Shown here one piece after another: positions 1 to 64,000 of a DNA stretch of 64,000 bases. Both the position numbers and the translations under genes were made by a program. Under the pieces are notes generated by a model. That model was given only the letters and a program-made list of their open reading frames with translations. It ran no database searches and had not been told where the DNA came from. Location of the stretch: positions 79,955 through 143,954 of the forward strand of contig DKCV01000025.1 of NCBI GenBank assembly GCA_002449265.1, in the 5' to 3' direction. This DNA comes from Bacillales bacterium UBA6865 (GTDB taxonomy: Bacteria; Bacillota_I; Bacilli_A; RFN20; CAG-826). How positions within the stretch are numbered: position 1 is the stretch's first letter; every line of letters starts with the position of its first letter.

Positions 1-210
1 GTTTTAAGCATTGCAAGCGCAACGCTCATGCTATTCGGAAAGCAGTTCTTCCTCTCCAGTAACGCTTTCGATTATAGCGGCGAAACATCATTGGACGGAA
101 CTTTTGCGATAGGTACAGCACTTATCGCAAATGCGGTCTTCATGTATCTAGCTGGCGCTACTTCTTTATTAGGCGCTTACACAAATCGCCCAAGCAAAGA
201 AGAAGAATAA
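1..210 (+). CDS. C-terminal fragment of a hydrophobic (membrane?) protein; 5' end lies outside the window
   Basis: Frame 1 is open from base 1 to the TAA at 208-210. Gly/Ala/Leu-rich tail. No family recognised. Confidence 0.3.
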   Translation, partial: VLSIASATLMLFGKQFFLSSNAFDYSGETSLDGTFAIGTALIANAVFMYLAGATSLLGAYTNRPSKEEE

Positions 211-219
211 TTTCTTGCA

Positions 220-690
220 TCATTTGCGATTATGACCCGGTTGAAACAAAGCCGGGTTTTCTTTTGCTTTTGTCCATCCACGTTCTTTAAGTGCCATAAC
301 TACCACTTCCGCGCACCGATGAGGATCTTCATTAATTTCGTTTCCCCAGAAGCGGATTACGAAATACCCTTGTTCCTCTAGCTTCTGATTCACTTCTTTG
401 TCGCGAGCAATATTACGTTCAATCTTTGGAATCCAGTAATCTAGATTTTTATGAATTTTAGTTTTGTTTTCTTCAAAGTGATAGCCGTGCCAAAACTCGC
501 TATCGCAAAAAACCGCAACCTTGTATTTTTGGATAGAAATATCAGGATGCCCATATACATAGCGGGTATTGTGACGATAACGAACGCCCATGCGATAAAG
601 TTCTTTTCTTAAAGCAATTTCAATGCCCGTATTTTTCCCTCGGATCCGGCTCATGACGTAAGAAATTGTCTCTTTGCTGCGTTCTTTCAT
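220..690 (-). CDS. vsr: Very-short-patch repair (T/G mismatch) endonuclease, Vsr family
   Basis: N-terminal SRIRGKNTGIE, PDISIQKYKVAVFCDSEFWHG and IERNIARDKEV..L...G..VIRFWG follow the Vsr motif order. Length is typical at 156 aa. Confidence 0.85.
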   Translation of the reverse strand: MKERSKETISYVMSRIRGKNTGIEIALRKELYRMGVRYRHNTRYVYGHPDISIQKYKVAVFCDSEFWHGYHFEENKTKIHKNLDYWIPKIERNIARDKEVNQKLEEQGYFVIRFWGNEINEDPHRCAEVVVMALKERGWTKAKENPALFQPGHNRK

Positions 691-696
691 AGGCCT

Positions 697-702
697 ATCA
701 TA
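697..702 (-). promoter_or_regulatory. -10 box TATGAT, 6 nt upstream of the vsr ATG (candidate leaderless promoter)
   Basis: Minus strand reads TATGAT-AGGCCT-ATG. No SD sequence is present. Confidence 0.4.
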
Positions 703-710
703 CTCTTTCG

Positions 711-719
711 TGATACTCT
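711..719 (+). promoter_or_regulatory. Extended -10 TGaTACTCT, 6 nt upstream of the GNAT GTG start (candidate leaderless)
   Basis: TGATACTCT-ATTCCT-GTG(726). No SD sequence is present. Confidence 0.35.
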
Positions 720-725
720 ATTCCT

Positions 726-1256
726 GTGATAACGATAAGAAAAGCCAAAGAAATAGATAAATCGAAACTATTGAAACTAGTCCGTCGAATTGAAGGAAGC
801 GCAAAATATGAAGATATTATTTTCCCTCTTCCTTCGCTTAGCGAAAAAGAAATAGACGAGTACATCCAAAGAGGTGAGGCGTTCATTGTTAACGAAAAAG
901 GAACAATCATCTCATTAGTCATCGTGCAAAAAGACGTAAGTTCTTATTTCTATCCGAATAGTCACGATGAAGGAAAGCTCATGGAAATCGTCGCGAAAAC
1001 CGACGCAAGAATGAGTGAAGATATGGTTGCACTTGTGTTTTTAGGCACTGACCCAATGTATCGAAATAAAGGTATCGCATCCTCTTTTCTCCAGTACCTT
1101 GAAGCAAGTTTCCCACGTTTTTTATTCTTAACTTCATTAGATACTTCTAATCAAGCTGGTATTGAATATCTCCGCAAAAAAGGCTACAAAAAAGTAGATT
1201 TAGAAGAATTTGAATTTTCTAGCGTTAAGCAGCAACTATTATTCAAGCGAACTTAG
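726..1256 (+). CDS. GNAT-family N-acetyltransferase
   Basis: MITIRKAKEID N-terminus and a GTDPMYRNKGIASSFL acetyl-CoA binding (Q/R-x-x-G-x-G/A-like) motif. GTG start. Confidence 0.75.
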   Translation: MITIRKAKEIDKSKLLKLVRRIEGSAKYEDIIFPLPSLSEKEIDEYIQRGEAFIVNEKGTIISLVIVQKDVSSYFYPNSHDEGKLMEIVAKTDARMSEDMVALVFLGTDPMYRNKGIASSFLQYLEASFPRFLFLTSLDTSNQAGIEYLRKKGYKKVDLEEFEFSSVKQQLLFKRT

Positions 1257-1257
1257 A

Positions 1258-2997
1258 TTAATGACTAAATTGAGATTCATATAGCTCGTAATAGAATCCT
1301 TTTTTCGCAAGCAAGTCCTTATGATTGCCTTGCTCAATGATTTTGCCATCTTTCATAACCAATATAAGGTCACTTCGCGCAATCGTGGATAAACGGTGGG
1401 CCACAACAAAACTTGTTTTGCCTTTCATGAGTTCATCAAAGGACTTCGAAAGAAGGCTTTCGGTACGAATGTCGATATTGCTCGTCGCTTCATCTAGAAT
1501 GACCACTTCGGGAGAAAGAAGCATAACGCGCGCCACACATAGGAGCTGCTTTTCCCCTAAAGATAAGCCACTACTATCGGTAATATAAGTGTTATATCCT
1601 TCAGGAAGACGCTCAATAAAGTCAGCAGCCTGGGCTTTTTTGGCCGCTTCTTTTACTTCTTCTAAGGAGGCACCAGGTTTAGCGTAAGCGATATTCTCAT
1701 AAACCGTCCCTGCAAAGATCCAAGTATCTTGTAGCACCATCCCTAAATGCTTACGATAGGCGCTTTTTTCTAATTCTAATGTCGAAATGCCATTGGTAGA
1801 AAAACATCCAATTTGTGGGTCATAGAAGCGCATTAGCAAATTGATAATCGTGGTTTTGCCGCACCCCGTTGGACCAACAAGAGCGACTTTCTCGCCTTTA
1901 TGAACCGAAATAGAGAAATCATCAATGATCTTTCGCGAATTATCATAGGAAAAATCAAGATGGCTCGCTTCAAAGTTCTCGATGTCACCATCGATGACTT
2001 TCGTTCCTTTATTAACGTCTTTTTCGGCGTGAATCGCATCGTTAATGCGTTTAAAAGAAGCGAAAGCAAAATTAATCTCGCTAACGACATCGCTGATTTC
2101 ATTGAATGGTGCCATGTAATTACTTGCATAAACCAAGAAACTAGAAAGGTCACCCACCAAGAAAGCAATTCCTAAATTAATGTCTTTTACAATGAATATC
2201 GCCCCAACAGTAATCACCGCAGCGTTGATGAGGTTATTTACTAAACGTGTGGAAGGATTAATCAAAGAAGCGCCAAAAGAAGCGCGGAATACGTTTTTCC
2301 GGAAATCTTCATTCAAAGAAGAAAATTCTTTCTTCCGTTCGCTAGACAAATTCAAAGTGGAAATCGTTTCACTATTATTGAGCGATTCAAGTCCGAACGC
2401 GTGAATTTTTCCTGCGCTTGCCGCTTGCGCTTTAAAGTATTTCGAATTCCATTTACTTACGAATTTGCTGACGACCATTGATAAAGGGGTTAAGCCAACA
2501 ACAAGCAAGGCAAGTGCCCAGTTAATTGTGAACATGAAAACAATCGTCAGAATAATGGCGACAATTCCGTCAAATAAAGCAGCGCCCCCACTCACTAAGC
2601 CGTTTTGGACGTTTTCAACGTCATTGACCAAACGTAAAAGCAAATTGCCCTTTTCGTTTTTGTCTAAATAAGATACGGACGTATGAAGATAGCTTTTATA
2701 TACTTCATCACGAAGTTCTTTGGTGATGACTTGTCCAACATAAGAAGTTAGATAATCGAAGAAATAGCGGAAAATCGTGCCTAAAACTAAGCAAATCGCC
2801 ATTACAAGGATATACACGTTTAACACATTGAAATCGACATTACTAAACTCGCACTTGGATAAATAGTTAACGGCTTTCCCCGCAAGTAGAGGAATGAATA
2901 ATTTACTTCCAATCGAAATAAAGGCGAATAATAAAGCAAAGAAAATCTTGCCTTTGCATTTCCCTAAATAAGGTTTAAGAATCTTAAAGTCTTTCAT
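1258..2997 (-). CDS. ABC exporter half-transporter (fused TMD-NBD), heterodimer partner 2
   Basis: Six-TM N-terminal half, Walker A GPTGCGKTT, signature LSLGEKQ, Walker B VVILDEATS. 4-nt overlap with the upstream ABC gene. Confidence 0.9.
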   Translation of the reverse strand: MKDFKILKPYLGKCKGKIFFALLFAFISIGSKLFIPLLAGKAVNYLSKCEFSNVDFNVLNVYILVMAICLVLGTIFRYFFDYLTSYVGQVITKELRDEVYKSYLHTSVSYLDKNEKGNLLLRLVNDVENVQNGLVSGGAALFDGIVAIILTIVFMFTINWALALLVVGLTPLSMVVSKFVSKWNSKYFKAQAASAGKIHAFGLESLNNSETISTLNLSSERKKEFSSLNEDFRKNVFRASFGASLINPSTRLVNNLINAAVITVGAIFIVKDINLGIAFLVGDLSSFLVYASNYMAPFNEISDVVSEINFAFASFKRINDAIHAEKDVNKGTKVIDGDIENFEASHLDFSYDNSRKIIDDFSISVHKGEKVALVGPTGCGKTTIINLLMRFYDPQIGCFSTNGISTLELEKSAYRKHLGMVLQDTWIFAGTVYENIAYAKPGASLEEVKEAAKKAQAADFIERLPEGYNTYITDSSGLSLGEKQLLCVARVMLLSPEVVILDEATSNIDIRTESLLSKSFDELMKGKTSFVVAHRLSTIARSDLILVMKDGKIIEQGNHKDLLAKKGFYYELYESQFSH

Positions 2998-4721
2998 CGA
3001 TTTGCCACCTGCATTTCATAAATATCGCGATAAATCTCGCATTCTTTTAATAAGGATTCATGAGTTCCTCTCGCAACGATTTCACCCTTATCCATCACCA
3101 AGATAAGAGAGGAGTCCGAAAGAGTCGTCGCCCGTTGAGAAACGATAATCTTCGTTAAATTTGGTCGTTTATTGATGTTTTCGCGGACTTTTTTATCGCT
3201 TAGATAATCAAGCGCACTTGTGGAATCGTCTAGTATCAAGATATCGCCACCCTTTAATAAGGCGCGCGCAATGAGTAGGCGCTGCTTCTGCCCTCCACTA
3301 AGATTCGCGCCAGCTTCTTCCACTTCATGATCAAGAAAATCTTTATAGCGAGAAACATATTCATAAGCCAAGGAATCTTTTAAAGCTTGGACCATTTCTT
3401 CTTCGGTCGCATTTTGTTTACCTAGCAAAAGATTCGAACGAATCGTTCCTTTGAATAGGGATGGTTTTTGGCTCACTAAAGAGATTTCTTCATGAAGAGA
3501 ATTCAAATCATATTGTTTTAAATCATGCCCCCGATAGGAAATATATCCTTCGCTAGGATCATATAAACGCTCCAATAAAGCGATAAGGGTACTTTTTCCA
3601 CTTCCCGTTCCACCGATAATGCCGATAGAATCGCCTCGATTCACTTCAAACGACAAGTGGCTAACAGCTGGTTTTCCGTCTCCTCCATACGATAAAGAAA
3701 CGTCATGGAATGCAAACAAAGGTTGGGATTCGTTACCTTCTTTGTGATAAGTCCCTTCGTTAAGAATGGAAGGCTCAATCGCAAAAAAATCATTGATTCT
3801 TTTCATGCTTGCTTTCGCGCGATTTAAAGAAACAATCATCCTTGAAAACATCACCAAAGCGTTAAGTACGAGTGTTAAAAAGGAAATTAAAGAAACGATT
3901 TTACCCGTTGTTAAGGTTCCATCATTAACCGCCAATCCGCCTAAATAAACCACTAAAACCATTCCGGCATTCACAAAGAAAAAGGTCAAAGGATTAATGA
4001 AGGCATTAAGTTTAGCAATCGATAGCGATTTCTTCTTATATGATTCGCTTGAAGCAACGAATTTCTTTTCTTCATAATCTTCTTTATCAAAAGCGCGAAT
4101 CGGTCGCGCCCCTTTTAAAGCGTCGCTTCCTAAGGAAGATATTTCGTCAAGGTTAGTTTGCACAAGGGCGTATTTTTTCGGAGATAAGACAATAACGAGC
4201 GTGATGACTAAGCTAGAAAAAATAACAACACCTAAGAAAACTAAACCAGCTCGCCAATCAAGCAAGAAAGAAATAATCGTCGCCCCAATAATCAAAAAAG
4301 GAGGTCTTAAAAACAAGCGCATGAACATCATGACGCCGTTTTGCATCGAAAAGGAGTCATTGCTTAATAAGGTAAGTACTTTTGGTTTTCCAAATGCATT
4401 CAATTGTTTTTCACTTAGGGAAGAAACGTGCTCATAAATCTCTTCTTTTAAGTCATGCCCATAATCGGCGGAAACGCGGGCAGCGAAATATTGGGCGACC
4501 ATCGTAACGCCAAAGGCTACAAAAGAAAGCAAAAATAAAAGGAGCCCCATCCAAAGAACGTAATCGAAGTCGTTATTCTTAATACCGTTATCAATAATGA
4601 AACGAACGATAAATGGCGTCGCTAGTTCGATAACGCATTCAATGAGTTTTAAAAATGGAGCAACCCAAAATCGAAAAGAATACTTTTTTAGTGCCGATAA
4701 GGCAGTATGTTTATTTTTCAT
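2994..4721 (-). CDS. ABC exporter half-transporter (fused TMD-NBD), heterodimer partner 1
   Basis: Walker A GGTGSGKST, signature LSGGQKQR, Walker B ILILDDSTS, with an N-terminal TM domain. Confidence 0.9.
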   Translation of the reverse strand: MKNKHTALSALKKYSFRFWVAPFLKLIECVIELATPFIVRFIIDNGIKNNDFDYVLWMGLLLFLLSFVAFGVTMVAQYFAARVSADYGHDLKEEIYEHVSSLSEKQLNAFGKPKVLTLLSNDSFSMQNGVMMFMRLFLRPPFLIIGATIISFLLDWRAGLVFLGVVIFSSLVITLVIVLSPKKYALVQTNLDEISSLGSDALKGARPIRAFDKEDYEEKKFVASSESYKKKSLSIAKLNAFINPLTFFFVNAGMVLVVYLGGLAVNDGTLTTGKIVSLISFLTLVLNALVMFSRMIVSLNRAKASMKRINDFFAIEPSILNEGTYHKEGNESQPLFAFHDVSLSYGGDGKPAVSHLSFEVNRGDSIGIIGGTGSGKSTLIALLERLYDPSEGYISYRGHDLKQYDLNSLHEEISLVSQKPSLFKGTIRSNLLLGKQNATEEEMVQALKDSLAYEYVSRYKDFLDHEVEEAGANLSGGQKQRLLIARALLKGGDILILDDSTSALDYLSDKKVRENINKRPNLTKIIVSQRATTLSDSSLILVMDKGEIVARGTHESLLKECEIYRDIYEMQVANR

Positions 4722-6091
4722 GCGTCAATTTCGCCTTTCTTGTCTATTTCTTTTGTAGTCTTTTCTATGCGAATAAAGGAAATGGAAGCAACTACTTCCG
4801 TTTCTTCCCCATATCCCGATAGAAAGGTCCAACTCGTATCGTTATCCCCAATCACGCGGTCATAAACGCGATTTTTCCCAACGCGAACAGAGGCAACACC
4901 AGCAAAAACCCAGTGGATGGAACCCGGGACAAACCCGCAATATAAGCTCGCGATATCCACGATAAGAGGGGGTAAACTATATTTCACATCAAATTCGAAA
5001 GTGTGTTCGTCTTCATTGAATTCCCCTGGTGAAAATTCGTTCTTTAATAGAACTGGAGAATCTGGATTAAGGGAAAGAAGAGAATCCGAGAAGGTATCAT
5101 TATCAAAAATCGGATCTTGATGGGTTGCACCTACTTCCGTAGCGATACGACTAATATTAGAAGAAACTAAAGCGGATATTTCCTTGTCATCCCCTTCTAA
5201 CGGATGAACATTTCCTTCTAAGCGATAAGCAAATTCCGCTAATAAGTAGAACCGCAAAGCGCTGGGCTTATCGATTTTTGTTCCTAGTCCTTCTTCATAA
5301 GCTTTACCAAGACGGAAACATAGGCCAGGGAAAATATTGATATCTTTCCCCAGGGATAACGAGAAACGCTGATAGCACTCTTCCCAAATGGAAGTGAGGA
5401 TATTAAACGCAAAATCAGGATCAGAATTAGTGCCAATCGCATCACGGTAGCAATCAGAAAAATGGATTAAAGCGTTTAAACTCCCCATGGCCATACCTTT
5501 TGAAAACGCTTCATAAGCGCCAGAAGCATCAACTTTTCCTAGTGCTCCCGAAGCGCTTAAAATTCCTAGGCGAGTCAAGGCATCGCCATCGTATTTCAAG
5601 GAAGAAGAAGCGTAATAAGAAAATGCGGTTGCTGGATCTTTTTCCGTGAATTCATCACCGAATTCATAAAGTTCCCCTAAAGCGTAAGAAGAATCGGCAT
5701 CTCCTAAACTACTAAGCAAAGACAAATATTGAATGTATAAGCTCTCATTGGTTTTCTTATGAGTGATTTTGCCTTCTTGATAACGGGAAATGTATTTTTT
5801 CGCAGCATCAGGATGCTTACTCATATAGTCTTCGCCAAAGAAAGCGAGATTAAGCGCTTTTAGGGTTTCTTTATCCAGAGGTTCTCCCCCATTATCCCCA
5901 ATCACCGTGTCCATTCCGCATTCTGGGCAAATCGCGCTCATTCCACGTTCATCGTTCACCCAATCATTTACCGCTCTAGCGTCATAATGCTGACGGCAAA
6001 AAATACAGGAACAGGTTTTGCTATGAAGGATTTCAATTTCGTTATTATGCGTGTGCTTTTGAAGTTCGGTTAATTTATGGTCTATTGCCAT
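4718..6091 (-). CDS. Cytoplasmic protein: N-terminal Cys-rich zinc ribbon, Sel1-like (TPR-type) repeats and a beta-rich C-terminal domain
   Basis: C27/C29/C32...C55-x2-C58 (CSCIFC...CPECG). Repeats of the type YALGELYEFG...A..YY and LGKAYEEGLGTKIDKPSALRFY. 4-nt overlap with the downstream ABC gene. Confidence 0.55.
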   Translation of the reverse strand: MAIDHKLTELQKHTHNNEIEILHSKTCSCIFCRQHYDARAVNDWVNDERGMSAICPECGMDTVIGDNGGEPLDKETLKALNLAFFGEDYMSKHPDAAKKYISRYQEGKITHKKTNESLYIQYLSLLSSLGDADSSYALGELYEFGDEFTEKDPATAFSYYASSSLKYDGDALTRLGILSASGALGKVDASGAYEAFSKGMAMGSLNALIHFSDCYRDAIGTNSDPDFAFNILTSIWEECYQRFSLSLGKDINIFPGLCFRLGKAYEEGLGTKIDKPSALRFYLLAEFAYRLEGNVHPLEGDDKEISALVSSNISRIATEVGATHQDPIFDNDTFSDSLLSLNPDSPVLLKNEFSPGEFNEDEHTFEFDVKYSLPPLIVDIASLYCGFVPGSIHWVFAGVASVRVGKNRVYDRVIGDNDTSWTFLSGYGEETEVVASISFIRIEKTTKEIDKKGEIDA

Positions 6092-6097
6092 AAATAA

Positions 6098-6106
6098 ACT
6101 ATATCA
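6098..6106 (-). promoter_or_regulatory. Extended -10 TGaTATAGT, 6 nt upstream of ATG 6091 (candidate leaderless promoter of the Sel1/ABC operon)
   Basis: Minus strand reads TGATATAGT-TTATTT-ATG. No SD sequence is present. Confidence 0.45.
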
Positions 6107-6110
6107 CAAT

Positions 6111-6130
6111 CTAACACGCGCTAACACGCG
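6111..6130. repeat. Perfect tandem duplication CTAACACGCG x2 in the promoter region
   Basis: ctaacacgcg ctaacacgcg, followed by cacg. It is GC-rich within AT-rich spacer and sits at the -35 position of the 6098-6106 promoter. Confidence 0.8.
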
Positions 6131-6154
6131 CACGAAAGGAAAATAAAACGAGAT

Positions 6155-6565
6155 TTAGAAAGAAAGCCCTTTCGTCATTTTGGCAAGAACTTTGTCAAAA
6201 TCTAGACTCAATTGCTCCTGAGAAAGATTCTCTTTTCTTGTCCAAAAAATCGGTCCTTCCGCGCTAGAGGAAAGCGAGCCATCATAGTGGTTCGTCCGAA
6301 ATAAAACGCACAGATGCCGAACCTTTTGCTCAGGAATGTTCCATTCGAATGTGCCCACTTCTTCTAAACAAGAAATAAATAAACCCGTTTCTTCTTTGAT
6401 TTCGCGAATCGCGGATTCTTCTAACGATTCTTCATCTTCAACGTGGCCACCAGGGAAATTGATACCAGGCCAATCCTTTTTTAGACGCTTCTCCACTAAA
6501 AAGGAGCCATCGTCTCGATAAACCATCACCATATTCGTCAAAATAATCTTGGATTCTCTACTCAT
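6155..6565 (-). CDS. Nudix hydrolase
   Basis: Complete Nudix box GHVEDEESLEESAIREIKEETGL (G-x5-E-x7-REUxEExGU). Confidence 0.85.
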   Translation of the reverse strand: MSRESKIILTNMVMVYRDDGSFLVEKRLKKDWPGINFPGGHVEDEESLEESAIREIKEETGLFISCLEEVGTFEWNIPEQKVRHLCVLFRTNHYDGSLSSSAEGPIFWTRKENLSQEQLSLDFDKVLAKMTKGLSF

Positions 6566-6572
6566 GGTAACA

Positions 6573-6578
6573 ATTTTA
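6573..6578 (-). promoter_or_regulatory. -10 box TAAAAT, 7 nt upstream of the Nudix ATG (candidate leaderless)
   Basis: Minus strand reads TAAAAT-TGTTACC-ATG. Confidence 0.4.
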
Positions 6579-6626
6579 GCGAATATTTTTTGCGTTATGG
6601 TAATGAAGTTCTAAAATGGGAGACAT

Positions 6627-7718
6627 ATGCAAATCAAGCGATCAAAAGAAATGGGGCAAGGTATCAAAAGGCTTGTCGCGATGATGGATGAAAATGAGGC
6701 TCGCGCGGAAGCCTATAATGATTATTTATCGCATCGAAACTTTTCTATCTATAAAGTCGCAAAAAAATCATTTCAAGATGGGCTAAGCTCAAAAAAGGCT
6801 TTTTTAGAATCTACGAAGAAATATTTCCTTCCAAAAAATGGATTTTCTTTAGAAAAAGAATCATTTGATGCGATTTGTGAATTGAATTCAAAAATCTTTG
6901 CAAATAACCCATATTATGAAGCAATTCATTTTGGGAATCAGAAGAAAAACGGTTGGGAATTGCGCCAATCCTCCTATGAGCCATTCCAAGGTTTTGTTTA
7001 TAATGAAATCATCGTTAAACCCCACTCCTATTTTAAAGAAATCACTCCATTTGGTTTTTTTAAAGAAAGATTCCCTTATTTAGAAATTCTAGAAAATGAT
7101 AAAAATTGGATGAGCGTCACCCCTCACGAAATCTTAACGATGTTTACCCCGATAAAAGAGGCAAAAGGGAAGGTTCTTACTTTCGGATTAGGAATGGGTT
7201 ACTACGCTTTTATGGCTTCCATTAAAGACGATGTCAAAGAGGTCACTATTGTGGAAAAAGACAAAAACGCAATTTCACTCTTTAACGAATTCATCCTTCC
7301 GCAATTTCCTAATCGATCAAAAATTAAAATCATCCACGAAGATGCTTTTCAATTTGCTTCTACCATCACTGATAAAGAATATGACACCATATTCGTCGAC
7401 ATTTGGCATCTACCGCTTGATGGCTTATTCCTTTATCTTCCTTTTAAACGAATATTTCGTGACTTCAAGGAGACGAAAATCTCCTATTGGATTGAGAAAA
7501 GTATTCTTGCTTTATTAAGGAGAACTTTAATTATCCTTATCGATGAAGAGTATCAAAAAGAGATCAAAATCAAATACACATTCGCGGATAACGAAACTGA
7601 TGCTCTTATTAATTCCTTGCATTATCTATTACAAGAAGAAACAATTGAAAACGTTCACGATTTGTTCGTATTTTTAGAAGACGACAATTTAAAAAGAATC
7701 GCCGCGCAATTAGATTAA
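6627..7718 (+). CDS. Class-I SAM-methyltransferase / spermidine-synthase-like fold protein; substrate unknown
   Basis: VLTFGLGMGYYAF (motif I-like), VTIVEKD (acidic post-I), EDAF and DTIFVDIW. No DPPY/NPPY DNA-methyltransferase motif. Confidence 0.45.
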   Translation: MQIKRSKEMGQGIKRLVAMMDENEARAEAYNDYLSHRNFSIYKVAKKSFQDGLSSKKAFLESTKKYFLPKNGFSLEKESFDAICELNSKIFANNPYYEAIHFGNQKKNGWELRQSSYEPFQGFVYNEIIVKPHSYFKEITPFGFFKERFPYLEILENDKNWMSVTPHEILTMFTPIKEAKGKVLTFGLGMGYYAFMASIKDDVKEVTIVEKDKNAISLFNEFILPQFPNRSKIKIIHEDAFQFASTITDKEYDTIFVDIWHLPLDGLFLYLPFKRIFRDFKETKISYWIEKSILALLRRTLIILIDEEYQKEIKIKYTFADNETDALINSLHYLLQEETIENVHDLFVFLEDDNLKRIAAQLD

Positions 7719-8207
7719 AGAGTGCTTTGTCTTCGCACTCTCTTTAATAGCGGTTTCTTTATTCGGGTAAAACTCCACGTGAAGGTTAAGATCATGCCTA
7801 CGAAGAATTTTTTCTAATTTCTCGTAATGATTTTTGTTATCTTGATGATTCGCCCAGTCTTCAATTTCTTCTAAAGTGACTAGTCCATCGTGCCAAGAAT
7901 CTAATTCACCATTTCTAGCGCCTTTGAGCAATAAAGAAAGGAGGTCAGAGAAATTGAATGGTTGCAATTCCGGAACGGCGTCCCCATTCACATAATCTTC
8001 AAAAAGCATTTCTCTTAAAGTGATTTCCTTAAAGAATAGGAATAAAGAATCGAGGTCAGAAGAAATCCATCTCCCCACTTCTTTTTCTTCTTTTCCAAAA
8101 GGGGCAGCTTCTTTAGAAGAAACATATAAATATGCATCGTTTTCCGTGTGGTTTAAAATAGAATAAGGATCCACTAATGAACGAATTTTAACCCAGTCGT
8201 ATTTCAT
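7710..8207 (-). CDS. Hypothetical 165-aa acidic protein, stop-start coupled to the giant helicase gene
   Basis: The ATG lies 3 nt after the helicase TAA (GGG TAA AAG ATG). No family recognised. Its 3' end overlaps the convergent 6627-7718 CDS by 9 nt. Confidence 0.5.
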   Translation of the reverse strand: MKYDWVKIRSLVDPYSILNHTENDAYLYVSSKEAAPFGKEEKEVGRWISSDLDSLFLFFKEITLREMLFEDYVNGDAVPELQPFNFSDLLSLLLKGARNGELDSWHDGLVTLEEIEDWANHQDNKNHYEKLEKILRRHDLNLHVEFYPNKETAIKESAKTKHSLI

Positions 8208-8210
8208 CTT

Positions 8211-8720
8211 TTACCCATTCCGTCCTTTGATAAAGACATAATCATCTTCTCTAACGATATCAAGTCGTTGATTGACGTTCGCTTTTAAAGCTAAATCAAG
8301 GTGTTTGCGAGATTTTTCTTTTAAAGAAGAGAAGCCAAAGAGTGTCGAGACTTGTTTAAAGAGGTCAAGCACACTCATCTTCCCCTGTTCTAATAAGATA
8401 TCAGCAATCGCGTTTCCTAATTCGATAAAGGAAATATCGGAAATTTCTCGCCTCTCGTTTTCATCATTAAGACGATAGTAACGATATTCGTTCATCGAAC
8501 GGTCTTTGTTCCAATAGAAAGTCACGCCGCCAAGCATTTCTTTATTTGGGGCTAATTGAAGAAGGACACTATTGATGACATCACGGACGTTAGAACCGAT
8601 TCGCGTTAAGTGGTAGGCTTCGCGAATTCTTTCATCGAGAAGATGGGCTGATATTGGCGTTTCCGCATAAAGAACATTTTCAACAAAGTTCTTAAGGAAG
8701 CGAGCAGCTTCCGTCTTGTT
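8211..8720 (-). other. Domain: C-terminal DUF3320-type tail (aa ~1810-1978)
   Basis: Position and LYAETPISAHLLDERIREAY...R.G..V fit the tail usually seen on this helicase family. Recalled from memory, not verified. Confidence 0.4.
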
Positions 8721-11700
8721 CGAAAAATCGATTTGTAATAATGGAGAGGAAGGATCCTCATGATATGCTAAATAAGGAATCGCATAAGGATGAGATACCG
8801 TTTCTTTCTTTTTGAAGGTGAAAGGAATGCCAGAAGGAGAAAATTGTTGAACGATTTTTTCTTCTCCTTTGTTTTTCGAATTAATAGCTTTGACGATATT
8901 TTTAATCACTTCTTGAGGGTGATCGAGATATTCGACACTCCAAACTCGATGCAAGTTCCATCCTAATTGCTTTAAGACACCAGGCTCAACGATATTTCGG
9001 TCACGGCAAGTTGGCGAAGAACAATAAGAATCACCATCCACCAAAATTCCCAAAGAATAATGGTTTTTGTTTGCTGGATCAGTTACGGCAACATCAACTT
9101 TAAAAGAAGAAGAACCAACGTTAGTCTTCACATCATAACCAAGTTTCTTTAAATCGAGGGCAATGAAATCGGCAACGCTTGTAGAGGAAGCAGCGATATG
9201 GTTCTTCACATTATTTGGGAGGATGGAAGTTCCATGTTCTGCAAATAGGAGGAAACTCTTTAAATAGGAAGCCCCTGCATTCTTTGCCTTATCGCTATCA
9301 ATGTCTTCAGGTTTCATGGAGGTGAAAACAATCATTTCTTCCCGCGCACGAGTAATCGCTACATTTAATCTTCTTTCCCCTTTTTCTCGGCTAAGAGGAC
9401 CGAAATTTAATGAGAGTTTGCCATTATCTTTAGGCGCGTAGGTCGTCGAGAAAAGAATCACGTCTCTTTCATCGCCTTGGACGTTTTCTAAATTCTTCAC
9501 AAAGATAGATTCGCCACCTGGATTCTTGCTCTCATAAGAAGGAATCTTCTTTTCGATTAAGTCTTCGATTAAGTTTTGTTGTGCTTCATTGAACGTAACA
9601 ACACCAATTGAATAAGAGGAAAGCTTAGGGTTCTTGAGTCGACGGGCAATTTCATCCACAATCATGGACGCTTCTTTGCGGTTAACACCACGCTTAATTT
9701 CATAAGTTCCGCCAACATAGACGGATTTTACAGATGATTTTTCATTCACCGCCGATGGGAACGTGAATAAGCTATTGTCATAGAATTTGTTATTGGAGAA
9801 AGCAATAAGAGCTTCGTGACGGCTACGATAGTGCCAAATTAAGCGCTCACGTGGTAGACCTAAAGCAATAGAATCATCCAATAAGCTTTCTAAATCTTCG
9901 CTCACGCTATTTAAAATCGTGCCATCGTAAGCGTGACCGCCATTCGCGACAAAGAAACTCGTCGGTGGCATCTGCTCTTGGTCACCTGCGATTATCACGG
10001 ATTTTCCACGAGCAATCGCACCAATAGCCTCACTAGTAGGGATTTGGCTCGCCTCATCGAAAATAACGACATCAAAAGAATAAGTATTGATATCGAGATA
10101 TTGAGCAACCGTAATCGGGGACATCAAAAAGCACGGACATAAGGTACGAATAAGCCTTCCATAATGGTCGAAGATTTGTCTTAACGAAACACCACGACCG
10201 CCATTTTTTACCAATTTTCTAAACTGATAAGTTTCGGTTGAGGGAGCGCTACTACCACTAGAAGGATATAAGCTAGTAATCCTAGAAGCGGTTTCGACAA
10301 CGCTCGTTTTGCAGAAATCATCGATGGCCTTTTTAAAGAGAGAAATTTGTTCTTCCGTAAGCTTGGAATTCAAAGTCGCAAGTCCGCTTTCCGAAAGCCC
10401 ATCGCTCAAAATCCGGTAAGATAAAGAGGCTAAATAAGCGGAAAGAAGATCGGTTTCTTTAATCTTCCCTTCTTTAAATAGAGCAATAAGCTCAGTAGGA
10501 ACATATTTTGCGGTTTCGTCCATTACCGAAAGGAAGCTAGACCATTGCGAAAGCCGCCCTTTGCTTGAAATTGCATCACTTAAAGAAGAAGCGGCATGTT
10601 GATAATAATCCGTGGAATCACTATATAAGTCCAAATCAAATTGGTATTTTTCTTTGAGATTTAAAAGTTTTTCTTTTAGTTCAGCGCGTCCATTTAAGAA
10701 AGAAGAGCGCGCATTAGAGAATAGATAACTTCCATCGGTTGCTAAATGGCGAATTGCTTTATCGATATCAGCCATAGAGTAAGACTTACTAGGACGCATC
10801 TTATTGCGTAAAGAAATCACTTCCAACGTGCGTTCATAAGAAGCTTTCGCCGCTTCAACATCCGCGACACTTCTTAAGGAAGTTGCGCTAAAAACGTGAA
10901 CAGCAAAAGGATCAGCGTTTTCGATTTGTTTCACTAAAGAATTAAGCTCACTAAGAGAGGCAAAACTAGATTCGAGGTTTTTGCGTTTCAAAGAATTTTT
11001 GTCCTTTGCAAAAGGCTTTAGTTTCTTTTTTAGCGAATTATAGAGATGATACTTTTCAAAGAGGTTAGCGTCATTCAGTGCAGTAAGCTTAGCATTAAGT
11101 GCCTCTCCATCTTCTTTTAAGAATCCATCCTCCCAATGCGCGAGGAGAGATTCTTGAATCTGGTTTTTATGGAGTAACAAATCTAAATAACTTCGCAAAC
11201 TCTCAGCCTTTGACACAAATAACTCATTATCGAGGAAATCTTGGTAAATAATGGAATTCTTTTGCAAAATCTCCACAATTTTGGCATAACTTTCAACGTT
11301 TTCCTTTGTTTCCACTAGACCTTTATCTTTAAAGAAACAATTATATACGGAAAGGTGGAAGGCCTTTAAATCGTTAATGAGGGTAGGAAGTTCTTCAAAG
11401 AGAGAATCGCGAGATTCAAGAGAATAGTTACGAGAGGCAAAAGGCAAAAACGCGTTTCCATAGTAGCCGCCTAATGAGGAAGCTTGCAAAGAAAGATTCT
11501 TGATTTTTTTCTTCGCTTCCTCAAAAGATTCTAATGTTAAAGAGGAAGAATATTCATGGCTTGTTTCATAAAGACCAGCGTAAGAACGAAGCTTTAAATA
11601 ATTAATAATCGCTTCATAAGTCGACATGACGTATTTATCGCGGTTATGAAGGGCGAATAAATCATGGTTTAAGGCATCCCGAGCTTCATCTAAAGACGAA

Positions 11701-14147
11701 GAGTCCTTCTCAAAGGATTCTGGTCGCTCAATCGGCCCAATATCAAGCATCTTACCTAAAGAATTTAAGACATCGCTTTTGGCCGTATTGATGGAAGGAA
11801 TAGACAAACAGAATTGCCCAATCCCCAAAGAATCAAGCCTCTTTTTGACCACTTCTAGCGCAACACCTTTTTCAGCGACGAATAGGACAGACTTTCCATG
11901 ATACAAAGCGTTAGTGATCATATTAGCGATTGTCTGACTTTTTCCTGTCCCAGGCGGGCCATCGAGAATAAAGGAAGCCCCCATCGCACTAGCGTGAATC
12001 GCTTCGATTTGGCTTGAATCGGCTGGCAAAGGAATTGCTAAAGAGGAAGAAGAAAGCGTCTTATCAAAATCTTCCTTTTTAACGGTATCTAAAACCGGAT
12101 AATCTCCAAAACCGTTTACAAAAGACGAAACAATTTTGTTTTCCATCATTTTTTCGCGATGCGTTTTGATATCGTTCCACATAACAAAACGAGCGAAAGA
12201 GAATAACGCTAAAGAACATGGGTTTTCTAAAATGGCCCAGCCCTTAAATGGCGCGATACATTCACGGATGAAGTTCAAAATGAGGCGGATATCAACTTCC
12301 CCGTTTGCTTTTTTCGGTAAATCGCCGAAAAGCGGTGAGAAATCTAAATCAAAATTTTCACGGAAATACTCAAAGATAGTTGTGTTGAGCTCCAAATCAT
12401 CGAAATTGTATTCAATCGTGTAATTAGAACCAATCCGTCGACGTGGCATTTTAACAGGCAAAAGGAAAAGAGGAGAATAAATAGCACCTTTCCCATGGAT
12501 TGCAGCCTTTTCATTATCGAACCATTTAATGATTCCAATCGTTAAAAACAAAGGGTTACAACCGCTTTCTTCAATCGCAGTGTTCGCTTTTCTAGCGAGG
12601 TTTTTTAAATAAGAATCGGTATCCCCTTCTTTGCTGGAGAAATAAAGGGTTTTCTTATTCAAAAGTTCTTTGAAACGATTGCCTTCACTATTAGGGAAGG
12701 AAGAAGGAACGTTTCTTTCTTCTAAATTTAAAGCGATGTTATCACCAACGAAAATCGACATCTTCTCGTTTTTAGCAAGAGAAGAGAGAAGAACTTCGCT
12801 ATCAAGATTGAGCGCTTGTGGGAATGAAGACGAAAACTTCATGTTAATTAAGCGGTTATTCATCGATAAATCGAGAAGTTTTTCTTCCCAATAATCGAAT
12901 TTATTTTTCTTAGAAGGCGCGTCTTCCGCTAAATATCGGCGTTCTTCAACATCAATGACAGGCGTAGAGTAATCTTTTTTGGCAAAGAAATCTGGGAAAT
13001 TGATTTGGATTTCTTTGCCCGCTTTTACTGGGGTAGGAAGCGGAAGCAAATGGTCTTTTCTAGAAGCGTAAATATCAACCGCGTAAAGGAAAAAGCGAGA
13101 ATTTTCTAAAACACTATATCCGATTTCAGTAGCAGTCGAAAAATTAGCGGATTTTTCTTTCGAAAAACAAGTTGGGTCAAGAAGCAAAAGACGATTAAAG
13201 CCTTTGCTTGCAAGGTTTAAAAGTTCCGTTCCATTATCCAATACCGGAGTACCGAAAAGTGTTTCATCAAGATAAATGCCAACAAGCGGCTTTTCTTTGG
13301 TGAAAACTAGAATTGGCCTTAAAGAAATACTTTCAGCGATTGAGGCGAATAAAAGGCAAAAATCTATGCAATTCCCGCTTCCTTCTTTTAAAACTTGATA
13401 AGGTAATTTCACGCGAGAAAGGCAATCTTCGGGTGTTTCCGCCCCCATGGATAATGAGAGATTTCGCTTCATTATCGTTAGATAAATTGCATCCAATTCT
13501 TCAATTATCTTATTGGGATCATGATAAGAATATCCACCAAACGTGGAATGGTATTTTTCATCAAGTACAGTTTTTGCCTCTCCTTTGATTTTTTCAATTT
13601 CTTCATCGTTAGGAGTAACGTAAGAAGCAATAAGTTCTTCCACCGCTTCTCTGCCCAAAGAGCTTGAAATCGGGTCAAAAAAGAAATTCACCGTTTTGGT
13701 TGCGATTACTTCACCGTCTTCCGATACGATTTCAATAGTGAGTTCGCCAGGAACCGAGGCATCTAGAGCATATAAAGAGCTGCAGTCAATTGAATAAACG
13801 AAATGATCAATTTCTGTGATTTTATCTTTTTCTAAATATGAAATTTGAATCGGATCAATCGAACAATATGCTGGGGTGACTGAAAAGCGAGCTATGCAGT
13901 TACTAATCGAAGCAGAGGAGTGATTTTCTATACTTATTTTCTTCAAAAAAGAAAACGATGTGCTTCTAAGATTTCCATTCTCTATCTTGTTAAAAGAATC
14001 GGCTTGATAAGCTGGATAGTTCCAACTTGGAGAAAGGTTGATATCAAGGGTGAGTTTTGAATTCGTTGTCGGTGTTAGTTGCATAATGTTCATATTATAA
14101 AGGGTAAACGCCAAATAGTTTTCAAGAATAAAAAATTTTTCATCCAT
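8211..14147 (-). CDS. 1978-aa multidomain UPF1-like SF1 helicase fused to a Vsr/DUF559-fold nuclease (DUF4011 / AAA_11 / AAA_12 / REase / DUF3320-type architecture) with an N-terminal transglutaminase-like module
   Basis: Walker A ILDGPPGTGKSQT (aa 727-739), motif II VVIFDEASQ (aa 1360-1368), GDQEQMPP, VVTFNEAQ, QGDERDVILFS, RRLNVAITRAREEMIVF. Nuclease-like FKVDVAV...ILVDGDSY...RDR...LGWNLHRVWSVEY. Confidence 0.85.
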   Translation of the reverse strand: MDEKFFILENYLAFTLYNMNIMQLTPTTNSKLTLDINLSPSWNYPAYQADSFNKIENGNLRSTSFSFLKKISIENHSSASISNCIARFSVTPAYCSIDPIQISYLEKDKITEIDHFVYSIDCSSLYALDASVPGELTIEIVSEDGEVIATKTVNFFFDPISSSLGREAVEELIASYVTPNDEEIEKIKGEAKTVLDEKYHSTFGGYSYHDPNKIIEELDAIYLTIMKRNLSLSMGAETPEDCLSRVKLPYQVLKEGSGNCIDFCLLFASIAESISLRPILVFTKEKPLVGIYLDETLFGTPVLDNGTELLNLASKGFNRLLLLDPTCFSKEKSANFSTATEIGYSVLENSRFFLYAVDIYASRKDHLLPLPTPVKAGKEIQINFPDFFAKKDYSTPVIDVEERRYLAEDAPSKKNKFDYWEEKLLDLSMNNRLINMKFSSSFPQALNLDSEVLLSSLAKNEKMSIFVGDNIALNLEERNVPSSFPNSEGNRFKELLNKKTLYFSSKEGDTDSYLKNLARKANTAIEESGCNPLFLTIGIIKWFDNEKAAIHGKGAIYSPLFLLPVKMPRRRIGSNYTIEYNFDDLELNTTIFEYFRENFDLDFSPLFGDLPKKANGEVDIRLILNFIRECIAPFKGWAILENPCSLALFSFARFVMWNDIKTHREKMMENKIVSSFVNGFGDYPVLDTVKKEDFDKTLSSSSLAIPLPADSSQIEAIHASAMGASFILDGPPGTGKSQTIANMITNALYHGKSVLFVAEKGVALEVVKKRLDSLGIGQFCLSIPSINTAKSDVLNSLGKMLDIGPIERPESFEKDSSSLDEARDALNHDLFALHNRDKYVMSTYEAIINYLKLRSYAGLYETSHEYSSSLTLESFEEAKKKIKNLSLQASSLGGYYGNAFLPFASRNYSLESRDSLFEELPTLINDLKAFHLSVYNCFFKDKGLVETKENVESYAKIVEILQKNSIIYQDFLDNELFVSKAESLRSYLDLLLHKNQIQESLLAHWEDGFLKEDGEALNAKLTALNDANLFEKYHLYNSLKKKLKPFAKDKNSLKRKNLESSFASLSELNSLVKQIENADPFAVHVFSATSLRSVADVEAAKASYERTLEVISLRNKMRPSKSYSMADIDKAIRHLATDGSYLFSNARSSFLNGRAELKEKLLNLKEKYQFDLDLYSDSTDYYQHAASSLSDAISSKGRLSQWSSFLSVMDETAKYVPTELIALFKEGKIKETDLLSAYLASLSYRILSDGLSESGLATLNSKLTEEQISLFKKAIDDFCKTSVVETASRITSLYPSSGSSAPSTETYQFRKLVKNGGRGVSLRQIFDHYGRLIRTLCPCFLMSPITVAQYLDINTYSFDVVIFDEASQIPTSEAIGAIARGKSVIIAGDQEQMPPTSFFVANGGHAYDGTILNSVSEDLESLLDDSIALGLPRERLIWHYRSRHEALIAFSNNKFYDNSLFTFPSAVNEKSSVKSVYVGGTYEIKRGVNRKEASMIVDEIARRLKNPKLSSYSIGVVTFNEAQQNLIEDLIEKKIPSYESKNPGGESIFVKNLENVQGDERDVILFSTTYAPKDNGKLSLNFGPLSREKGERRLNVAITRAREEMIVFTSMKPEDIDSDKAKNAGASYLKSFLLFAEHGTSILPNNVKNHIAASSTSVADFIALDLKKLGYDVKTNVGSSSFKVDVAVTDPANKNHYSLGILVDGDSYCSSPTCRDRNIVEPGVLKQLGWNLHRVWSVEYLDHPQEVIKNIVKAINSKNKGEEKIVQQFSPSGIPFTFKKKETVSHPYAIPYLAYHEDPSSPLLQIDFSNKTEAARFLKNFVENVLYAETPISAHLLDERIREAYHLTRIGSNVRDVINSVLLQLAPNKEMLGGVTFYWNKDRSMNEYRYYRLNDENERREISDISFIELGNAIADILLEQGKMSVLDLFKQVSTLFGFSSLKEKSRKHLDLALKANVNQRLDIVREDDYVFIKGRNG
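8883..9185 (-). other. Domain: Vsr/DUF559-like (PD-(D/E)xK fold) nuclease module (aa ~1655-1755)
   Basis: FKVDVAVTD...SLGILVDGDSYCSSPTCRDRNIVEPGVLKQLGWNLHRVWSVEYL. Confidence 0.6.
9318..11969 (-). other. Domain: SF1B helicase core (aa ~727-1610) with a ~620-aa Lys/Glu/Leu/Ser-rich insertion between Walker A and motif II
   Basis: Walker A maps to nt 11931-11969 and DEAS to nt 10044-10070. The insertion is aa ~740-1359. Confidence 0.8.
12168..12905 (-). other. Domain: DUF4011-type region (aa ~415-660)
   Basis: WEEKLLDLSMNNRLINMKF...NPLFLTIGIIKW...LFLLPV matches my memory of the DUF4011 signature (kLLDLs.rNrLln). Not HMM-verified. Confidence 0.5.
13158..13415 (-). other. Domain: transglutaminase/papain-like core (aa ~245-330) with Cys260 and Asp324 but no His
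   Basis: EGSGNCIDFCLLFASIAESISLRPILVF...LLLLDPT resembles G-x-C-x-x-F...R-P...DPT of Transglut_core. No His occurs in aa 261-330. Confidence 0.45.
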
Positions 14148-14157
14148 TTATCGATAA
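14148..14157. promoter_or_regulatory. Perfect 10-bp palindrome TTATCGATAA abutting the start codon of the giant helicase gene
   Basis: ttatcgataa equals its own reverse complement. No SD sequence and no good -10 box lie between it and the ATG. Confidence 0.35.
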
Positions 14158-14233
14158 CCGCTTAGATTTTTGTTCTTTCGTTTTTTTCTACTACCAATAA
14201 GGGTAAAATCATGAACGAAACTAGGTACCCTTC

Positions 14234-15691
14234 ATGCTTCATTATGAATTAACTAAATCCTATCTCGACTTTCTTGCGAGCCTTCCTTTTAAAGAGCGAA
14301 GCGCGGTTCTATGGCAATCTCAAACCATTCTTTCCATGGCAGGTGGCTATCTCAAAATGAAAGTATTTGACTATAACGATGAGCTTTCTATTTTCCGCGT
14401 TTTTGAAAACACATACCTATTGGTTTTGAATAATTACTCCGTCATTCGTCTTATTGACGGAGTAAAAAGCTCGGTTATTCCTGATTTTAAGCAGGAAGAA
14501 AGCGGAATCGTTATTAGCAAAACAATTAAAGATCTTGTCTCAAAAGACGATACCACTCCTTTAGAGGATGAATTGACTCATTATTTGAAAAGCAATTATT
14601 TTACCTCTTGGTTCATTAAGCTTCTTTCTTATCTACCAAAAGAATATCGGGATTGCTTCGCAAAAAAAGAAGCACCCGTCCCTACATCCTTATCTAAGAA
14701 TAAGGTAGAGGAAAAATGTGTTAAGAAAGAGGAAACCTCATTGTTAAAAAAGGACATAGAACCTGTTTCTCCACCTTTAGCGGTCAAAAAACCGATTGTA
14801 AAACAGGCAATTTTTAAAAATCCACAAATTGAGACGAATGCCAAAACATTTCTAAAGCAAAGAAAAGTAAATATCGACGGAGCTCAATACGAAAAAATGA
14901 TATTGCTTGAACTCCAAGAAGCCTATCAAAAGAGATTAGAAAGAAGAAAAGGCATCAAGCAAAGTGCTCCCCTTCCAAAACTCAAGCACGTTCGTTTCGC
15001 CACAAAGGAAATTCTCATCTCGATCGACAATAAAGACGATTGCTTAGAACTTCTCATGCGGAAAACAAAACAAAACGGTTGTCACTTATCCGATAACGAT
15101 TGGCTGATTTTACTGACGAATACGATTGATGAAAATTTCGCAAAAGATATCGAATCGCGTTATCCTAGCCATGTCACTTATACTGATGACCCAGATAAAG
15201 GCGATTTACGAATCGCATTTATTGTCAAAATTGCGAAAAAAGATGAAGAAGGAATCCCAGGAATCAAAAGAGTCAAATCCAAGACCGCGAATTTCGTAAA
15301 AGAAATGCCTTCTGGTGCCTTTGAAAACGTTGACGATGAAGATTATTTAGAAGCGGAAGAAAGACATGGCAACGGCGAAATTAGACGTGTTAAATCAAAG
15401 GTCGCATATTTTGCTCCAAAACTCCCTGAAGCTAACGCCGATGACTTTGATGATTTTGATTTCAGCCTGGATGAAGATGGATTCTTAATGGATGAAGAAG
15501 AACCGAATGAAGACTATATCAACGAAGATGCCAATGAAATAGAAGAAACTTCTTCTCCTATTTACCCAAAGCATTGGCACTGCTATTTGTGTGGGAAAAA
15601 GAAACTATATTCCGGCGAGCCTGCAGAAACGATCCAACTTGCTAATGGAAAAATCGTGTACCTATGTGCGAAGCATCGCGGAAAGATGTAA
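14234..15691 (+). CDS. Hypothetical 485-aa protein with internal (I/L)(K/R)RVKSK-x-A-x-F repeats, an acidic tail and a C-terminal CxxC...C-x2-H zinc ribbon
   Basis: IKRVKSKTANFVKEMP (aa 343-358) and IRRVKSKVAYFAPKLP (aa 383-398). D/E-rich aa 400-440. HCYLCGKK...YLCAKH (aa 449-481). Divergent from the helicase gene. Confidence 0.5.
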   Translation: MLHYELTKSYLDFLASLPFKERSAVLWQSQTILSMAGGYLKMKVFDYNDELSIFRVFENTYLLVLNNYSVIRLIDGVKSSVIPDFKQEESGIVISKTIKDLVSKDDTTPLEDELTHYLKSNYFTSWFIKLLSYLPKEYRDCFAKKEAPVPTSLSKNKVEEKCVKKEETSLLKKDIEPVSPPLAVKKPIVKQAIFKNPQIETNAKTFLKQRKVNIDGAQYEKMILLELQEAYQKRLERRKGIKQSAPLPKLKHVRFATKEILISIDNKDDCLELLMRKTKQNGCHLSDNDWLILLTNTIDENFAKDIESRYPSHVTYTDDPDKGDLRIAFIVKIAKKDEEGIPGIKRVKSKTANFVKEMPSGAFENVDDEDYLEAEERHGNGEIRRVKSKVAYFAPKLPEANADDFDDFDFSLDEDGFLMDEEEPNEDYINEDANEIEETSSPIYPKHWHCYLCGKKKLYSGEPAETIQLANGKIVYLCAKHRGKM

Positions 15692-15712
15692 AGCCATAAG
15701 TCTAGCAATACC

Positions 15713-15745
15713 ACCTTCCTAACCATTAGGAAGGTTTTTTATTTT
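15713..15745 (+). terminator. Rho-independent terminator
   Basis: CCTTCCTAA-CCA-TTAGGAAGG stem-loop followed by TTTTTTATTTT. Confidence 0.8.
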
Positions 15746-15793
15746 GATTGATTTTTAAGGCCAAAAATAAAATCACAATTGAAAACATAACTA

Positions 15794-15807
15794 ATGTTAT
15801 ATAACAT
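15794..15807. promoter_or_regulatory. Perfect 14-bp palindrome ATGTTATATAACAT (candidate TetR operator) abutting the tetR-family start codon
   Basis: ATGTTAT/ATAACAT inverted halves. It overlaps a TTGAAA-17nt-TAACAT promoter-like arrangement (15779-15807). Confidence 0.45.
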
Positions 15808-16359
15808 ATGTTCATGCCACCAAGACCAAAATTAACAAAAGAAGAAATATTAGATTGCGGGCTGACTTTTGTAGCAGAAAACGGATTTGACAAACTTAAT
15901 GCAAGAGCAATCGCAAAAGATTTGAAATCCTCCACTCAACCAATTTTTTCTTACTTCTTGAACATGGACGATTTGAAGACGGAAATAAGAAAAAAGATCC
16001 TGTGTTTATTCGGAGAAAAAGTAAATTTCAAAAAAGGAATTATTGCGTTTGAAAAAGGGCTAATAGGATTTGCTAGTCTATATCCGCATTATTTTAATGA
16101 GATCTTTTTAAAGGAAAACGATGTTGAGGAGACAAAGAACGAACTTAATCGTATGAGGGATTCTTTAGTTGCTTCTATTGCAAAGGAATTTCTCATCCCT
16201 AAGGAAAAAGCCAATATTGTTTATCTAAATAATTGGATCTATTCGTTTGGGCTTGGAACATTGATCGCAAAAGGGATGCTCCCTTTAAAAGAGGCATCTC
16301 TTGAAGCGTTACTTAAGATTAATTTAGAAGCGACAATCGTCGCCGTGAAAAAGCGATAA
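15808..16359 (+). CDS. TetR/AcrR-family transcriptional regulator
   Basis: N-terminal HTH: KEEILDCGLTFVAENGFDKLNARAIAKDLKSSTQPIFSYF. The start may instead be the second ATG at 15814. Confidence 0.85.
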   Translation: MFMPPRPKLTKEEILDCGLTFVAENGFDKLNARAIAKDLKSSTQPIFSYFLNMDDLKTEIRKKILCLFGEKVNFKKGIIAFEKGLIGFASLYPHYFNEIFLKENDVEETKNELNRMRDSLVASIAKEFLIPKEKANIVYLNNWIYSFGLGTLIAKGMLPLKEASLEALLKINLEATIVAVKKR

Positions 16360-16360
16360 T

Positions 16361-17416
16361 TTATTTTATAGGCTTAGTATGGAAACGCCCATAAACTTGT
16401 GTCATAGGCATTGTCTCCACGAAAGCGCTAGGATCTTCTTTACGAACTAAATTAATCAAAGGTTTAACCTCACTATTAGAAACAACCATCGTCACAACAT
16501 AACGAGTTGTGCCTGAATAGGCCCCTTTTCCTTCTACAATAGTCGCACCGTGTGGGAAGGATTCAATTAAAACACTCGCAATTTCTTTACTTGAGGAAAT
16601 AATTTCAAGTTTAACTTTTTTGTTACGCAAATGAATTTTGTCAACGACCAAAGAACAAGTGAATAGATAAAGAAGACTATAGAAAGCTCTAGCGATATCA
16701 TGAGCGATTTCCATACTATCCCATTTCATTAAGGCCATCGATAAAAGGGTATAGCAAGTAAGAGTGACAGCGTTTAAAGCAGCACTATATTTTCCGACCA
16801 TCGTGTTCTTTTTGATAGCAATGGTAGTTGCGATAACATCAATTCCACCGGCGGAAATATCGACAGAGAAGGCAAGCGCACTAGATAAGCCGATACAAAT
16901 GCCACCAAAAAGGGCTCGACCGATCAATCCACCTCCATAGGTCGTAACAAAATTAAATACTTCTCCGAAAGCAGGAACGGAAGAAACGCTTAAAAGCTTA
17001 ATAAACAAAGAAACTTCAGCAACGTTAATCCCCGTGAAAATTGCAAAACGCTTTCCAATTTTAAAATAGGAAAGTAGCAAAAGAGGGATGTTAATCGCGA
17101 AGTAAATAATAGAATAAGCAAGATGGGTATCCGTGATTTTCCAACCACAAAGTTCAAAGAAAAGAACCAAAACTTGGCTGATGCCACTCACTCCACCAGA
17201 GACAATATTAGGAGCAGGAGTTGCTGCTCCATCTACAACCACAACGTGTCCACTCACATCCATAAAGCAGTTAAATCCAAACGCAAAGAAAAATGCGCTA
17301 ATGGTTGAAACAATCAAAATCCAGGACCATTCAAGTCCGTTTTTTACTTTTGTGTGGTCATAAAGCCAATTATTAACCGAGGTTTTAATTTTTTCTTCTT
17401 CTTGTTTAATGTGCAT
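16361..17416 (-). CDS. YitT-family membrane protein with a C-terminal DUF2179 domain
   Basis: Multi-TM N-terminal part. C-terminal HGATIVEGKGAYSG...VVTMVVS..EV..L...V...DP.AFV. Confidence 0.8.
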   Translation of the reverse strand: MHIKQEEEKIKTSVNNWLYDHTKVKNGLEWSWILIVSTISAFFFAFGFNCFMDVSGHVVVVDGAATPAPNIVSGGVSGISQVLVLFFELCGWKITDTHLAYSIIYFAINIPLLLLSYFKIGKRFAIFTGINVAEVSLFIKLLSVSSVPAFGEVFNFVTTYGGGLIGRALFGGICIGLSSALAFSVDISAGGIDVIATTIAIKKNTMVGKYSAALNAVTLTCYTLLSMALMKWDSMEIAHDIARAFYSLLYLFTCSLVVDKIHLRNKKVKLEIISSSKEIASVLIESFPHGATIVEGKGAYSGTTRYVVTMVVSNSEVKPLINLVRKEDPSAFVETMPMTQVYGRFHTKPIK

Positions 17417-17424
17417 AAAAAACG

Positions 17425-17430
17425 ATTATA
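17425..17430 (-). promoter_or_regulatory. -10 box TATAAT, 8 nt upstream of the yitT-family ATG (candidate leaderless or near-leaderless)
   Basis: Minus strand reads GCTATAAT-CGTTTTTT-ATG. Confidence 0.4.
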
Positions 17431-17503
17431 GCGGATTTCTTGTATAAAACTAATAGGAAAGTATTTACTCCCCCATCAAAGATGGGACAGGAAAAAACAA
17501 TTA

Positions 17504-17532
17504 TTGCCACCATAGGTGGTCAATGCTATGAT
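17504..17532 (+). promoter_or_regulatory. Sigma-A-type promoter TTGCCA-17nt-TATGAT for the 17574 gene (SD-led)
   Basis: TTGCCA (17504-17509), 17-nt spacer, TATGAT (17527-17532). GGAGG lies at 17561-17565. Confidence 0.55.
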
Positions 17533-17573
17533 AATCGGGCTGATTTTATCAGGCTTCTTTTTCGGAGGTTATA

Positions 17574-18440
17574 GTGATGATAGTTCTTAAAGCAATAGGC
17601 GCCTTCTTTGTCAAGATTTGGCGTTGGATCAAAGAGACAGCTTGGGTACAACCTTTGCTTATCGTTGGTGCTATCTTTGCGATTATCTTCTCCATTCCTT
17701 ATATCACTGACTGGGTTTCTAGTTGGGGATATGGATCAACCGGTGCTTTCTTTAATTCCAAAAAGCAAACTTTGGAAGGTGAAAAAGATGCAAAAGATTC
17801 TTCTTATAACACTAAAGCGGACGAAATCACCGATCATATCGACGAAAATATCACCCACATTAAAAATCGTGAGGCCGATAAAATCGATAAGGAAAAATAC
17901 GGTGAGAAATTCTTCCTTGTTTATACAGCGAGCGATTGCGATGGCTGTGACAAAGCGGAAGGCGGATTTAAATATTTAAGCGAACAATGGGGTAGCATCT
18001 ATTTGCCTTCCGATAAAAGAAGCTTCAATTTCTATTCCATCTTCACGAATGAAAAATCCTCCAACGATAGCGATTATAGCGAAACAACTGACGACAAAAC
18101 CGCGTTCCAACGCTATTTAGGACGTCATCTTAACTTCTTTAATAGAACTGCCTACGATTTAGAAAAAGCCCCTTATAAAACAAACAAGAGCATCGACGAT
18201 ACCAACTATAGCTATTACGAAAAACCAGATCCAGAAAAGTTTGTTACTCCTACAATCCTTCTCGTTGACTATAGTAAAGAAGCGATTGAACTTGGCCGTG
18301 GCGGCGTTAGTGAAGTGCTTTTTGGATTAAGCGGTGATACGGATGCGGAACGTGCAAATACCCTTATCAAAATGTGGAATCATCTCGACACGACCGAAGA
18401 AGCAAAGAGTAATAACGAATTCTCTAGTGTCTATCGTTAA
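17574..18440 (+). CDS. Membrane-anchored thioredoxin-fold-like protein (CDGC motif)
   Basis: N-terminal TM helix. FFLVYTASDCDGCDKA (CxxC) and a later TPTILLVDY (cis-Pro-like), spaced as in a Trx fold. Confidence 0.45.
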   Translation: MMIVLKAIGAFFVKIWRWIKETAWVQPLLIVGAIFAIIFSIPYITDWVSSWGYGSTGAFFNSKKQTLEGEKDAKDSSYNTKADEITDHIDENITHIKNREADKIDKEKYGEKFFLVYTASDCDGCDKAEGGFKYLSEQWGSIYLPSDKRSFNFYSIFTNEKSSNDSDYSETTDDKTAFQRYLGRHLNFFNRTAYDLEKAPYKTNKSIDDTNYSYYEKPDPEKFVTPTILLVDYSKEAIELGRGGVSEVLFGLSGDTDAERANTLIKMWNHLDTTEEAKSNNEFSSVYR

Positions 18441-18454
18441 TAATTTATCAAACT

Positions 18455-18487
18455 AAGCTGCGGTGAAAATCGCGGCTTTCTTTATTT
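18455..18487 (+). terminator. Rho-independent terminator
   Basis: GCTGCG-8nt-CGCGGC stem (one G-U pair) followed by TTTCTTTATTT. Confidence 0.65.
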
Positions 18488-18520
18488 AATTTAACATAAC
18501 CAATTTTATTCAGTAATCGA

Positions 18521-18526
18521 TATAAT
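18521..18526 (+). promoter_or_regulatory. -10 box TATAAT, 6 nt upstream of ATG 18533 (candidate leaderless)
   Basis: TATAAT-TTAACT-ATG. No SD sequence is present. Confidence 0.45.
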
Positions 18527-18532
18527 TTAACT

Positions 18533-19099
18533 ATGGCAATCAAACATTCTATTTTAGACAAGGTATTAATTTCTACCTTAGTGAAAGGCGAAACCTACAA
18601 GAAGGAAGACTACGTTTTTTCAAACGATCTTCATCTTTCGACGAAAGAACCACTATTGCTTCTAGCAGCAGATGAAATTCCTTTCGTTTTTTATTCCAAA
18701 TCAAAAAAAATAGTCGGTGCTTTATCACTAACAAAAGAAGATACGATGAACGAAAAATTATTGTTCGCGCTCAAAAAAGTTATGGAAAGAGAATTGATTT
18801 CCCCAAATGACTTATATTGCTATCTAGGCCCCTCTTTAACTTTTTCTCACGTTAGAGTAGACCGAGAAACTTTGTTAGCAATGATCAAAAAAGGCTATCG
18901 AGCAGCAGCAAAACGAACCGATAAAGTAGATTATTTGGATTTGCCGATGCTCAATGTCGTAATACTCAGAAATTTGGGAATACCATTTAATCATATCGCA
19001 ATCGATATTCATGATACATATGAAGCGGAATCACTACTATATAGCGAATCACGCGGAGATAAAGAAAAGAATCCGACGTTAATCGAATTCATGAAATAG
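18533..19099 (+). CDS. Hypothetical protein; weak, degenerate resemblance to the YfiH/PgeF (DUF152) family
   Basis: Motif order LLLAADEIPFV.., GALSL.., YLGPSL.., DLP..N...L...GI..., D..DTY...LLYSESR parallels YfiH, but the conserved Cys/His residues are replaced. Confidence 0.3.
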   Translation: MAIKHSILDKVLISTLVKGETYKKEDYVFSNDLHLSTKEPLLLLAADEIPFVFYSKSKKIVGALSLTKEDTMNEKLLFALKKVMERELISPNDLYCYLGPSLTFSHVRVDRETLLAMIKKGYRAAAKRTDKVDYLDLPMLNVVILRNLGIPFNHIAIDIHDTYEAESLLYSESRGDKEKNPTLIEFMK

Positions 19100-19110
19100 G
19101 ATTAAGAATC

Positions 19111-19587
19111 CTATTTTTCTTTATCTTTAAACATCTTGACCACGATTGGAGGGACAAGAGAAGAAATGTCTTTCCCGCCACAATGTAGCTCATTAATTGC
19201 CGTAGAAGAAATAAACGTTTCTTCTTTTCGCGACATAAAGAAGACCATATCAATATTCGGATTAGCGAATTCATTGGCGGCAGCCATTTGAAATTCATAT
19301 TCAAAGTCAGTGACCGCTCTTAAACCGCGGATAATGTATCCACTACCGATTTTTTGGCAATAATCAACGATGAGACCAGGAGTAAAATCAACTTCCACAT
19401 TCGAAAATTCTTTTGCGACTTCTTTCATCATTACGAGTCTATCTTCAATAGAAAAAACACTCTTTTTAGCAGGATTCACCGCTAAAAGAAAGATGACTTT
19501 ATCAAACAAACCAATGCTTCTACGTAGTATTTCAATATGCCCATTCGTCACCGGGTCAAACGATCCAGGATATACCCCAATTCGCAT
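19111..19587 (-). CDS. coaD: Phosphopantetheine adenylyltransferase
   Basis: MRIGVYPGSFDPVTNGHIEI (HxGH motif). ATG 19587 is preceded by TGGAGA; the ORF-track start at 19599 is a TTG. Confidence 0.92.
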   Translation of the reverse strand: MRIGVYPGSFDPVTNGHIEILRRSIGLFDKVIFLLAVNPAKKSVFSIEDRLVMMKEVAKEFSNVEVDFTPGLIVDYCQKIGSGYIIRGLRAVTDFEYEFQMAAANEFANPNIDMVFFMSRKEETFISSTAINELHCGGKDISSLVPPIVVKMFKDKEK

Positions 19588-19589
19588 AA

Positions 19590-20132
19590 TTATCTCCAAT
19601 ATATCGCTACATGCGTTCTACCATAATGATAAACGCGCTCACGCTGAAAACCACTATTTTTTATCGGATTATCGTTTTCATATTCAATAACGATGATTCC
19701 ATTTTCTTTCAATAAATCATGATTTAATACGAAATGAAAAGAATATTCATAAGCCTCTTTGTCTTTATAAGGAGGATCAATAAAAACGATGGAAAACTTT
19801 TTTGCGTTGTTTTTTAAAGTATCAAGGTTCTTCTTATAATCCCCTTCTAGAACGCTAGAACCATTAATTTTTAAATTCGCTAAATTCTTTTGAATTATTT
19901 GAATTGCTTCTTTGTTGCTATCACAAAAAACGCAGGAAGAAGCGCCACGTGATAAAAGTTCGATACCAACCGCGCCGCTTCCAGCGAATAAATCTAAAAC
20001 ATTTGCATCTTCTAAATAGGCAGAAAGCGCGTTACCAATCCCTAATCGAACAATGGATTTGGTTGGTACTTCTAAATAAGTAGGAACCTCAATTTTTCGG
20101 CTTCGAAAAAGCCCTCCACCAACCGTAATCAT
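19590..20132 (-). CDS. rsmD: 16S rRNA (guanine966-N2)-methyltransferase RsmD
   Basis: VLDLFAGSGAVGIELLSRGA and FIDPPY. The ylbF/rsmD/coaD order matches Bacillus ylbF-ylbH-ylbI. Confidence 0.85.
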   Translation of the reverse strand: MITVGGGLFRSRKIEVPTYLEVPTKSIVRLGIGNALSAYLEDANVLDLFAGSGAVGIELLSRGASSCVFCDSNKEAIQIIQKNLANLKINGSSVLEGDYKKNLDTLKNNAKKFSIVFIDPPYKDKEAYEYSFHFVLNHDLLKENGIIVIEYENDNPIKNSGFQRERVYHYGRTHVAIYWR

Positions 20133-20494
20133 AATGAAGCAACGTGAATAACCTTTTTTCGATAGGGAGAAAACAAAATATCATCAATTAGCATGTATAA
20201 GTCTCTTACCGCGATATAGGCGGTAGAATATTCTTTGACTAAAGGATAAGAATCTAAAGCAAGTTTTGCTTCGTAAAGAGAGCGCTGCATTGCGATTGTT
20301 TTTTCGTTTTTCTCGCCATAATGCGCTAAAAGAAAAGAATATCCCTTCTCTTTTTCTTTAAGAGAATCTGATAATTTCTTAACTTCTTCATTTTCAGATA
20401 CCTTTCGTTCAAGTTCATTAAGAAGAAGAATTCGAGGGTCCTCATCTATCGCTTTTTTCAATGATTCGATTGAGCAAATTGTTTTCTCATTCAT
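20129..20494 (-). CDS. YlbF/YmcA-family regulatory protein
   Basis: Size, helical character and the motif S.P.V.EY..A......L, plus conserved position upstream of rsmD-coaD. Confidence 0.55.
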   Translation of the reverse strand: MNEKTICSIESLKKAIDEDPRILLLNELERKVSENEEVKKLSDSLKEKEKGYSFLLAHYGEKNEKTIAMQRSLYEAKLALDSYPLVKEYSTAYIAVRDLYMLIDDILFSPYRKKVIHVASL

Positions 20495-20504
20495 ACAATT
20501 TCTT

Positions 20505-20513
20505 ATTATACCA
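20505..20513 (-). promoter_or_regulatory. Extended -10 TGgTATAAT, 10 nt upstream of ATG 20494
   Basis: Minus strand reads TGGTATAAT-AAGAAATTGT-ATG, giving a predicted 5' UTR of about 3 nt. Confidence 0.5.
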
Positions 20514-20565
20514 AACGAAAGAAACGATAGATATGAGGCAAAGATGGTCGATTGATGGAAAAGGG

Positions 20566-20574
20566 TGATAAAAT
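20566..20574 (+). promoter_or_regulatory. Extended -10 TGaTAAAAT, 6 nt upstream of the def ATG (candidate leaderless)
   Basis: TGATAAAAT-ATCGTT-ATG(20581). Confidence 0.5.
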
Positions 20575-20580
20575 ATCGTT

Positions 20581-21132
20581 ATGTTAAAAATCGTTAAAGA
20601 CACAGCTACTTCCTTACGTGCGAGGTGTAAGGAAGTCACTCTCCCTCTCTCAAAAGAGGACAAAACCCTTCTTTATCAAATGGTCGAATATCTCCAAAAC
20701 TCGCAAAACGAAGAATATCGAAAGTCACATCCGAAAGTAAGAGAAGGGATAGGCTTAGCGGCACCACAAGTCGGTGTAAATAAAAGAATGCTCGTTATTT
20801 ATTACCCTTCAATCGAAGCAGAAGGAGTTTACGTAAAGCACATGCTCGTTAATCCGCAAATTGTCGCAAGCAGTATCAAAAAATGCTATTTGGCTGGCGG
20901 AGAAGGGTGCTTATCCGTTGATACTCCTCACCCAGGATTAGTCCACCGTGATTATCGGATTACGGTAAAAGCGATTGAAGCATCGACCGAGCAAGAAGTC
21001 ACTATCCACGCTAAAGGATATGATGCGATAGTTTTGCAACATGAAATTGATCACCTAAACGGCATTCTCTTTTATGACCATATCGATAAAAATAATCCTG
21101 ATAAACCCTTGCCTGGAGCAATAGCAATATGA
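20581..21132 (+). CDS. def: Peptide deformylase
   Basis: GLAAPQVGV, EGCLSV and HEIDHLNG motifs. Confidence 0.95.
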   Translation: MLKIVKDTATSLRARCKEVTLPLSKEDKTLLYQMVEYLQNSQNEEYRKSHPKVREGIGLAAPQVGVNKRMLVIYYPSIEAEGVYVKHMLVNPQIVASSIKKCYLAGGEGCLSVDTPHPGLVHRDYRITVKAIEASTEQEVTIHAKGYDAIVLQHEIDHLNGILFYDHIDKNNPDKPLPGAIAI

Positions 21133-22190
21133 AACGTCACTTTGTCTTTCCATTAATTATATTGCTCGCGCTTACAGGATGTTCAAACGCGGCATCTAAA
21201 GAAAAAGATCCAATCACTGCAATGGATTTTAATGGAGGTTCTTTTAAGGTTCTCCAATTAACCGACATTCATTTTACCTATTCGACAAACATCAAAAGAG
21301 AGAGTTCGTTCATCACTGCTAACGTTAGTTATGCAAACCCTGACCTAATCGTTATCACGGGCGATTCTTTGCTTAATGCCTCAAAAGGAACAGCAAATGA
21401 ACTTTTTGCGATGTTTGATAGCTGGGAAAAACCCTACTATTTCCTTTTTGGCAACCATGAATTGCAGGGATTTTATAGTGAATCATGGTTAATGGAAAAG
21501 ATTTACGGTAGTAAATACTGCCTTAATGCCAAAATGGGGGCTACATCTAGTAGTGGTCACACAGATAACGTTTTGAATTTAAAGAAAAACGGCAAAACGA
21601 TTTTCCAAATCTATACGCTCGATACTCACAATAGCACGAACATTAATGGAACTTATTATTACGATAATTTAAAAGATGACCAAATCGCTTGGTATGAAAA
21701 GGAAGCCAAAAAAGCAAAAGAAGAAAATGGAGGAACTGTCATTCCTTCTCTAGGCTTTATGCATATTCCGCTTTGGGAAATCGTGGATGCTTATTTAAAT
21801 AACAAAGAGGGGATAATTGGCGAGATACACGAAAGCGCAACTTATAAAAAAGTCCCTGAGCTAGTTGAAAAATTAGGTGCCCCTCTTCCTTTTTGCCCGA
21901 GCGGAAAATATGCGCCATTTTTCCCAAAAGCAAAAAAATACGGGATGAAAGGCATTTTCTTTGGGCACGACCATTCCAATGACTGGGTTGGAGAATACGA
22001 AAACGTTGCTTTGGGGTATGGGGTTAAATCAGATCGACAACTTTATTTTAGTGTCTCAAATCAAGGAAATGAGATGATTGGAGGTGCACTTTACACCATA
22101 AAAGAAGATGCTTCTTATTCAATTAAGCACTTCTTTAGAAACTATGAAACTTTAAAAATCGTCGAAGAAAAGGAGGTATTCCGTCCATGA
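21129..22190 (+). CDS. Metallophosphoesterase lipoprotein
   Basis: Lipobox LALTGC. Motifs LTDIH, GDS, GNHE and GHDH. ATGA overlap with def. Confidence 0.7.
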   Translation: MKRHFVFPLIILLALTGCSNAASKEKDPITAMDFNGGSFKVLQLTDIHFTYSTNIKRESSFITANVSYANPDLIVITGDSLLNASKGTANELFAMFDSWEKPYYFLFGNHELQGFYSESWLMEKIYGSKYCLNAKMGATSSSGHTDNVLNLKKNGKTIFQIYTLDTHNSTNINGTYYYDNLKDDQIAWYEKEAKKAKEENGGTVIPSLGFMHIPLWEIVDAYLNNKEGIIGEIHESATYKKVPELVEKLGAPLPFCPSGKYAPFFPKAKKYGMKGIFFGHDHSNDWVGEYENVALGYGVKSDRQLYFSVSNQGNEMIGGALYTIKEDASYSIKHFFRNYETLKIVEEKEVFRP

Positions 22191-23104
22191 AGAAGAAAGC
22201 TTTCCTTAATCTAGTAGAAATCGTGCTCTACTTATTCGCTGCTTTTTCCTTTTTTGGATTTGCTTACGTTGGCTTAGACATGGTTTCGAGTGTCTTTGCA
22301 AGCGGATATCGCACCGTTCCAGCGTTTTTCGCTTACTTTCTACCGACTTTATCCTTAATCATAAATCACCGCATAACCCACGCAAAATCCATCGAATCGG
22401 AAAAGAAGCACGCAAAAATTGATGGTTATATTTTATTAGGAATTTCTTTCTATATCATTCTATTGGATATCGTTTATTTCGCTTTAAACGAATATTATGC
22501 GTTAGTTGAAGGAACCGTTACTCCTCTTTACCCACTAGATACAATCCTTCTAGCGTTATTAGGAGGCGGATATGGGATTTATTTGTTATTAAAATCCAAG
22601 TCCCAAATCAAGGAAGTTTCTTTCCCTTATTACCCAAATAACGGCACAAAACTGGAACGCTTTTTATCGTTTTTACTAAAAGGAATAGGCTTAGGGTTCT
22701 CCTTATATATGGTAGGCGGATTGCTTTGGGGATTAGATTTTGCTTATTGGGATAACCCCGATTTCTATCGCATGATTCCTTTATTTATCTTAATGGTCGT
22801 TATCGCCTTACTTTTAGGATACGACATCTATTTTGAAAGCTATCCTATCAAAGAGTTTCCCCTAAAAACAAAAAGGATCATTCTAGTTTGCCTAAGCGCA
22901 TTAACTTTGATAGGTATCGTTTGGACAACCATCACCTTTATAACTTTCCCTGATGTCATTGTTAAAGTAGGCCAACCCTATTTCCGAGTCGATATCATTG
23001 GGAATCTCAATATTGCGCCTTACGCATTAACGATTCCACCAGCGCTTTATTGCGTATATTTGTGGTCACTTCTACTATTAAAAACAACCACGAATAAACA
23101 CTAA
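22187..23104 (+). CDS. Polytopic membrane protein, unknown function
   Basis: About 8 hydrophobic segments. 4-nt overlap with the upstream gene. Confidence 0.5.
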   Translation: MKKKAFLNLVEIVLYLFAAFSFFGFAYVGLDMVSSVFASGYRTVPAFFAYFLPTLSLIINHRITHAKSIESEKKHAKIDGYILLGISFYIILLDIVYFALNEYYALVEGTVTPLYPLDTILLALLGGGYGIYLLLKSKSQIKEVSFPYYPNNGTKLERFLSFLLKGIGLGFSLYMVGGLLWGLDFAYWDNPDFYRMIPLFILMVVIALLLGYDIYFESYPIKEFPLKTKRIILVCLSALTLIGIVWTTITFITFPDVIVKVGQPYFRVDIIGNLNIAPYALTIPPALYCVYLWSLLLLKTTTNKH

Positions 23105-23106
23105 CC

Positions 23107-23664
23107 TTATTTGAGCAAAGGTTTTAAAGAAGAGTTGCTCACAAACAAAATGCCTTTCACATGTAATGAAGGGAGAGGCTCAAGGTTTTTAGGGTTATCA
23201 TCAATCATATAGACATTTTCGTAGGATTTGTGTTGATCACGAATCACATATTCATAAATTCTAGGATCTGGTTTTGCTAAGCCTAAGGCACTAGAGGAAT
23301 AAATCTTTTTAAAGAGCGAAGTTAAACCCCGTTTCTCAAAAAGCGATTCAACAAAACCTTTTGGGGCGTTGCTCACTAAAACAACATCCCCTTTTTTAGT
23401 AAGCTCTTTTACGTGAGGCAATATTGCTTCATTTAATTGAGGGGGCTCATCCCAAAATCTCTTTGCTTTAGAAACGGGAATACCATAATCCTTTTCGATT
23501 TTAAGATAAAATTCATCTAAGGTCACTTTCCCTAAGTCGATATCGTGAAAATATTTTTCTTTGAACTCTTTTGCTTCTTCTTTTGAGAAAAAAGTTTCAA
23601 AAAAGCGTGGTGCGATTTCTTGAAAAATCACATTGAAGCAATCAAACATATATAAATTACTCAT
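23107..23664 (-). CDS. HAD-superfamily hydrolase-like protein with an atypical motif I
   Basis: Motif I reads FDCFNV (second Asp replaced). SNAPKG (motif II-like) and MIDDNPKN (motif IV). ATG 23664 overlaps the upstream TGA (ATGA). Confidence 0.6.
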   Translation of the reverse strand: MSNLYMFDCFNVIFQEIAPRFFETFFSKEEAKEFKEKYFHDIDLGKVTLDEFYLKIEKDYGIPVSKAKRFWDEPPQLNEAILPHVKELTKKGDVVLVSNAPKGFVESLFEKRGLTSLFKKIYSSSALGLAKPDPRIYEYVIRDQHKSYENVYMIDDNPKNLEPLPSLHVKGILFVSNSSLKPLLK

Positions 23665-24440
23665 CTCGTGTTCACTCCTGAAAGCAAGCTCATCGCGAAA
23701 TCCATAGCAATCTCGCTGACGTCTTTTTGACGACGTTTTTCTTTCTCGTGATCCATATTTCCGATTTCCCAATTCTTAGTAATAACATCCCCTGCAAAGA
23801 AAAATAGATACAAATCAAGATTTAAATAAGTAGCAACCGCTTCTAAACCGCTAGATTCCATGTCCACAGAAATGCAGCCTTCATTCCTTCTTTGCGCGAT
23901 TTTATTCTTCGTTTCTTGATAAAAAGCATCAGTGCAATAGTTTCTACCTTTCGTAAATGTAAGATTATGTTTTAAGAAATAATTTTCTAATATAGACGCA
24001 TTTTTCATCTTGATATAGTCAGATGAAGATAAATAATGATAAGAAAGACCTTCTCCGCGATAAGATTCCGTTGGCAAAATGATTTGATTTTTTAGTCTTT
24101 GGTCTAAGACACCGCATGAACCAAAGAAAACAAATTTCTTGGCACCCAAAATCGCATTTGCTTCTTGTAAGGAAGTGCCCGCTAAAGCGGAAGAAATCGG
24201 AGACATATAGAACAATATTTTCACGTTTCCAACAAAAATCCGATAGATCGGAATGGAACCATTCGCTGTTCCAATATGAGCAATAATCTTATGCCGATAT
24301 TCGCAAAGAATCTTTCTTTTTGCATGAATCGAAAAAGTCACTACAGTAACCTCTTCCTCAACATTTTTCGCCTTTTTGTAATAATCAAGCGGCCCAAACA
24401 TCGGCTCACTATTACAATCAAACTCTTTCTCAATAGACAT
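23661..24440 (-). CDS. Nucleoside phosphorylase family (PNP_UDP_1, uridine-phosphorylase-like)
   Basis: FFGSCGVL and SVDMESSGLEAVA motifs typical of the PNP/UDP phosphorylase fold. Confidence 0.65.
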   Translation of the reverse strand: MSIEKEFDCNSEPMFGPLDYYKKAKNVEEEVTVVTFSIHAKRKILCEYRHKIIAHIGTANGSIPIYRIFVGNVKILFYMSPISSALAGTSLQEANAILGAKKFVFFGSCGVLDQRLKNQIILPTESYRGEGLSYHYLSSSDYIKMKNASILENYFLKHNLTFTKGRNYCTDAFYQETKNKIAQRRNEGCISVDMESSGLEAVATYLNLDLYLFFFAGDVITKNWEIGNMDHEKEKRRQKDVSEIAMDFAMSLLSGVNTR

Positions 24441-24488
24441 ACTTTAATGATTATTTTAAGGGATGCGTCTATTTTCAATAGAATATTT

Positions 24489-24541
24489 CTTAGATATGAA
24501 AATAGATGAAACCTCTTTCATTAAATATCTAAGTCTTTTTC
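24489..24541 (+). promoter_or_regulatory. Terminator-like compound hairpin in the rnj 5' region
   Basis: CTTAGATAT (24489-24497) pairs with ATATCTAAG (24525-24533). It encloses ATGAAA-CCTC-TTTCAT and is followed by TCTTTTTC. Confidence 0.45.
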
Positions 24542-24641
24542 TAGATGAAAAGTCCTTTCAATATGATATATTAGTGGCAACAAAGTCGACCATATGACGT
24601 TGTGTCTAATCGTTTAAGTTTTCTAAGGAGTCATTATTTCT

Positions 24642-26315
24642 ATGCCGAAATTTACTTCCCCAATTCAGATTTTTGCCCTCGGCGGTTTAGGTGAGGTCGG
24701 TAAAAACACATATTGTTTTGAAAGCGAGCGTTCGCTTATTTTAGTTGATGCTGGCGTTCGTTTCCCTGAAGCGAATTTACCTGGCGTAGACTACGTTATC
24801 CCTGACTACACCTATTTAAGGAATAACCGCAATAAAATTAAAGCTTTGTTCATCACGCATGGTCATGAAGACCATATTGGCGGAATTCCATTCCTTATTC
24901 GGACGGTTAATATTCCTGTCATTTACGCTCCACGTCTAGCTGCAGCCTTGATCCGCCATAAACTTGAAGACGCTCGTATTAAAGATAATGTCAAAATCGT
25001 GGAATACGATAGTGACACAGCTGTCCATATTGATGACTCTTTCACCGTTTCTTTTTTCCGCGTGACCCATTCTATTCCAGATTCTTTTGGAATTTGTATT
25101 GATACTCCAGAAGGAAGAATCATCGATACTGGTGACTTCAAAATCGATTTAACACCTGTTGGCCCTAATTTTGAATTAAGCAAATTAGCCCGTTTAGGAT
25201 CAGAAGGCGTCAGCTTATTATTAAGCGATTCCACGAACGCAGAAATTGAAGGTTACACCCCAAGTGAAAGAAACGTTCGTAGCGGCGTTGAAGAAATCTT
25301 CGATAAAGCCCCTGGAAGAATCATCGTTTCTACTTTCTCGAGCAATATCAACCGTATCCAACAAGTCGTAGAAGTCGCTGTTGAACACAAACGCAAAATT
25401 TGTATTTTAGGGCGAAGCATGGAAACAGTCGTTGGAATCGCGCGTGATTATGGCTATATCAAAATTCCTGACGCCTCAATCATTAGCGATGACAATATTA
25501 GAAACTACAAAAATAGCGAAATCTGCATTCTTTGCACCGGTTCGCAAGGGGAAGCAATGGCAGCACTATCGCGCATCGCGAATGGCGATCATAAAAATGT
25601 CCACATTAATCCAGGCGATACGATTGTGTTTTCTAGTAACCCAATCCCAGGAAACGGAGCACTTGTCGACCGTCTCGTCAATAATCTCGTCAAACAAGGC
25701 GCCGATGTTAAAACAAATGGATTAGCTTTCTCGCTCCATAGTTCAGGTCACCCTTCTAGACAAGAACTTCGCTTAATGCTAAAGATTGTGAATCCAAAGT
25801 TTTTCATGCCTGCCCATGGCGAATATCGAATGCTTAAACTCCATGGCGAAGTAGCCAAAGAATTAGGAATGAAAGAAGAAAACATCTTTATTTGCGGAAA
25901 TGGTGATGTTCTCCAATTAAAAGATCACACCGTCACTAGAGGTGGGCATATTAGCGCTGAAGATATTTATATCGACGGTAATGACTTAGACGGGTTAACA
26001 AGTGGTGTTCTCCACGACCGCGAAATTCTCAAAAATGAGGGCCTTGTTGTCGTTTTGCTTTCAATGAGCAAGAAAGGCGAGGAGGCTTTGCCCCCAATCG
26101 TTTACGCTCGAGGCTTTGCAAGTGGGGAAAAGACTCACTTAATGCGCCACACCCAAATGCACGCCGACGAAGCGTTTAAAAACGCGCTTGCTAGAAAAGC
26201 GAGTTTAGGTGAAATCAAAGGCATCGTAAAAAGCGAAGTTTCGAAATATATTTATCGTAAAACCGAACGGACACCGGTTATTATTCCGCTTATCTTATCG
26301 AGCAAATCATGTTAA
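24642..26315 (+). CDS. rnj: Ribonuclease J
   Basis: Metallo-beta-lactamase HGHEDHIGG, beta-CASP region, 557 aa. AAGGAG SD upstream. Confidence 0.95.
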   Translation: MPKFTSPIQIFALGGLGEVGKNTYCFESERSLILVDAGVRFPEANLPGVDYVIPDYTYLRNNRNKIKALFITHGHEDHIGGIPFLIRTVNIPVIYAPRLAAALIRHKLEDARIKDNVKIVEYDSDTAVHIDDSFTVSFFRVTHSIPDSFGICIDTPEGRIIDTGDFKIDLTPVGPNFELSKLARLGSEGVSLLLSDSTNAEIEGYTPSERNVRSGVEEIFDKAPGRIIVSTFSSNINRIQQVVEVAVEHKRKICILGRSMETVVGIARDYGYIKIPDASIISDDNIRNYKNSEICILCTGSQGEAMAALSRIANGDHKNVHINPGDTIVFSSNPIPGNGALVDRLVNNLVKQGADVKTNGLAFSLHSSGHPSRQELRLMLKIVNPKFFMPAHGEYRMLKLHGEVAKELGMKEENIFICGNGDVLQLKDHTVTRGGHISAEDIYIDGNDLDGLTSGVLHDREILKNEGLVVVLLSMSKKGEEALPPIVYARGFASGEKTHLMRHTQMHADEAFKNALARKASLGEIKGIVKSEVSKYIYRKTERTPVIIPLILSSKSC

Positions 26316-26857
26316 TTCTCGCTAGCAAATCACCACGAAGGAAAGAATTATTAAAGAAAATCGTTCCTTCATTTGCCATTATTCCAGCCGATATCGATGA
26401 AAGGCTTCTTGACCCTTCTTTAAAAGCGAAAGATCTTGCTTTGGAAGAAAGTAAGCTTAAGGCTTATACGATCTTTTCTCTTCACCCTGACGATGAGATT
26501 TTAAGTTGCGACACCATCGTCATTTTAAATGGGAAAGTGTTAGAAAAACCAGTGGATAAAGATGATGCAATCCGAATGCTTGAACTAGAATCTGGGAAAC
26601 GCCAAATCGTAGTAAGCGCCTATACTTATATTTCTAAAGAAAAAGAAATCTCTCATAGTGTCACCACGGAAGTCTATTTTCGCTCATTAAGCGAGGAAGA
26701 AATCATAACTTACGTTACGCGTTTTTCTCCTTTAGATAAGGCAGGAGCCTATGGCATCCAAGACGATTTCCCTTTAATCGAAAAAATCGTGGGTTCCTAT
26801 GACAATGTCATGGGTTTGCCCACGGAAGATTTGAAGAAACGCGTTTTTAAGCTTTAG
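26309..26857 (+). CDS. maf: Maf-family nucleoside-triphosphate pyrophosphatase
   Basis: ILASKSPRRKELL and GAYGIQD motifs. Confidence 0.9.
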   Translation: MLILASKSPRRKELLKKIVPSFAIIPADIDERLLDPSLKAKDLALEESKLKAYTIFSLHPDDEILSCDTIVILNGKVLEKPVDKDDAIRMLELESGKRQIVVSAYTYISKEKEISHSVTTEVYFRSLSEEEIITYVTRFSPLDKAGAYGIQDDFPLIEKIVGSYDNVMGLPTEDLKKRVFKL

Positions 26858-27218
26858 GGAAGATTTTGTTATAAACTTCCATCGCGTTATCCTTAATCAC
26901 TAAGGTAAGTTTATCGCTCATTTGAATAAAGCCAGTCACCCCTGCTTCACGGAGCTTGTCGCGATTAACTGCCCCATAATCTTTTAGTTTGAGGATAATA
27001 CGACTTCCGTCTAACGCTCTTTCTAACACGTTTTCTTCTCCGCCAAGCGCTTCTAAATATAAAGACGGTTGAATTTCGACCGTTTTTTTCTTTTCTTTAT
27101 AGAAGTGACGATCCAAAAAGAAAATAGTGACAAATAAAGCAAGAGCGATTAAAGCGATGATCCACCAGATATTTTTAAGCAAGAAGTCGCTATAGGTGAT
27201 AGGAATTAAATATTTCAT
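26847..27218 (-). CDS. Membrane-anchored PTS-EIIB(Glc)-like domain protein lacking the phospho-Cys
   Basis: One TM helix, then LEALGGEENV...LDGSRIILKLKD...AGVTG, which parallels LGGKENI..HCATRLRF.LKD. Start chosen at ATG 27218. Confidence 0.45.
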   Translation of the reverse strand: MKYLIPITYSDFLLKNIWWIIALIALALFVTIFFLDRHFYKEKKKTVEIQPSLYLEALGGEENVLERALDGSRIILKLKDYGAVNRDKLREAGVTGFIQMSDKLTLVIKDNAMEVYNKIFPKA

Positions 27219-27223
27219 GAGAG

Positions 27224-27233
27224 TATAATACCA
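27224..27233. promoter_or_regulatory. Shared AT-rich box serving back-to-back divergent promoters
   Basis: Plus strand: TATAAT (27224-27229) followed by an SD-led CYTH gene. Minus strand: TGgTATTAT (27225-27233), then 6 nt, then ATG 27218. Confidence 0.45.
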
Positions 27234-27248
27234 CAAGAGGAGCAATCT

Positions 27249-27827
27249 ATGAGCAACGCGATTGAAATTGAAGCAAAGGCACTTGTGAGAAAAGAAGACT
27301 ATGAAAAGCTATCGAAGGCATTTCGCACCTATAAGCATTTCATTCAAACCAATTTCTATATTGATAACGACGAAGGGTATCTAAGAAAAGAAGGCCTCGC
27401 CCTTCGAATCCGCGAAAAATATGGCACCTATGAAATGACCTTGAAGACACCTCTTAGCCAAGGCTTATTAGAGAAAAACGAAATCTTAAGCGAAAAGGCT
27501 TTTGATGATTTTACTAGAAACGGCCAATTCCCCGAAAACGATTTGAAACGTTTCTTGACGATGCTCGATGTCGATGTGGATACTTTAAAAGTTAAAACAA
27601 GCCTTACCACGAATCGAATTGATGCCCCTTACCAAGGAGGGAAACTTTCGATCGACGAGAATGCCTATTCTGGGAAAACCGACTACGAAATCGAACTCGA
27701 ATACAATAACGAAGACGAGGCGGAAAAGCTTCTTCGTGAACTATTCTTAAAATACGATATCCCCTTCTCCCTCAACAAAAAGACAAAGGTTGCGCGCGCT
27801 TTTGAAGCGATAACAAACGAGAAATAG
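27249..27827 (+). CDS. CYTH-domain protein (triphosphate tunnel metalloenzyme)
   Basis: N-terminal EIEAK (ExExK) motif, size and alternating beta-strand pattern. GAGGAG SD. Confidence 0.7.
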   Translation: MSNAIEIEAKALVRKEDYEKLSKAFRTYKHFIQTNFYIDNDEGYLRKEGLALRIREKYGTYEMTLKTPLSQGLLEKNEILSEKAFDDFTRNGQFPENDLKRFLTMLDVDVDTLKVKTSLTTNRIDAPYQGGKLSIDENAYSGKTDYEIELEYNNEDEAEKLLRELFLKYDIPFSLNKKTKVARAFEAITNEK

Positions 27828-27859
27828 GGCCTTCCGCCCTTTTCTTTTCGGAGAGAAGT

Positions 27860-28588
27860 ATGCGATTATTATTCATTCGTCACGCTGATCCAGATTATCA
27901 AAATGATTCATTAACCGAAGTCGGCAAGAATGAAGCAAACGCACTTGCGGAATTTCTATCAAAAGAAGAAATCGACGCAATTTTCGTTTCTCCTCTAGGT
28001 AGAGCGAGAGAAACATTGGAAGCGTATTTGCAATTTAGTAAAACCCCCATAAAGCCAATTGTCAAAGATTGGTTACGCGAATTTAATGCGAATACACCGC
28101 ATGACGCAACGCATTCCGCTTGGGATTTTCTTCCTTCAACTTTAGAAGAAGCGGGAGAGGAAGCTTATTCGCCAAACACTTTCTTAACTTCAATTGCCGC
28201 TTATAGAAATAGTGATTTCAAAGAAAAATACGATAAGGTAGCGAGCCATATAGACGAACTGCTTTCTACCTTTGGCTACCTTAGAGAAAAACATCATTAC
28301 AAGGTAAAAGAAGAAAATACGAAAACCATCGCTTTCTTTTGTCATTTTGGGGTAGAAGCCATGATGCTTTCACACCTCATTAATTCAAGTCCAATCACGC
28401 TTTGTCAATATTTTTGTGCTTTGCCAAGTTCCGTTACCACCGTCTATACAGAAGAAAGAAGAAAAGGCATCGCCCAATTTCGTATCAGCGAATTCGGCAG
28501 CGTTTCCCATTTGCTTTTAAAGGGAATGAAACCATCTTTTTCGGCAAGATTTTCAGAAACTTATTCTGATCCCCGCCGTCACGACTAA
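27860..28588 (+). CDS. Histidine phosphatase family protein (PhoE/GpmB-like)
   Basis: LLFIRHADPDY (RH motif), SPLGRARET and a later catalytic-type CHFG. Confidence 0.8.
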   Translation: MRLLFIRHADPDYQNDSLTEVGKNEANALAEFLSKEEIDAIFVSPLGRARETLEAYLQFSKTPIKPIVKDWLREFNANTPHDATHSAWDFLPSTLEEAGEEAYSPNTFLTSIAAYRNSDFKEKYDKVASHIDELLSTFGYLREKHHYKVKEENTKTIAFFCHFGVEAMMLSHLINSSPITLCQYFCALPSSVTTVYTEERRKGIAQFRISEFGSVSHLLLKGMKPSFSARFSETYSDPRRHD

Positions 28589-31500
28589 GCAATTTCTTTC
28601 TGTTTTCCCTGCAAAATCGACACCAAATACATGTGAACTCGTTTTTCTTCACACCCAAATATACGAATGATGTTTTCTTTATAAGTATGAAGCTGATTCA
28701 CATAAGCAGGGTCATCAATGTGGCTCGTTTTATAATCGACGATGTAATAATCTTTCCCAAGTTTAAAAAGAAGGTCGATGAAACCAGAAGAATGAGACAG
28801 ATGGTCATAATAGCCATATTCACTATGGATTTCTCCGTTTTTTGCTAAACGCATAATGGGAAGAGATAAAACTTTATCAATCACCTCGCGGTCCTCTTTG
28901 TCTAGAATGAAAGAAGTATCCCCACTAGCGATATCCGTGAGTTCCAATAAGCGATGCAAATGAATGCCTTTTTCTAATATGACATTTGAAGGAAGCTCTT
29001 CATCAACTAAAGAAATGACTTTACTCGCCCGTTTTTTGATTCTAGGAGTAAACACTAAAGCCTCATCATTAATAATAGGCTCGTGAAATTGAGGTAATTT
29101 TGAGGTTACTTCTCCTTCGAAATAATCACTCATGAAAGAGACTTCATCATGATAATCTTTGCTTTCATAAGATAAATAAGTTAACCAAGACACATTATCA
29201 AAGGCTTTCAGCAAAGAAGGTAAGAAGGTTTTCGTAAACGTCATGATAACTTCTTCTTTATCGTCTTCCCCTTCATCGCTTTTAATCGTTAGGCCCAAGG
29301 ACTCATAGTCTTCATTCACCAGTTCTTCAATGAATTCACGAATTCGTTCTTCCCAATCTTCTTTAGAAAGAGAGCTAAATTGAGAAAAGGAAAAATCGCC
29401 TTCATCTTTTGAAGGAAGTTCATCATCTTCTTCCGTGATGTTATAAGAGCTGTCTAATCCGCTTCCATAAGAAATCTCATCAAGAAGATCTTTTTTCCGT
29501 TCTTCCTTCAACGCGTTTAAAAAGGTAGTAAAGGAATTAATTTGGTATTTTTCCATTAAAGAGGGGAAACAGGCGGAAACAAAAACTCGTGTATAAAGGT
29601 CAATGTCTTTTTCTATACAAAGTCGTTTCTCATAATCAAGATATAAATCGCGAGCAAAACCAAGCAAATAATTCTTTTGAATCAAAAGAGGAATATCTAA
29701 ATAATAACTCTTCCCTAACCGCAAATAGGTTTCTCTTGCTTCAAAGAATAAGGAAGAAGAATCTAATAAAGGTAAAGAAATCGTTTGAATTGTTTCGACT
29801 AAAGAAAGGAATGTTTCATAATCCGCCTTACTAATGACGCCTTCTATGATTTTCTTCTCGATAAAATCGTCATTCAGTTTATAGTGATGCGGCATTTCAT
29901 TAAGCATCGCATAAAGGTTCTCAGCCTTTTTATCATCATCACCCACAATAATCACTTGGTTTTCCGCACGCGTCAAAGCGACATAGAACAAGCGAACATG
30001 GTCGTCCACTTCAGGGTTATTCTCACTATTAACGTAGTTACGCGTGCATAAAGTTTCATAACAAGTTGAATAAGAAGGAGGGAAAGAACTAGAGGCTGGG
30101 GGATCAAAAGCAAAATCAGGAAAGCCAATTCCTCTTTCCTTAGAAAAGACGAAATCAGGTTTACTTCTTTGATCACCACTAGACATCGCATTAAGCGAAA
30201 CTGGCATATAGACAATCTTTCTTTCTAAGCCTTTGGAGGCGTGAATCGTCATCATATCCACTGCATCATCATTATGCGTTAAAGTGTCCGCGCTGAATTC
30301 GAGGGAATAACGATTCATATTCGCGAATAAATTAACGAAACTTTCAATCCCGCTCCCGGTAGATTCGTTCGATAAAACAAGTTGATATAAAGATTCGATT
30401 TTAGAAATATTATCTTCGATATCACCAATCTTATAAAGCTTATCTATGACATGAAAGTTATTGATGATTCCTAAATAAATATCATGGAAAGAGGCATCAA
30501 AATTTTCGGAAGCAAACGTTTCTAATTCTTTCCAAAGAGGATCGCTTTTGATTGCAGATAAGGAATCTAGTTCATCACTAGCGCGCAATAATTCATATAA
30601 ACGTGTATCGCTATATTCATAGGCATAACTTCTAGCGATAGAGGCGAATAGATGCTTAGGATCTTCCTTCCCGCCGCACGTCATCCACTTAAACATTTTG
30701 ATGAGAGATTCAATTAAAATTACCGCATTCGCCTCTCTTAAATTAGTGGAAATGACTTTATTTAATTTGATTCCGTTTTGGCTAAAGAGTTTTTCGTATA
30801 AGCCAAATCGACTCTTCACGCGCATTAAAATGGCAAAGTCGCTTGCCTTACAAGGACGAATCCCTACTGACCTATCATAAACAGGATATCCTTCCGCGAG
30901 TTTTTTCTTGATATCGGTTAAAATCGCAAAGGCTTCCGTTTCATTATGCCCTTTCGCATTCATCTTCGTTTCGGTAAGAGGAAGATTTGGGGTTATGATA
31001 CGAGAAACGCCGAAATGTTCGTAAGGTAAACGATATAAATTCACCTTCGAGTCATAAGAAAGGTGTTCTAAATTATCGTTTTTATAGTCGATTGAGCCAT
31101 GATTAAGTCGCATATAGTAAGAACAAATATAATTGATATCATCTAATAGGCGTTTCCCACTTCGGTAGTTATAATTCATCGCGATGACTTTATGTCCTAA
31201 GCCAGATAGATACCGTTTTTGGCGTTCCCTAAATAAGGCAACAACGCTTCCACGGAATAAATAAATGCTTTGTTTCGCATCACCGACCACAAATAAATGT
31301 GCTCTTTTCCCAGAAGCGTTCGGCTTAAGAAGGCTCTCTAAAAACGCTTCTTGCGCAGGGTTGGTGTCCTGATATTCGTCTACCATGATATAAGAGAAAC
31401 GGCTCCGAATTTCGGAAGCGATGTCTTCATAAGCGGAATCGGTCAATAACGATAATGCCAAATCCGCAATATCGGAGAAAGAGAAAGAATTAGTAACTTT

Positions 31501-32622
31501 TTTAAATTCCAAAAAGCGTTCATCGGCTTCTTTTACTAGCGTCATCAATAAATGAACATCATCTTTTGTTTTTAAGATTTTCTCGTATTCAAAAGCAAGG
31601 GAACCTAGCGTTTCAACAGGCTTAGTTACGCGTTTTTCCGTAGTGACCGCAGTTTTTAAAATCTTCCATGGTTTTTCTAAACGTTCTTTTTCTTCTTTGT
31701 CTAATCCCTTTGTTCTTGTCGTAAGTAAAGGCGAATAGTCCTCGCGAAATGTCTTAATCTTTGAAACAAAAGTCTCATCGTCACATTTAAGCAAAGAAAC
31801 TATCGCTTCATAAAGCGGCTCAGCGTAATTCTCTTCTCGGAAAGAAAAAGCATCATAGCTCTTTCCCCAAAATCCTAGACTAGAAAAAGCGTCTTTCGCA
31901 CTCGAAAAAGAAGTAACGGGATTAACGTAAAGATCATAATGATATTCTGCGAAAGCTGCTTCATAAATCGTATCGATAAGCGATTCACGGACAGAAGTTA
32001 GATAGGCATGATAGAGTTCTTTTGCAAAGAAAAAAGAATAAAAACGTTCATCGTAATGGGAAAGGAAATCTTCCTTATCTTTTTTCCCTAAAGAATCAAG
32101 TTTATCCCAAAGCGACAAAACATTGCGTTTTGCGTGTCTGTCCCCTTTCATGTCAATTTTTTGGATAAAAGAGATTAACGAGGCGCTTTTTGCAGGGTTT
32201 TTATAATATTCAGAAAAAATTTGATCGACAATTTCGCTGCGTTTGGTTTTGGCGATGTTATCATCCAAAACATTTAACTTATCCGCAATTCCTAAACGCA
32301 TCGAATATTGGGAAACTAAATATTGATATAGGCTATCAAACGTCTGGATGTGACTAGAAAGTAATTGATTGGCTTTTTCCTTTTCTTCTTTGGGGAACTT
32401 TGCAAGGATTCTTTCTTTCATTTCGTGGGCAGCGTTATTGGTGAAAGTTAAAACAAGAAGCTCGCTTGGCTTAACTTTATCCCCAAGAATAATTTCGCAA
32501 ACTCGTTCAGAAAGGGTGTTGGTTTTCCCGCTTCCTGCACCGGCCGAAATCAAAATGTCTTCATCGACTGGAGCCACGATGGCTTCCCACTGCTGATCAT
32601 TGAAGCGATTTTTATTTGCCAT
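28585..32622 (-). CDS. addA: ATP-dependent helicase/nuclease subunit A (AddA/RexA)
   Basis: UvrD-type Walker A AGAGSGKT, VDEYQDTNP, and C-terminal RecB-type nuclease IVDYKTSH. Start chosen at ATG 32622 (GGAGAGGGTGACG upstream). Confidence 0.9.
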   Translation of the reverse strand: MANKNRFNDQQWEAIVAPVDEDILISAGAGSGKTNTLSERVCEIILGDKVKPSELLVLTFTNNAAHEMKERILAKFPKEEKEKANQLLSSHIQTFDSLYQYLVSQYSMRLGIADKLNVLDDNIAKTKRSEIVDQIFSEYYKNPAKSASLISFIQKIDMKGDRHAKRNVLSLWDKLDSLGKKDKEDFLSHYDERFYSFFFAKELYHAYLTSVRESLIDTIYEAAFAEYHYDLYVNPVTSFSSAKDAFSSLGFWGKSYDAFSFREENYAEPLYEAIVSLLKCDDETFVSKIKTFREDYSPLLTTRTKGLDKEEKERLEKPWKILKTAVTTEKRVTKPVETLGSLAFEYEKILKTKDDVHLLMTLVKEADERFLEFKKVTNSFSFSDIADLALSLLTDSAYEDIASEIRSRFSYIMVDEYQDTNPAQEAFLESLLKPNASGKRAHLFVVGDAKQSIYLFRGSVVALFRERQKRYLSGLGHKVIAMNYNYRSGKRLLDDINYICSYYMRLNHGSIDYKNDNLEHLSYDSKVNLYRLPYEHFGVSRIITPNLPLTETKMNAKGHNETEAFAILTDIKKKLAEGYPVYDRSVGIRPCKASDFAILMRVKSRFGLYEKLFSQNGIKLNKVISTNLREANAVILIESLIKMFKWMTCGGKEDPKHLFASIARSYAYEYSDTRLYELLRASDELDSLSAIKSDPLWKELETFASENFDASFHDIYLGIINNFHVIDKLYKIGDIEDNISKIESLYQLVLSNESTGSGIESFVNLFANMNRYSLEFSADTLTHNDDAVDMMTIHASKGLERKIVYMPVSLNAMSSGDQRSKPDFVFSKERGIGFPDFAFDPPASSSFPPSYSTCYETLCTRNYVNSENNPEVDDHVRLFYVALTRAENQVIIVGDDDKKAENLYAMLNEMPHHYKLNDDFIEKKIIEGVISKADYETFLSLVETIQTISLPLLDSSSLFFEARETYLRLGKSYYLDIPLLIQKNYLLGFARDLYLDYEKRLCIEKDIDLYTRVFVSACFPSLMEKYQINSFTTFLNALKEERKKDLLDEISYGSGLDSSYNITEEDDELPSKDEGDFSFSQFSSLSKEDWEERIREFIEELVNEDYESLGLTIKSDEGEDDKEEVIMTFTKTFLPSLLKAFDNVSWLTYLSYESKDYHDEVSFMSDYFEGEVTSKLPQFHEPIINDEALVFTPRIKKRASKVISLVDEELPSNVILEKGIHLHRLLELTDIASGDTSFILDKEDREVIDKVLSLPIMRLAKNGEIHSEYGYYDHLSHSSGFIDLLFKLGKDYYIVDYKTSHIDDPAYVNQLHTYKENIIRIFGCEEKRVHMYLVSILQGKQKEIA

Positions 32623-35065
32623 CGTCACCCTCTCCTTTTTCATCCGCGAAATATTTTTTGATTGTCTCAGAGTAGTCCACATAGTCTTCAGAGGCGTTAT
32701 GGTAACAAATATCTTTATAAGGGCAATAAACACAGCTAAGTCGCTTAGCATCAGGTTTAACACTCAAATTATCAATGCTCGTAGGAGCGATGGGGAATTT
32801 AGCGTCATCAATCGCGTGAATGACGTTTAATGAGGAAGAAATTGCATCGCTAAGAAGTTCGCTCAAAGTGTATTTTCTATCTTTTTTCCCATCGAGGACG
32901 CTTCCTTCGTTTGGTGTGATAAAACTGCCTTTCCCCGACAAGAAAATCCCTTTTCCCGTAGAAGTTAGATTACCTTTTTTCTCCACGAAAGAAGTTTCAT
33001 CCGCAAGATGCCAAAAGTCTTCGTTGTCAGAAGATAAAACGACGCCTTTAAAAGCGCTCTTCTTATAAAACGAGGATTCGGAAAGAGTGCCATCGCTATC
33101 GCCATAAGCGTTTTTTATCGTTGTAGCGTACATTTGCTGTATCCCAAAGCCAGCGAAAGAGGAATCCCCTACAAGTGATTCTTTGAGTTTCTCGTCTTTT
33201 TCAAAAGCAAAAAAATAAAGAGGCAATTGGCAACATTTCCCTAGGAAAACCGTCTTAGGGTCAAATTGCTCTAAACCAGTTTTGTAGTCGATTAAGTAAT
33301 AGTAAGTTTGCGAATCACCTTTGCCAAACTGAATAATTTTATCGATGCAGCCGCTGAAATGATATTTCTTTCCCTTATCTAATAAATCCCATTCTATCTT
33401 TTGCTCAGGGATTTCTTTTCGAATGGAACTTGCCATCTTCCAAGCACGAAGTTCAGAAACAATTCTTTTCAAATGAGGATAATATATTTTTAAATACGCT
33501 TCTTCTACTGGTCCGAATGTTTGACGATGGGAAAGCATATTTGTTTCATAAGCTTCTTTCCCTTTTTGGAAAGCCTCATCAAAAGAAAAATCGTCATCAT
33601 AGATGTGTTCCATCACTTTATGGATGAGGATGCCTAAATATAAAGCGTGGAAATCATCACTATTGGAAGGAAGAAGATCGCTCATTAAAAATTTAAAGGG
33701 ACAATTGATATAGCTTTCTAGTTTAGTAATCGAATAAGATTTTGTTTTAAAAGGAGAAACGTAGCCTTCGATTTTTCGATAAGAATGATCATAGGAACGG
33801 AATTCTTCGTGTGGTTTAAAATAGAAGGCGTCATCTAGTTCTTTTCCAATCAGCAATTCTCTTGCTTTGGAGGTATAAACGCCTTCCTCATTAAACGAAA
33901 TTCGCTCCGCTTTATTCTTTTTATAGAAGGGAAGTTCGTTACAAAACTGAGAAGGGTAAATCGATTCTTTAAGGTGCTCTTCTACGCTAGAAAGAAGTGC
34001 GATATTGGAATAACAGATATAATTGAGCTTTTTTCTTCGGTCCAAAGAAGTAAGAACGTAACTAGGGTTAATCGAAGCGCTAAGAAGTTCTTCATCGCTA
34101 AGAATATGATTATCCTCATGGGTTTTATAGAATGAACCATCCACAAAATCAGTGACATAAGTCAAAGAATCCAAATCAATCAATGAATCGACGCAAATCA
34201 TGACTCCTCTATCGCTTGTTGGGATAGCGTTAGACAAAGAAGAAAGCGCTTCTAAAAGCGAAGCATAGCCAACATCGAATGGCAAAGAAGATAGACCATA
34301 ATAATCAATAAGCTCCATTAATTTAGCAATTACAGGGTCCTTCTTTTCTTCTTCTAGAAAAATAAATGCTTTTTTTCCATGGATTTCTTGAATTTTCTTA
34401 CTTACAAGAGGGTTGCTGATAAAAGGACGAGTAACCGCCATAAAAGATTCAATATCAAATAAACTAGAACATAAATTCACGTAAAACAAATCGCTTTCAT
34501 TTTGAACGTGAATACGAATTTTATTTGCGTCTTCACCTTTTAATAGGCGGCGACGGATATCACTATAAATATAAGAAAATTGCTCAAATTTATTTTTAAA
34601 TGAAAACAAAGGAGGACGAGAACTATCTGGAGGGAAACGCATATTGATTCCTAAATCAGAAATGCTTAAATCGCGATAGGGAACCTTATTTCGTTTCGCT
34701 AAAGCGTGAAGCTCAATATCTTCGTTTAGCTCAAAAAAGCAAAGATCAGCTTGGCTTAATTCATATTTGCCATACGGATCGATTTTTAAATAGTCAGCGT
34801 CTTTTAATGCAGTATATAGTTCTTTTAATTTTTGATTTTTTTCCACTTCTCCTACAAGTAACGCCTTCATCGCCTTTTTCGCGCGGTCATAGTCGTAACC
34901 TAAGTGGATCAAAAAAGGGATAGGGTCTTTCTCGTAGGAAAAAGAAAGAAGAGAAGCAAACTCATCCGGATGAATGATTTTGATGGAAGAAGAAGGATGA
35001 GAATTTTTGTAGGAAAAGAGGATTGCATCATAATCTTTATCCGCAACAATAAGTGTTTTTTCCAT
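32612..35065 (-). CDS. addB: Helicase/nuclease subunit B (AddB/RexB), short form without Walker A
   Basis: C-terminal nuclease LIDYKTG and Fe-S cysteines (INCPFKF ... CVYCPYKDIC). Directly upstream of and overlapping addA. No GxxGxGK[ST] anywhere. Confidence 0.8.
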   Translation of the reverse strand: MEKTLIVADKDYDAILFSYKNSHPSSSIKIIHPDEFASLLSFSYEKDPIPFLIHLGYDYDRAKKAMKALLVGEVEKNQKLKELYTALKDADYLKIDPYGKYELSQADLCFFELNEDIELHALAKRNKVPYRDLSISDLGINMRFPPDSSRPPLFSFKNKFEQFSYIYSDIRRRLLKGEDANKIRIHVQNESDLFYVNLCSSLFDIESFMAVTRPFISNPLVSKKIQEIHGKKAFIFLEEEKKDPVIAKLMELIDYYGLSSLPFDVGYASLLEALSSLSNAIPTSDRGVMICVDSLIDLDSLTYVTDFVDGSFYKTHEDNHILSDEELLSASINPSYVLTSLDRRKKLNYICYSNIALLSSVEEHLKESIYPSQFCNELPFYKKNKAERISFNEEGVYTSKARELLIGKELDDAFYFKPHEEFRSYDHSYRKIEGYVSPFKTKSYSITKLESYINCPFKFLMSDLLPSNSDDFHALYLGILIHKVMEHIYDDDFSFDEAFQKGKEAYETNMLSHRQTFGPVEEAYLKIYYPHLKRIVSELRAWKMASSIRKEIPEQKIEWDLLDKGKKYHFSGCIDKIIQFGKGDSQTYYYLIDYKTGLEQFDPKTVFLGKCCQLPLYFFAFEKDEKLKESLVGDSSFAGFGIQQMYATTIKNAYGDSDGTLSESSFYKKSAFKGVVLSSDNEDFWHLADETSFVEKKGNLTSTGKGIFLSGKGSFITPNEGSVLDGKKDRKYTLSELLSDAISSSLNVIHAIDDAKFPIAPTSIDNLSVKPDAKRLSCVYCPYKDICYHNASEDYVDYSETIKKYFADEKGEGDDGK

Positions 35066-35144
35066 CCTAAAATTCCTCGTCGAATTATTTTACTTCTTAT
35101 ACTCCCCTCTTTAAAAGCAATTGCCGAACTTTTTATACTTTATT

Positions 35145-35166
35145 AAATAGAAATGATTTTCTATTT
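35145..35166. promoter_or_regulatory. 9-bp inverted repeat AAATAGAAA-TGAT-TTTCTATTT upstream of the ABC operon
   Basis: Perfect arms. It overlaps a TTGCCG-17nt-TAAATA promoter-like element (35121-35149). Confidence 0.3.
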
Positions 35167-35202
35167 CTTTCCGTTTATCATTATATTTTAAGAGGTTTTC
35201 TT

Positions 35203-35907
35203 ATGGGCGTTATCATGGAGGCAAAAAACTTACGAAAGGAATTCGGAGAGACGCAAAATAAGGTTGTTGCTTTATCCGATGTTTCTTTCTCGATCAATGA
35301 GGGAGAGCTCGTCATTATCGTTGGCCCCTCTGGAGCAGGAAAAAGCACATTGCTCAACCTCATCGGAGGAATGGATGCCCCAACAAGCGGATCTTTATTC
35401 GTAAACGGAAAAGATGTTGCAAAATATTCCTCTCATGAACGAACCAATTATCGAAGAAACGAAGTCGGCTTTGTTTTTCAATTCTATAACCTCATGCCAA
35501 ATCTTACCGCAAAAGAGAATCTAGAACTTGCTGCCGAATTAAAAAAAGATGCGCTTAATTTAGAAGAAACACTCATTAAGGTTGGGCTAAAAGATAGGAT
35601 GAATAATTTCCCAAGTCAACTATCAGGAGGAGAGCAGCAGCGTGTCTCCATTGCTCGAGCGATTGCTAAAAACCCAAAAATCATTCTTTGTGATGAGCCA
35701 ACTGGCGCCTTGGATTACGAAACAGGGAAAGAGATTCTTTCTCTACTTTCCGACGCTGCCCGAAAAGAAAAGAAAACCGTTATCATCGTAACGCACAACA
35801 GTGCCTTAAAAGATATGGGCGATCACCTCATTAAAATCAAAAACGGGAAAATCGTTCTTGATGAGCATAACTCCCATCCAAAAAATATTAAGGAGATTGA
35901 GTGGTGA
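35203..35907 (+). CDS. ABC transporter ATP-binding protein (MacB/FtsE/LolD-like)
   Basis: [18 protein letters not shown] and [11 protein letters not shown] motifs. Confidence 0.9.
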
Positions 35908-37760
35908 AAGCGTTCACGAAGACAGTTTTTCGTACCTTCTTTTCCAATAAAGGAAGGTTTTTGGCAAATTTTCTTGTTGTTTTTCTTTCTTTAGCAATCA
36001 CCGCAGGATTAGGAGCTCTTCCACCATCTTTTAAAGTGAGTTTTTTGAATAATTATGAAAAAGAGAACGTTCCTGATGTCATCGCTAAATACAAGACGGA
36101 AGCGTTCTTAAACCCTCCTTCTTTTGATGAAACGCCCAATATTAAAAAAATTGAAGGGTTTACTTCCATTGATTACGAAAACGAAAATGATGAATATTCC
36201 CGCATTTATTGGCTGGATTTTAAAAATAGTGAATTGATGACCCCTTCTTTAATCGAAGGGAATCTACCAAAAGAAAAGAACGAAATCCTTTCGCTAAAAG
36301 GTAGTCTTAACCGTCATGAATATAAAGTCGGCGATGTTGTTTCTATGGCTCCCTATTCTTTTCTTAGCGCTTATTCTCCTATGCCGATTTGGAGCGAGAA
36401 AAGTGACTATAAAATCGTAGGGATTGTGGAATCACCACTTTATGCATCGGTCGCTAAAGAAAGAGCCTATATCGAGGGTGACGAAGAAAAATACGTTTCT
36501 TCTATCTTTTATTTCGACACGAACACCTTGCCATCCATATTGAGTCAACAATTGCCAAAAACAGACCAAGCGATTCAATTAGATATCTCACATAATTACA
36601 TGACGGAGGCCTATAAAAACGAAGTCGATAACTGGAAAGATTCTTTAGATTCATCTACGAAAGACAAAGTTTCTTTTCTCACTTTAGAAGAAAATACCTC
36701 TTACGCCTTATTTAAAAACTACAACGAAAAAGTGAGCAAAATCGCCGCAATATTTCCTTTGTTTTTCATTTCCGTATGCGCACTTGTGAATTTATTAACG
36801 GTCACGCGTCTGGTGAAAGACGAAAGAAGCGCGATTGGTTGCTATAGATCGCTTGGCGGAAGCAAAGGGAAAATCATCGCTAAGTATTCTCTATTCACGC
36901 TCCTTTCAACAGGTCTAGGCGCCCTAAGCGGTTATTTAGCGGGCACCCCACTTCTACCGATGGTCGTTCTTCCTGCTTATGGTGCAGTCTTTGAGATGAA
37001 GCCCTATCCGATCGATATGTACAATTTAGTCGGCGCAATTGTCGCAGTTACGACAGTATTGCTTTCTTTATTAATCGCGATTGCTTCCTCTCTACTTTAT
37101 TTAAAAGAGACGCCCGCTAGCTTACTAAAAGAAAAAGCCCCGAAAGCCGGAAAGAAGATCTGGTTAGAGAGAATACCTTTCTTATGGAAAAGAATACCTT
37201 TCTCCTTCAAAAATAGTTTTCGTAATATTTTCCGTCAAAAGAAAAATTCATCGTTAACGGCCTTATCGGTTTTAGGATCGACAATTCTAATTCTTATCGG
37301 TTTCTCATTGCTCGATGTTTCAAAAGCGTTAGAGAATGATGATTTATACGCGAATGTCGCAAGTTCAATGGGTGCGATTTCTTTCGTTGTCATCGTTTTC
37401 GCAATCTCAATGTCAATCACCGTTATTTACTCATTAGCGAACATGAATATCCAGGATCGTCAAAGAGAATTAGCGACATTAAAAGTGCTTGGCTATCACA
37501 ATAAAGAATGCTCCGCCTATACTTTCCGCGAAATCTTGATGATTTCTTTACTCGCTAGTTTATTAGGATTGCCTTTGGGGGCGGCGCTTATCGCTTGGGT
37601 ATTTTCTTACTTAGGGTTCGGAAGTATCGCGGACGTGAAATGGTATAGCTACTTGCTTAGCTTCGTGATTATCACGTTAGCGACAATCCTCGTAAATAGG
37701 CTCCTCACCCCAAAAATCAAGGCGATTGACATGAACGCATCATTAAAATCGTTAGAATAG
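35901..37760 (+). CDS. FtsX-family ABC permease with two FtsX modules and a large extracytoplasmic domain
   Basis: TM1, then a ~230-aa loop, then 4 TM; a second FtsX-type 4-TM block lies at the C-terminus. GTG start overlaps the ATPase stop. Confidence 0.8.
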   Translation: MVKAFTKTVFRTFFSNKGRFLANFLVVFLSLAITAGLGALPPSFKVSFLNNYEKENVPDVIAKYKTEAFLNPPSFDETPNIKKIEGFTSIDYENENDEYSRIYWLDFKNSELMTPSLIEGNLPKEKNEILSLKGSLNRHEYKVGDVVSMAPYSFLSAYSPMPIWSEKSDYKIVGIVESPLYASVAKERAYIEGDEEKYVSSIFYFDTNTLPSILSQQLPKTDQAIQLDISHNYMTEAYKNEVDNWKDSLDSSTKDKVSFLTLEENTSYALFKNYNEKVSKIAAIFPLFFISVCALVNLLTVTRLVKDERSAIGCYRSLGGSKGKIIAKYSLFTLLSTGLGALSGYLAGTPLLPMVVLPAYGAVFEMKPYPIDMYNLVGAIVAVTTVLLSLLIAIASSLLYLKETPASLLKEKAPKAGKKIWLERIPFLWKRIPFSFKNSFRNIFRQKKNSSLTALSVLGSTILILIGFSLLDVSKALENDDLYANVASSMGAISFVVIVFAISMSITVIYSLANMNIQDRQRELATLKVLGYHNKECSAYTFREILMISLLASLLGLPLGAALIAWVFSYLGFGSIADVKWYSYLLSFVIITLATILVNRLLTPKIKAIDMNASLKSLE

Positions 37761-37846
37761 ACGAACTTCTTTTATTAAAAAAGCGTTTTTTAAGCTAATC
37801 TGATTTTTTTGAGGCATAATATTGAGTTAAATTTAGAGGCAAGTTT

Positions 37847-38974
37847 ATGGAAACAGGCAAAAATCAATCCTACAATCGAAGCAAGAACAACCACCTTGTC
37901 TTGAATTATTTACGAGACCATGGAATGGCTAGTGCTACCACTTTAGCGGCTGCGCTTAATTTATCGAACGCTGCGCTAAGCTCTATTCTAAAAAACCTTG
38001 TCGAAAAAGGTTTCATTAAGGAAAGTGCGAAACACTCTGTCGCAGGAAAGGGCAGAAAACAAGTCGATTACACATTAAACGACCACTCTTGCTTAATGGC
38101 GTTAATCAATATCCAATTAGGCGGATATCATATCGAACTAGCAAATATCAAAGAGGAAATCCTCGTAGATGAAAATTTTGAGGCTGACCATTATGATGAG
38201 AAGACATTCGAAAGCATGATGAATGAGCTTGATCGCCTTACCCATCTAAAAGAATATGAAGACATCCCTTTAAAATTAATCATTGTCTCTGCGCCAGGAA
38301 AAGTAGATGTCAAAGAACAAGTCATTCATTCCTTTGTATTAACGCATCCTATCTATGAAGGAAGAGGCTGGCTTGAGGCGATAGAAAAGCGTTTCCCTAC
38401 TAGCGAAGTGATGGTTGGAAACATCTTATCGTTTGCAATGCATGGCGAAGTTCAATACGGCGCAGCAAAAGATAAAGGCGCAGCAATCCTTATTTCTAAT
38501 GAATCTACGATTTGGGGTTCTATCGCGGTAGATAAACGCGTATTCGTCGGGGAAGATGGCTACGCAGGCGATTTCGGGGCAATTCCGGTTATGTTTAATG
38601 GAAACTGCCAACCTCTAGCCTCTTTTGCCTCCGTTGAAGGGCTAAAGAAACATTTTGGATTTGATAGCTTTGATGAACTAGTTAAAGCATATCAAGAAAA
38701 AGAAGCAGTCAAATCCTATGTTCTTAGCACCGCAATAGTCTCAGGCTTACTTTATTATTCGGCCGCTAGACTACTCAACATAACCTCCGTCATCTTAACG
38801 GGTAATGCCGTAAAATTCGGTGACGAATATTTATCCACAATCCGTAAGGCATTTGAAAACGCGGATTTTAAAACGAACGTCATCGTAAGCAAATTGAATA
38901 AAGAGTCCATTGCTCTTGGAGCATTTTATGTCGGTGCAATCCGCCTTCTAAACGAAGAATCGAAAATCGAATAA
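37847..38974 (+). CDS. ROK-family transcriptional regulator (NagC/XylR-like)
   Basis: N-terminal winged HTH (NHLVLNYLRDHGMASATTLAAALNLSNAALSSILKNL) and a sugar-kinase-like body with GEDGYAGDFG. Confidence 0.8.
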   Translation: METGKNQSYNRSKNNHLVLNYLRDHGMASATTLAAALNLSNAALSSILKNLVEKGFIKESAKHSVAGKGRKQVDYTLNDHSCLMALINIQLGGYHIELANIKEEILVDENFEADHYDEKTFESMMNELDRLTHLKEYEDIPLKLIIVSAPGKVDVKEQVIHSFVLTHPIYEGRGWLEAIEKRFPTSEVMVGNILSFAMHGEVQYGAAKDKGAAILISNESTIWGSIAVDKRVFVGEDGYAGDFGAIPVMFNGNCQPLASFASVEGLKKHFGFDSFDELVKAYQEKEAVKSYVLSTAIVSGLLYYSAARLLNITSVILTGNAVKFGDEYLSTIRKAFENADFKTNVIVSKLNKESIALGAFYVGAIRLLNEESKIE

Positions 38975-39031
38975 TTTCAAAATCCTTGTCAATCTCGCTT
39001 AAATTAATTGATAAAACATTTTAGAGAAAGA

Positions 39032-39067
39032 AAAGGCTATTAAGAAGCGTAAATCCTAATAGCCTTT
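39032..39067. terminator. Bidirectional Rho-independent terminator between convergent genes
   Basis: AAAGGCTATTA ... TAATAGCCTTT 11-bp stem, flanked by an A-run on the left and a T-run on the right. Confidence 0.8.
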
Positions 39068-39071
39068 TCGT

Positions 39072-39734
39072 TTATATATCCACCTTTTGGAAATTCTTCT
39101 CTGATAATTTAGCCGCTAATAGAGAAAAGAGAACAAAAATAGTTATGCCAACTAGAAGAATTCCTAATTGCACCAAAAGATTAACACCAGAAAAAGTGTT
39201 AATGTAAGTCGATGCACCCGGAACGGCCATAAATATAGCCATAACCCCACCCATAAGAATCATGGTTAATAATGTTCCAATGACGAATGGCATTGTGCTT
39301 TTCCCATCCGCTTTTTTATAAAACCAAGGCAGGACGATGAGATTAAATACGCCAAATAGAAGGAAAACAAAGCCATACATCGCAAAATTAATACCGAGTT
39401 CTGGATATGTAGCGATTTCTTCTCCTCCGCTTAAGAAAAACACTTTAATCAAAGCAAAAGGAATCGAGACAAGAATGGTTAATAGTTCTAAAAAGCAAAG
39501 AAGAACGGTTTTGCCTCTAGGAATATCTCGTTTTCGAATTGGTAAAGTCGAAGTATAAAGAACATCACGGTTCGCAGCCCCTAAGGAAAAAATAACGGAA
39601 AGGCCCGCTAAAGGATAGAAAAAAGAAACTAAGCTTGGCCAAGAAGGAATAAAAATCAGCACCGAAAGAAAGACGAAAATCCAAGTTTGAACCGGAACCG
39701 ATAGTTTTAATTCTTTATAAAGGAGATTCTTCAT
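39072..39734 (-). CDS. ABC-2-type transporter permease
   Basis: MKNLLYKELKL N-terminus and 6 TM. ATG 39734 is preceded by AAGGGGG. Confidence 0.7.
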   Translation of the reverse strand: MKNLLYKELKLSVPVQTWIFVFLSVLIFIPSWPSLVSFFYPLAGLSVIFSLGAANRDVLYTSTLPIRKRDIPRGKTVLLCFLELLTILVSIPFALIKVFFLSGGEEIATYPELGINFAMYGFVFLLFGVFNLIVLPWFYKKADGKSTMPFVIGTLLTMILMGGVMAIFMAVPGASTYINTFSGVNLLVQLGILLVGITIFVLFSLLAAKLSEKNFQKVDI

Positions 39735-40581
39735 TGTTTTGCCCCCTTTCTTCGGCAATCATGATTTCTTCTAAAGACGCTTCACGTAATTTTTCATTCG
39801 AGAAAAGAGATTTGTTTTCTTTTTTGATGACACCTTCAAAGTGGGAATAATCCTTTTGAGTAAAATGGAGAATCGCGCTTTCTTGAGTAAAAGAAAGCTT
39901 TTCCCCTTCAACATAAAGATAATCGTCTTTAAAAGAATTCACGTCTTTGAAAGCCAAAATCGAACCATTTTTGATATAGACGATTCGGTCAGCGCACTTT
40001 TCAAGATCACTAATGACGTGCGTACTAAATAGAATAGATGTCCCTTTCTTTCTAGCGATTTCTTTTAAAGAATCAAGAAGCTCGTCGCGACTCACGGGGT
40101 CAAGCCCGCTTGTTGGCTCATCTAAAAGCAATAAAGAAGCATTATGGCTTAAAGCAACGGCTAAACCATATTTAACCTTCATCCCATTAGATAATTCTTT
40201 GATGCGTTTATTTTCATCGATTGAAAAGAATTTTAACCACTTCTCATAAAGCGCTTGATCCCAATTTTGATAAAAACGACGCGTCACAGAGGTAAGAGTC
40301 TTCACTTTTTGGGATGGATAAAAATCAATCCCGCCAAAGAGGATGCTTATGCTTTCTTTGATTTTCTCCTCATCGGTCTTAATTTCCTTCCCATCGAAGA
40401 TAATCGCGCCAGAATCTTTCTCAATTAACCCAGCGATGGCTTTGATGGTCGTAGTCTTACCAGCTCCGTTTCTACCGATAAATCCAGTAATTTCTCCCTT
40501 TTTCAATGTAAAAGAAACATCTTGAAGAGAAAAGTTTGGATAATGTTTCGCAATGTTTTTTATTTCTAATATGTCATCCAT
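39715..40581 (-). CDS. ABC transporter ATP-binding protein (ABC-2 subfamily)
   Basis: GRNGAGKTT, LSNGMKVK and LLLLDEPTSGLD motifs. Confidence 0.9.
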   Translation of the reverse strand: MDDILEIKNIAKHYPNFSLQDVSFTLKKGEITGFIGRNGAGKTTTIKAIAGLIEKDSGAIIFDGKEIKTDEEKIKESISILFGGIDFYPSQKVKTLTSVTRRFYQNWDQALYEKWLKFFSIDENKRIKELSNGMKVKYGLAVALSHNASLLLLDEPTSGLDPVSRDELLDSLKEIARKKGTSILFSTHVISDLEKCADRIVYIKNGSILAFKDVNSFKDDYLYVEGEKLSFTQESAILHFTQKDYSHFEGVIKKENKSLFSNEKLREASLEEIMIAEERGQNNEESPL

Positions 40582-40620
40582 TAGCTATCCTCGCCTTCTA
40601 AATCGTTAAGTCGCAATCGC

Positions 40621-40683
40621 TTTTGATTCGTGTTAAAGAGAATTTATAGGCTAAGGTTATTCTCTAACAATCGAAAATCAAAA
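40621..40683. promoter_or_regulatory. Nested inverted repeats in the 5' leader of the ABC-2 operon
   Basis: TTTTGATT (40621-40628) pairs with AATCAAAA (40676-40683). They enclose AGAGAAT (40637-40643) and ATTCTCT (40659-40665). Confidence 0.35.
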
Positions 40684-40824
40684 TTTAGCTTATATCGTAA
40701 CTAGTTTCCATATCAACGATATATTTACATAAACTTTTGCCGTAACAAGTATAAAGAAAAAGGGTGAAAAACAAAAGAAGGGCCTAAAGCATTTCTACTT
40801 TAATATCCCTTCCTAAACGCAAAT

Positions 40825-41235
40825 TTATTTCGCGACAGTTGGCTCACTAGGAACTTCTTTGGCTTTTTCTTCTGTAATAGATTCACCATTAAGAACTTGT
40901 AAGCGCTGTGCGCGACGTAATTCTCTTTCTTCATCAGCGTCCGTTTTCTTCGCGTAATGATTCAATGTAATCACCGCAAGCAAGGAGCCAATTAATAAAG
41001 CGATAACGCCAAGCCAACGAAACGTAAGAGGAGTATGAGAGAAGCTCATCCAAGCTTGTTCTTGCTTGGCAAGGAAATTCTCGCTGTATTTTGAAGGAAG
41101 ATAATCGCTTACGATTCCTAAAACTAGAAGCGTAAATCCAGCAAGACCAAAAACGGATTCAATCGTAATCCAAATTCGTTCTCCAATGGAGATTTTTCGC
41201 GTTTTTTTCTTTTCTACGACTTCGTTCATAATCAT
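40825..41235 (-). CDS. Hypothetical 2-TM membrane protein with a charged C-terminal tail
   Basis: Two hydrophobic helices. Located 12 nt downstream of the 312-aa ORF. Terminator-like hairpin GAAGGG...CCCTTC plus a T-run follows at about 40770-40815 (minus strand). Confidence 0.5.
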   Translation of the reverse strand: MIMNEVVEKKKTRKISIGERIWITIESVFGLAGFTLLVLGIVSDYLPSKYSENFLAKQEQAWMSFSHTPLTFRWLGVIALLIGSLLAVITLNHYAKKTDADEERELRRAQRLQVLNGESITEEKAKEVPSEPTVAK

Positions 41236-41247
41236 CTACCTTAAATA

Positions 41248-42186
41248 TTAGGCTTTTGGCATGCCGGTGTGAGGATCGAGTTCAACTGGTTCTTCGTTCG
41301 TTTCTACTTTTGTAGTAGCCTTTTGGGCATCTAGAGGTTGAGCATCTGGTTTAATCTTATTGTCATTAGCCTTTGCTTGCTCAATGAGCTCATTGATAAG
41401 AGGGACATAGACCGTGCGGAATGCAGGTTCGACTTCTTTCACATAATTAGCGATAGTTTGTTGCGTTTCTGCGATGACTTGGCCAAAGTTCTTGCCCGTA
41501 GGAAGATCGCGGCGTCCAGTCATATTCTCAACAAGGTCAAAGACTTTGTCTTGCATCGTCATATAAGAATTGTCCGTGAGTTTGGCGTTGCCACGAACTT
41601 GGCTAAGAAGCCCGATGACTGAGCTAATATCATTACCAATGAACTTGCTAGCAGCAGTTTCCGCGCCGTTAGCGTCACGTCTAGCTTGGTTATAGTCACC
41701 AAAGAGTTTCACGAGCTCATTGGTTAAAGTCATATAAGCAACGGCGCGATATAGTCTTTCTTCAGCGAGGTCAACTTCTTGCGCTGCTTTGACATCGATA
41801 TTGCGGTTATGAGCATCGTTAATGATACCTTGGATCATGGCTTCAACGTTTTCGTGAGTTGGGATAACGCCTTGGAAAATAGCAAGGTGTTGAGCGTGAT
41901 CAACTCTTAAGCCATCTTCGGCAAGTTTAAGAATGGTGCTATCATCGCCATAAACCTGGTTATACCAATTGCGGACCATTTCTTCGAATTTTTTACCGGT
42001 CTCACCACTATTATCAATGATGGAGCGGAGTGGGGTTGGTTCGTTAAGTTCGACTAAGATCGAGCGCTTTTTCTCATTAAAAAGAGCGGTATCATATTGC
42101 TCTTTATTCAACGTATATTCCATGGTGTCGCGAACGACTACCTTATAGTGAATAAGCGTCGTAATCACTTCTGAGATTTGATTCAT
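41248..42186 (-). CDS. Hypothetical 312-aa soluble helical protein
   Basis: Long ORF with GAAGGA SD. No motif recognised. Confidence 0.55.
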   Translation of the reverse strand: MNQISEVITTLIHYKVVVRDTMEYTLNKEQYDTALFNEKKRSILVELNEPTPLRSIIDNSGETGKKFEEMVRNWYNQVYGDDSTILKLAEDGLRVDHAQHLAIFQGVIPTHENVEAMIQGIINDAHNRNIDVKAAQEVDLAEERLYRAVAYMTLTNELVKLFGDYNQARRDANGAETAASKFIGNDISSVIGLLSQVRGNAKLTDNSYMTMQDKVFDLVENMTGRRDLPTGKNFGQVIAETQQTIANYVKEVEPAFRTVYVPLINELIEQAKANDNKIKPDAQPLDAQKATTKVETNEEPVELDPHTGMPKA

Positions 42187-42214
42187 ATTGTATTCCTTCT
42201 TTCTGGTTTTAAGC

Positions 42215-43072
42215 CTATTTTTGTTTCTCCACAGACGGGTAGATATATTTTTCTAGTTCATAGAACCTACTTATGACGTGCGCAGCGTGTTTTTTTACCG
42301 AGGGAGACCCATGTTCAAGGCAGAAGCTATTCTTCTTAAATTCCTCAAACATCGAAATATCGTTACCACTATCGCCGACAACTAGAACATTATCGCGAGG
42401 TATCGAGTGGTAATCAAGATAAAACTCAAGAGCTTGTCCCTTCGAACACCCCTTAGGGGTGATTTCAATAGCTTGGTTGCACCACGAGAATTCGGCCTCA
42501 GGGAACTCTGCCCGTAAGATTTTGTTGAGATTTTTGCTCTCTTCAATCTTGCTAGGCATGATTCCCATCATGGTCATGAACTTATAGGTTTCACCACGAT
42601 TAATATCCGAATAGAAGATTTCATTGTCTTTAATGGATGGCTCTCGATATACTCCCTGGAAAAGTTGGTAGCACCGAAACATTAAATTATTCAAGAAGCC
42701 ATTGTCTTTATTGGCGAGGATCATGTTGTGATTCTTCGTCATAGAAGCAACAAAACGTGTGCCGTAATCTTGTCGCATTTTTTCTAAAATTTTCAATGCA
42801 ACTTCTGGAGGGAACGTTGTTTCTTTGATGACATTTCCATCACTAAGGATTAAAGCCCCATTGCAGCAAATCGAATCAATCGGAACACCAATATTCTTGG
42901 AGACTTTTTGACTGAAATAGCGATTTCGGGAGCTAACGATCAATAATGTGCCGCCATCTGCGATAAAGCGATCCAAAAAACGGCGATTCTTCTTTCCAAT
43001 CATCTTAAAATGGGCGCGAGGATAAAATAAAGTCCCATCTAAATCTGTAGCGATGACCATGTTTTTCTTCAT
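42215..43072 (-). CDS. Cof-type HAD-IIB phosphatase
   Basis: IATDLDGTL, SSRN and VGDSGNDISMF motifs. Confidence 0.85.
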   Translation of the reverse strand: MKKNMVIATDLDGTLFYPRAHFKMIGKKNRRFLDRFIADGGTLLIVSSRNRYFSQKVSKNIGVPIDSICCNGALILSDGNVIKETTFPPEVALKILEKMRQDYGTRFVASMTKNHNMILANKDNGFLNNLMFRCYQLFQGVYREPSIKDNEIFYSDINRGETYKFMTMMGIMPSKIEESKNLNKILRAEFPEAEFSWCNQAIEITPKGCSKGQALEFYLDYHSIPRDNVLVVGDSGNDISMFEEFKKNSFCLEHGSPSVKKHAAHVISRFYELEKYIYPSVEKQK

Positions 43073-43185
43073 GCAAATAATATACCCTCATCGCTTTTTT
43101 AGTGAAAGTGATAACTATGGAGAGCGATAAAAAAGCGATAAATAAAAGGCCGCAGGAATTTTATTTATTCTCACGGCCAAAAATA

Positions 43186-43743
43186 TTAGCGGTTAGAAAG
43201 TTTATTTTCGACTTGGATGACTCCATATCCGCCATCAAGACGTTTATAGGCAACGGAAATTTCTTCATCGTCACTATCAAGATAGATGAAGAAACTATGT
43301 CCTAAAGCTTCCATGCGAGTGATCGCATCATCAAGGGTCATCGGATCAAGATAGATGCTTTTCGTTCTCACGACTACATCGTTTTCGTCATCTTCACTAG
43401 CCTCTTCAATATTTTCAAGAGCGAGGCTTTTTCCTAAGCCGTATTCGTTTTTATTGCGGTTCATCTTGGTTTTGAGGCGACGCATTTGATCTTCGAGTTT
43501 ATCGATGGCTAAATCGACAGCGGCATATAAATCGTTATTTCTCACTTCAGTGCGGAAATCCATCTCTTTGGTGAAAATGGTAATTTCGACTTTCGCCCCG
43601 ACTTTATAAGCGCTCACAACGGCGCGGCATAAAACCTCGTCATTGATGACAAAATATTTATCCATCCTGCTTAATTTCTTTTGAATGGCGTCACGAATAG
43701 AATCGGTGACTTCGATGTTCTTACCGATGATTTGGTACTTCAT
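43186..43743 (-). CDS. hpf: Ribosome hibernation-promoting factor, long form
   Basis: MKYQIIGKNIEVTDSIRDAIQKKL N-terminal S30AE domain plus a C-terminal dimerisation domain (FFIYLD...VAYKRLDGGYGVI). Confidence 0.9.
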   Translation of the reverse strand: MKYQIIGKNIEVTDSIRDAIQKKLSRMDKYFVINDEVLCRAVVSAYKVGAKVEITIFTKEMDFRTEVRNNDLYAAVDLAIDKLEDQMRRLKTKMNRNKNEYGLGKSLALENIEEASEDDENDVVVRTKSIYLDPMTLDDAITRMEALGHSFFIYLDSDDEEISVAYKRLDGGYGVIQVENKLSNR

Positions 43744-43867
43744 TGGTTATGTCCTTTCTGGGATTGCTCCCTTTGTTACTTCCATTTTAGCGAATATCTT
43801 GCTTTCGACAAGGGACATTATGAAAAAAGTGAGAGAAAACCGAGTCAAATTATTTAGGGAGAGAAAT

Positions 43868-45040
43868 TTATTTATTAAATAAGAATGCTTTAAGTTCTTC
43901 TACTTTATCTAAGTGTTCCCAAGGCAAATCTAAATCAGGGCGCCCAAAGCAACCATAATTAGTCGTATCACTATAGTAAAAGGAAGGATGGGTGAGATGA
44001 AATTGCTCAATAATCGCACCGGGTCTAGCGTCGAAGAATTTGTGAATGGCTTCTAAAATACGTTCATCGCTAACGTGCTTGGTTCCAAATGTAGAGATAC
44101 CAATGCTCATTGGCGTAGCGACACCGATTGCATAACTAAGTTGCACTTCAAGCCTATCGCTTGCCCCTGCCGCAACAAGGTTTTTGGCGATATAGCGAGC
44201 GTAATAAGAAGCGCTGCGGTCAACTTTAGAAGGGTCTTTCCCCGAAAAAGAACCGCCGCCATGTCGACTTGCTCCTCCATAAGTATCGACGATTAATTTT
44301 CTTCCCGTTAATCCAGTGTCGCCAGCTGGCCCCCCAATGACGAAACGTCCAGTCGGGTTAATAAGCGTATGGAAGTCCGAATTCAAATGGAATGATTTAG
44401 CAACCGGAATCATGATTTCGTTTTTGATAAACGCACGGAAAGCGTCTAGATCGACATTCGGATTATGCTGCACGCTCATAAGCATGGAATCAATACGAAT
44501 ATTTTTCGGGTCAGTATAATCGATGGTCACTTGGCTTTTCATATCTGGGCGAGCGCCATTAAATTGACCGCTTTTTCTCATATTAGAGGCTTTTCTCACA
44601 AGCTTATGCGCGATAGAAATCGCTAAAGGCATATACCCCTCTGACTCATTCGTCGCATAACCAAACATAATTCCTTGGTCACCCGCGCCTTGCTTTAAGA
44701 TGTCGCCACGATCAACTCCCATTGCGATATCAGGGGATTGCTCTTTAATGCGCACGTCGATTTGGCAAGTGTCTGCGCCAATACCGAGTTCACTAGATGT
44801 GTAGCCGATCTTTCTTAATGTTTCTCTAGCGGTTTCTTCGTAATCGATTTTAGCGGTGCTAGTGATCTCCCCACCGATAAGAATGTATTCGGTAGTCGCA
44901 AAAACTTCACACGCAACATGCGCTTTATCATCTAAGCGAATGATTTTATCTAAAATCGCATCCGCGATGGCGTCACAAACTTTGTCTGGATGTCCTTCAC
45001 TCACGGATTCACTCGAGAATAGCACTTTTTGTTGATTCAT
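43868..45040 (-). CDS. metK: S-adenosylmethionine synthase
   Basis: GHPDKVCD, GAGDQGIMFGYA, GGGSFSGKD and DRSASYYAR motifs. Confidence 0.97.
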   Translation of the reverse strand: MNQQKVLFSSESVSEGHPDKVCDAIADAILDKIIRLDDKAHVACEVFATTEYILIGGEITSTAKIDYEETARETLRKIGYTSSELGIGADTCQIDVRIKEQSPDIAMGVDRGDILKQGAGDQGIMFGYATNESEGYMPLAISIAHKLVRKASNMRKSGQFNGARPDMKSQVTIDYTDPKNIRIDSMLMSVQHNPNVDLDAFRAFIKNEIMIPVAKSFHLNSDFHTLINPTGRFVIGGPAGDTGLTGRKLIVDTYGGASRHGGGSFSGKDPSKVDRSASYYARYIAKNLVAAGASDRLEVQLSYAIGVATPMSIGISTFGTKHVSDERILEAIHKFFDARPGAIIEQFHLTHPSFYYSDTTNYGCFGRPDLDLPWEHLDKVEELKAFLFNK

Positions 45041-45240
45041 ATTTTTACCTCAATTGCTTTGAAAAAGCCTCCCACTAAAGCGGAAGGCAATATGCTATTC
45101 CTTAGAGCGTCGCTCCTAGAGTGGGTCTAGGCTATAGACAAGCACTTACCTCGTTTTTGAGGAGTTGCTAGCGATCTTTTTCAGTCTATCATGACCGCCT
45201 TCTTGACGTTCTACTTTTCGCCGCGTGCCTATCATAGGTG
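45041..45240 (-). promoter_or_regulatory. Structured ~200-nt metK leader ending in an intrinsic terminator (candidate riboswitch/attenuator; class unresolved)
   Basis: Terminator GCCTTCC-GCTTTAGT-GGGAGGC-TTTTTC (plus coordinates 45061-45088). The upstream CCCACT (45120-45125) can pair with AGTGGG of the 3' arm as an antiterminator. Confidence 0.45.
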
Positions 45241-45261
45241 AAACGAAGAAAAGAAACAAGC

Positions 45262-45289
45262 AAAAAGAAAAGGGAAGTCTCCTTCCCCT
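45262..45289 (-). terminator. Rho-independent terminator after the TSCPD gene
   Basis: Minus strand reads GGGAAG-GAGA-CTTCCC followed by TTTTCTTTTT. Confidence 0.75.
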
Positions 45290-45307
45290 TAATTTAATGG
45301 ATGGCCC

Positions 45308-45565
45308 TTATTTCGTTTCTTTTAAGGCCTTAAGAGCTTCGGCAATTTGATCGGGGCATGAGGTGTTTTTAAAGCCGCACTTAATGCCAGATAGTCGCTC
45401 GATTGCTTCCTCCATCTTCATGCCTTTTAGTAAAGAAGCGATACCCTTGAGATTGCCATTGCATCCACCGATGACGGTTAAGCCAGTAATGAGGTCACCC
45501 TCATAACGAATAATCATCTCGCGAGAGCAAACGCCTTTTGGAATGTAATGAAATTCTTTCTCCAT
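45308..45565 (-). CDS. TSCPD-domain small protein (TIGR03905-like family)
   Basis: 85 aa with GGCNGN...GI..LL.G...........C.....SCPDQ pattern. Confidence 0.75.
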   Translation of the reverse strand: MEKEFHYIPKGVCSREMIIRYEGDLITGLTVIGGCNGNLKGIASLLKGMKMEEAIERLSGIKCGFKNTSCPDQIAEALKALKETK

Positions 45566-45568
45566 AAA

Positions 45569-46192
45569 TTAACGAACAATTGTCCCTAAGATCGGGCCTT
45601 TTCCACCCGCATTAGCGGCATTGCTTTCATCAGTGTCAATGTGCATGTTGAGATGATATTTTGGAGAAACGCGGATCACGGTATCTCCAAAAATAGTTTC
45701 GCGCCCTGTTCCTTTGATGAGAACAGAGACAATTTGTCCGTTAGTAACACCAAATTCTTCTGCATCCAAAGGAGTCATATGAATGTGGCGTTTTGCAACG
45801 ATGCATCCTTCTTTTAAGTCAAGACGTTTTCCGTTTGCTGGATTAACAAGAGCAATCGGGGCGCTTCCAGCGACGTCACCAGATTCTCTAATTGGGGCGC
45901 TGACGCCAAGAGTGCGTGCATCGGTAAGAGATACTTCCACTTGGTTAACGTTGCGCACTGGACCAAGGATAGAAACGCCAGCGATCATTCTTTCTTTTCC
46001 CGTTTTTGGATTGACTGGTCCAACAAGATTCAAACGAGTGAAGCTAACGAATTGCCCAGGTTGAGATAATGGGGCGCGAACTTCTAAAGAAGCATGCTCC
46101 CCTTCTTTTGCATCAAGTAGATAATCAAGCGCTTCTTGCGTAACGTGAACGTGACGGGCGCTAGTTTCAACAACGAATGTTTTTTCTTCCAT
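45569..46192 (-). CDS. pduL: Phosphate acyltransferase PduL (phosphate propanoyl/acetyl-transferase)
   Basis: Duplicated SARHVHV / KRHIHM motifs. Start chosen at ATG 46192 (MEEKTFVVE). Confidence 0.85.
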   Translation of the reverse strand: MEEKTFVVETSARHVHVTQEALDYLLDAKEGEHASLEVRAPLSQPGQFVSFTRLNLVGPVNPKTGKERMIAGVSILGPVRNVNQVEVSLTDARTLGVSAPIRESGDVAGSAPIALVNPANGKRLDLKEGCIVAKRHIHMTPLDAEEFGVTNGQIVSVLIKGTGRETIFGDTVIRVSPKYHLNMHIDTDESNAANAGGKGPILGTIVR

Positions 46193-46346
46193 AAAATTAA
46201 ATACCTCAAAAACTAACATCGATATTATAATTCCTCGCATTTCGAGTTGTTAACCAAAAGAATGTTTTCTTCATTTGAACCGTTTTCGCTACCTTTTCTA
46301 TTAGAAAATGGCTAAACTAGCCCTAACCAAAAAGGAGGGCGCATCG

Positions 46347-47900
46347 ATGCTTGAAGAAGAGAAAAAAGACCAAGAAGAGAAAGAGCCCACCGAATCACCT
46401 GAAAGCAGTGAGAAAGTAAATGTCAAAAAAGTCACCGCTGAAGAGCTAGAAAATGCAATTATTGCCCATGAAAGAACCAAATTAAGGGAAATTTTTGATA
46501 CGGTCCCGAATATTGATATTGCCGAAGCCGCCGAAGAACTCGATATAAAAGTGCTTATCGCCTTATTCCGTGATATCTCGAGTGAATTAAGCGCTCCCTT
46601 GTTTGATGAGCTCACGCAAGACAAAAAAGAAGAACTCGTGAAAGCAATGACGGATAAAGAACTCGTCGCTTTAGTTAACGAGCAATTCGCTGATGACGTC
46701 ACCGATACGGTTGGAGACATGCCGGCGAATTTGGCGCGAAGAGTGCTTAGGGCCGCCGACAAAGACATGCGCGCTGATATCAATGTCTTACTAAAATATA
46801 AACCCGATACGGCTGGCGCGATCATGACCACGGAATTCCTTGAATTTAAGCAAGGGGAACCCGTCAAAAAAACCATTGCGGAAATTCGCGCGAAAGGTAA
46901 AGACGCCGAAACCATTTATACGATTTTCGTCCGCAACGAAAAACGAAAATTCGTTGGCACGGTCGACCTCGATGATTTGATTTTCGCTTCCGAAGATCAA
47001 AAACTCATGGACATCATGAACAAAGACGCCCCTTCTTGTCACGCTTCCACCGACAAAGAAGAAGTCGCGAATATGTTCCGCCGCTACGACCTTAACGCAA
47101 TGGCGGTTTTAAACGATGATGGTTGCTTAATCGGCATCGTCACAGTCGACGACGCGGTTGATGTCATCACCGAAGAAAGTAACGAAGACTTAGCCCGTGT
47201 GACAAATATGGAACCAACCGAAAAACCATACATGGAGATGACCATTTGGGAAAACGCTAAAAAATGTTTTCCTTGGATTATCGCTCTTCTAATATTAGGA
47301 ACATTTACCACGATGGTCTTAAATCGTCTAGAAACGCAACAAATCTTCCAAAGCTTACCGATTCTAATTTCTTTTGTCCCTACTCTTATGGATACGGGTG
47401 GAAATGCCGGCGGACAAACGACTGGTATGATGATTCGCTCGTTAGCAATGAAAGAATTCGGACCAAAGGAAGTCGGGAAAGTCGTATGGCGAGAATTCCG
47501 TAGCTCGATTTTAATCGCTTTATTCGTTGCGGTTTTTGCTTTCCTTTGGATTACCATCGAAGAATATACGGGTATCGTTAGTCTTGGCACCATTAAGGAT
47601 ATGGATGGAACCTTATATAGTTTTGAAGGATATTCCATTTGGAATGGCTCGGTTTTTAATGGCCCTCAAGCAGGCGAATTCGCGGTGCATGCCCTTACTT
47701 TCTCTTCTTTAGTCGCGGTCACGATGTTTGCGGCCGTAAGCGTCTCAAAAATCATCGGGACTTTGTTATGCATGGGGGCGGCCGCCATTAAAAAAGACCC
47801 TGCCTTACTCGCTCAGCCTCTCCTCACTACTGTGATGGACGTCACGACTTTGCTTATCTATTTCGCTATGGCTTGTCTTTTTTTCCCAAAGTTTGCTTAA
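46347..47900 (+). CDS. mgtE: Magnesium transporter MgtE
   Basis: N-domain, CBS pair and TM domain with MDTGGNAGGQT. GGAGGG SD precedes ATG 46347. Confidence 0.92.
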   Translation: MLEEEKKDQEEKEPTESPESSEKVNVKKVTAEELENAIIAHERTKLREIFDTVPNIDIAEAAEELDIKVLIALFRDISSELSAPLFDELTQDKKEELVKAMTDKELVALVNEQFADDVTDTVGDMPANLARRVLRAADKDMRADINVLLKYKPDTAGAIMTTEFLEFKQGEPVKKTIAEIRAKGKDAETIYTIFVRNEKRKFVGTVDLDDLIFASEDQKLMDIMNKDAPSCHASTDKEEVANMFRRYDLNAMAVLNDDGCLIGIVTVDDAVDVITEESNEDLARVTNMEPTEKPYMEMTIWENAKKCFPWIIALLILGTFTTMVLNRLETQQIFQSLPILISFVPTLMDTGGNAGGQTTGMMIRSLAMKEFGPKEVGKVVWREFRSSILIALFVAVFAFLWITIEEYTGIVSLGTIKDMDGTLYSFEGYSIWNGSVFNGPQAGEFAVHALTFSSLVAVTMFAAVSVSKIIGTLLCMGAAAIKKDPALLAQPLLTTVMDVTTLLIYFAMACLFFPKFA

Positions 47901-47908
47901 ATTCTCGA

Positions 47909-47937
47909 TTGCAAAAAGAAGCATCTCTCACTATAAT
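47909..47937 (+). promoter_or_regulatory. Near-consensus promoter TTGCAA-17nt-TATAAT for tRNA-Leu(GAG)
   Basis: TTGCAA (47909-47914), 17-nt spacer, TATAAT (47932-47937). The tRNA starts at 47948. Confidence 0.7.
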
Positions 47938-47947
47938 TCTTTTCGCC

Positions 47948-48032
47948 GCGGGAATGGCGGAAATGGTAGACGCGTACGTTTGAGGGGCGTATGAGGCAAC
48001 TCATGCCAGTTCGATTCTGGTTTCCCGCACCA
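47948..48032 (+). tRNA. tRNA-Leu (anticodon GAG), type II, CCA encoded
   Basis: Acceptor GCGGGAA/TTCCCGC. Anticodon arm TACGT-TTGAGGG-GCGTA. Long variable arm. T-loop TTCGATT. Confidence 0.85.
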
Positions 48033-48044
48033 AGAAAAATCATG

Positions 48045-48070
48045 GTCTCGATTCGTTCGGGACTTTTTCT
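48045..48070 (+). terminator. Rho-independent terminator after tRNA-Leu
   Basis: GTCTCG-ATTCGTT-CGGGAC followed by TTTTTCTTTC. Confidence 0.65.
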
Positions 48071-48154
48071 TTCACTCATTATTAAGAAAGTCGAGCAAAA
48101 CTCTTAACTATGTCCATTTTCAAAAATGCCTGCATACTATAAAATAAAGTAGGC

Positions 48155-49753
48155 ATGGGGAATTTAATTGATTATTTAGCATGGAAAGGCGATATCCCTT
48201 TCTCGTCTCTCCCATTGAACGATTTGGATGCCGCGATCTTAAGCGCTTTGGCATACATTGATTTTTCTCGGGTTCTTACCGAAAAGGATTCTCTTTCCTT
48301 TTCTAGCGCGGTCAAAAAATTGAAAGATCATGAAAAACCACATTTTTTGGCGCTTGATGATCCCTTAAAAGAAGAACAATACAATGATTTTCTAAACGCG
48401 GTATTAGCGAGCGTTCGCTATAAAGACTTAATCTTGCACGATTATGTGGACATCCATGACGAAAGCGAAATCACGCAATTTGCGGCAATGTGCTTCACTT
48501 TACAAAAAGGAGAAGAAGCCGTTATTTACCGGGGAACCGATGAAACGTTAGTAGGATGGAAAGAAGACTGCATACTTTCTTTTATGGAAGCGCCATGTCA
48601 AAGACGGGCGTTATCTTACTTAGTCCGCACCTTATCCAATTCCAAAAAAGTCCACGTCATGGGGCACTCAAAAGGGAGCAATCTCGCTTTATACGCTTCC
48701 TTATATATTACCGACAAAGAATTAAAGAAAGTCGATGGCATCTATTTATTAGATGGTCCTGGACTATGCAAAGACGTATTCCCCGAAATTGAAACGCATC
48801 GTATCGATAACAAGGTTCATGTTTTTGAACCGGAATTTGATGTTGTCGCAAAAATATTCGAGATTAAATTTTCCAATACCACAATCATCAAAAGCGATGA
48901 GCAAGGCATCATGTGTCACGGCATTTTAAGTTGGCAAGTCGCCGATGGGAAATTCGTAACTTGCTCTACAAATGATCCCGAAGCTCTTTGGATTCAAAAC
49001 ACCATCAATAGCCTAGTTGAAAATCTCACACCGAAAGAAAGACAATCTTTCGTCAATACTCTTTTTGACGCCCTCACGAAAAACGGCGAAAAGACTGTTT
49101 TCGATTTCAAAAAGAATCCAGTCACCGTGCTAGAACGCGTGTTAGTAAAAACATTCCATGCGACAAGAAGAAACAAAAAGGCTACCCGTAAAATCGGATT
49201 TTCCCTTGTCTTTGGAACGGGGTTTGAGGACTTAAAAAGTATCAAAAAGATATCCGAATTCTTCTTCACAAACATTTTTTACGGAATTGTCATGATTGTT
49301 TTTGGAATCTTATTTGTGGCAGTTCCAAAAAGTGCCCTCCCGATTGCGGCAATGACCTTATTAAGCGCTTTTTTTGCGTTTGAACTGGGGTTAAATATTT
49401 ATTATCTAGTCAAATCGAAATGGAATTGGAAACAGCAAAAACTCCGTCTTCTCTTTTTTCTATTCGGAATCGTTTTATATGGTGCTTTATGGGGAAGAGA
49501 TGGAAACGTTTCTTTCTTTGCAAACTGGCTATTTGGCATCTTCTTCTTATTATTTGGCATATGGATGGTTCAATCATTAGAACAGAACCGGAAAAAGAGT
49601 CTCTTTGATTTTGTGTGGAACATCCTTGAAATCAGTCTTTACGTGGTTGTTGGTTGCTATTTGCTTTATTCGCCAGAACAATTTTTGCCTTATGGAACTT
49701 TTGTAACGGGTTGCGTTTTAATCGTGGATGGGGCAATGAAGATAATTCGTTAA
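48155..49753 (+). CDS. DUF2974 (Mbeg1-like) alpha/beta-hydrolase/lipase domain fused to a C-terminal polytopic membrane domain
   Basis: N-terminal LIDYLAWKGDIPF...LSALAYIDF, nucleophile elbow GHSKG, and about 6 C-terminal TM helices. Confidence 0.7.
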   Translation: MGNLIDYLAWKGDIPFSSLPLNDLDAAILSALAYIDFSRVLTEKDSLSFSSAVKKLKDHEKPHFLALDDPLKEEQYNDFLNAVLASVRYKDLILHDYVDIHDESEITQFAAMCFTLQKGEEAVIYRGTDETLVGWKEDCILSFMEAPCQRRALSYLVRTLSNSKKVHVMGHSKGSNLALYASLYITDKELKKVDGIYLLDGPGLCKDVFPEIETHRIDNKVHVFEPEFDVVAKIFEIKFSNTTIIKSDEQGIMCHGILSWQVADGKFVTCSTNDPEALWIQNTINSLVENLTPKERQSFVNTLFDALTKNGEKTVFDFKKNPVTVLERVLVKTFHATRRNKKATRKIGFSLVFGTGFEDLKSIKKISEFFFTNIFYGIVMIVFGILFVAVPKSALPIAAMTLLSAFFAFELGLNIYYLVKSKWNWKQQKLRLLFFLFGIVLYGALWGRDGNVSFFANWLFGIFFLLFGIWMVQSLEQNRKKSLFDFVWNILEISLYVVVGCYLLYSPEQFLPYGTFVTGCVLIVDGAMKIIR

Positions 49754-49794
49754 CGCTTTTTAATTATCAAAGCAAAAGCCCCCTATTTTTGTTA

Positions 49795-49800
49795 TATAAT
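49795..49800 (+). promoter_or_regulatory. -10 box TATAAT, 7 nt upstream of the ABC-F ATG (candidate leaderless)
   Basis: TATAAT-TCTTTTT-ATG(49808). Confidence 0.45.
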
Positions 49801-49807
49801 TCTTTTT

Positions 49808-51337
49808 ATGGCATTATTAGAAGTTCAAAATTTAACATATAATTACAGCGATAAAGAACTCTATCGAAAGGTTTCATTTAAGATTAATCCAGGCGAACAC
49901 TGTGCGCTTGTCGGGGTGAATGGATCAGGGAAAACAACTTTATTGAATCTATTAGTCGGCGATTTATTGCCCGATGAAGGAAAAATCATTTGGACGCCCC
50001 ATGTCAGCTTTAGTTATCTAGATCAGCAATTAAAAGTGAAACAAGATATGCCAGTGAGTGCCTATTTATATGGCGTTTACGAAGAGCTTTTCCAAAAAGA
50101 AAAGCAAATGGAAAAATATTATGAAGAGGCCGCGACAAGTAGCGACTATGAAAAGCTCCTTGCCAAAGCTGAACGCTTGCAGAACGAATTAAACGACGCA
50201 TCGTTTTACGCACTTCAAGAAAAAGTCGGACGTTTAACCGATGGGTTAGGCTTCGATAAAGCGCATCTAGAAGCCCCGCTCCATGAACTTTCTAGCGGGC
50301 AAAGAGAAAAAGCGTATCTTGCAAAAATGCTATTGGAGGAGAAAGACGTTCTCATTATGGACGAGCCGACTAACTTTCTTGACCAAACGCAAGTTGCTTG
50401 GCTAAGCTCCTATTTGAAAAACTATCCAAAAGCCTTCCTCGTCGTAAGCCACGACCAGGAATTCTTGCGAAAAATCGCCGGTGTGGTCTTTGTTTTGGAA
50501 AACGGCACTATCACGCGTTATAAAGGTGATTACGATCACTTTTTGTCCCAACACGAACTCGACAAAGAACAATACGCGAAAAACTACGAAGCGCAACAAC
50601 GTTACATCAAAAAAGAAGAAGTATTTATTGCAAAGCATATTGTAAGAGCCACTTCCTCGAAAGCGGCGAAAAGTCACCGCGCTAGACTTGCACATCTCGA
50701 AGTCATGGAAGCGCCAAAGAAAGAGGAAGGACGCGTTCACTTTTCTTTCCCCTTTACGCATGATGTTGGCGAACTTCCTTTAAAAGTCGAAGAGTTATCG
50801 ATTGGCTATAAAGAGCCACTGCTCGATCCAATTTCTTTTGTACTGAAACGCGGTGAAAAAATTGCGGTTTTAGGTCAAAACGGCGTTGGGAAAAGTACAT
50901 TCTTAAAGACGATACTAGGAATAATTCCTGCATTAGGTGGGAGTTACACTTGGCTACCTTTCACTACGATCAACTATTTTAATCAGGACGAAAAGCTCGA
51001 TTTATCCTTATCGCCTTTTGAATATGTTGCCTCCTTTTACCCCGCTTTAACAAACACACAAATTAGGACTGCTTTAGGCGCGGTTGGCGTCAGAAAAGAA
51101 CTTGCAATTCGAAAAATGTCCGAATTATCGGGTGGCGAAGTCACAAAAGCCCGTTTTGCCCTTATGACCCTAAAAAAGAGTAATTTTTTGGTGCTAGATG
51201 AGCCAACCAATCATTTGGATCAAAAAGCAAAAGACGCATTATTTGAAGCGATTGAGAAATTTGAAGGATGCGTCATTATCGTGAGCCACGAAAAAGACTT
51301 CTATGATGGCTTAGTGGATTATGAATTATATTTCTAA
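49808..51337 (+). CDS. ABC-F family ATPase (two NBDs, no TMD; ribosome-associated type)
   Basis: GVNGSGKTT and GQNGVGKST Walker A motifs, LSSGQREK and LSGGEVTK signatures, and a basic inter-domain linker. Confidence 0.9.
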   Translation: MALLEVQNLTYNYSDKELYRKVSFKINPGEHCALVGVNGSGKTTLLNLLVGDLLPDEGKIIWTPHVSFSYLDQQLKVKQDMPVSAYLYGVYEELFQKEKQMEKYYEEAATSSDYEKLLAKAERLQNELNDASFYALQEKVGRLTDGLGFDKAHLEAPLHELSSGQREKAYLAKMLLEEKDVLIMDEPTNFLDQTQVAWLSSYLKNYPKAFLVVSHDQEFLRKIAGVVFVLENGTITRYKGDYDHFLSQHELDKEQYAKNYEAQQRYIKKEEVFIAKHIVRATSSKAAKSHRARLAHLEVMEAPKKEEGRVHFSFPFTHDVGELPLKVEELSIGYKEPLLDPISFVLKRGEKIAVLGQNGVGKSTFLKTILGIIPALGGSYTWLPFTTINYFNQDEKLDLSLSPFEYVASFYPALTNTQIRTALGAVGVRKELAIRKMSELSGGEVTKARFALMTLKKSNFLVLDEPTNHLDQKAKDALFEAIEKFEGCVIIVSHEKDFYDGLVDYELYF

Positions 51338-51358
51338 ATCCCTGTAAAATTGGCCTAA

Positions 51359-51880
51359 TTAATGAATACGACTCTTTTTGCGAAAGCCAAACAAATAAAA
51401 CAAAAAAGAATAAAGAATTTGCTTTCTCCAATATTCATATCCTAGCAAATCACTATTATAAGTGGCGACAATACGTCGATAATTCGCATTTAAATCATTG
51501 AGCAAAGAGAGCATCGTTTCATAGTCTTCCCCTTTTTTTAGCCAACTATTTTCTTCGGCTAAATAGTGAAGTCTTTTTTCTAATGTCGAAATGGTTTCGC
51601 GGTAAAGAGGGATGTCACTATCTTTGATACGCTTATTTTTCAAATTCATAACGTGATGAACCGCTTCTAAATCAGCCTCGCTAAATTTAATTTTTGCTTC
51701 TTTGAAAGAATGATATAAAGCGAGCAAGGCTTCTATTTTTTCGCTAAACAAAATCGAAAAAGCAGTCACGCGTTTTTTTAGCTTTCGATTAAAACCGAGC
51801 AAAGAAATATAGCAAAACAAAAATCCTAATAGATAGATGAACGCTACTACTGCCAAGGTCCAATATAACGCTGCTCTCAT
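51359..51880 (-). CDS. Membrane-anchored hypothetical protein, weakly LemA-like
   Basis: N-terminal TM helix. NANYRRIVATYNSDLLGY resembles the LemA R..YN....YN motif. Confidence 0.35.
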   Translation of the reverse strand: MRAALYWTLAVVAFIYLLGFLFCYISLLGFNRKLKKRVTAFSILFSEKIEALLALYHSFKEAKIKFSEADLEAVHHVMNLKNKRIKDSDIPLYRETISTLEKRLHYLAEENSWLKKGEDYETMLSLLNDLNANYRRIVATYNSDLLGYEYWRKQILYSFLFYLFGFRKKSRIH

Positions 51881-51958
51881 AATAAGCGTTATTTTACGCT
51901 ACTTGCTCACTATTTGCGAACAATTCTCGCGAATAGAGCTCGCCAAATAACGGCAAAA

Positions 51959-51987
51959 TTGACGGAGAAAGAAAAGAGTCATAAACT
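51959..51987 (+). promoter_or_regulatory. Promoter TTGACG-17nt-TAAACT for the 52007 gene (SD-led)
   Basis: TTGACG (51959-51964) and TAAACT (51982-51987). AAGAGG SD precedes ATG 52007. Confidence 0.5.
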
Positions 51988-52006
51988 TTTAAGAAGAGGT
52001 AGCAAA

Positions 52007-52837
52007 ATGTCAAGAAAACCAATCGTCGCCATCTGCTATGATTTTGATAGTACGCTTGCGAAAAGCGATATGCAAAATTTCTCTTTTATCCCTGCTTTAG
52101 GACTTACTCCCAATGAATTTTGGAAGAAAACGGCTGAACTATCCGAAAAAACAGGCGTTGAAAGAACACTTGCCTATTTATATATGATGAAGGAAATCGC
52201 CAAAGAAAAAGGCATTAAGATGACGAGAGAATGGTTACAGCAAATGGGCAAAAACATCGAATTTTTTCCAGGCGTGGAAGGGTGGTTTTCTCGCATTAAC
52301 GCTTTTGGAGAAGAAAATGGCGTCAAAGTTGAACATTATTTGATTTCTAGTGGCAACAAAGAAATCGTGGAAGGGTGCTCCATCGCAAAAGAATTCCGGA
52401 TGCTTTACGCATGCGAATATCTTTACGACGAAAAAACAAAAGAGCCAATTTGGCCAAAACTTGCGATTAATTTCACGCAAAAAACACAATATTTCTACCG
52501 CATCAGTAAAGGCGTATATGACGCTAATGATGACGTTGGCGTAAATTCGAAAACTCCACTTCACCGCATTCCTTATAGCAATATCGTCTATATCGGGGAT
52601 GGAATGACCGATATTCCTACGATGATTATCGCGAAAAATAACGGTGGGAAATCCATCGCCGTCTTTAATAAAGGAAACGAAGAGAAAGGCTTTGACTTGT
52701 ATCTAGACGGGCGTGTTAATTTCGTTTGCCCTGCCGATTACCGCGAAGGGAAAGAACTAGATAAAGTCATGCAGCTCATCATCCAAGGCGTCGCCATTAA
52801 CGAAAGGCTTGGAAAACAAGGGAAAAAATTAAAATAA
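52007..52837 (+). CDS. HAD-superfamily hydrolase
   Basis: Motif I CYDFDSTLA (DxDxT) and motif IV GDGMTDIP. Start chosen at ATG 52007. Confidence 0.65.
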   Translation: MSRKPIVAICYDFDSTLAKSDMQNFSFIPALGLTPNEFWKKTAELSEKTGVERTLAYLYMMKEIAKEKGIKMTREWLQQMGKNIEFFPGVEGWFSRINAFGEENGVKVEHYLISSGNKEIVEGCSIAKEFRMLYACEYLYDEKTKEPIWPKLAINFTQKTQYFYRISKGVYDANDDVGVNSKTPLHRIPYSNIVYIGDGMTDIPTMIIAKNNGGKSIAVFNKGNEEKGFDLYLDGRVNFVCPADYREGKELDKVMQLIIQGVAINERLGKQGKKLK

Positions 52838-53006
52838 CTTTCGACTAAAAATATAGTAGAGCAAGCGACAAATTATAAATATTGTAAGTTAAATTTGCTT
52901 GTCTTATGTTCTAGAGAAGGTAATTTTCTAGAAAATTCAAAAACAAAGGCTGAAAGACTAGGAAAAAGAAACGATAATGATTAAACTAATCGCATAAATA
53001 AATCTT

Positions 53007-54323
53007 ATGTGGTACGAAATACTTTATCGCGTCTTGAACATCATAAATTATGTTGTCATCATTTTCTTCGCTTTGCTCCTACTCTTACAAATCGTGGAAG
53101 TCCTAGCTTCTCTTTTTCATAAAAAAATCGTTTATCCAAAATCAAAAGAAAAGTCGAGAATCGCTTATTTAATTCCGGCTTGTAATGAAGAGGATGTGAT
53201 TTTCTCGACTGTCGAGGATTTATTACACACGCAAGATTACCCGCGTGATCTTTTCGATGTTTATGTTGTTGCGAATAACTGCACGGATAACACCGCTTCT
53301 TTAGCGGAAAAAGCTGGAGCAAAAGTTTTAATTCTCAATGACCCTGATCCCGCTCACCATATGGCAGCTTACCCTTTGCGGCACGGAATCGATTACATAT
53401 TGAAAAACGATCCAACTGCTGAGCTCATAATTCATCTTGATGCCGATAACCATATCAATCATCAGTTCTCTTCCTTAATGAATGATGCTTATCACGCAGG
53501 AGTTGATTTTGCTCGCCCCTACGAAGGAGGGATTAACGGTACTCAAAACTTCTTTACGGAGGCTTGTGCTTATTTTTATGCTTTTGATTCCCGATTCGGG
53601 GGTCGTGGAAAAGAAGTTCTTGGTTTAAGTGCCCATGTAAACGGAGCTGGTGCGATGATGTCGCGAAAATTGTTACTCGAAACCGGAGGCTACGATTGTA
53701 GCACAATAAGCGATGACACCGAATTTTGTTTCAACCGTATTTTGGAAGGAAGAAAAGCGCACATGGTCGAGGAGGCCGTCGTTTATGAAGATATGCCCTC
53801 TAGCGGTGCGGTTACAGCGGGAAGGAATGCGCGCATTGCAAAAGGGAACAAGATTCTTTTCAAAACAAAAACACGCAAAATGATTCCTTTATTTTTCAAA
53901 ACGGGAAATCTTTCTCTATTAGAAACCTTCTTCACCTACATTTGGATTTTCGTAGGCGGACCGATGTTTGTTTGGCTTTTTGCTTATTATCTTTATTTCT
54001 TCCTTTTTGCGGGTTTTGCCGCGAATGGAGCGTTCCCTTTAGTCGTCTATACCACCGCTTATTTTCATAACGCAATCTGGCTTACCATTTGGACAATGGT
54101 AGGAATCATCGCTGTTTTGTATTTCATTTTCGGAATCGTTCAAGTTCTTATTTTTGCGCTCAAGGAATACGACAAATTTGGCGCGAAAAATAGATGGGAA
54201 TTCATTCCGATGGTCTTCCTTTTCCCGCTTTATCTAATCGTTTATGGTTTTTCCATGATGATTCCGAAGAAGAAAAAGAAGGGTTGGACGAAAGTTAAGC
54301 GTAACGTCGTTGACAAAAAGTGA
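53007..54323 (+). CDS. Membrane-embedded family-2 glycosyltransferase (processive synthase-like)
   Basis: N-terminal TM helix, AYLIPACNEEDVI, HLDADN (DxD), and 4-5 C-terminal TM helices. Confidence 0.75.
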   Translation: MWYEILYRVLNIINYVVIIFFALLLLLQIVEVLASLFHKKIVYPKSKEKSRIAYLIPACNEEDVIFSTVEDLLHTQDYPRDLFDVYVVANNCTDNTASLAEKAGAKVLILNDPDPAHHMAAYPLRHGIDYILKNDPTAELIIHLDADNHINHQFSSLMNDAYHAGVDFARPYEGGINGTQNFFTEACAYFYAFDSRFGGRGKEVLGLSAHVNGAGAMMSRKLLLETGGYDCSTISDDTEFCFNRILEGRKAHMVEEAVVYEDMPSSGAVTAGRNARIAKGNKILFKTKTRKMIPLFFKTGNLSLLETFFTYIWIFVGGPMFVWLFAYYLYFFLFAGFAANGAFPLVVYTTAYFHNAIWLTIWTMVGIIAVLYFIFGIVQVLIFALKEYDKFGAKNRWEFIPMVFLFPLYLIVYGFSMMIPKKKKKGWTKVKRNVVDKK

Positions 54324-54340
54324 AAATAAAGAGGGTAATA

Positions 54341-55315
54341 ATGGAAAAAACAAATAGAAACATAGATACAAAAAATAAAAGCCAGTACGCGCTAAAAGTC
54401 ACAAATTTAGTCAAAATATATGCAAACGGCAAATTAGCCGTCGACCATATTTCCTTTACAGTAGAGAAAGGCGCCCTGTTCGCTTTTTTGGGCGTTAATG
54501 GAGCTGGCAAAAGCACGACCATCAATATCATTTGCTCCATCTTAGACAAAACCGAAGGCAAAATCGAAGTGGAAGGGTATGACCTCGATACAGAACGTTA
54601 CGCGATTAAAAATCTAATCGGCGTCGTTTTCCAAAATTCGGTTCTCGATGGAATGCTCACCGTTATGGATAATCTTCGTATCCGCACCGCTTTTTATTCT
54701 TTGCCAAACAATGTCGCAAAAAAGAAAATCAGCGACATTGTGAAACTACTTGAACTAGAGCCTATCTTAAACCAAAAGGTCATTACGCTTTCTGGCGGGC
54801 AAAGGCGGCGCGTCGATATCGCTCGTGCGATTGTTCATGCCCCAAAATTCTTGATTTTAGATGAGCCAACAACGGGATTAGACCCTAAAACAAGAAAAAT
54901 CGTTTGGGAATTAATCGATAAGATTCGTCGTGAAACCGGAATGACCGTTTTCCTTACCACTCACTACCTGGAAGAATCCGAGCTAGCCACCCATGTTGTC
55001 ATTATGAACCATGGCAAAATCATTGCAAAAGGAACACCAAATGAATTAAAAAACAAATACAGCAATGATTACCTCATTGTCTATCACGAAAAAGATTCCG
55101 TGTTAGAAAATCATCTAGCGGAAGATAAATATTCATTCCAATACGACGAAGAAAAGAAACGATATAGCATCGAAATTCCCGATACAAAAGAAGCGAAAAA
55201 GATTTTAGCAAAATATGATAAAGAGATGGATGACGTCGAAATCCGCAAAGGCACGATGGATGACGTTTTCCTTCGTGTGACGGGTGGGGAGAATTTTAGC
55301 GATGAAGAAAAATAG
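54341..55315 (+). CDS. ABC transporter ATP-binding protein (DrrA/ABC-2 type)
   Basis: GVNGAGKST, LSGGQRRRV and FLILDEPTTGLD motifs. AGAGGG SD precedes ATG 54341. Confidence 0.9.
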   Translation: MEKTNRNIDTKNKSQYALKVTNLVKIYANGKLAVDHISFTVEKGALFAFLGVNGAGKSTTINIICSILDKTEGKIEVEGYDLDTERYAIKNLIGVVFQNSVLDGMLTVMDNLRIRTAFYSLPNNVAKKKISDIVKLLELEPILNQKVITLSGGQRRRVDIARAIVHAPKFLILDEPTTGLDPKTRKIVWELIDKIRRETGMTVFLTTHYLEESELATHVVIMNHGKIIAKGTPNELKNKYSNDYLIVYHEKDSVLENHLAEDKYSFQYDEEKKRYSIEIPDTKEAKKILAKYDKEMDDVEIRKGTMDDVFLRVTGGENFSDEEK

Positions 55316-56351
55316 TCTTGCAGCGAAAAAAGACGAAGTCGAATTCAACTTAAAGCAAAGGAATTTCAATATCCTTTGGATGTTAACCAAACGTCATTTG
55401 AAGATGATTTTCGCAAATCACATTCGGATGATGTACACCCTCATGGTGCCTGTGGTGATCCTTGTCATCTATATTTTGTTTTTGCGCGATTTAGAAATCA
55501 CTATGGCGAAAAACACCTTAAGTGACATTTACGCGATAAGCGCAAGCGCGCTTAATGGCGATTTAATCCACCACGTCTCTTCCATTATCGATAGCTGGAT
55601 GATGTCGGGTTTACTTGCCATATCGATTATCACGATATCGTTACAAACCAACTCCCTTATTGTCGAAGACAAAGAACACGGCATTAACCGCGACTTTGTT
55701 TCTTCCCCAATCAATAGAAACGTTTTGATTGTCTCTTATTTTTTGTATAACTTCATCGTTACTAGTGTTTTGTCCACGATTGTTTTCATCATTTGTATGG
55801 TAACCATCGGCGCGTATGGTGAATTCATGATCACATTTGGGGATTTTTTCCTCATCTTTATCGTCATTTTATTCTCGGTAATTCTTTCGACACTTATCAC
55901 GACGTTTGTTTGTTTGTTCATCAATACAGAAGGCGTTTTGGCAAGTATCATCGCGGTATTTTCCGCCGGTGCTGGTTTTTTAATGGGCGCCTATATGCCA
56001 GTTTCGATGCTCCCAAAAGGAATACAGTATTTTTGCGCTGTGTTCCCGTTAACTTATCCATGTGCCTTAACGCGTTTTGCATTCTTGAGAACTCCGCTAG
56101 AAAGCTTACGAGGATTTTTAGCGGATAATCCTAATTTAGTTCCTGCTGGTCACGAGGTAAATGACCTAATGAATATTCTTGAATCGAACTTCGGGTATCG
56201 TATCAATTTCTTCGGCGTTTCCGATATTGGACCAGATTTATCCTCCCTCGTGATGATCGTATTTATCGTCTTGTTCTTAATCCTCAATATCATTTTTGCA
56301 GGTCGCCTCGCTCGTCTTGAGAAGAAACCATTCCGTTTCAAAAAGGAATAA
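55302..56351 (+). CDS. ABC-2 type transporter permease
   Basis: Six TM segments. GGGGAG SD precedes ATG 55302. Overlaps the ATPase stop. Confidence 0.75.
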   Translation: MKKNSLAAKKDEVEFNLKQRNFNILWMLTKRHLKMIFANHIRMMYTLMVPVVILVIYILFLRDLEITMAKNTLSDIYAISASALNGDLIHHVSSIIDSWMMSGLLAISIITISLQTNSLIVEDKEHGINRDFVSSPINRNVLIVSYFLYNFIVTSVLSTIVFIICMVTIGAYGEFMITFGDFFLIFIVILFSVILSTLITTFVCLFINTEGVLASIIAVFSAGAGFLMGAYMPVSMLPKGIQYFCAVFPLTYPCALTRFAFLRTPLESLRGFLADNPNLVPAGHEVNDLMNILESNFGYRINFFGVSDIGPDLSSLVMIVFIVLFLILNIIFAGRLARLEKKPFRFKKE

Positions 56352-56356
56352 TTTTT

Positions 56357-56396
56357 TAAAAGAGCCACAAGTGCTGAATTGGTGGCTCTTTTTTTC
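56357..56396. terminator. Bidirectional Rho-independent terminator
   Basis: AGAGCCAC-12nt-GTGGCTCT, flanked by AAAA on the left and TTTTTT on the right. Confidence 0.8.
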
Positions 56397-56459
56397 ATGG
56401 AATCAGTAAATAAAAAGACGTAAGATTTGCACCTCACGCCTTCTAAAAATCTTCAAGCC

Positions 56460-56693
56460 TTATTTGAACCAGAATGGGTAATCGAAGAGGACAATGAAGA
56501 CGATGTCGAGAATCCAGCCAACGGTAGCGGAGCAGAAAATCCAAAGAATAGCGAGAACTAATTCAAGGGTGTTATTGTGCTTAACCGCTTTAAGAATTCT
56601 CCAAATCGCCCAAGAGATATCAAGAATCCAAAGGCACAGAACGAGTTTAAGCCACTTCGGATTTTTCTCCATCCATTTGATATAGGAATCCAT
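56460..56693 (-). CDS. Small (77-aa) 2-TM membrane protein, unknown function
   Basis: MDSYIKWMEKNPKWLKLVLCLWILD... AAGGAAG SD precedes ATG 56693. Confidence 0.4.
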   Translation of the reverse strand: MDSYIKWMEKNPKWLKLVLCLWILDISWAIWRILKAVKHNNTLELVLAILWIFCSATVGWILDIVFIVLFDYPFWFK

Positions 56694-56806
56694 GAAAAGC
56701 ACTTCCTTTCTTGAAATAAGATACCATATGATTTTATAAAAACCACCACAACTTTTTCTTACTTGGATTTCTTTCATTCTTCTTAAGAAGAAAAATCAAA
56801 GGATTA

Positions 56807-56815
56807 TGGTAGAAT
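56807..56815 (+). promoter_or_regulatory. Extended -10 TGgTAGAAT, 6 nt upstream of GTG 56822 (candidate leaderless)
   Basis: TGGTAGAAT-ATAATC-GTG. Confidence 0.4.
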
Positions 56816-56821
56816 ATAATC

Positions 56822-57520
56822 GTGACCAATCAACAAGCAATCGCAATACTTCTATTAGCGGGCAAAGGAAAACGTTTCAATAGCGTTCTCCCGAAGCAAT
56901 TCGCCAAAATCGGTGAACAAGAACTTTTTTTGTACGCGGCTAAAGTATTGAGCAACTCCCCTGCGATCAGTACTATCGTCTATGTCGCCCCAAAGGGGTA
57001 TGAAGAGATGACGAAATCTCTTTTGCTTGAATATCATTTGACGTTAAAAAAAGAGCATTACGTCATTACGGGTGGTGAAACTAGGCAAGAAAGCACTTTT
57101 CTCGCTTTGAATTTCCTAAAAAAGCAAAACGTGTCTAATAATCAAATTGTTTTGATTCACGATGGAGATAGGCCAAACTTAGAAGAACATTATATTGAAG
57201 AAACCATCAAAGGAGCATCTGAAGGTGACGCTGCGGTCATGGCGATGAAGGTCTCGGATTCTATTGCCGTTTGTAAAAATGGGAGTATCACTTCATATTT
57301 GTCGCGAGAAGACGTCTATGCGCTTCAAACTCCTCAAACTTTTCGATTTTCTAAAATTTTTGAAGCAGAAAATAGAGCGCGAATTGAAGAAAAGAATTAT
57401 ACTGATGAAGGTTCGCTTTTGCTTGGGGAACTTGGAATATCGCCTAAAATAATTATCAGTGATAAAAAGAACCTCAAAATAACCGAACCATTCGACGCGA
57501 AAATATTCTTAGCGAAATGA
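56822..57520 (+). CDS. IspD/TarI-family cytidylyltransferase (MEP or ribitol-5-phosphate cytidylyltransferase; not resolvable from sequence)
   Basis: AILLLAGKGKRF....PKQF N-terminal signature, plus VLIHDGDRP and LQTPQTF. Confidence 0.75.
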   Translation: MTNQQAIAILLLAGKGKRFNSVLPKQFAKIGEQELFLYAAKVLSNSPAISTIVYVAPKGYEEMTKSLLLEYHLTLKKEHYVITGGETRQESTFLALNFLKKQNVSNNQIVLIHDGDRPNLEEHYIEETIKGASEGDAAVMAMKVSDSIAVCKNGSITSYLSREDVYALQTPQTFRFSKIFEAENRARIEEKNYTDEGSLLLGELGISPKIIISDKKNLKITEPFDAKIFLAK

Positions 57521-57523
57521 GTT

Positions 57524-57871
57524 ATGAGCAAAGTTGGAGATGTTTTAGAAGGAACTGTGGTGCGAGTGTATCCTCGCTACCTCATCATGCTTTTTGAAGA
57601 TGGCGAAACGGGATTGCTCCATATTTCCGAACTCAGCAAAAAATTCGTGGCTGATTTAGCGACGAGCGTCCCCGTTGGGAGCATTTGCAAAGTCAAAGTC
57701 ATCGAAATCGACGAAGAAACTCATTCTATGCGCGTAAGCAAAAAACGCCTAAGCGAAAACGAAAGACGCCGCTACTTCAAAAAGAAAAAAATAGCGCCAA
57801 CCGAGATAGATTTCTCGGCTCTACATGAAGCGTTACCAAATTGGATTCGAGAGGAGAATTCCAATCAATAA
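57524..57871 (+). CDS. S1 RNA-binding domain protein (YabR/GSP13-like)
   Basis: VGDVLEGTVVRVYPRYLIMLFEDGETGLLHISELS...V.V..ID.......S.K. Confidence 0.75.
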   Translation: MSKVGDVLEGTVVRVYPRYLIMLFEDGETGLLHISELSKKFVADLATSVPVGSICKVKVIEIDEETHSMRVSKKRLSENERRRYFKKKKIAPTEIDFSALHEALPNWIREENSNQ

Positions 57872-57891
57872 AGATAGGAGAGGAGACCTTA

Positions 57892-59178
57892 ATGATTATT
57901 GAATGCAAAGACGACAACTTGGTAAACAAAGTTGACTACCTTAGTTACAAGGAGAAAGTCGCTGAAATCGATGCGATGATCAAAAACGGCACAGGAGCTG
58001 GTAGCGATTTCCTTGGATGGGTTGATTATCCACTCAATTACGACAAAGAAGAGCTTGAACGCATCAAGGAGAACGCGAAATACGTGCGTGAAAATTATGA
58101 CGTTCTCGTTGTCGCTGGTATTGGCGGAAGCTATTTGGGGGCGAGAGCCGCGATTGAGGCGATCAATGGATTACACGGCACAAAAAAGCCCGAAATCATT
58201 TTCATGGGGCAAACAATTGACCCAACTTATATCAGCGAAGTGCTTGATTATTTAAAAGACAAAAAATTCGCCATCAACGTTATTTCAAAAAGCGGAACCA
58301 CGACAGAAACAAGCGTAGCATTCCGTCTTCTTAGAGAACTACTTGAGAAGAATTACGGAATTGAAATGGCGCGCAAATCCATCTTTGCCACTACTGACAA
58401 AGACCATGGCGCCTTACTTACCTTAGCAAAGAACGAAGGCTATGTCCGTTTTGTTCTTCCTGCCAATATCGGAGGCCGCTATAGCGTCCAAACCGCTGTT
58501 GGATTATTCCCGATTGCCGTTGCTGGCATCGATCCTGAAGAAATTCTTAAAGGAAGCGAAGAAGCGCGTCTAGATTGTTCAAACTCTGACATCATGAAGA
58601 ACGAATGCTACAAATACGCGGTGATTCGTCACGAAATGTACGCTCATTACAAAAAAGCAGTCGAATTCTTCATTACTTACGTTCCATCTTTTGTTCAAAT
58701 TGGCGAATGGTGGAAACAATTATTCGGAGAAAGCGAAGGGAAAGACGGAAAAGGCCTTCTTCCAAATAGCGCCACTTTCACAACCGACCTCCACTCTTTA
58801 GGGCAATTTATCCAAGAAGGAACAAAAGTCTTCTTTGAAACCACGCTCCACTTAAAAAAGCATCGTGATTCTTTGATTTTGCCTCGCGATAGCGAAAACC
58901 TCGATGGCTTAAATTATTTGGCTGGTAAAGATCTTGGCTGGGTCCAAGACAAAGCCTATGAAGGAACAATCCGCGCCCATACTGATGTAGGCCATAACGA
59001 CAACGTAATTTTAGAAATGGAAGAAATGAACCCTTACAATCTTGGCTACTTCTTCTATTTTATGGAAAGAGCATGCGCGATGAGCGCATATCTCAATGGC
59101 GTGAATCCATTCAACCAACCTGGTGTTGAAGTGTATAAGCGCAATATGTTCCATCTCCTTGGCAAGCCTGGTTTTTAA
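57892..59178 (+). CDS. pgi: Glucose-6-phosphate isomerase
   Basis: GIGGSYLGA, SKSGTTTET and GGRYS motifs. GGAGAGGAG SD precedes ATG 57892. Confidence 0.93.
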   Translation: MIIECKDDNLVNKVDYLSYKEKVAEIDAMIKNGTGAGSDFLGWVDYPLNYDKEELERIKENAKYVRENYDVLVVAGIGGSYLGARAAIEAINGLHGTKKPEIIFMGQTIDPTYISEVLDYLKDKKFAINVISKSGTTTETSVAFRLLRELLEKNYGIEMARKSIFATTDKDHGALLTLAKNEGYVRFVLPANIGGRYSVQTAVGLFPIAVAGIDPEEILKGSEEARLDCSNSDIMKNECYKYAVIRHEMYAHYKKAVEFFITYVPSFVQIGEWWKQLFGESEGKDGKGLLPNSATFTTDLHSLGQFIQEGTKVFFETTLHLKKHRDSLILPRDSENLDGLNYLAGKDLGWVQDKAYEGTIRAHTDVGHNDNVILEMEEMNPYNLGYFFYFMERACAMSAYLNGVNPFNQPGVEVYKRNMFHLLGKPGF

Positions 59179-59197
59179 GAAAAAACGATTAATGAAA

Positions 59198-59225
59198 GAA
59201 AGCCCTGAAAAAGGGCTTTTATTTC
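59198..59225 (+). terminator. Rho-independent terminator after pgi
   Basis: GAAAGCCC-TGAAAAA-GGGCTTTT followed by ATTT. Confidence 0.8.
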
Positions 59226-59226
59226 G

Positions 59227-59255
59227 TTGACGACCACTAACCTCAATGGTATATT
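59227..59255 (+). promoter_or_regulatory. Promoter TTGACG-17nt-TATATT for the tRNA cluster
   Basis: TTGACG (59227-59232), 17-nt spacer, TATATT (59250-59255). Confidence 0.65.
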
Positions 59256-59286
59256 TATTGGGCACGTTTTTGGCGGGCGCACTCTT

Positions 59287-59361
59287 GGATGCTTAGCTCA
59301 GCGGGAGAGCATCGCCCTTACAAGGCGGGGGTCACAGGTTCAAACCCTGTAGCATCCACCA
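59287..59361 (+). tRNA. tRNA-Val (anticodon TAC)
   Basis: Acceptor GGATGCT/AGCATCC. Anticodon arm TCGCC-CTTACAA-GGCGG. T-loop TTCAAAC. CCA encoded. Confidence 0.9.
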
Positions 59362-59389
59362 CACCTTGCGGATACGTGTAGTCGATAAT

Positions 59390-59473
59390 GGGTGAATAGC
59401 GAAGTGGCCAAACGCGGCTGACTGTAAATCAGCTCCTTCGGGTTCGGTGGTTCAAATCCATCTTCACCCACCA
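59390..59473 (+). tRNA. tRNA-Tyr (anticodon GTA), long variable arm
   Basis: Acceptor GGGTGAA/TTCACCC. Anticodon arm GCTGA-CTGTAAA-TCAGC. CCA encoded. Confidence 0.9.
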
Positions 59474-59476
59474 TCT

Positions 59477-59551
59477 TGGGATGTAGCCAAGTGGTAAGGC
59501 AACAGACTTTGACTCTGTCATTCGCTGGTCCGATCCCAGCCATCCCAGCCA
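59477..59551 (+). tRNA. tRNA-Gln (anticodon TTG)
   Basis: Acceptor TGGGATG/CATCCCA. Anticodon arm ACAGA-CTTTGAC-TCTGT. CCA encoded. Confidence 0.9.
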
Positions 59552-59557
59552 TCATAT

Positions 59558-59632
59558 CTCCCGTTAGCTCAGTGGTAGAGCACTTGACTTTTAATCAAGG
59601 GGTCGACGGTTCGAGCCCGTCACGGGAGACCA
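59558..59632 (+). tRNA. tRNA-Lys (anticodon TTT)
   Basis: Acceptor CTCCCGT/ACGGGAG. Anticodon arm CTTGA-CTTTTAA-TCAAG. CCA encoded. Confidence 0.9.
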
Positions 59633-59647
59633 AATGGGAAAAGCATT

Positions 59648-59684
59648 CGCCTCCGGCGCGCAGGCGCATGGAGGCGTTTCTTCT
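59648..59684 (+). terminator. GC-rich hairpin plus T-tract inside the tRNA cluster (terminator or processing structure)
   Basis: CGCCTCC ... GGAGGCG 7-bp stem with an inner GCGC-GCAG-GCGC, followed by TTTCTTCT. Confidence 0.4.
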
Positions 59685-59690
59685 AAAAAT

Positions 59691-59776
59691 GCCCGAGTGG
59701 TGAAATGGTAAACACGTTGGACTTAAAATCCAATGGAGTTAAATCCTTACCGGTTCAAGTCCGGTCTCGGGCACCA
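59691..59776 (+). tRNA. tRNA-Leu (anticodon TAA), type II
   Basis: Acceptor GCCCGAG/CTCGGGC. Anticodon arm TTGGA-CTTAAAA-TCCAA. Long variable arm. CCA encoded. Confidence 0.9.
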
Positions 59777-59786
59777 AAACAAAATT

Positions 59787-59814
59787 AGCCTGGTAATTAC
59801 GCCGGGTTTTTTGT
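59787..59814 (+). terminator. Rho-independent terminator after the tRNA cluster
   Basis: AGCCTGG-8nt-CCGGGTT (with G-U pairs) followed by TTTTTTG. Confidence 0.6.
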
Positions 59815-59950
59815 TTATAAACCAATTAATCGATTCATCCACGCATTCATCGCTAGCGTTAAAGATATCTGCCCTAAAAGTACGAAGAAGTGAACCGAGA
59901 ATGTAATTTGTAAGTAATAGAGACGAGGAATAGTGAACTGCTTTATTACT

Positions 59951-59990
59951 AAAAGAAAAAGCCATATATAGTCAACTGACTACATGGCTT
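59951..59990 (-). terminator. Rho-independent terminator after the GH3 gene
   Basis: Minus strand reads GCCATGTAGTCA-GT-TGACTATATATGGC followed by TTTTTCTTTT. Confidence 0.6.
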
Positions 59991-60027
59991 TGTAGGTATA
60001 TTACTTTTTGACAATTCTGATTATTTG

Positions 60028-63000
60028 TTATTTCTCTGATGGATTATTAAGAGCTGAAGCCGCTCCCTTTCTCTTTGTATCATCTCTTTCTTTTCTTAAA
60101 GAGCGATCCGTGATATCACCTGATTGAATTGAATTATTCGCTAAAGACAAATTCTTCTCTTTTTTGAGCGTGAGCAATAAAGCTATCGCGAAGAATAATT
60201 CTAAGCCTACGAACAAGACATTAATTCCGGCTAAAGCGGGAATCCACCAACGGAATACTTGAGCGCTTTCTTTAATCCCTAAGTCCACCCCAGCATTCAT
60301 CGCCGTGTAATAGGTATTACAAATTGTATAGAGAAGATTATGAGCCGATCTTCTCGCACAAACCCAAGAAGAATCAAGAGATTTGTTCAAGCCGTTATCG
60401 CAGCGATTATCGTCACGCGGATTAAGCCAAATGTCATTGCCAGCATGTACACCTTGATTGACCGTCATATCACTAGCGCCCTCACACCAATCGGTAATGA
60501 CAACGCCTTTAAATTTCCATTCCTTCCGCAAAATCGTTTGGATTAAGGCATAATTTCCGCCCGTCCAAGTCGCACCAAGACGATTGAAGGCACTCATAAT
60601 GCCATTTGCTCCGCCTTTTACGGCCTTTTCAAATGGCTTCAGATAGTTTTCACGGAGGTTTTGCTCTGTAAGCCAAACGTTTAGCTTACGGGCATTAATA
60701 CCAGCTTCGCTGAGAACAAAGTGCTTTAAGAAACAATACGTTCCTTTTTCTTTTGCTCCTTCAATGACTTTATTAGCTAGCGCTCCAGATAGAGTAGCAT
60801 CCTCACTATAATATTCGAAATTTCTACTATTGAAGGCAGATCGATGGAGATTCACACCCGGACCATATATTCCGCTTACCCCCGTGGCGGTGCCTTCTTG
60901 ACCATACGCCATTCCCATTAATTCAGCGACTTGCGTAGACCAAGTTTGCCCAATAAGAGTCTCGTTAGGGAAAGCTGTCCATGAACTCTTCTTTTCAGAA
61001 CCGATTAATCCCCCATTGTCATTAAAACCAGCTGGGCCATCCAAATCCACTAAGGCGGGCTTCCCAATGGTTTCGGCAGCATCATTCCCATATCCACTGC
61101 CTTCCACGAATGTTTGCAATTCGTCTTCACTTAATTGATCCAGAAGCGTGTCCCACTCACTAGCGTTATAGTTCTCGCCAAGTTTATTTAAGAGGTCTTT
61201 ATTCCATTTTAGCCCTTTGCCAGTCTTTAAATCATCCAAGCTAGCTTTACTTCCATCTTCTTTGGTCGCGAGTAGAAGCGGAGCATCGCTTTTTACGCCT
61301 TGAGTTGGTTTATTCTGTCCGGCGTAAGCTGCAGTTTCCACATATTTAGTCGCATAATCCAAAACGGAGGTGATGCTTCTATTATCTGTCGCGACAGTTG
61401 GATAGGTGAGAGCAAAATCGTTACGAGAAAGATAAACGATGGATTTTCCAGCGTTGCTGCCATCAATCGGGCAATTTGCATAAGCGGTATCGTTAATGTA
61501 TTTTCCATCCGCATCAAATTTGCCAAAACGATTAGAAATGATAGCTTTTGTCTTAGGGTCGCGTTTGAAAAGAAGGTGATTCTCGCAGTTCAAAGTAATT
61601 TTGTTATTGCTATCCCCATAAGCAGTATGGGCGTTTTGCATAAGCTTAATTTCATATTCACCCTTCTCTAATTCATAACCAGCAAAACCATTCTTATTCT
61701 TATCGTAAGCGTCGTAACTAGCCATATCATAGCTAGAGAAAGTCAATGCGTATTCCTTTTCTTCTCCTGGTTTAAGAGAATCCGTTTTCTTAAAGGCAAG
61801 CAAATTCACATAAGACTTTTCGATGCCGCCTTTGGTGTACGGGGCGGTGTAATAAAGCTGAATCAAATCTTTCCCTTCAATAGTAGACGTATTCTTTACT
61901 TTTACTTTGACCGAAATATCAGTTCCCTTTTGCAAAGAGGATGCAGAGGGGGATAAATCATAAGAGACTATCTCTTGATGAAAGGAAGAATAAGACAAAC
62001 CATACCCAAATGGATATTGAACGACATCATCGTAAGTTTTTGAGAATTTCGTCGCAAAGAAATTTTCATGGGCTGCCGTTTCGTACCACTTATAGCCAAC
62101 ATAAATATCTTCAGTGTAATGAATATGATCGCCATTCCGCAAAGCATTCGGATAAGAAGGGTTTTCGGTCACATCATAAATATAAGTATCCGTGAGTTTG
62201 CCACTTGGATTGACCTTACCTTCAAGGATCTTTGCGAGCGCTTTTGTTCCAGATTGACCAGGATAATTAATGAGCAACGCCCCGGAAATTTTCTCATTAT
62301 TTAAGAATCCTAGCTCCATTTGATTCCCGGTATTCAGTAAAACGATTGTTTTAGAGAAGTTTTCGCTCACTAAGTTAATCAAATTTTCTTCTTCAACACT
62401 GAGTTCTAGATAATGCCTAGATTCATCCGTGGCGCCATCCTTATTTTGCGTAAAAGGTATCTCGACTGTTCCGCTTTGGATTTCGGTAGCAAAGCGAGAA
62501 ATAGTAACAACGGCGACATTAGAGAAATCTTTTGCGTTCTCTAATAAGGTCTTCCCGTTATTGCCAACCTTTTCGTAAAAATCAGTTTTTGGTTCAACAA
62601 GCGTAAATCCTTTTCTGGTGTTTTTGAATGCTTTATAAGCATCCAATAATTCGGTATTGACGGAAAATCCTTCTGATTCAAGCCCTTTTTGCAAAGATAT
62701 TTTCTTTTCTTCGTTAACTGTTACAGAAGAACTTCCACCTCCGCCATAATAAAAGGCATTTTCTTGGGAACTATAGCCAAAAAGGTTAATCTTCTTTTCG
62801 TTGTCTTTCAAAGGAAGAGCATTATCTTTGTTTTTCAGCAAAACAATGCCTTCTTCTGAAATCTTTTGTACCGCTTCATCACTGCTAGATAAGGCTAATT
62901 GAGCTTCATCACTAGAGAAGTCGGTATTGCTATTACATAGGGTTTTTGTGATAAATGAACTATATTTTGCACAAACGAAATCGCCGACGATCAAGCCAAT

Positions 63001-63063
63001 CACAAGAAGTGTATTGATCGATAATCCAACGATAAAACCAATCTTTTTCTTAGATTTCTTCAT
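60028..63063 (-). CDS. Glycoside hydrolase family 3 enzyme with permuted domain order and N- and C-terminal TM helices
   Basis: GH3 C-domain-like aa ~65-300 (GIVLLKN..LPL, ALLINYPGQSGTKALAKILEGKVNPSGKL), Fn3-like aa ~385-480, then catalytic-domain motifs KHFVL, GIMSAFN and KGVVITDW (Asp858). TM helices at aa ~9-31 and ~940-966. Confidence 0.85.
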   Translation of the reverse strand: MKKSKKKIGFIVGLSINTLLVIGLIVGDFVCAKYSSFITKTLCNSNTDFSSDEAQLALSSSDEAVQKISEEGIVLLKNKDNALPLKDNEKKINLFGYSSQENAFYYGGGGSSSVTVNEEKKISLQKGLESEGFSVNTELLDAYKAFKNTRKGFTLVEPKTDFYEKVGNNGKTLLENAKDFSNVAVVTISRFATEIQSGTVEIPFTQNKDGATDESRHYLELSVEEENLINLVSENFSKTIVLLNTGNQMELGFLNNEKISGALLINYPGQSGTKALAKILEGKVNPSGKLTDTYIYDVTENPSYPNALRNGDHIHYTEDIYVGYKWYETAAHENFFATKFSKTYDDVVQYPFGYGLSYSSFHQEIVSYDLSPSASSLQKGTDISVKVKVKNTSTIEGKDLIQLYYTAPYTKGGIEKSYVNLLAFKKTDSLKPGEEKEYALTFSSYDMASYDAYDKNKNGFAGYELEKGEYEIKLMQNAHTAYGDSNNKITLNCENHLLFKRDPKTKAIISNRFGKFDADGKYINDTAYANCPIDGSNAGKSIVYLSRNDFALTYPTVATDNRSITSVLDYATKYVETAAYAGQNKPTQGVKSDAPLLLATKEDGSKASLDDLKTGKGLKWNKDLLNKLGENYNASEWDTLLDQLSEDELQTFVEGSGYGNDAAETIGKPALVDLDGPAGFNDNGGLIGSEKKSSWTAFPNETLIGQTWSTQVAELMGMAYGQEGTATGVSGIYGPGVNLHRSAFNSRNFEYYSEDATLSGALANKVIEGAKEKGTYCFLKHFVLSEAGINARKLNVWLTEQNLRENYLKPFEKAVKGGANGIMSAFNRLGATWTGGNYALIQTILRKEWKFKGVVITDWCEGASDMTVNQGVHAGNDIWLNPRDDNRCDNGLNKSLDSSWVCARRSAHNLLYTICNTYYTAMNAGVDLGIKESAQVFRWWIPALAGINVLFVGLELFFAIALLLTLKKEKNLSLANNSIQSGDITDRSLRKERDDTKRKGAASALNNPSEK

Positions 63064-63066
63064 AAA

Positions 63067-64000
63067 TTATTCTCCATAATAAGCAATTGCGACATTCTTG
63101 ATGTTGATCGTAGCTTCTTGATTATCTGTCCAAGCGGTTCGATATTTGTTTTGGTATAAAATTTCATCCTTAGACTTCGTTTTTAAGGTAATGACATTAT
63201 CACCTTCCTTTAATTCAAGGTCTTTAGCAACAACCGCTTTTGTGTAATGACCTAAAACGTAAACGGAAGATGTTATTCCTTGCTGTTGGAAATCACTAGG
63301 CAAAGTAATTCCATCGAATTTAGCATCGCTTAAGAATGAAGTATCCGTTCCATTGACATTTAATGTCATGAATTTATCGGCGTACATGTCAAAACTTTCT
63401 TTGACAAAATCTACTTCTTTGCCATCTTTATCCTTCCCTTTCACTCTTTCGGCGTTTGAACATTGGGAAGCACCGACGATGGACAAACTATATTTTCCAG
63501 CATATGGAGCATAGACATGGTATTTAAGTTCTGTATCTGCTTTTAGATCACCAATTGTACCGGACGACCATATCGAAAAATTCTTATTACTATCTGAAGC
63601 GTTTTCCAAATAATATTGCGATGAATCGTCTTTTTTCGCTCCTCCAGCAAAGCTAAACGTTTTATGAACGGTTATGGTCAAGTTCGCACTGAGGGAACCG
63701 CAAGAGATTTTGATTTGCTTTTGCTCCGTTTTGCTATCGCTAGAATCAAGCCTCAGTTCATTTAAATTTGCCGTAATGTTTTTCGTAACGTTGACATCGC
63801 CGCAAGTGCAAACGCCATCAACTTCTATTCCTTCTAAATTTGGTATTTCGCCCTCTTCATAATCGACATTTGTTGGGTTTTTAACGATTTTTATGCTAGA
63901 GAAACTATGTTTGGCCTCGTCTTTTTTATCCCCGCAAATTAAGCATTCTTGCCAATGGCTATCCTCGTCTTTCATCAGTTGGTAACTATGGGTATGCTCA
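63067..64000 (-). CDS. Putative surface carbohydrate-binding / beta-sandwich protein; 5' end outside the window
   Basis: Frame stays open to base 64000 upstream of the listed Met. HW.EC.ICG...H motif, then beta-rich CBM-like sequence. The stop lies 3 nt before the GH3 start. Confidence 0.45.
   Translation of the reverse strand, partial: EHTHSYQLMKDEDSHWQECLICGDKKDEAKHSFSSIKIVKNPTNVDYEEGEIPNLEGIEVDGVCTCGDVNVTKNITANLNELRLDSSDSKTEQKQIKISCGSLSANLTITVHKTFSFAGGAKKDDSSQYYLENASDSNKNFSIWSSGTIGDLKADTELKYHVYAPYAGKYSLSIVGASQCSNAERVKGKDKDGKEVDFVKESFDMYADKFMTLNVNGTDTSFLSDAKFDGITLPSDFQQQGITSSVYVLGHYTKAVVAKDLELKEGDNVITLKTKSKDEILYQNKYRTAWTDNQEATINIKNVAIAYYGE

Follow-up and report, generated by a model that had tools for sequence, protein, structure and literature searches.

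A chromosomal helicase-nuclease related to the anti-phage proteins ProA and Hhe

The window analysed here, a 64,000-nucleotide stretch of DNA, contains a maximal open reading frame of 1978 codons that encodes a ProA-like helicase-nuclease (Table 1). Judged by sequence comparison, the gene belongs to a catalogued anti-phage family, ProA, which is related to Hhe; it is a divergent member and is fixed in the chromosome. Given that the family has already been catalogued as anti-phage, the gene does not represent an uncharacterised system, and the interpretation offered by a first-pass annotation is, as a whole, partly supported. We propose with moderate confidence that the product is a divergent protein of the ProA branch within the superfamily of Hhe-like DUF4011 helicase-nucleases and would defend, as a single polypeptide, against phages and probably against other incoming DNA as well.

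Relationship to ProA, Hhe and other systems

NF058533 ('anti-phage protein ProA'), an NCBI-curated anti-phage equivalog model of 1903 positions in NCBIfam, matched the window protein with 1455.9 bits, just under the 1500 cut-off, in an end-to-end alignment (residues 63-1940 against model positions 7-1902). ProA proteins share its length, about 1950 aa, and its domain order: Ig-like and transglutaminase-like domains, DUF4011, a UPF1-like SF1B helicase interrupted by a large insertion, the MTES_1575 nuclease and a DUF3320 tail. Bona fide ProA proteins from a Klebsiella plasmid, Apibacter and Alkalihalobacillus, however, score 2088-2225 bits, and a rough NJ tree places the window protein in a separate, Firmicute-rich sister branch. 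The window gene is also chromosomal, syntenic and set in a housekeeping context, in contrast to the plasmids and islands that carry ProA. A literature search did not find the primary paper behind the name ProA, so the anti-phage label of this branch derives solely from NCBI curation.

The single-gene PADLOC entry PDC-S37 matched at E 1.3e-303 (residues 414-1962 against model positions 7-1538 of 1550). Its model spans the core from DUF4011 to the C-terminus but is without the N-terminal module, and PADLOC PDC entries are candidates rather than validated systems. The near-threshold, full-length ProA match and the PDC-S37 match bear out the suggestion of the first-pass annotation that this is a single-gene nucleic-acid defence candidate.

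In Hhe, too, a single polypeptide carries DUF4011, an SF1B helicase and a Vsr-like nuclease. The PADLOC Hhe model matched residues 1297-1841 (E 1.1e-130) and the NCBIfam Hhe model NF042953 matched residues 1012-1762 with 643 bits, far under its cut-off of 2000. Judging by these model matches, Hhe models leave the N-terminal 400 residues uncovered, and beyond the helicase and nuclease the window protein has little identity to Hhe; the N-terminal Ig-like and transglutaminase-like module sets ProA apart from Hhe. The first-pass annotation took the family to be without an experimentally defined function, which is not supported: ProA is curated as anti-phage by NCBI, and Hhe is reported to be active against lambda, T3, T7 and PhiV-1, an activity abolished by a nuclease point mutant (10.1101/2022.06.16.496414). 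The phage triggers and counter-defences of Hhe have been mapped, with class II DNA-metabolism genes as the T7 triggers and with Bas63 g40 toxic only when hhe is present (10.1101/2024.10.10.617714).

The parallels drawn earlier with Hna and type II Mokosh were not upheld. No PADLOC Hna model matched at E <= 0.1, and MkoA and MkoC matched only the C-terminal helicase lobe (E 1e-23 to 1e-26). UPF1, IGHMBP2, Sen1/SETX, Aquarius, nidovirus nsp13 and Mokosh MkoC/MkoA have a helicase core of the same fold with the same motifs, but lack DUF4011, the Vsr-like nuclease and the transglutaminase-like module. In its published description, P. aeruginosa PA14_RS11765, a large DUF4011 gene that is core rather than accessory and present in every isolate (PMC10250203), parallels the fixed position of the window gene. 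That gene flanks the defence hotspot cDHS1; in contrast, no hotspot was seen in the window.

Table 1. Features of the helicase-nuclease gene and its neighbour in the window
Feature	Residues	Coordinates	Strand	Basis or remark
Maximal ORF, 1978 codons		8211..14147	(-)	ORF listing and translation
TATAAT (-10-like) box		14094..14099	(-)	abuts M19 ATG
Ig-like beta-sandwich	about 32-157	13677..14054	(-)	AlphaFold model and Foldseek
Transglutaminase-like (papain-like) alpha/beta domain	about 170-364	13056..13640	(-)	Foldseek and Pfam
EKLLDLSMNNRLIN motif	422-435			exact match in translation
DUF4011 (PF13195)	423-593	12369..12881	(-)	Pfam 92.2 bits vs cut-off 22, E 4.5e-26
Helicase RecA-like lobe 1, first part, with Walker A		11763..12050	(-)	Pfam AAA_19, AAA_30, AAA_11
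Walker A GPPGTGKSQT	730-739			includes K736
Insertion (about 500 residues) separating motifs Ia and II of the helicase	796-1296	10260..11762	(-)	
Remainder of UPF1-like SF1B core		9312..10259	(-)	Pfam AAA_11 and AAA_12; motifs II (Walker B), III, V, VI
VVIFDEASQ	1360-1368			Walker B DE at 1364/1365
GDQEQMPP	1388-1395			motif III
VVTFNEAQ	1516-1523			
QGDERDVILFS	1557-1567			
RRLNVAITRAREE	1592-1604			R1600 is a helicase core residue
MTES_1575 (PF18741) Vsr-like PD-(D/E)xK nuclease	1662-1755	8883..9164	(-)	Pfam 80.9 bits vs 38.2
FKVDVAV	1682-1688			
ILVDGDSY	1701-1708			
CRDRN	1714-1718			
LGWNLHRVWSVEY	1728-1740			
C-terminal tail including DUF3320 region	about 1796-1976	8220..8762	(-)	Pfam sub-threshold and model
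165-aa ORF		7710..8207	(-)	starts 3 nt after helicase stop

Domain architecture and start of the protein

The ORF and every motif quoted in the first-pass annotation were found at their exact positions, and the helicase-nuclease architecture read from them was confirmed by profile searches, with DUF4011, AAA_11 (54.5 bits against a cut-off of 27), AAA_12 (residues 1421-1610; 72 bits against 27) and MTES_1575 all above their Pfam cut-offs. The nearest helicases in the PDB by sequence are UPF1, IGHMBP2 and Sen1, and Foldseek matched the helicase core to UPF1, IGHMBP2, SETX, Aquarius and nsp13. K736 and the helicase-core motif residues are invariant in 62/62 family members, and the nuclease residues D1685, D1704, D1716, R1717 and W1730 are kept in 61-62 of the 62; the positions put forward earlier for mutagenesis (K736, D1364/E1365, D1685/D1704) are thus invariant or nearly so. 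By these residues, both the UPF1-like SF1B ATPase/translocase core and the Vsr-like PD-(D/E)xK nuclease are intact. The insertion that splits the helicase has no Pfam match and is poorly conserved, with a sparse consensus there in alignment A1. The expected DUF3320-type tail was located, recorded also for close orthologues, but its Pfam score (residues 1816-1856, 21.4 bits) lies under the cut-off of 25. In model m2d7f42ea279f (pLDDT of about 85-93) the tail forms two helix-helix-helix-strand-strand units, which from their secondary-structure order look like tandem winged helices.

The beta-rich and transglutaminase-like N-terminus noted earlier was recovered in an AlphaFold model of the first 400 residues (mbdb690044a23, pLDDT 86.8), in which an Ig-like beta-sandwich, resembling Ig-like and CARDB-like folds in Foldseek, precedes a transglutaminase-like domain. 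The latter gave weak Foldseek matches to the transglutaminase-like proteins 3kd4, 3s3j and 3isr, and weak Transglut_core/DUF553 matches were obtained in 14/16 family members. Of the Cys, His and acid positions, Cys260 and Asp324 are kept in the window protein, and the His position is occupied by Lys286. Over 62 family members the Cys is kept in 53, the His in 44 and the acid in 52. Loss of the His is specific to the clade of the window protein, whose closest members retain the Cys together with the full set of helicase and nuclease residues; bona fide ProA retains the His. This replacement suggests that in the window clade the N-terminal module is regulatory or sensing rather than enzymatic. 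The module is almost confined to proteins of about 1900-2000 aa, and is found in 6628 representative clusters (E <= 1e-3) or, at E <= 1e-30, in 1380.

The first 18 codons of the ORF are not conserved, as an orthologue of 93% identity begins at the equivalent of M19. The true start is therefore probably M19 (first base 14093) or M22 (14084) rather than the annotated ATG, giving a protein of ~1957-1960 aa. The palindrome TTATCGATAA is likewise not conserved in this orthologue, and since the annotated ATG is probably not the start, an earlier argument for tight expression from a palindrome at that ATG is unsupported. The gene has no SD sequence before it, as had been noted. In 5 orthologous loci (L081, L083, L084, L086 and L152) a TATAAT box precedes the likely start by 0-11 nt. 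At the window gene, a scan for promoter consensus sequences gave no canonical -35/-10 pair. With its box directly against the M19 ATG, the gene is probably expressed from an mRNA that has no leader or a very short one.

Genomic context and family distribution

The gene lies among def, ylbF, rsmD, coaD, yfiH, YitT, NUDIX and ABC-transporter genes; within about 10 kb there is neither an integrase or transposase gene nor a known defence gene, in agreement with the first-pass annotation. This housekeeping locus is constant across orthologues of 51-100% identity, and no empty-site genome was found within the lineage. In this organism, apparently a low-GC Bacillota from a metagenome of gut or rumen, the gene is thus inherited vertically at one housekeeping locus, and has been for a long time, rather than carried on a mobile island.

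Across the family the distribution is patchy, with phyla mixed. Relatives occur on 487 plasmids, frequently IS-flanked, of which 212 records are conjugative; carriers include Klebsiella IncF, Acinetobacter and Ralstonia replicons. Phage records rarely contain relatives (1 full-length match). Some members lie in defence islands, and in some of 21 loci Wadjet JetABC, a Pycsar cyclase, a reverse transcriptase, PDC-S46, PDC-S02 or a TOTE primase is encoded no more than 3 genes away. In other loci the gene adjoins comEC/holA and other housekeeping genes.

Proposed function and alternatives

These data allow us to propose a mechanism for a ProA-type defence protein. The helicase would load on, or track along, nucleic-acid intermediates of phage DNA replication or recombination, and ATP-driven translocation would then allow nicking or cutting of DNA by the nuclease. 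Cutting may halt replication of the phage and could also harm the cell, with the N-terminal module as a putative regulatory or sensing domain in the window clade. Against a ProA-type reading stand the sub-cut-off ProA and Hhe scores and the loss here of the His kept by bona fide ProA. The setting among housekeeping genes with no mobile-element or defence neighbours, the lack of any empty-site genome found in the lineage and the core status of the P. aeruginosa DUF4011 gene also speak against it. Synteny held down to 51-57% identity is unusual for defence genes and counts against the ProA-type reading too, and strengthens the earlier caveat of a possible repair or R-loop/RNA role. In this case the protein would be a domesticated genome-maintenance enzyme acting in chromosome repair, R-loop removal, replication-transcription conflicts or on recombination intermediates, roles resembling those of other UPF1-like helicases (Sen1/SETX, Dna2, IGHMBP2) rather than immunity. 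We consider this a less likely but serious alternative. Consistent with it are the long vertical inheritance, a helicase divergence (64-67% identity) about equal to that of the neighbours (50-80%), the lack of mobile-element hallmarks at the locus, the comEC/holA and housekeeping settings elsewhere, the core DUF4011 gene of P. aeruginosa (PMC10250203), the nearest solved helicases (Sen1, SETX and UPF1) and the clade-specific His loss. Whole-length kinship to a curated anti-phage family and to a PADLOC defence candidate argues otherwise, as does the patchy, plasmid-rich spread of the family; no known repair partner gene adjoins the helicase-nuclease, an AddAB-like pair is already present elsewhere in the window, and a core position is compatible with defence.

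The abundance of relatives on plasmids, their rarity in phage records and the one locus adjoined by Wadjet, an anti-plasmid system, could point to a factor for mainly anti-plasmid or inter-replicon competition that cuts incoming conjugative or transforming DNA rather than phage DNA. This is unlikely, as many anti-phage genes are typically plasmid-borne, so that carriage is uninformative on the target, NCBIfam labels ProA as anti-phage and Hhe was scored against phages. That the ORF is a decaying, inactive relic of a defence gene is highly improbable: the score under the curated ProA cut-off, the lost His and the want of an SD sequence or strong promoter would fit decay, but the 5.9-kb ORF is uninterrupted in at least 7 orthologous loci, the helicase and nuclease catalytic residues are all intact and orthologues share the -10 box at the start.

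Given its position directly behind the helicase stop, the 165-aa ORF is probably co-transcribed with the helicase-nuclease gene. It has no family match. Orthologues of 42-84% identity adjoin the helicase in L083, L084, L086, L152 and L153, whereas 80 other loci of ProA type have none. This ORF is conserved only in the window lineage and may lie outside the system.

Family assignment and catalytic core

The 1978-aa helicase-nuclease is encoded by the longest ORF within the first 24 kb of the window, and the GC content over its gene (0.37-0.41) is the same as that of its surroundings. Every motif quoted in the first-pass annotation was recovered, residue for residue, in the translation, and the observation of a giant helicase-nuclease is confirmed; its start codon needs correction. 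The DUF4011, helicase and nuclease parts of the architecture proposed there score above the Pfam gathering scores, whereas the DUF3320-type tail is sub-threshold. The occurrence of DUF4011, an AAA_11/AAA_12 helicase and an MTES_1575 nuclease in one polypeptide places the protein in the Hhe-like superfamily.

Features of the helicase-nuclease, of its window and of two related loci (residues refer to the 1978-aa protein)
Feature	Position	Strand	Remarks
Helicase-nuclease ORF	window 8211-14147	(-)	1978 aa
DUF4011	residues 423-593		92 bits, above gathering score (Pfam)
P-loop helicase, around Walker A	residues 711-771		Pfam AAA_19, AAA_30
AAA_11	residues 1353-1397		Pfam, above gathering score
AAA_12	residues 1421-1610		Pfam, above gathering score
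MTES_1575, Vsr-like restriction-endonuclease fold	residues 1662-1755		80.9 bits vs 38.2 cut-off (Pfam)
DUF3320	residues 1816-1856		21.4 bits vs 25, sub-threshold (Pfam)
TATAAT box	window 14094-14099	(-)	likewise in orthologous loci L083, L084, L086, L152
165-aa ORF	window 7710-8207	(-)	starts 3 nt past helicase stop
Stand-alone Vsr very-short-patch endonuclease	window 220-690	(-)	TIGR00632, 125 bits vs 97.85 cut-off
1392-aa UvrD-like helicase	window 28585-32763	(-)
817-aa protein after UvrD-like helicase	window 32612-35065	(-)
Separate tRNA-Leu	window 47948-48032	(+)
Five-tRNA cluster (Val, Tyr, Gln, Lys, Leu)	window 59287-59776	(+)
Bona fide ProA	L089 (Klebsiella pneumoniae plasmid pM63-1) 9941-15832		2225 bits; annotated just 'DUF3320 domain-containing protein'
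448-aa Transglut_core protein	L153 (locus of the 51%-identity orthologue) 6596-7942	(+)	directly upstream of helicase, same strand

The UPF1-like SF1B motifs I (GxGKS/T), II (DE), III (GDxxQ), V and VI (arginine finger) are intact, and K736, D1364/E1365, Q1392 and R1600 are invariant in 62 of 62 family members. In the nuclease, D1685, D1704 and D1716 are each present in 61 of the 62, W1730 is kept in 61-62 and R1717 in all. The closest solved sequences in the PDB are UPF1, IGHMBP2 and Sen1, and the PDB holds no structure of ProA or Hhe. A model of residues 1297-1978 was of moderate quality (pLDDT 72, pTM 0.44); in a fold search its helicase lobe dominated, matching UPF1, IGHMBP2, SETX/Sen1, Aquarius and nsp13, with no independent match for the nuclease or the tail. 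The last ~180 residues were modelled confidently (pLDDT ~85-93) as two helix-helix-helix-strand-strand units, which may be tandem winged helices. The helicase-nuclease is presumably enzymatically active.

The NCBIfam equivalog NF058533 ('anti-phage protein ProA') matches the protein co-linearly from end to end, residues 63-1940 aligning with positions 7-1902 of 1903 in a single stretch, at 1455.9 bits, just short of the 1500 cut-off. As controls, ProA proteins from a Klebsiella pneumoniae IncF plasmid, Apibacter and Alkalihalobacillus scored 2225, 2156 and 2088, and two relatives on the window protein's own branch, P0013 (1467) and P0023 (1386), were likewise under the cut-off. A rough neighbour-joining tree built on 62 full-length members puts the window protein in a Firmicute-rich branch, separate from those that hold the three cut-off-passing ProA proteins. 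Given the end-to-end match and the separate tree branch, we classify the protein by its sequence as a divergent, sub-threshold relative of ProA, and not as a member of an unknown family. It has the same architecture as ProA, including the N-terminal module.

The NCBIfam Hhe model (NF042953) scored 643 bits, where the cut-off is 2000, with its best stretch at residues 1012-1762, and the PADLOC Hhe model matched residues 1297-1841 (E 1.1e-130). PADLOC PDC-S37, used as a profile with no curated cut-off, matched over its full length, aligning residues 414-1962 with model positions 7-1538 of 1550 (E 1.3e-303, 1008.8 bits). The likeness to Hna and type II Mokosh proposed earlier did not hold, with no Hna model match at E <= 0.1 and matches of MkoA and MkoC confined to residues 1353-1617. 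A defence reading is reasonable but has been made before, and the system is not of a new kind; current annotation resources list the family under defence (PADLOC as a candidate, NCBIfam as anti-phage ProA), the family being related to the validated Hhe.

Full-text literature searches found no paper naming ProA and none mentioning 'PDC-S37'; since the naming paper was not found, the anti-phage label of ProA rests on NCBI curation. Hhe, which combines helicase and Vsr nuclease domains in a single gene, is reported to be active against lambda, T3, T7 and PhiV-1 and has no activity against T4; the E1731A substitution abolishes its weak T7 activity (10.1101/2022.06.16.496414). In a knockout screen, the potential Hhe triggers were seven class II DNA-metabolism genes of T7, Bas63 g40 is toxic only in hhe-carrying cells, and phage NAD-synthesis genes and gp130 counter the system (10.1101/2024.10.10.617714).

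The N-terminal module

An AlphaFold model of the N-terminal module (~400 residues), built from a 16-sequence alignment, had a mean pLDDT of 86.8 and a pTM of 0.83; in it, a beta-sandwich precedes an alpha/beta domain. Most Foldseek matches were Ig-like sandwiches; the matches spanning both domains were transglutaminase-like, namely 3kd4 (E 1.1e-3), transglutaminase 2 (3s3j, E 3.5e-3) and 3isr, with weak values throughout and a TM of about 0.2. Transglut_core matched the window protein weakly (E 0.27), and weak, sub-threshold matches to Transglut_core or DUF553 occurred in 14 of 16 members, at best E 2.7e-3 and 2e-4, respectively. A profile search of the module against PDB sequences gave no match. 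These weak but agreeing lines make a transglutaminase-like (papain-like) fold probable for the alpha/beta domain. Of the 'beta-rich plus transglutaminase-like' N-terminus described previously, the beta-sandwich is thus borne out by the model and the transglutaminase part is matched weakly by Foldseek and Pfam.

The putative triad of the window protein is C260, K286 (at the His position) and D324. Of the 62 members, 53 have the Cys, 44 the His and 52 an Asp/Glu. The Klebsiella, Apibacter and Alkalihalobacillus ProA proteins carry C, H and E, whereas the window protein is without the His. Within its clade (at least 57% identity) Cys and Asp are retained and His is replaced by K, R, S, D or E, and several Clostridia lineages have neither Cys nor His. 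Given these Cys and His losses, parts of the family can probably do without catalysis by the putative transglutaminase-like domain, and for the window protein a binding or regulatory role of the module is the simplest interpretation.

An exhaustive search of representative sequences found the module in 6628 clusters at E <= 1e-3 and in 1380 clusters (50% identity) at E <= 1e-30; a word-indexed profile search had given a single match. Of the complete proteins among the best 150 matches, nearly all were ~1900-2300 aa long, which corresponds to the ProA architecture. A whole ProA-like clade from Clostridia (loci L017, L018, L021, L077, L079 and L080) has lost both Cys and His. At L153, where a separate Transglut_core protein is encoded next to the helicase, the helicase's own transglutaminase-like domain retains its His.

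Start codon and genomic setting

The first 18 codons of the maximal ORF are probably not translated, since the 93%-identity orthologue starts at the equivalent of M19 (methionines numbered from the maximal ORF), its homologous DNA lacking the ATG and being out of frame. The 10-nt palindrome TTATCGATAA, noted earlier at the ATG, has not been conserved there either. Five orthologous loci share a TATAAT box that precedes the likely start by 0-11 nt and is itself preceded by a conserved AACTAT(T/G)T; at all five the SD sequence is absent, as had been claimed for the window. The proximity of the box and the lack of an SD suggest a leaderless or very short-leader mRNA starting at M19 or M22. A consensus promoter scan gave weak promoter-like sites only.

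The identical protein is present on metagenome contigs of 169-192 kb, and the gene order is unchanged around orthologues of 93, 67, 64 and 57% identity. Upstream, this order is def, ylbF, rsmD, coaD, yfiH, an unknown gene, YitT, a 183-aa gene, a divergent 485-aa gene and the helicase; downstream, it continues with the 165-aa ORF, a convergent 363-aa gene, NUDIX, Sel1, two ABC exporters, an acetyltransferase and Vsr. The downstream part is retained with the 51%-identity orthologue, and a YitT gene is still nearby in a 43%-identity relative. In the same genome pairs, neighbours of 50-80% identity bracket the helicase at 64-67%, which fits vertical inheritance. Within ~10 kb of the helicase, in the window and in its own lineage, integrases, transposases and recognised defence genes are absent, as the first-pass annotation had stated. 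One window protein, neither the helicase-nuclease nor among the ten largest, matches PADLOC candidate PDC-S34 (3.6e-106); were it encoded near 8-14 kb of the window, the statement on defence neighbours would change.

The 165-aa ORF has no family match and shares 9 nt with the convergent 363-aa gene. It is conserved in its own lineage only, at 42-84% identity and always on the downstream side of the helicase, and includes the conserved stretch LREMLFEDYVNGDAVPELQ. In a search of the lineage for an empty site, two same-lineage metagenome loci fetched via the 363-aa gene both carried the helicase, and the other 60 held a 45%-identity paralogue in unrelated context. The 165-, 485-, 183- and 363-aa neighbours were rejected as accessory components, being unlinked outside their own lineage (tblastn, 80 other ProA-type loci), and small ORFs directly downstream of the helicase in other loci were mutually unrelated. 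With no partner gene conserved across loci, the family behaves, on gene content, as a single-gene system.

ProA-type relatives are spread over many phyla and occur on 487 plasmid records (Klebsiella 242, Ralstonia 105, Acinetobacter 36), and phage records held one full-length relative only. On pM63-1 the ProA gene is flanked by IS1 and IS3 transposases, and upstream there are an AbiJ-NTD4 gene and a Tn3 transposase; when the Klebsiella plasmid gene was compared with E. coli genomes by megablast, no match was obtained. The 125 genes up to three positions away from the helicase at 21 loci included strong matches to Wadjet JetABC, a Pycsar cyclase, a reverse transcriptase, PDC-S46 and PDC-S02 and, by Pfam, a TOTE primase. 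The picture is mixed, with a strong defence neighbour at about 5-6 of the 21 loci and housekeeping genes at others, among them comEC and holA, each at three loci, as well as genes of ordinary metabolism. Matches to mad3, mad8, GajB, AriA and RTasHel were rejected as generic ABC-ATPase/UvrD similarity, since housekeeping genes of the window itself match likewise; for the first four, these are its ABC transporters and its UvrD-like helicase.

Function and other genes of the window

We lean towards a ProA-like single-gene defence enzyme. A putative 5'-3' translocase of the UPF1 type, joined to a Vsr-like nuclease, would act on replication/recombination intermediates of invading DNA, and the N-terminal module and winged-helix tail would serve in regulation or recognition. 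Direct observation of the protein extends to its domain content and catalytic-residue conservation; its trigger, substrate and outcome may resemble those of Hhe, from which they are extrapolated. The main rival, though more doubtful, is a domesticated genome-maintenance role, favoured by the gene's fixed place among housekeeping genes, by the loss of His specific to the window's clade and by a precedent in P. aeruginosa, where a large DUF4011 gene is core and flanks the defence hotspot cDHS1 (PMC10250203). Plasmid-borne bona fide ProA differs in this respect from the window gene, which occupies a stable, non-island location.

We consider it unlikely that the gene encodes a domesticated ProA-type enzyme in the fuller sense, held at a fixed housekeeping locus since its orthologues were ~50% diverged, with the catalytic His of its transglutaminase-like sensor or enzyme domain lost and a lineage-specific 165-aa partner gene coupled to it, and providing constitutive genome-integrity or 'core immunity' functions instead of mobile accessory defence. 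If true, such domestication would be a natural experiment on the role of the N-terminal module in ProA. An anti-plasmid role ranks lower and seems quite improbable, and an inactive relic would be very surprising.

With this gene, a very large family of giant single-gene helicase-nucleases gains a divergent branch that scores below threshold. Its His loss, unusually stable non-island location and contrast with plasmid ProA could be of use in working out how infection is sensed by ProA and Hhe and whether some family members have housekeeping roles. The remaining interest lies in the core-like stable position, the degenerate transglutaminase-like site and a family for which no mechanism was found in the accessible literature.

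Rfam gave no families besides tRNA anywhere in the window. No cytosine methyltransferase was seen adjoining the stand-alone Vsr gene in the longer contig L081; the Vsr gene keeps its place in the whole lineage, at 77-92% identity. The PADLOC GajB identity of the UvrD-like helicase was rejected as generic UvrD similarity, and the 1392-aa and 817-aa proteins are probably an AddA/AddB (RexAB) pair.
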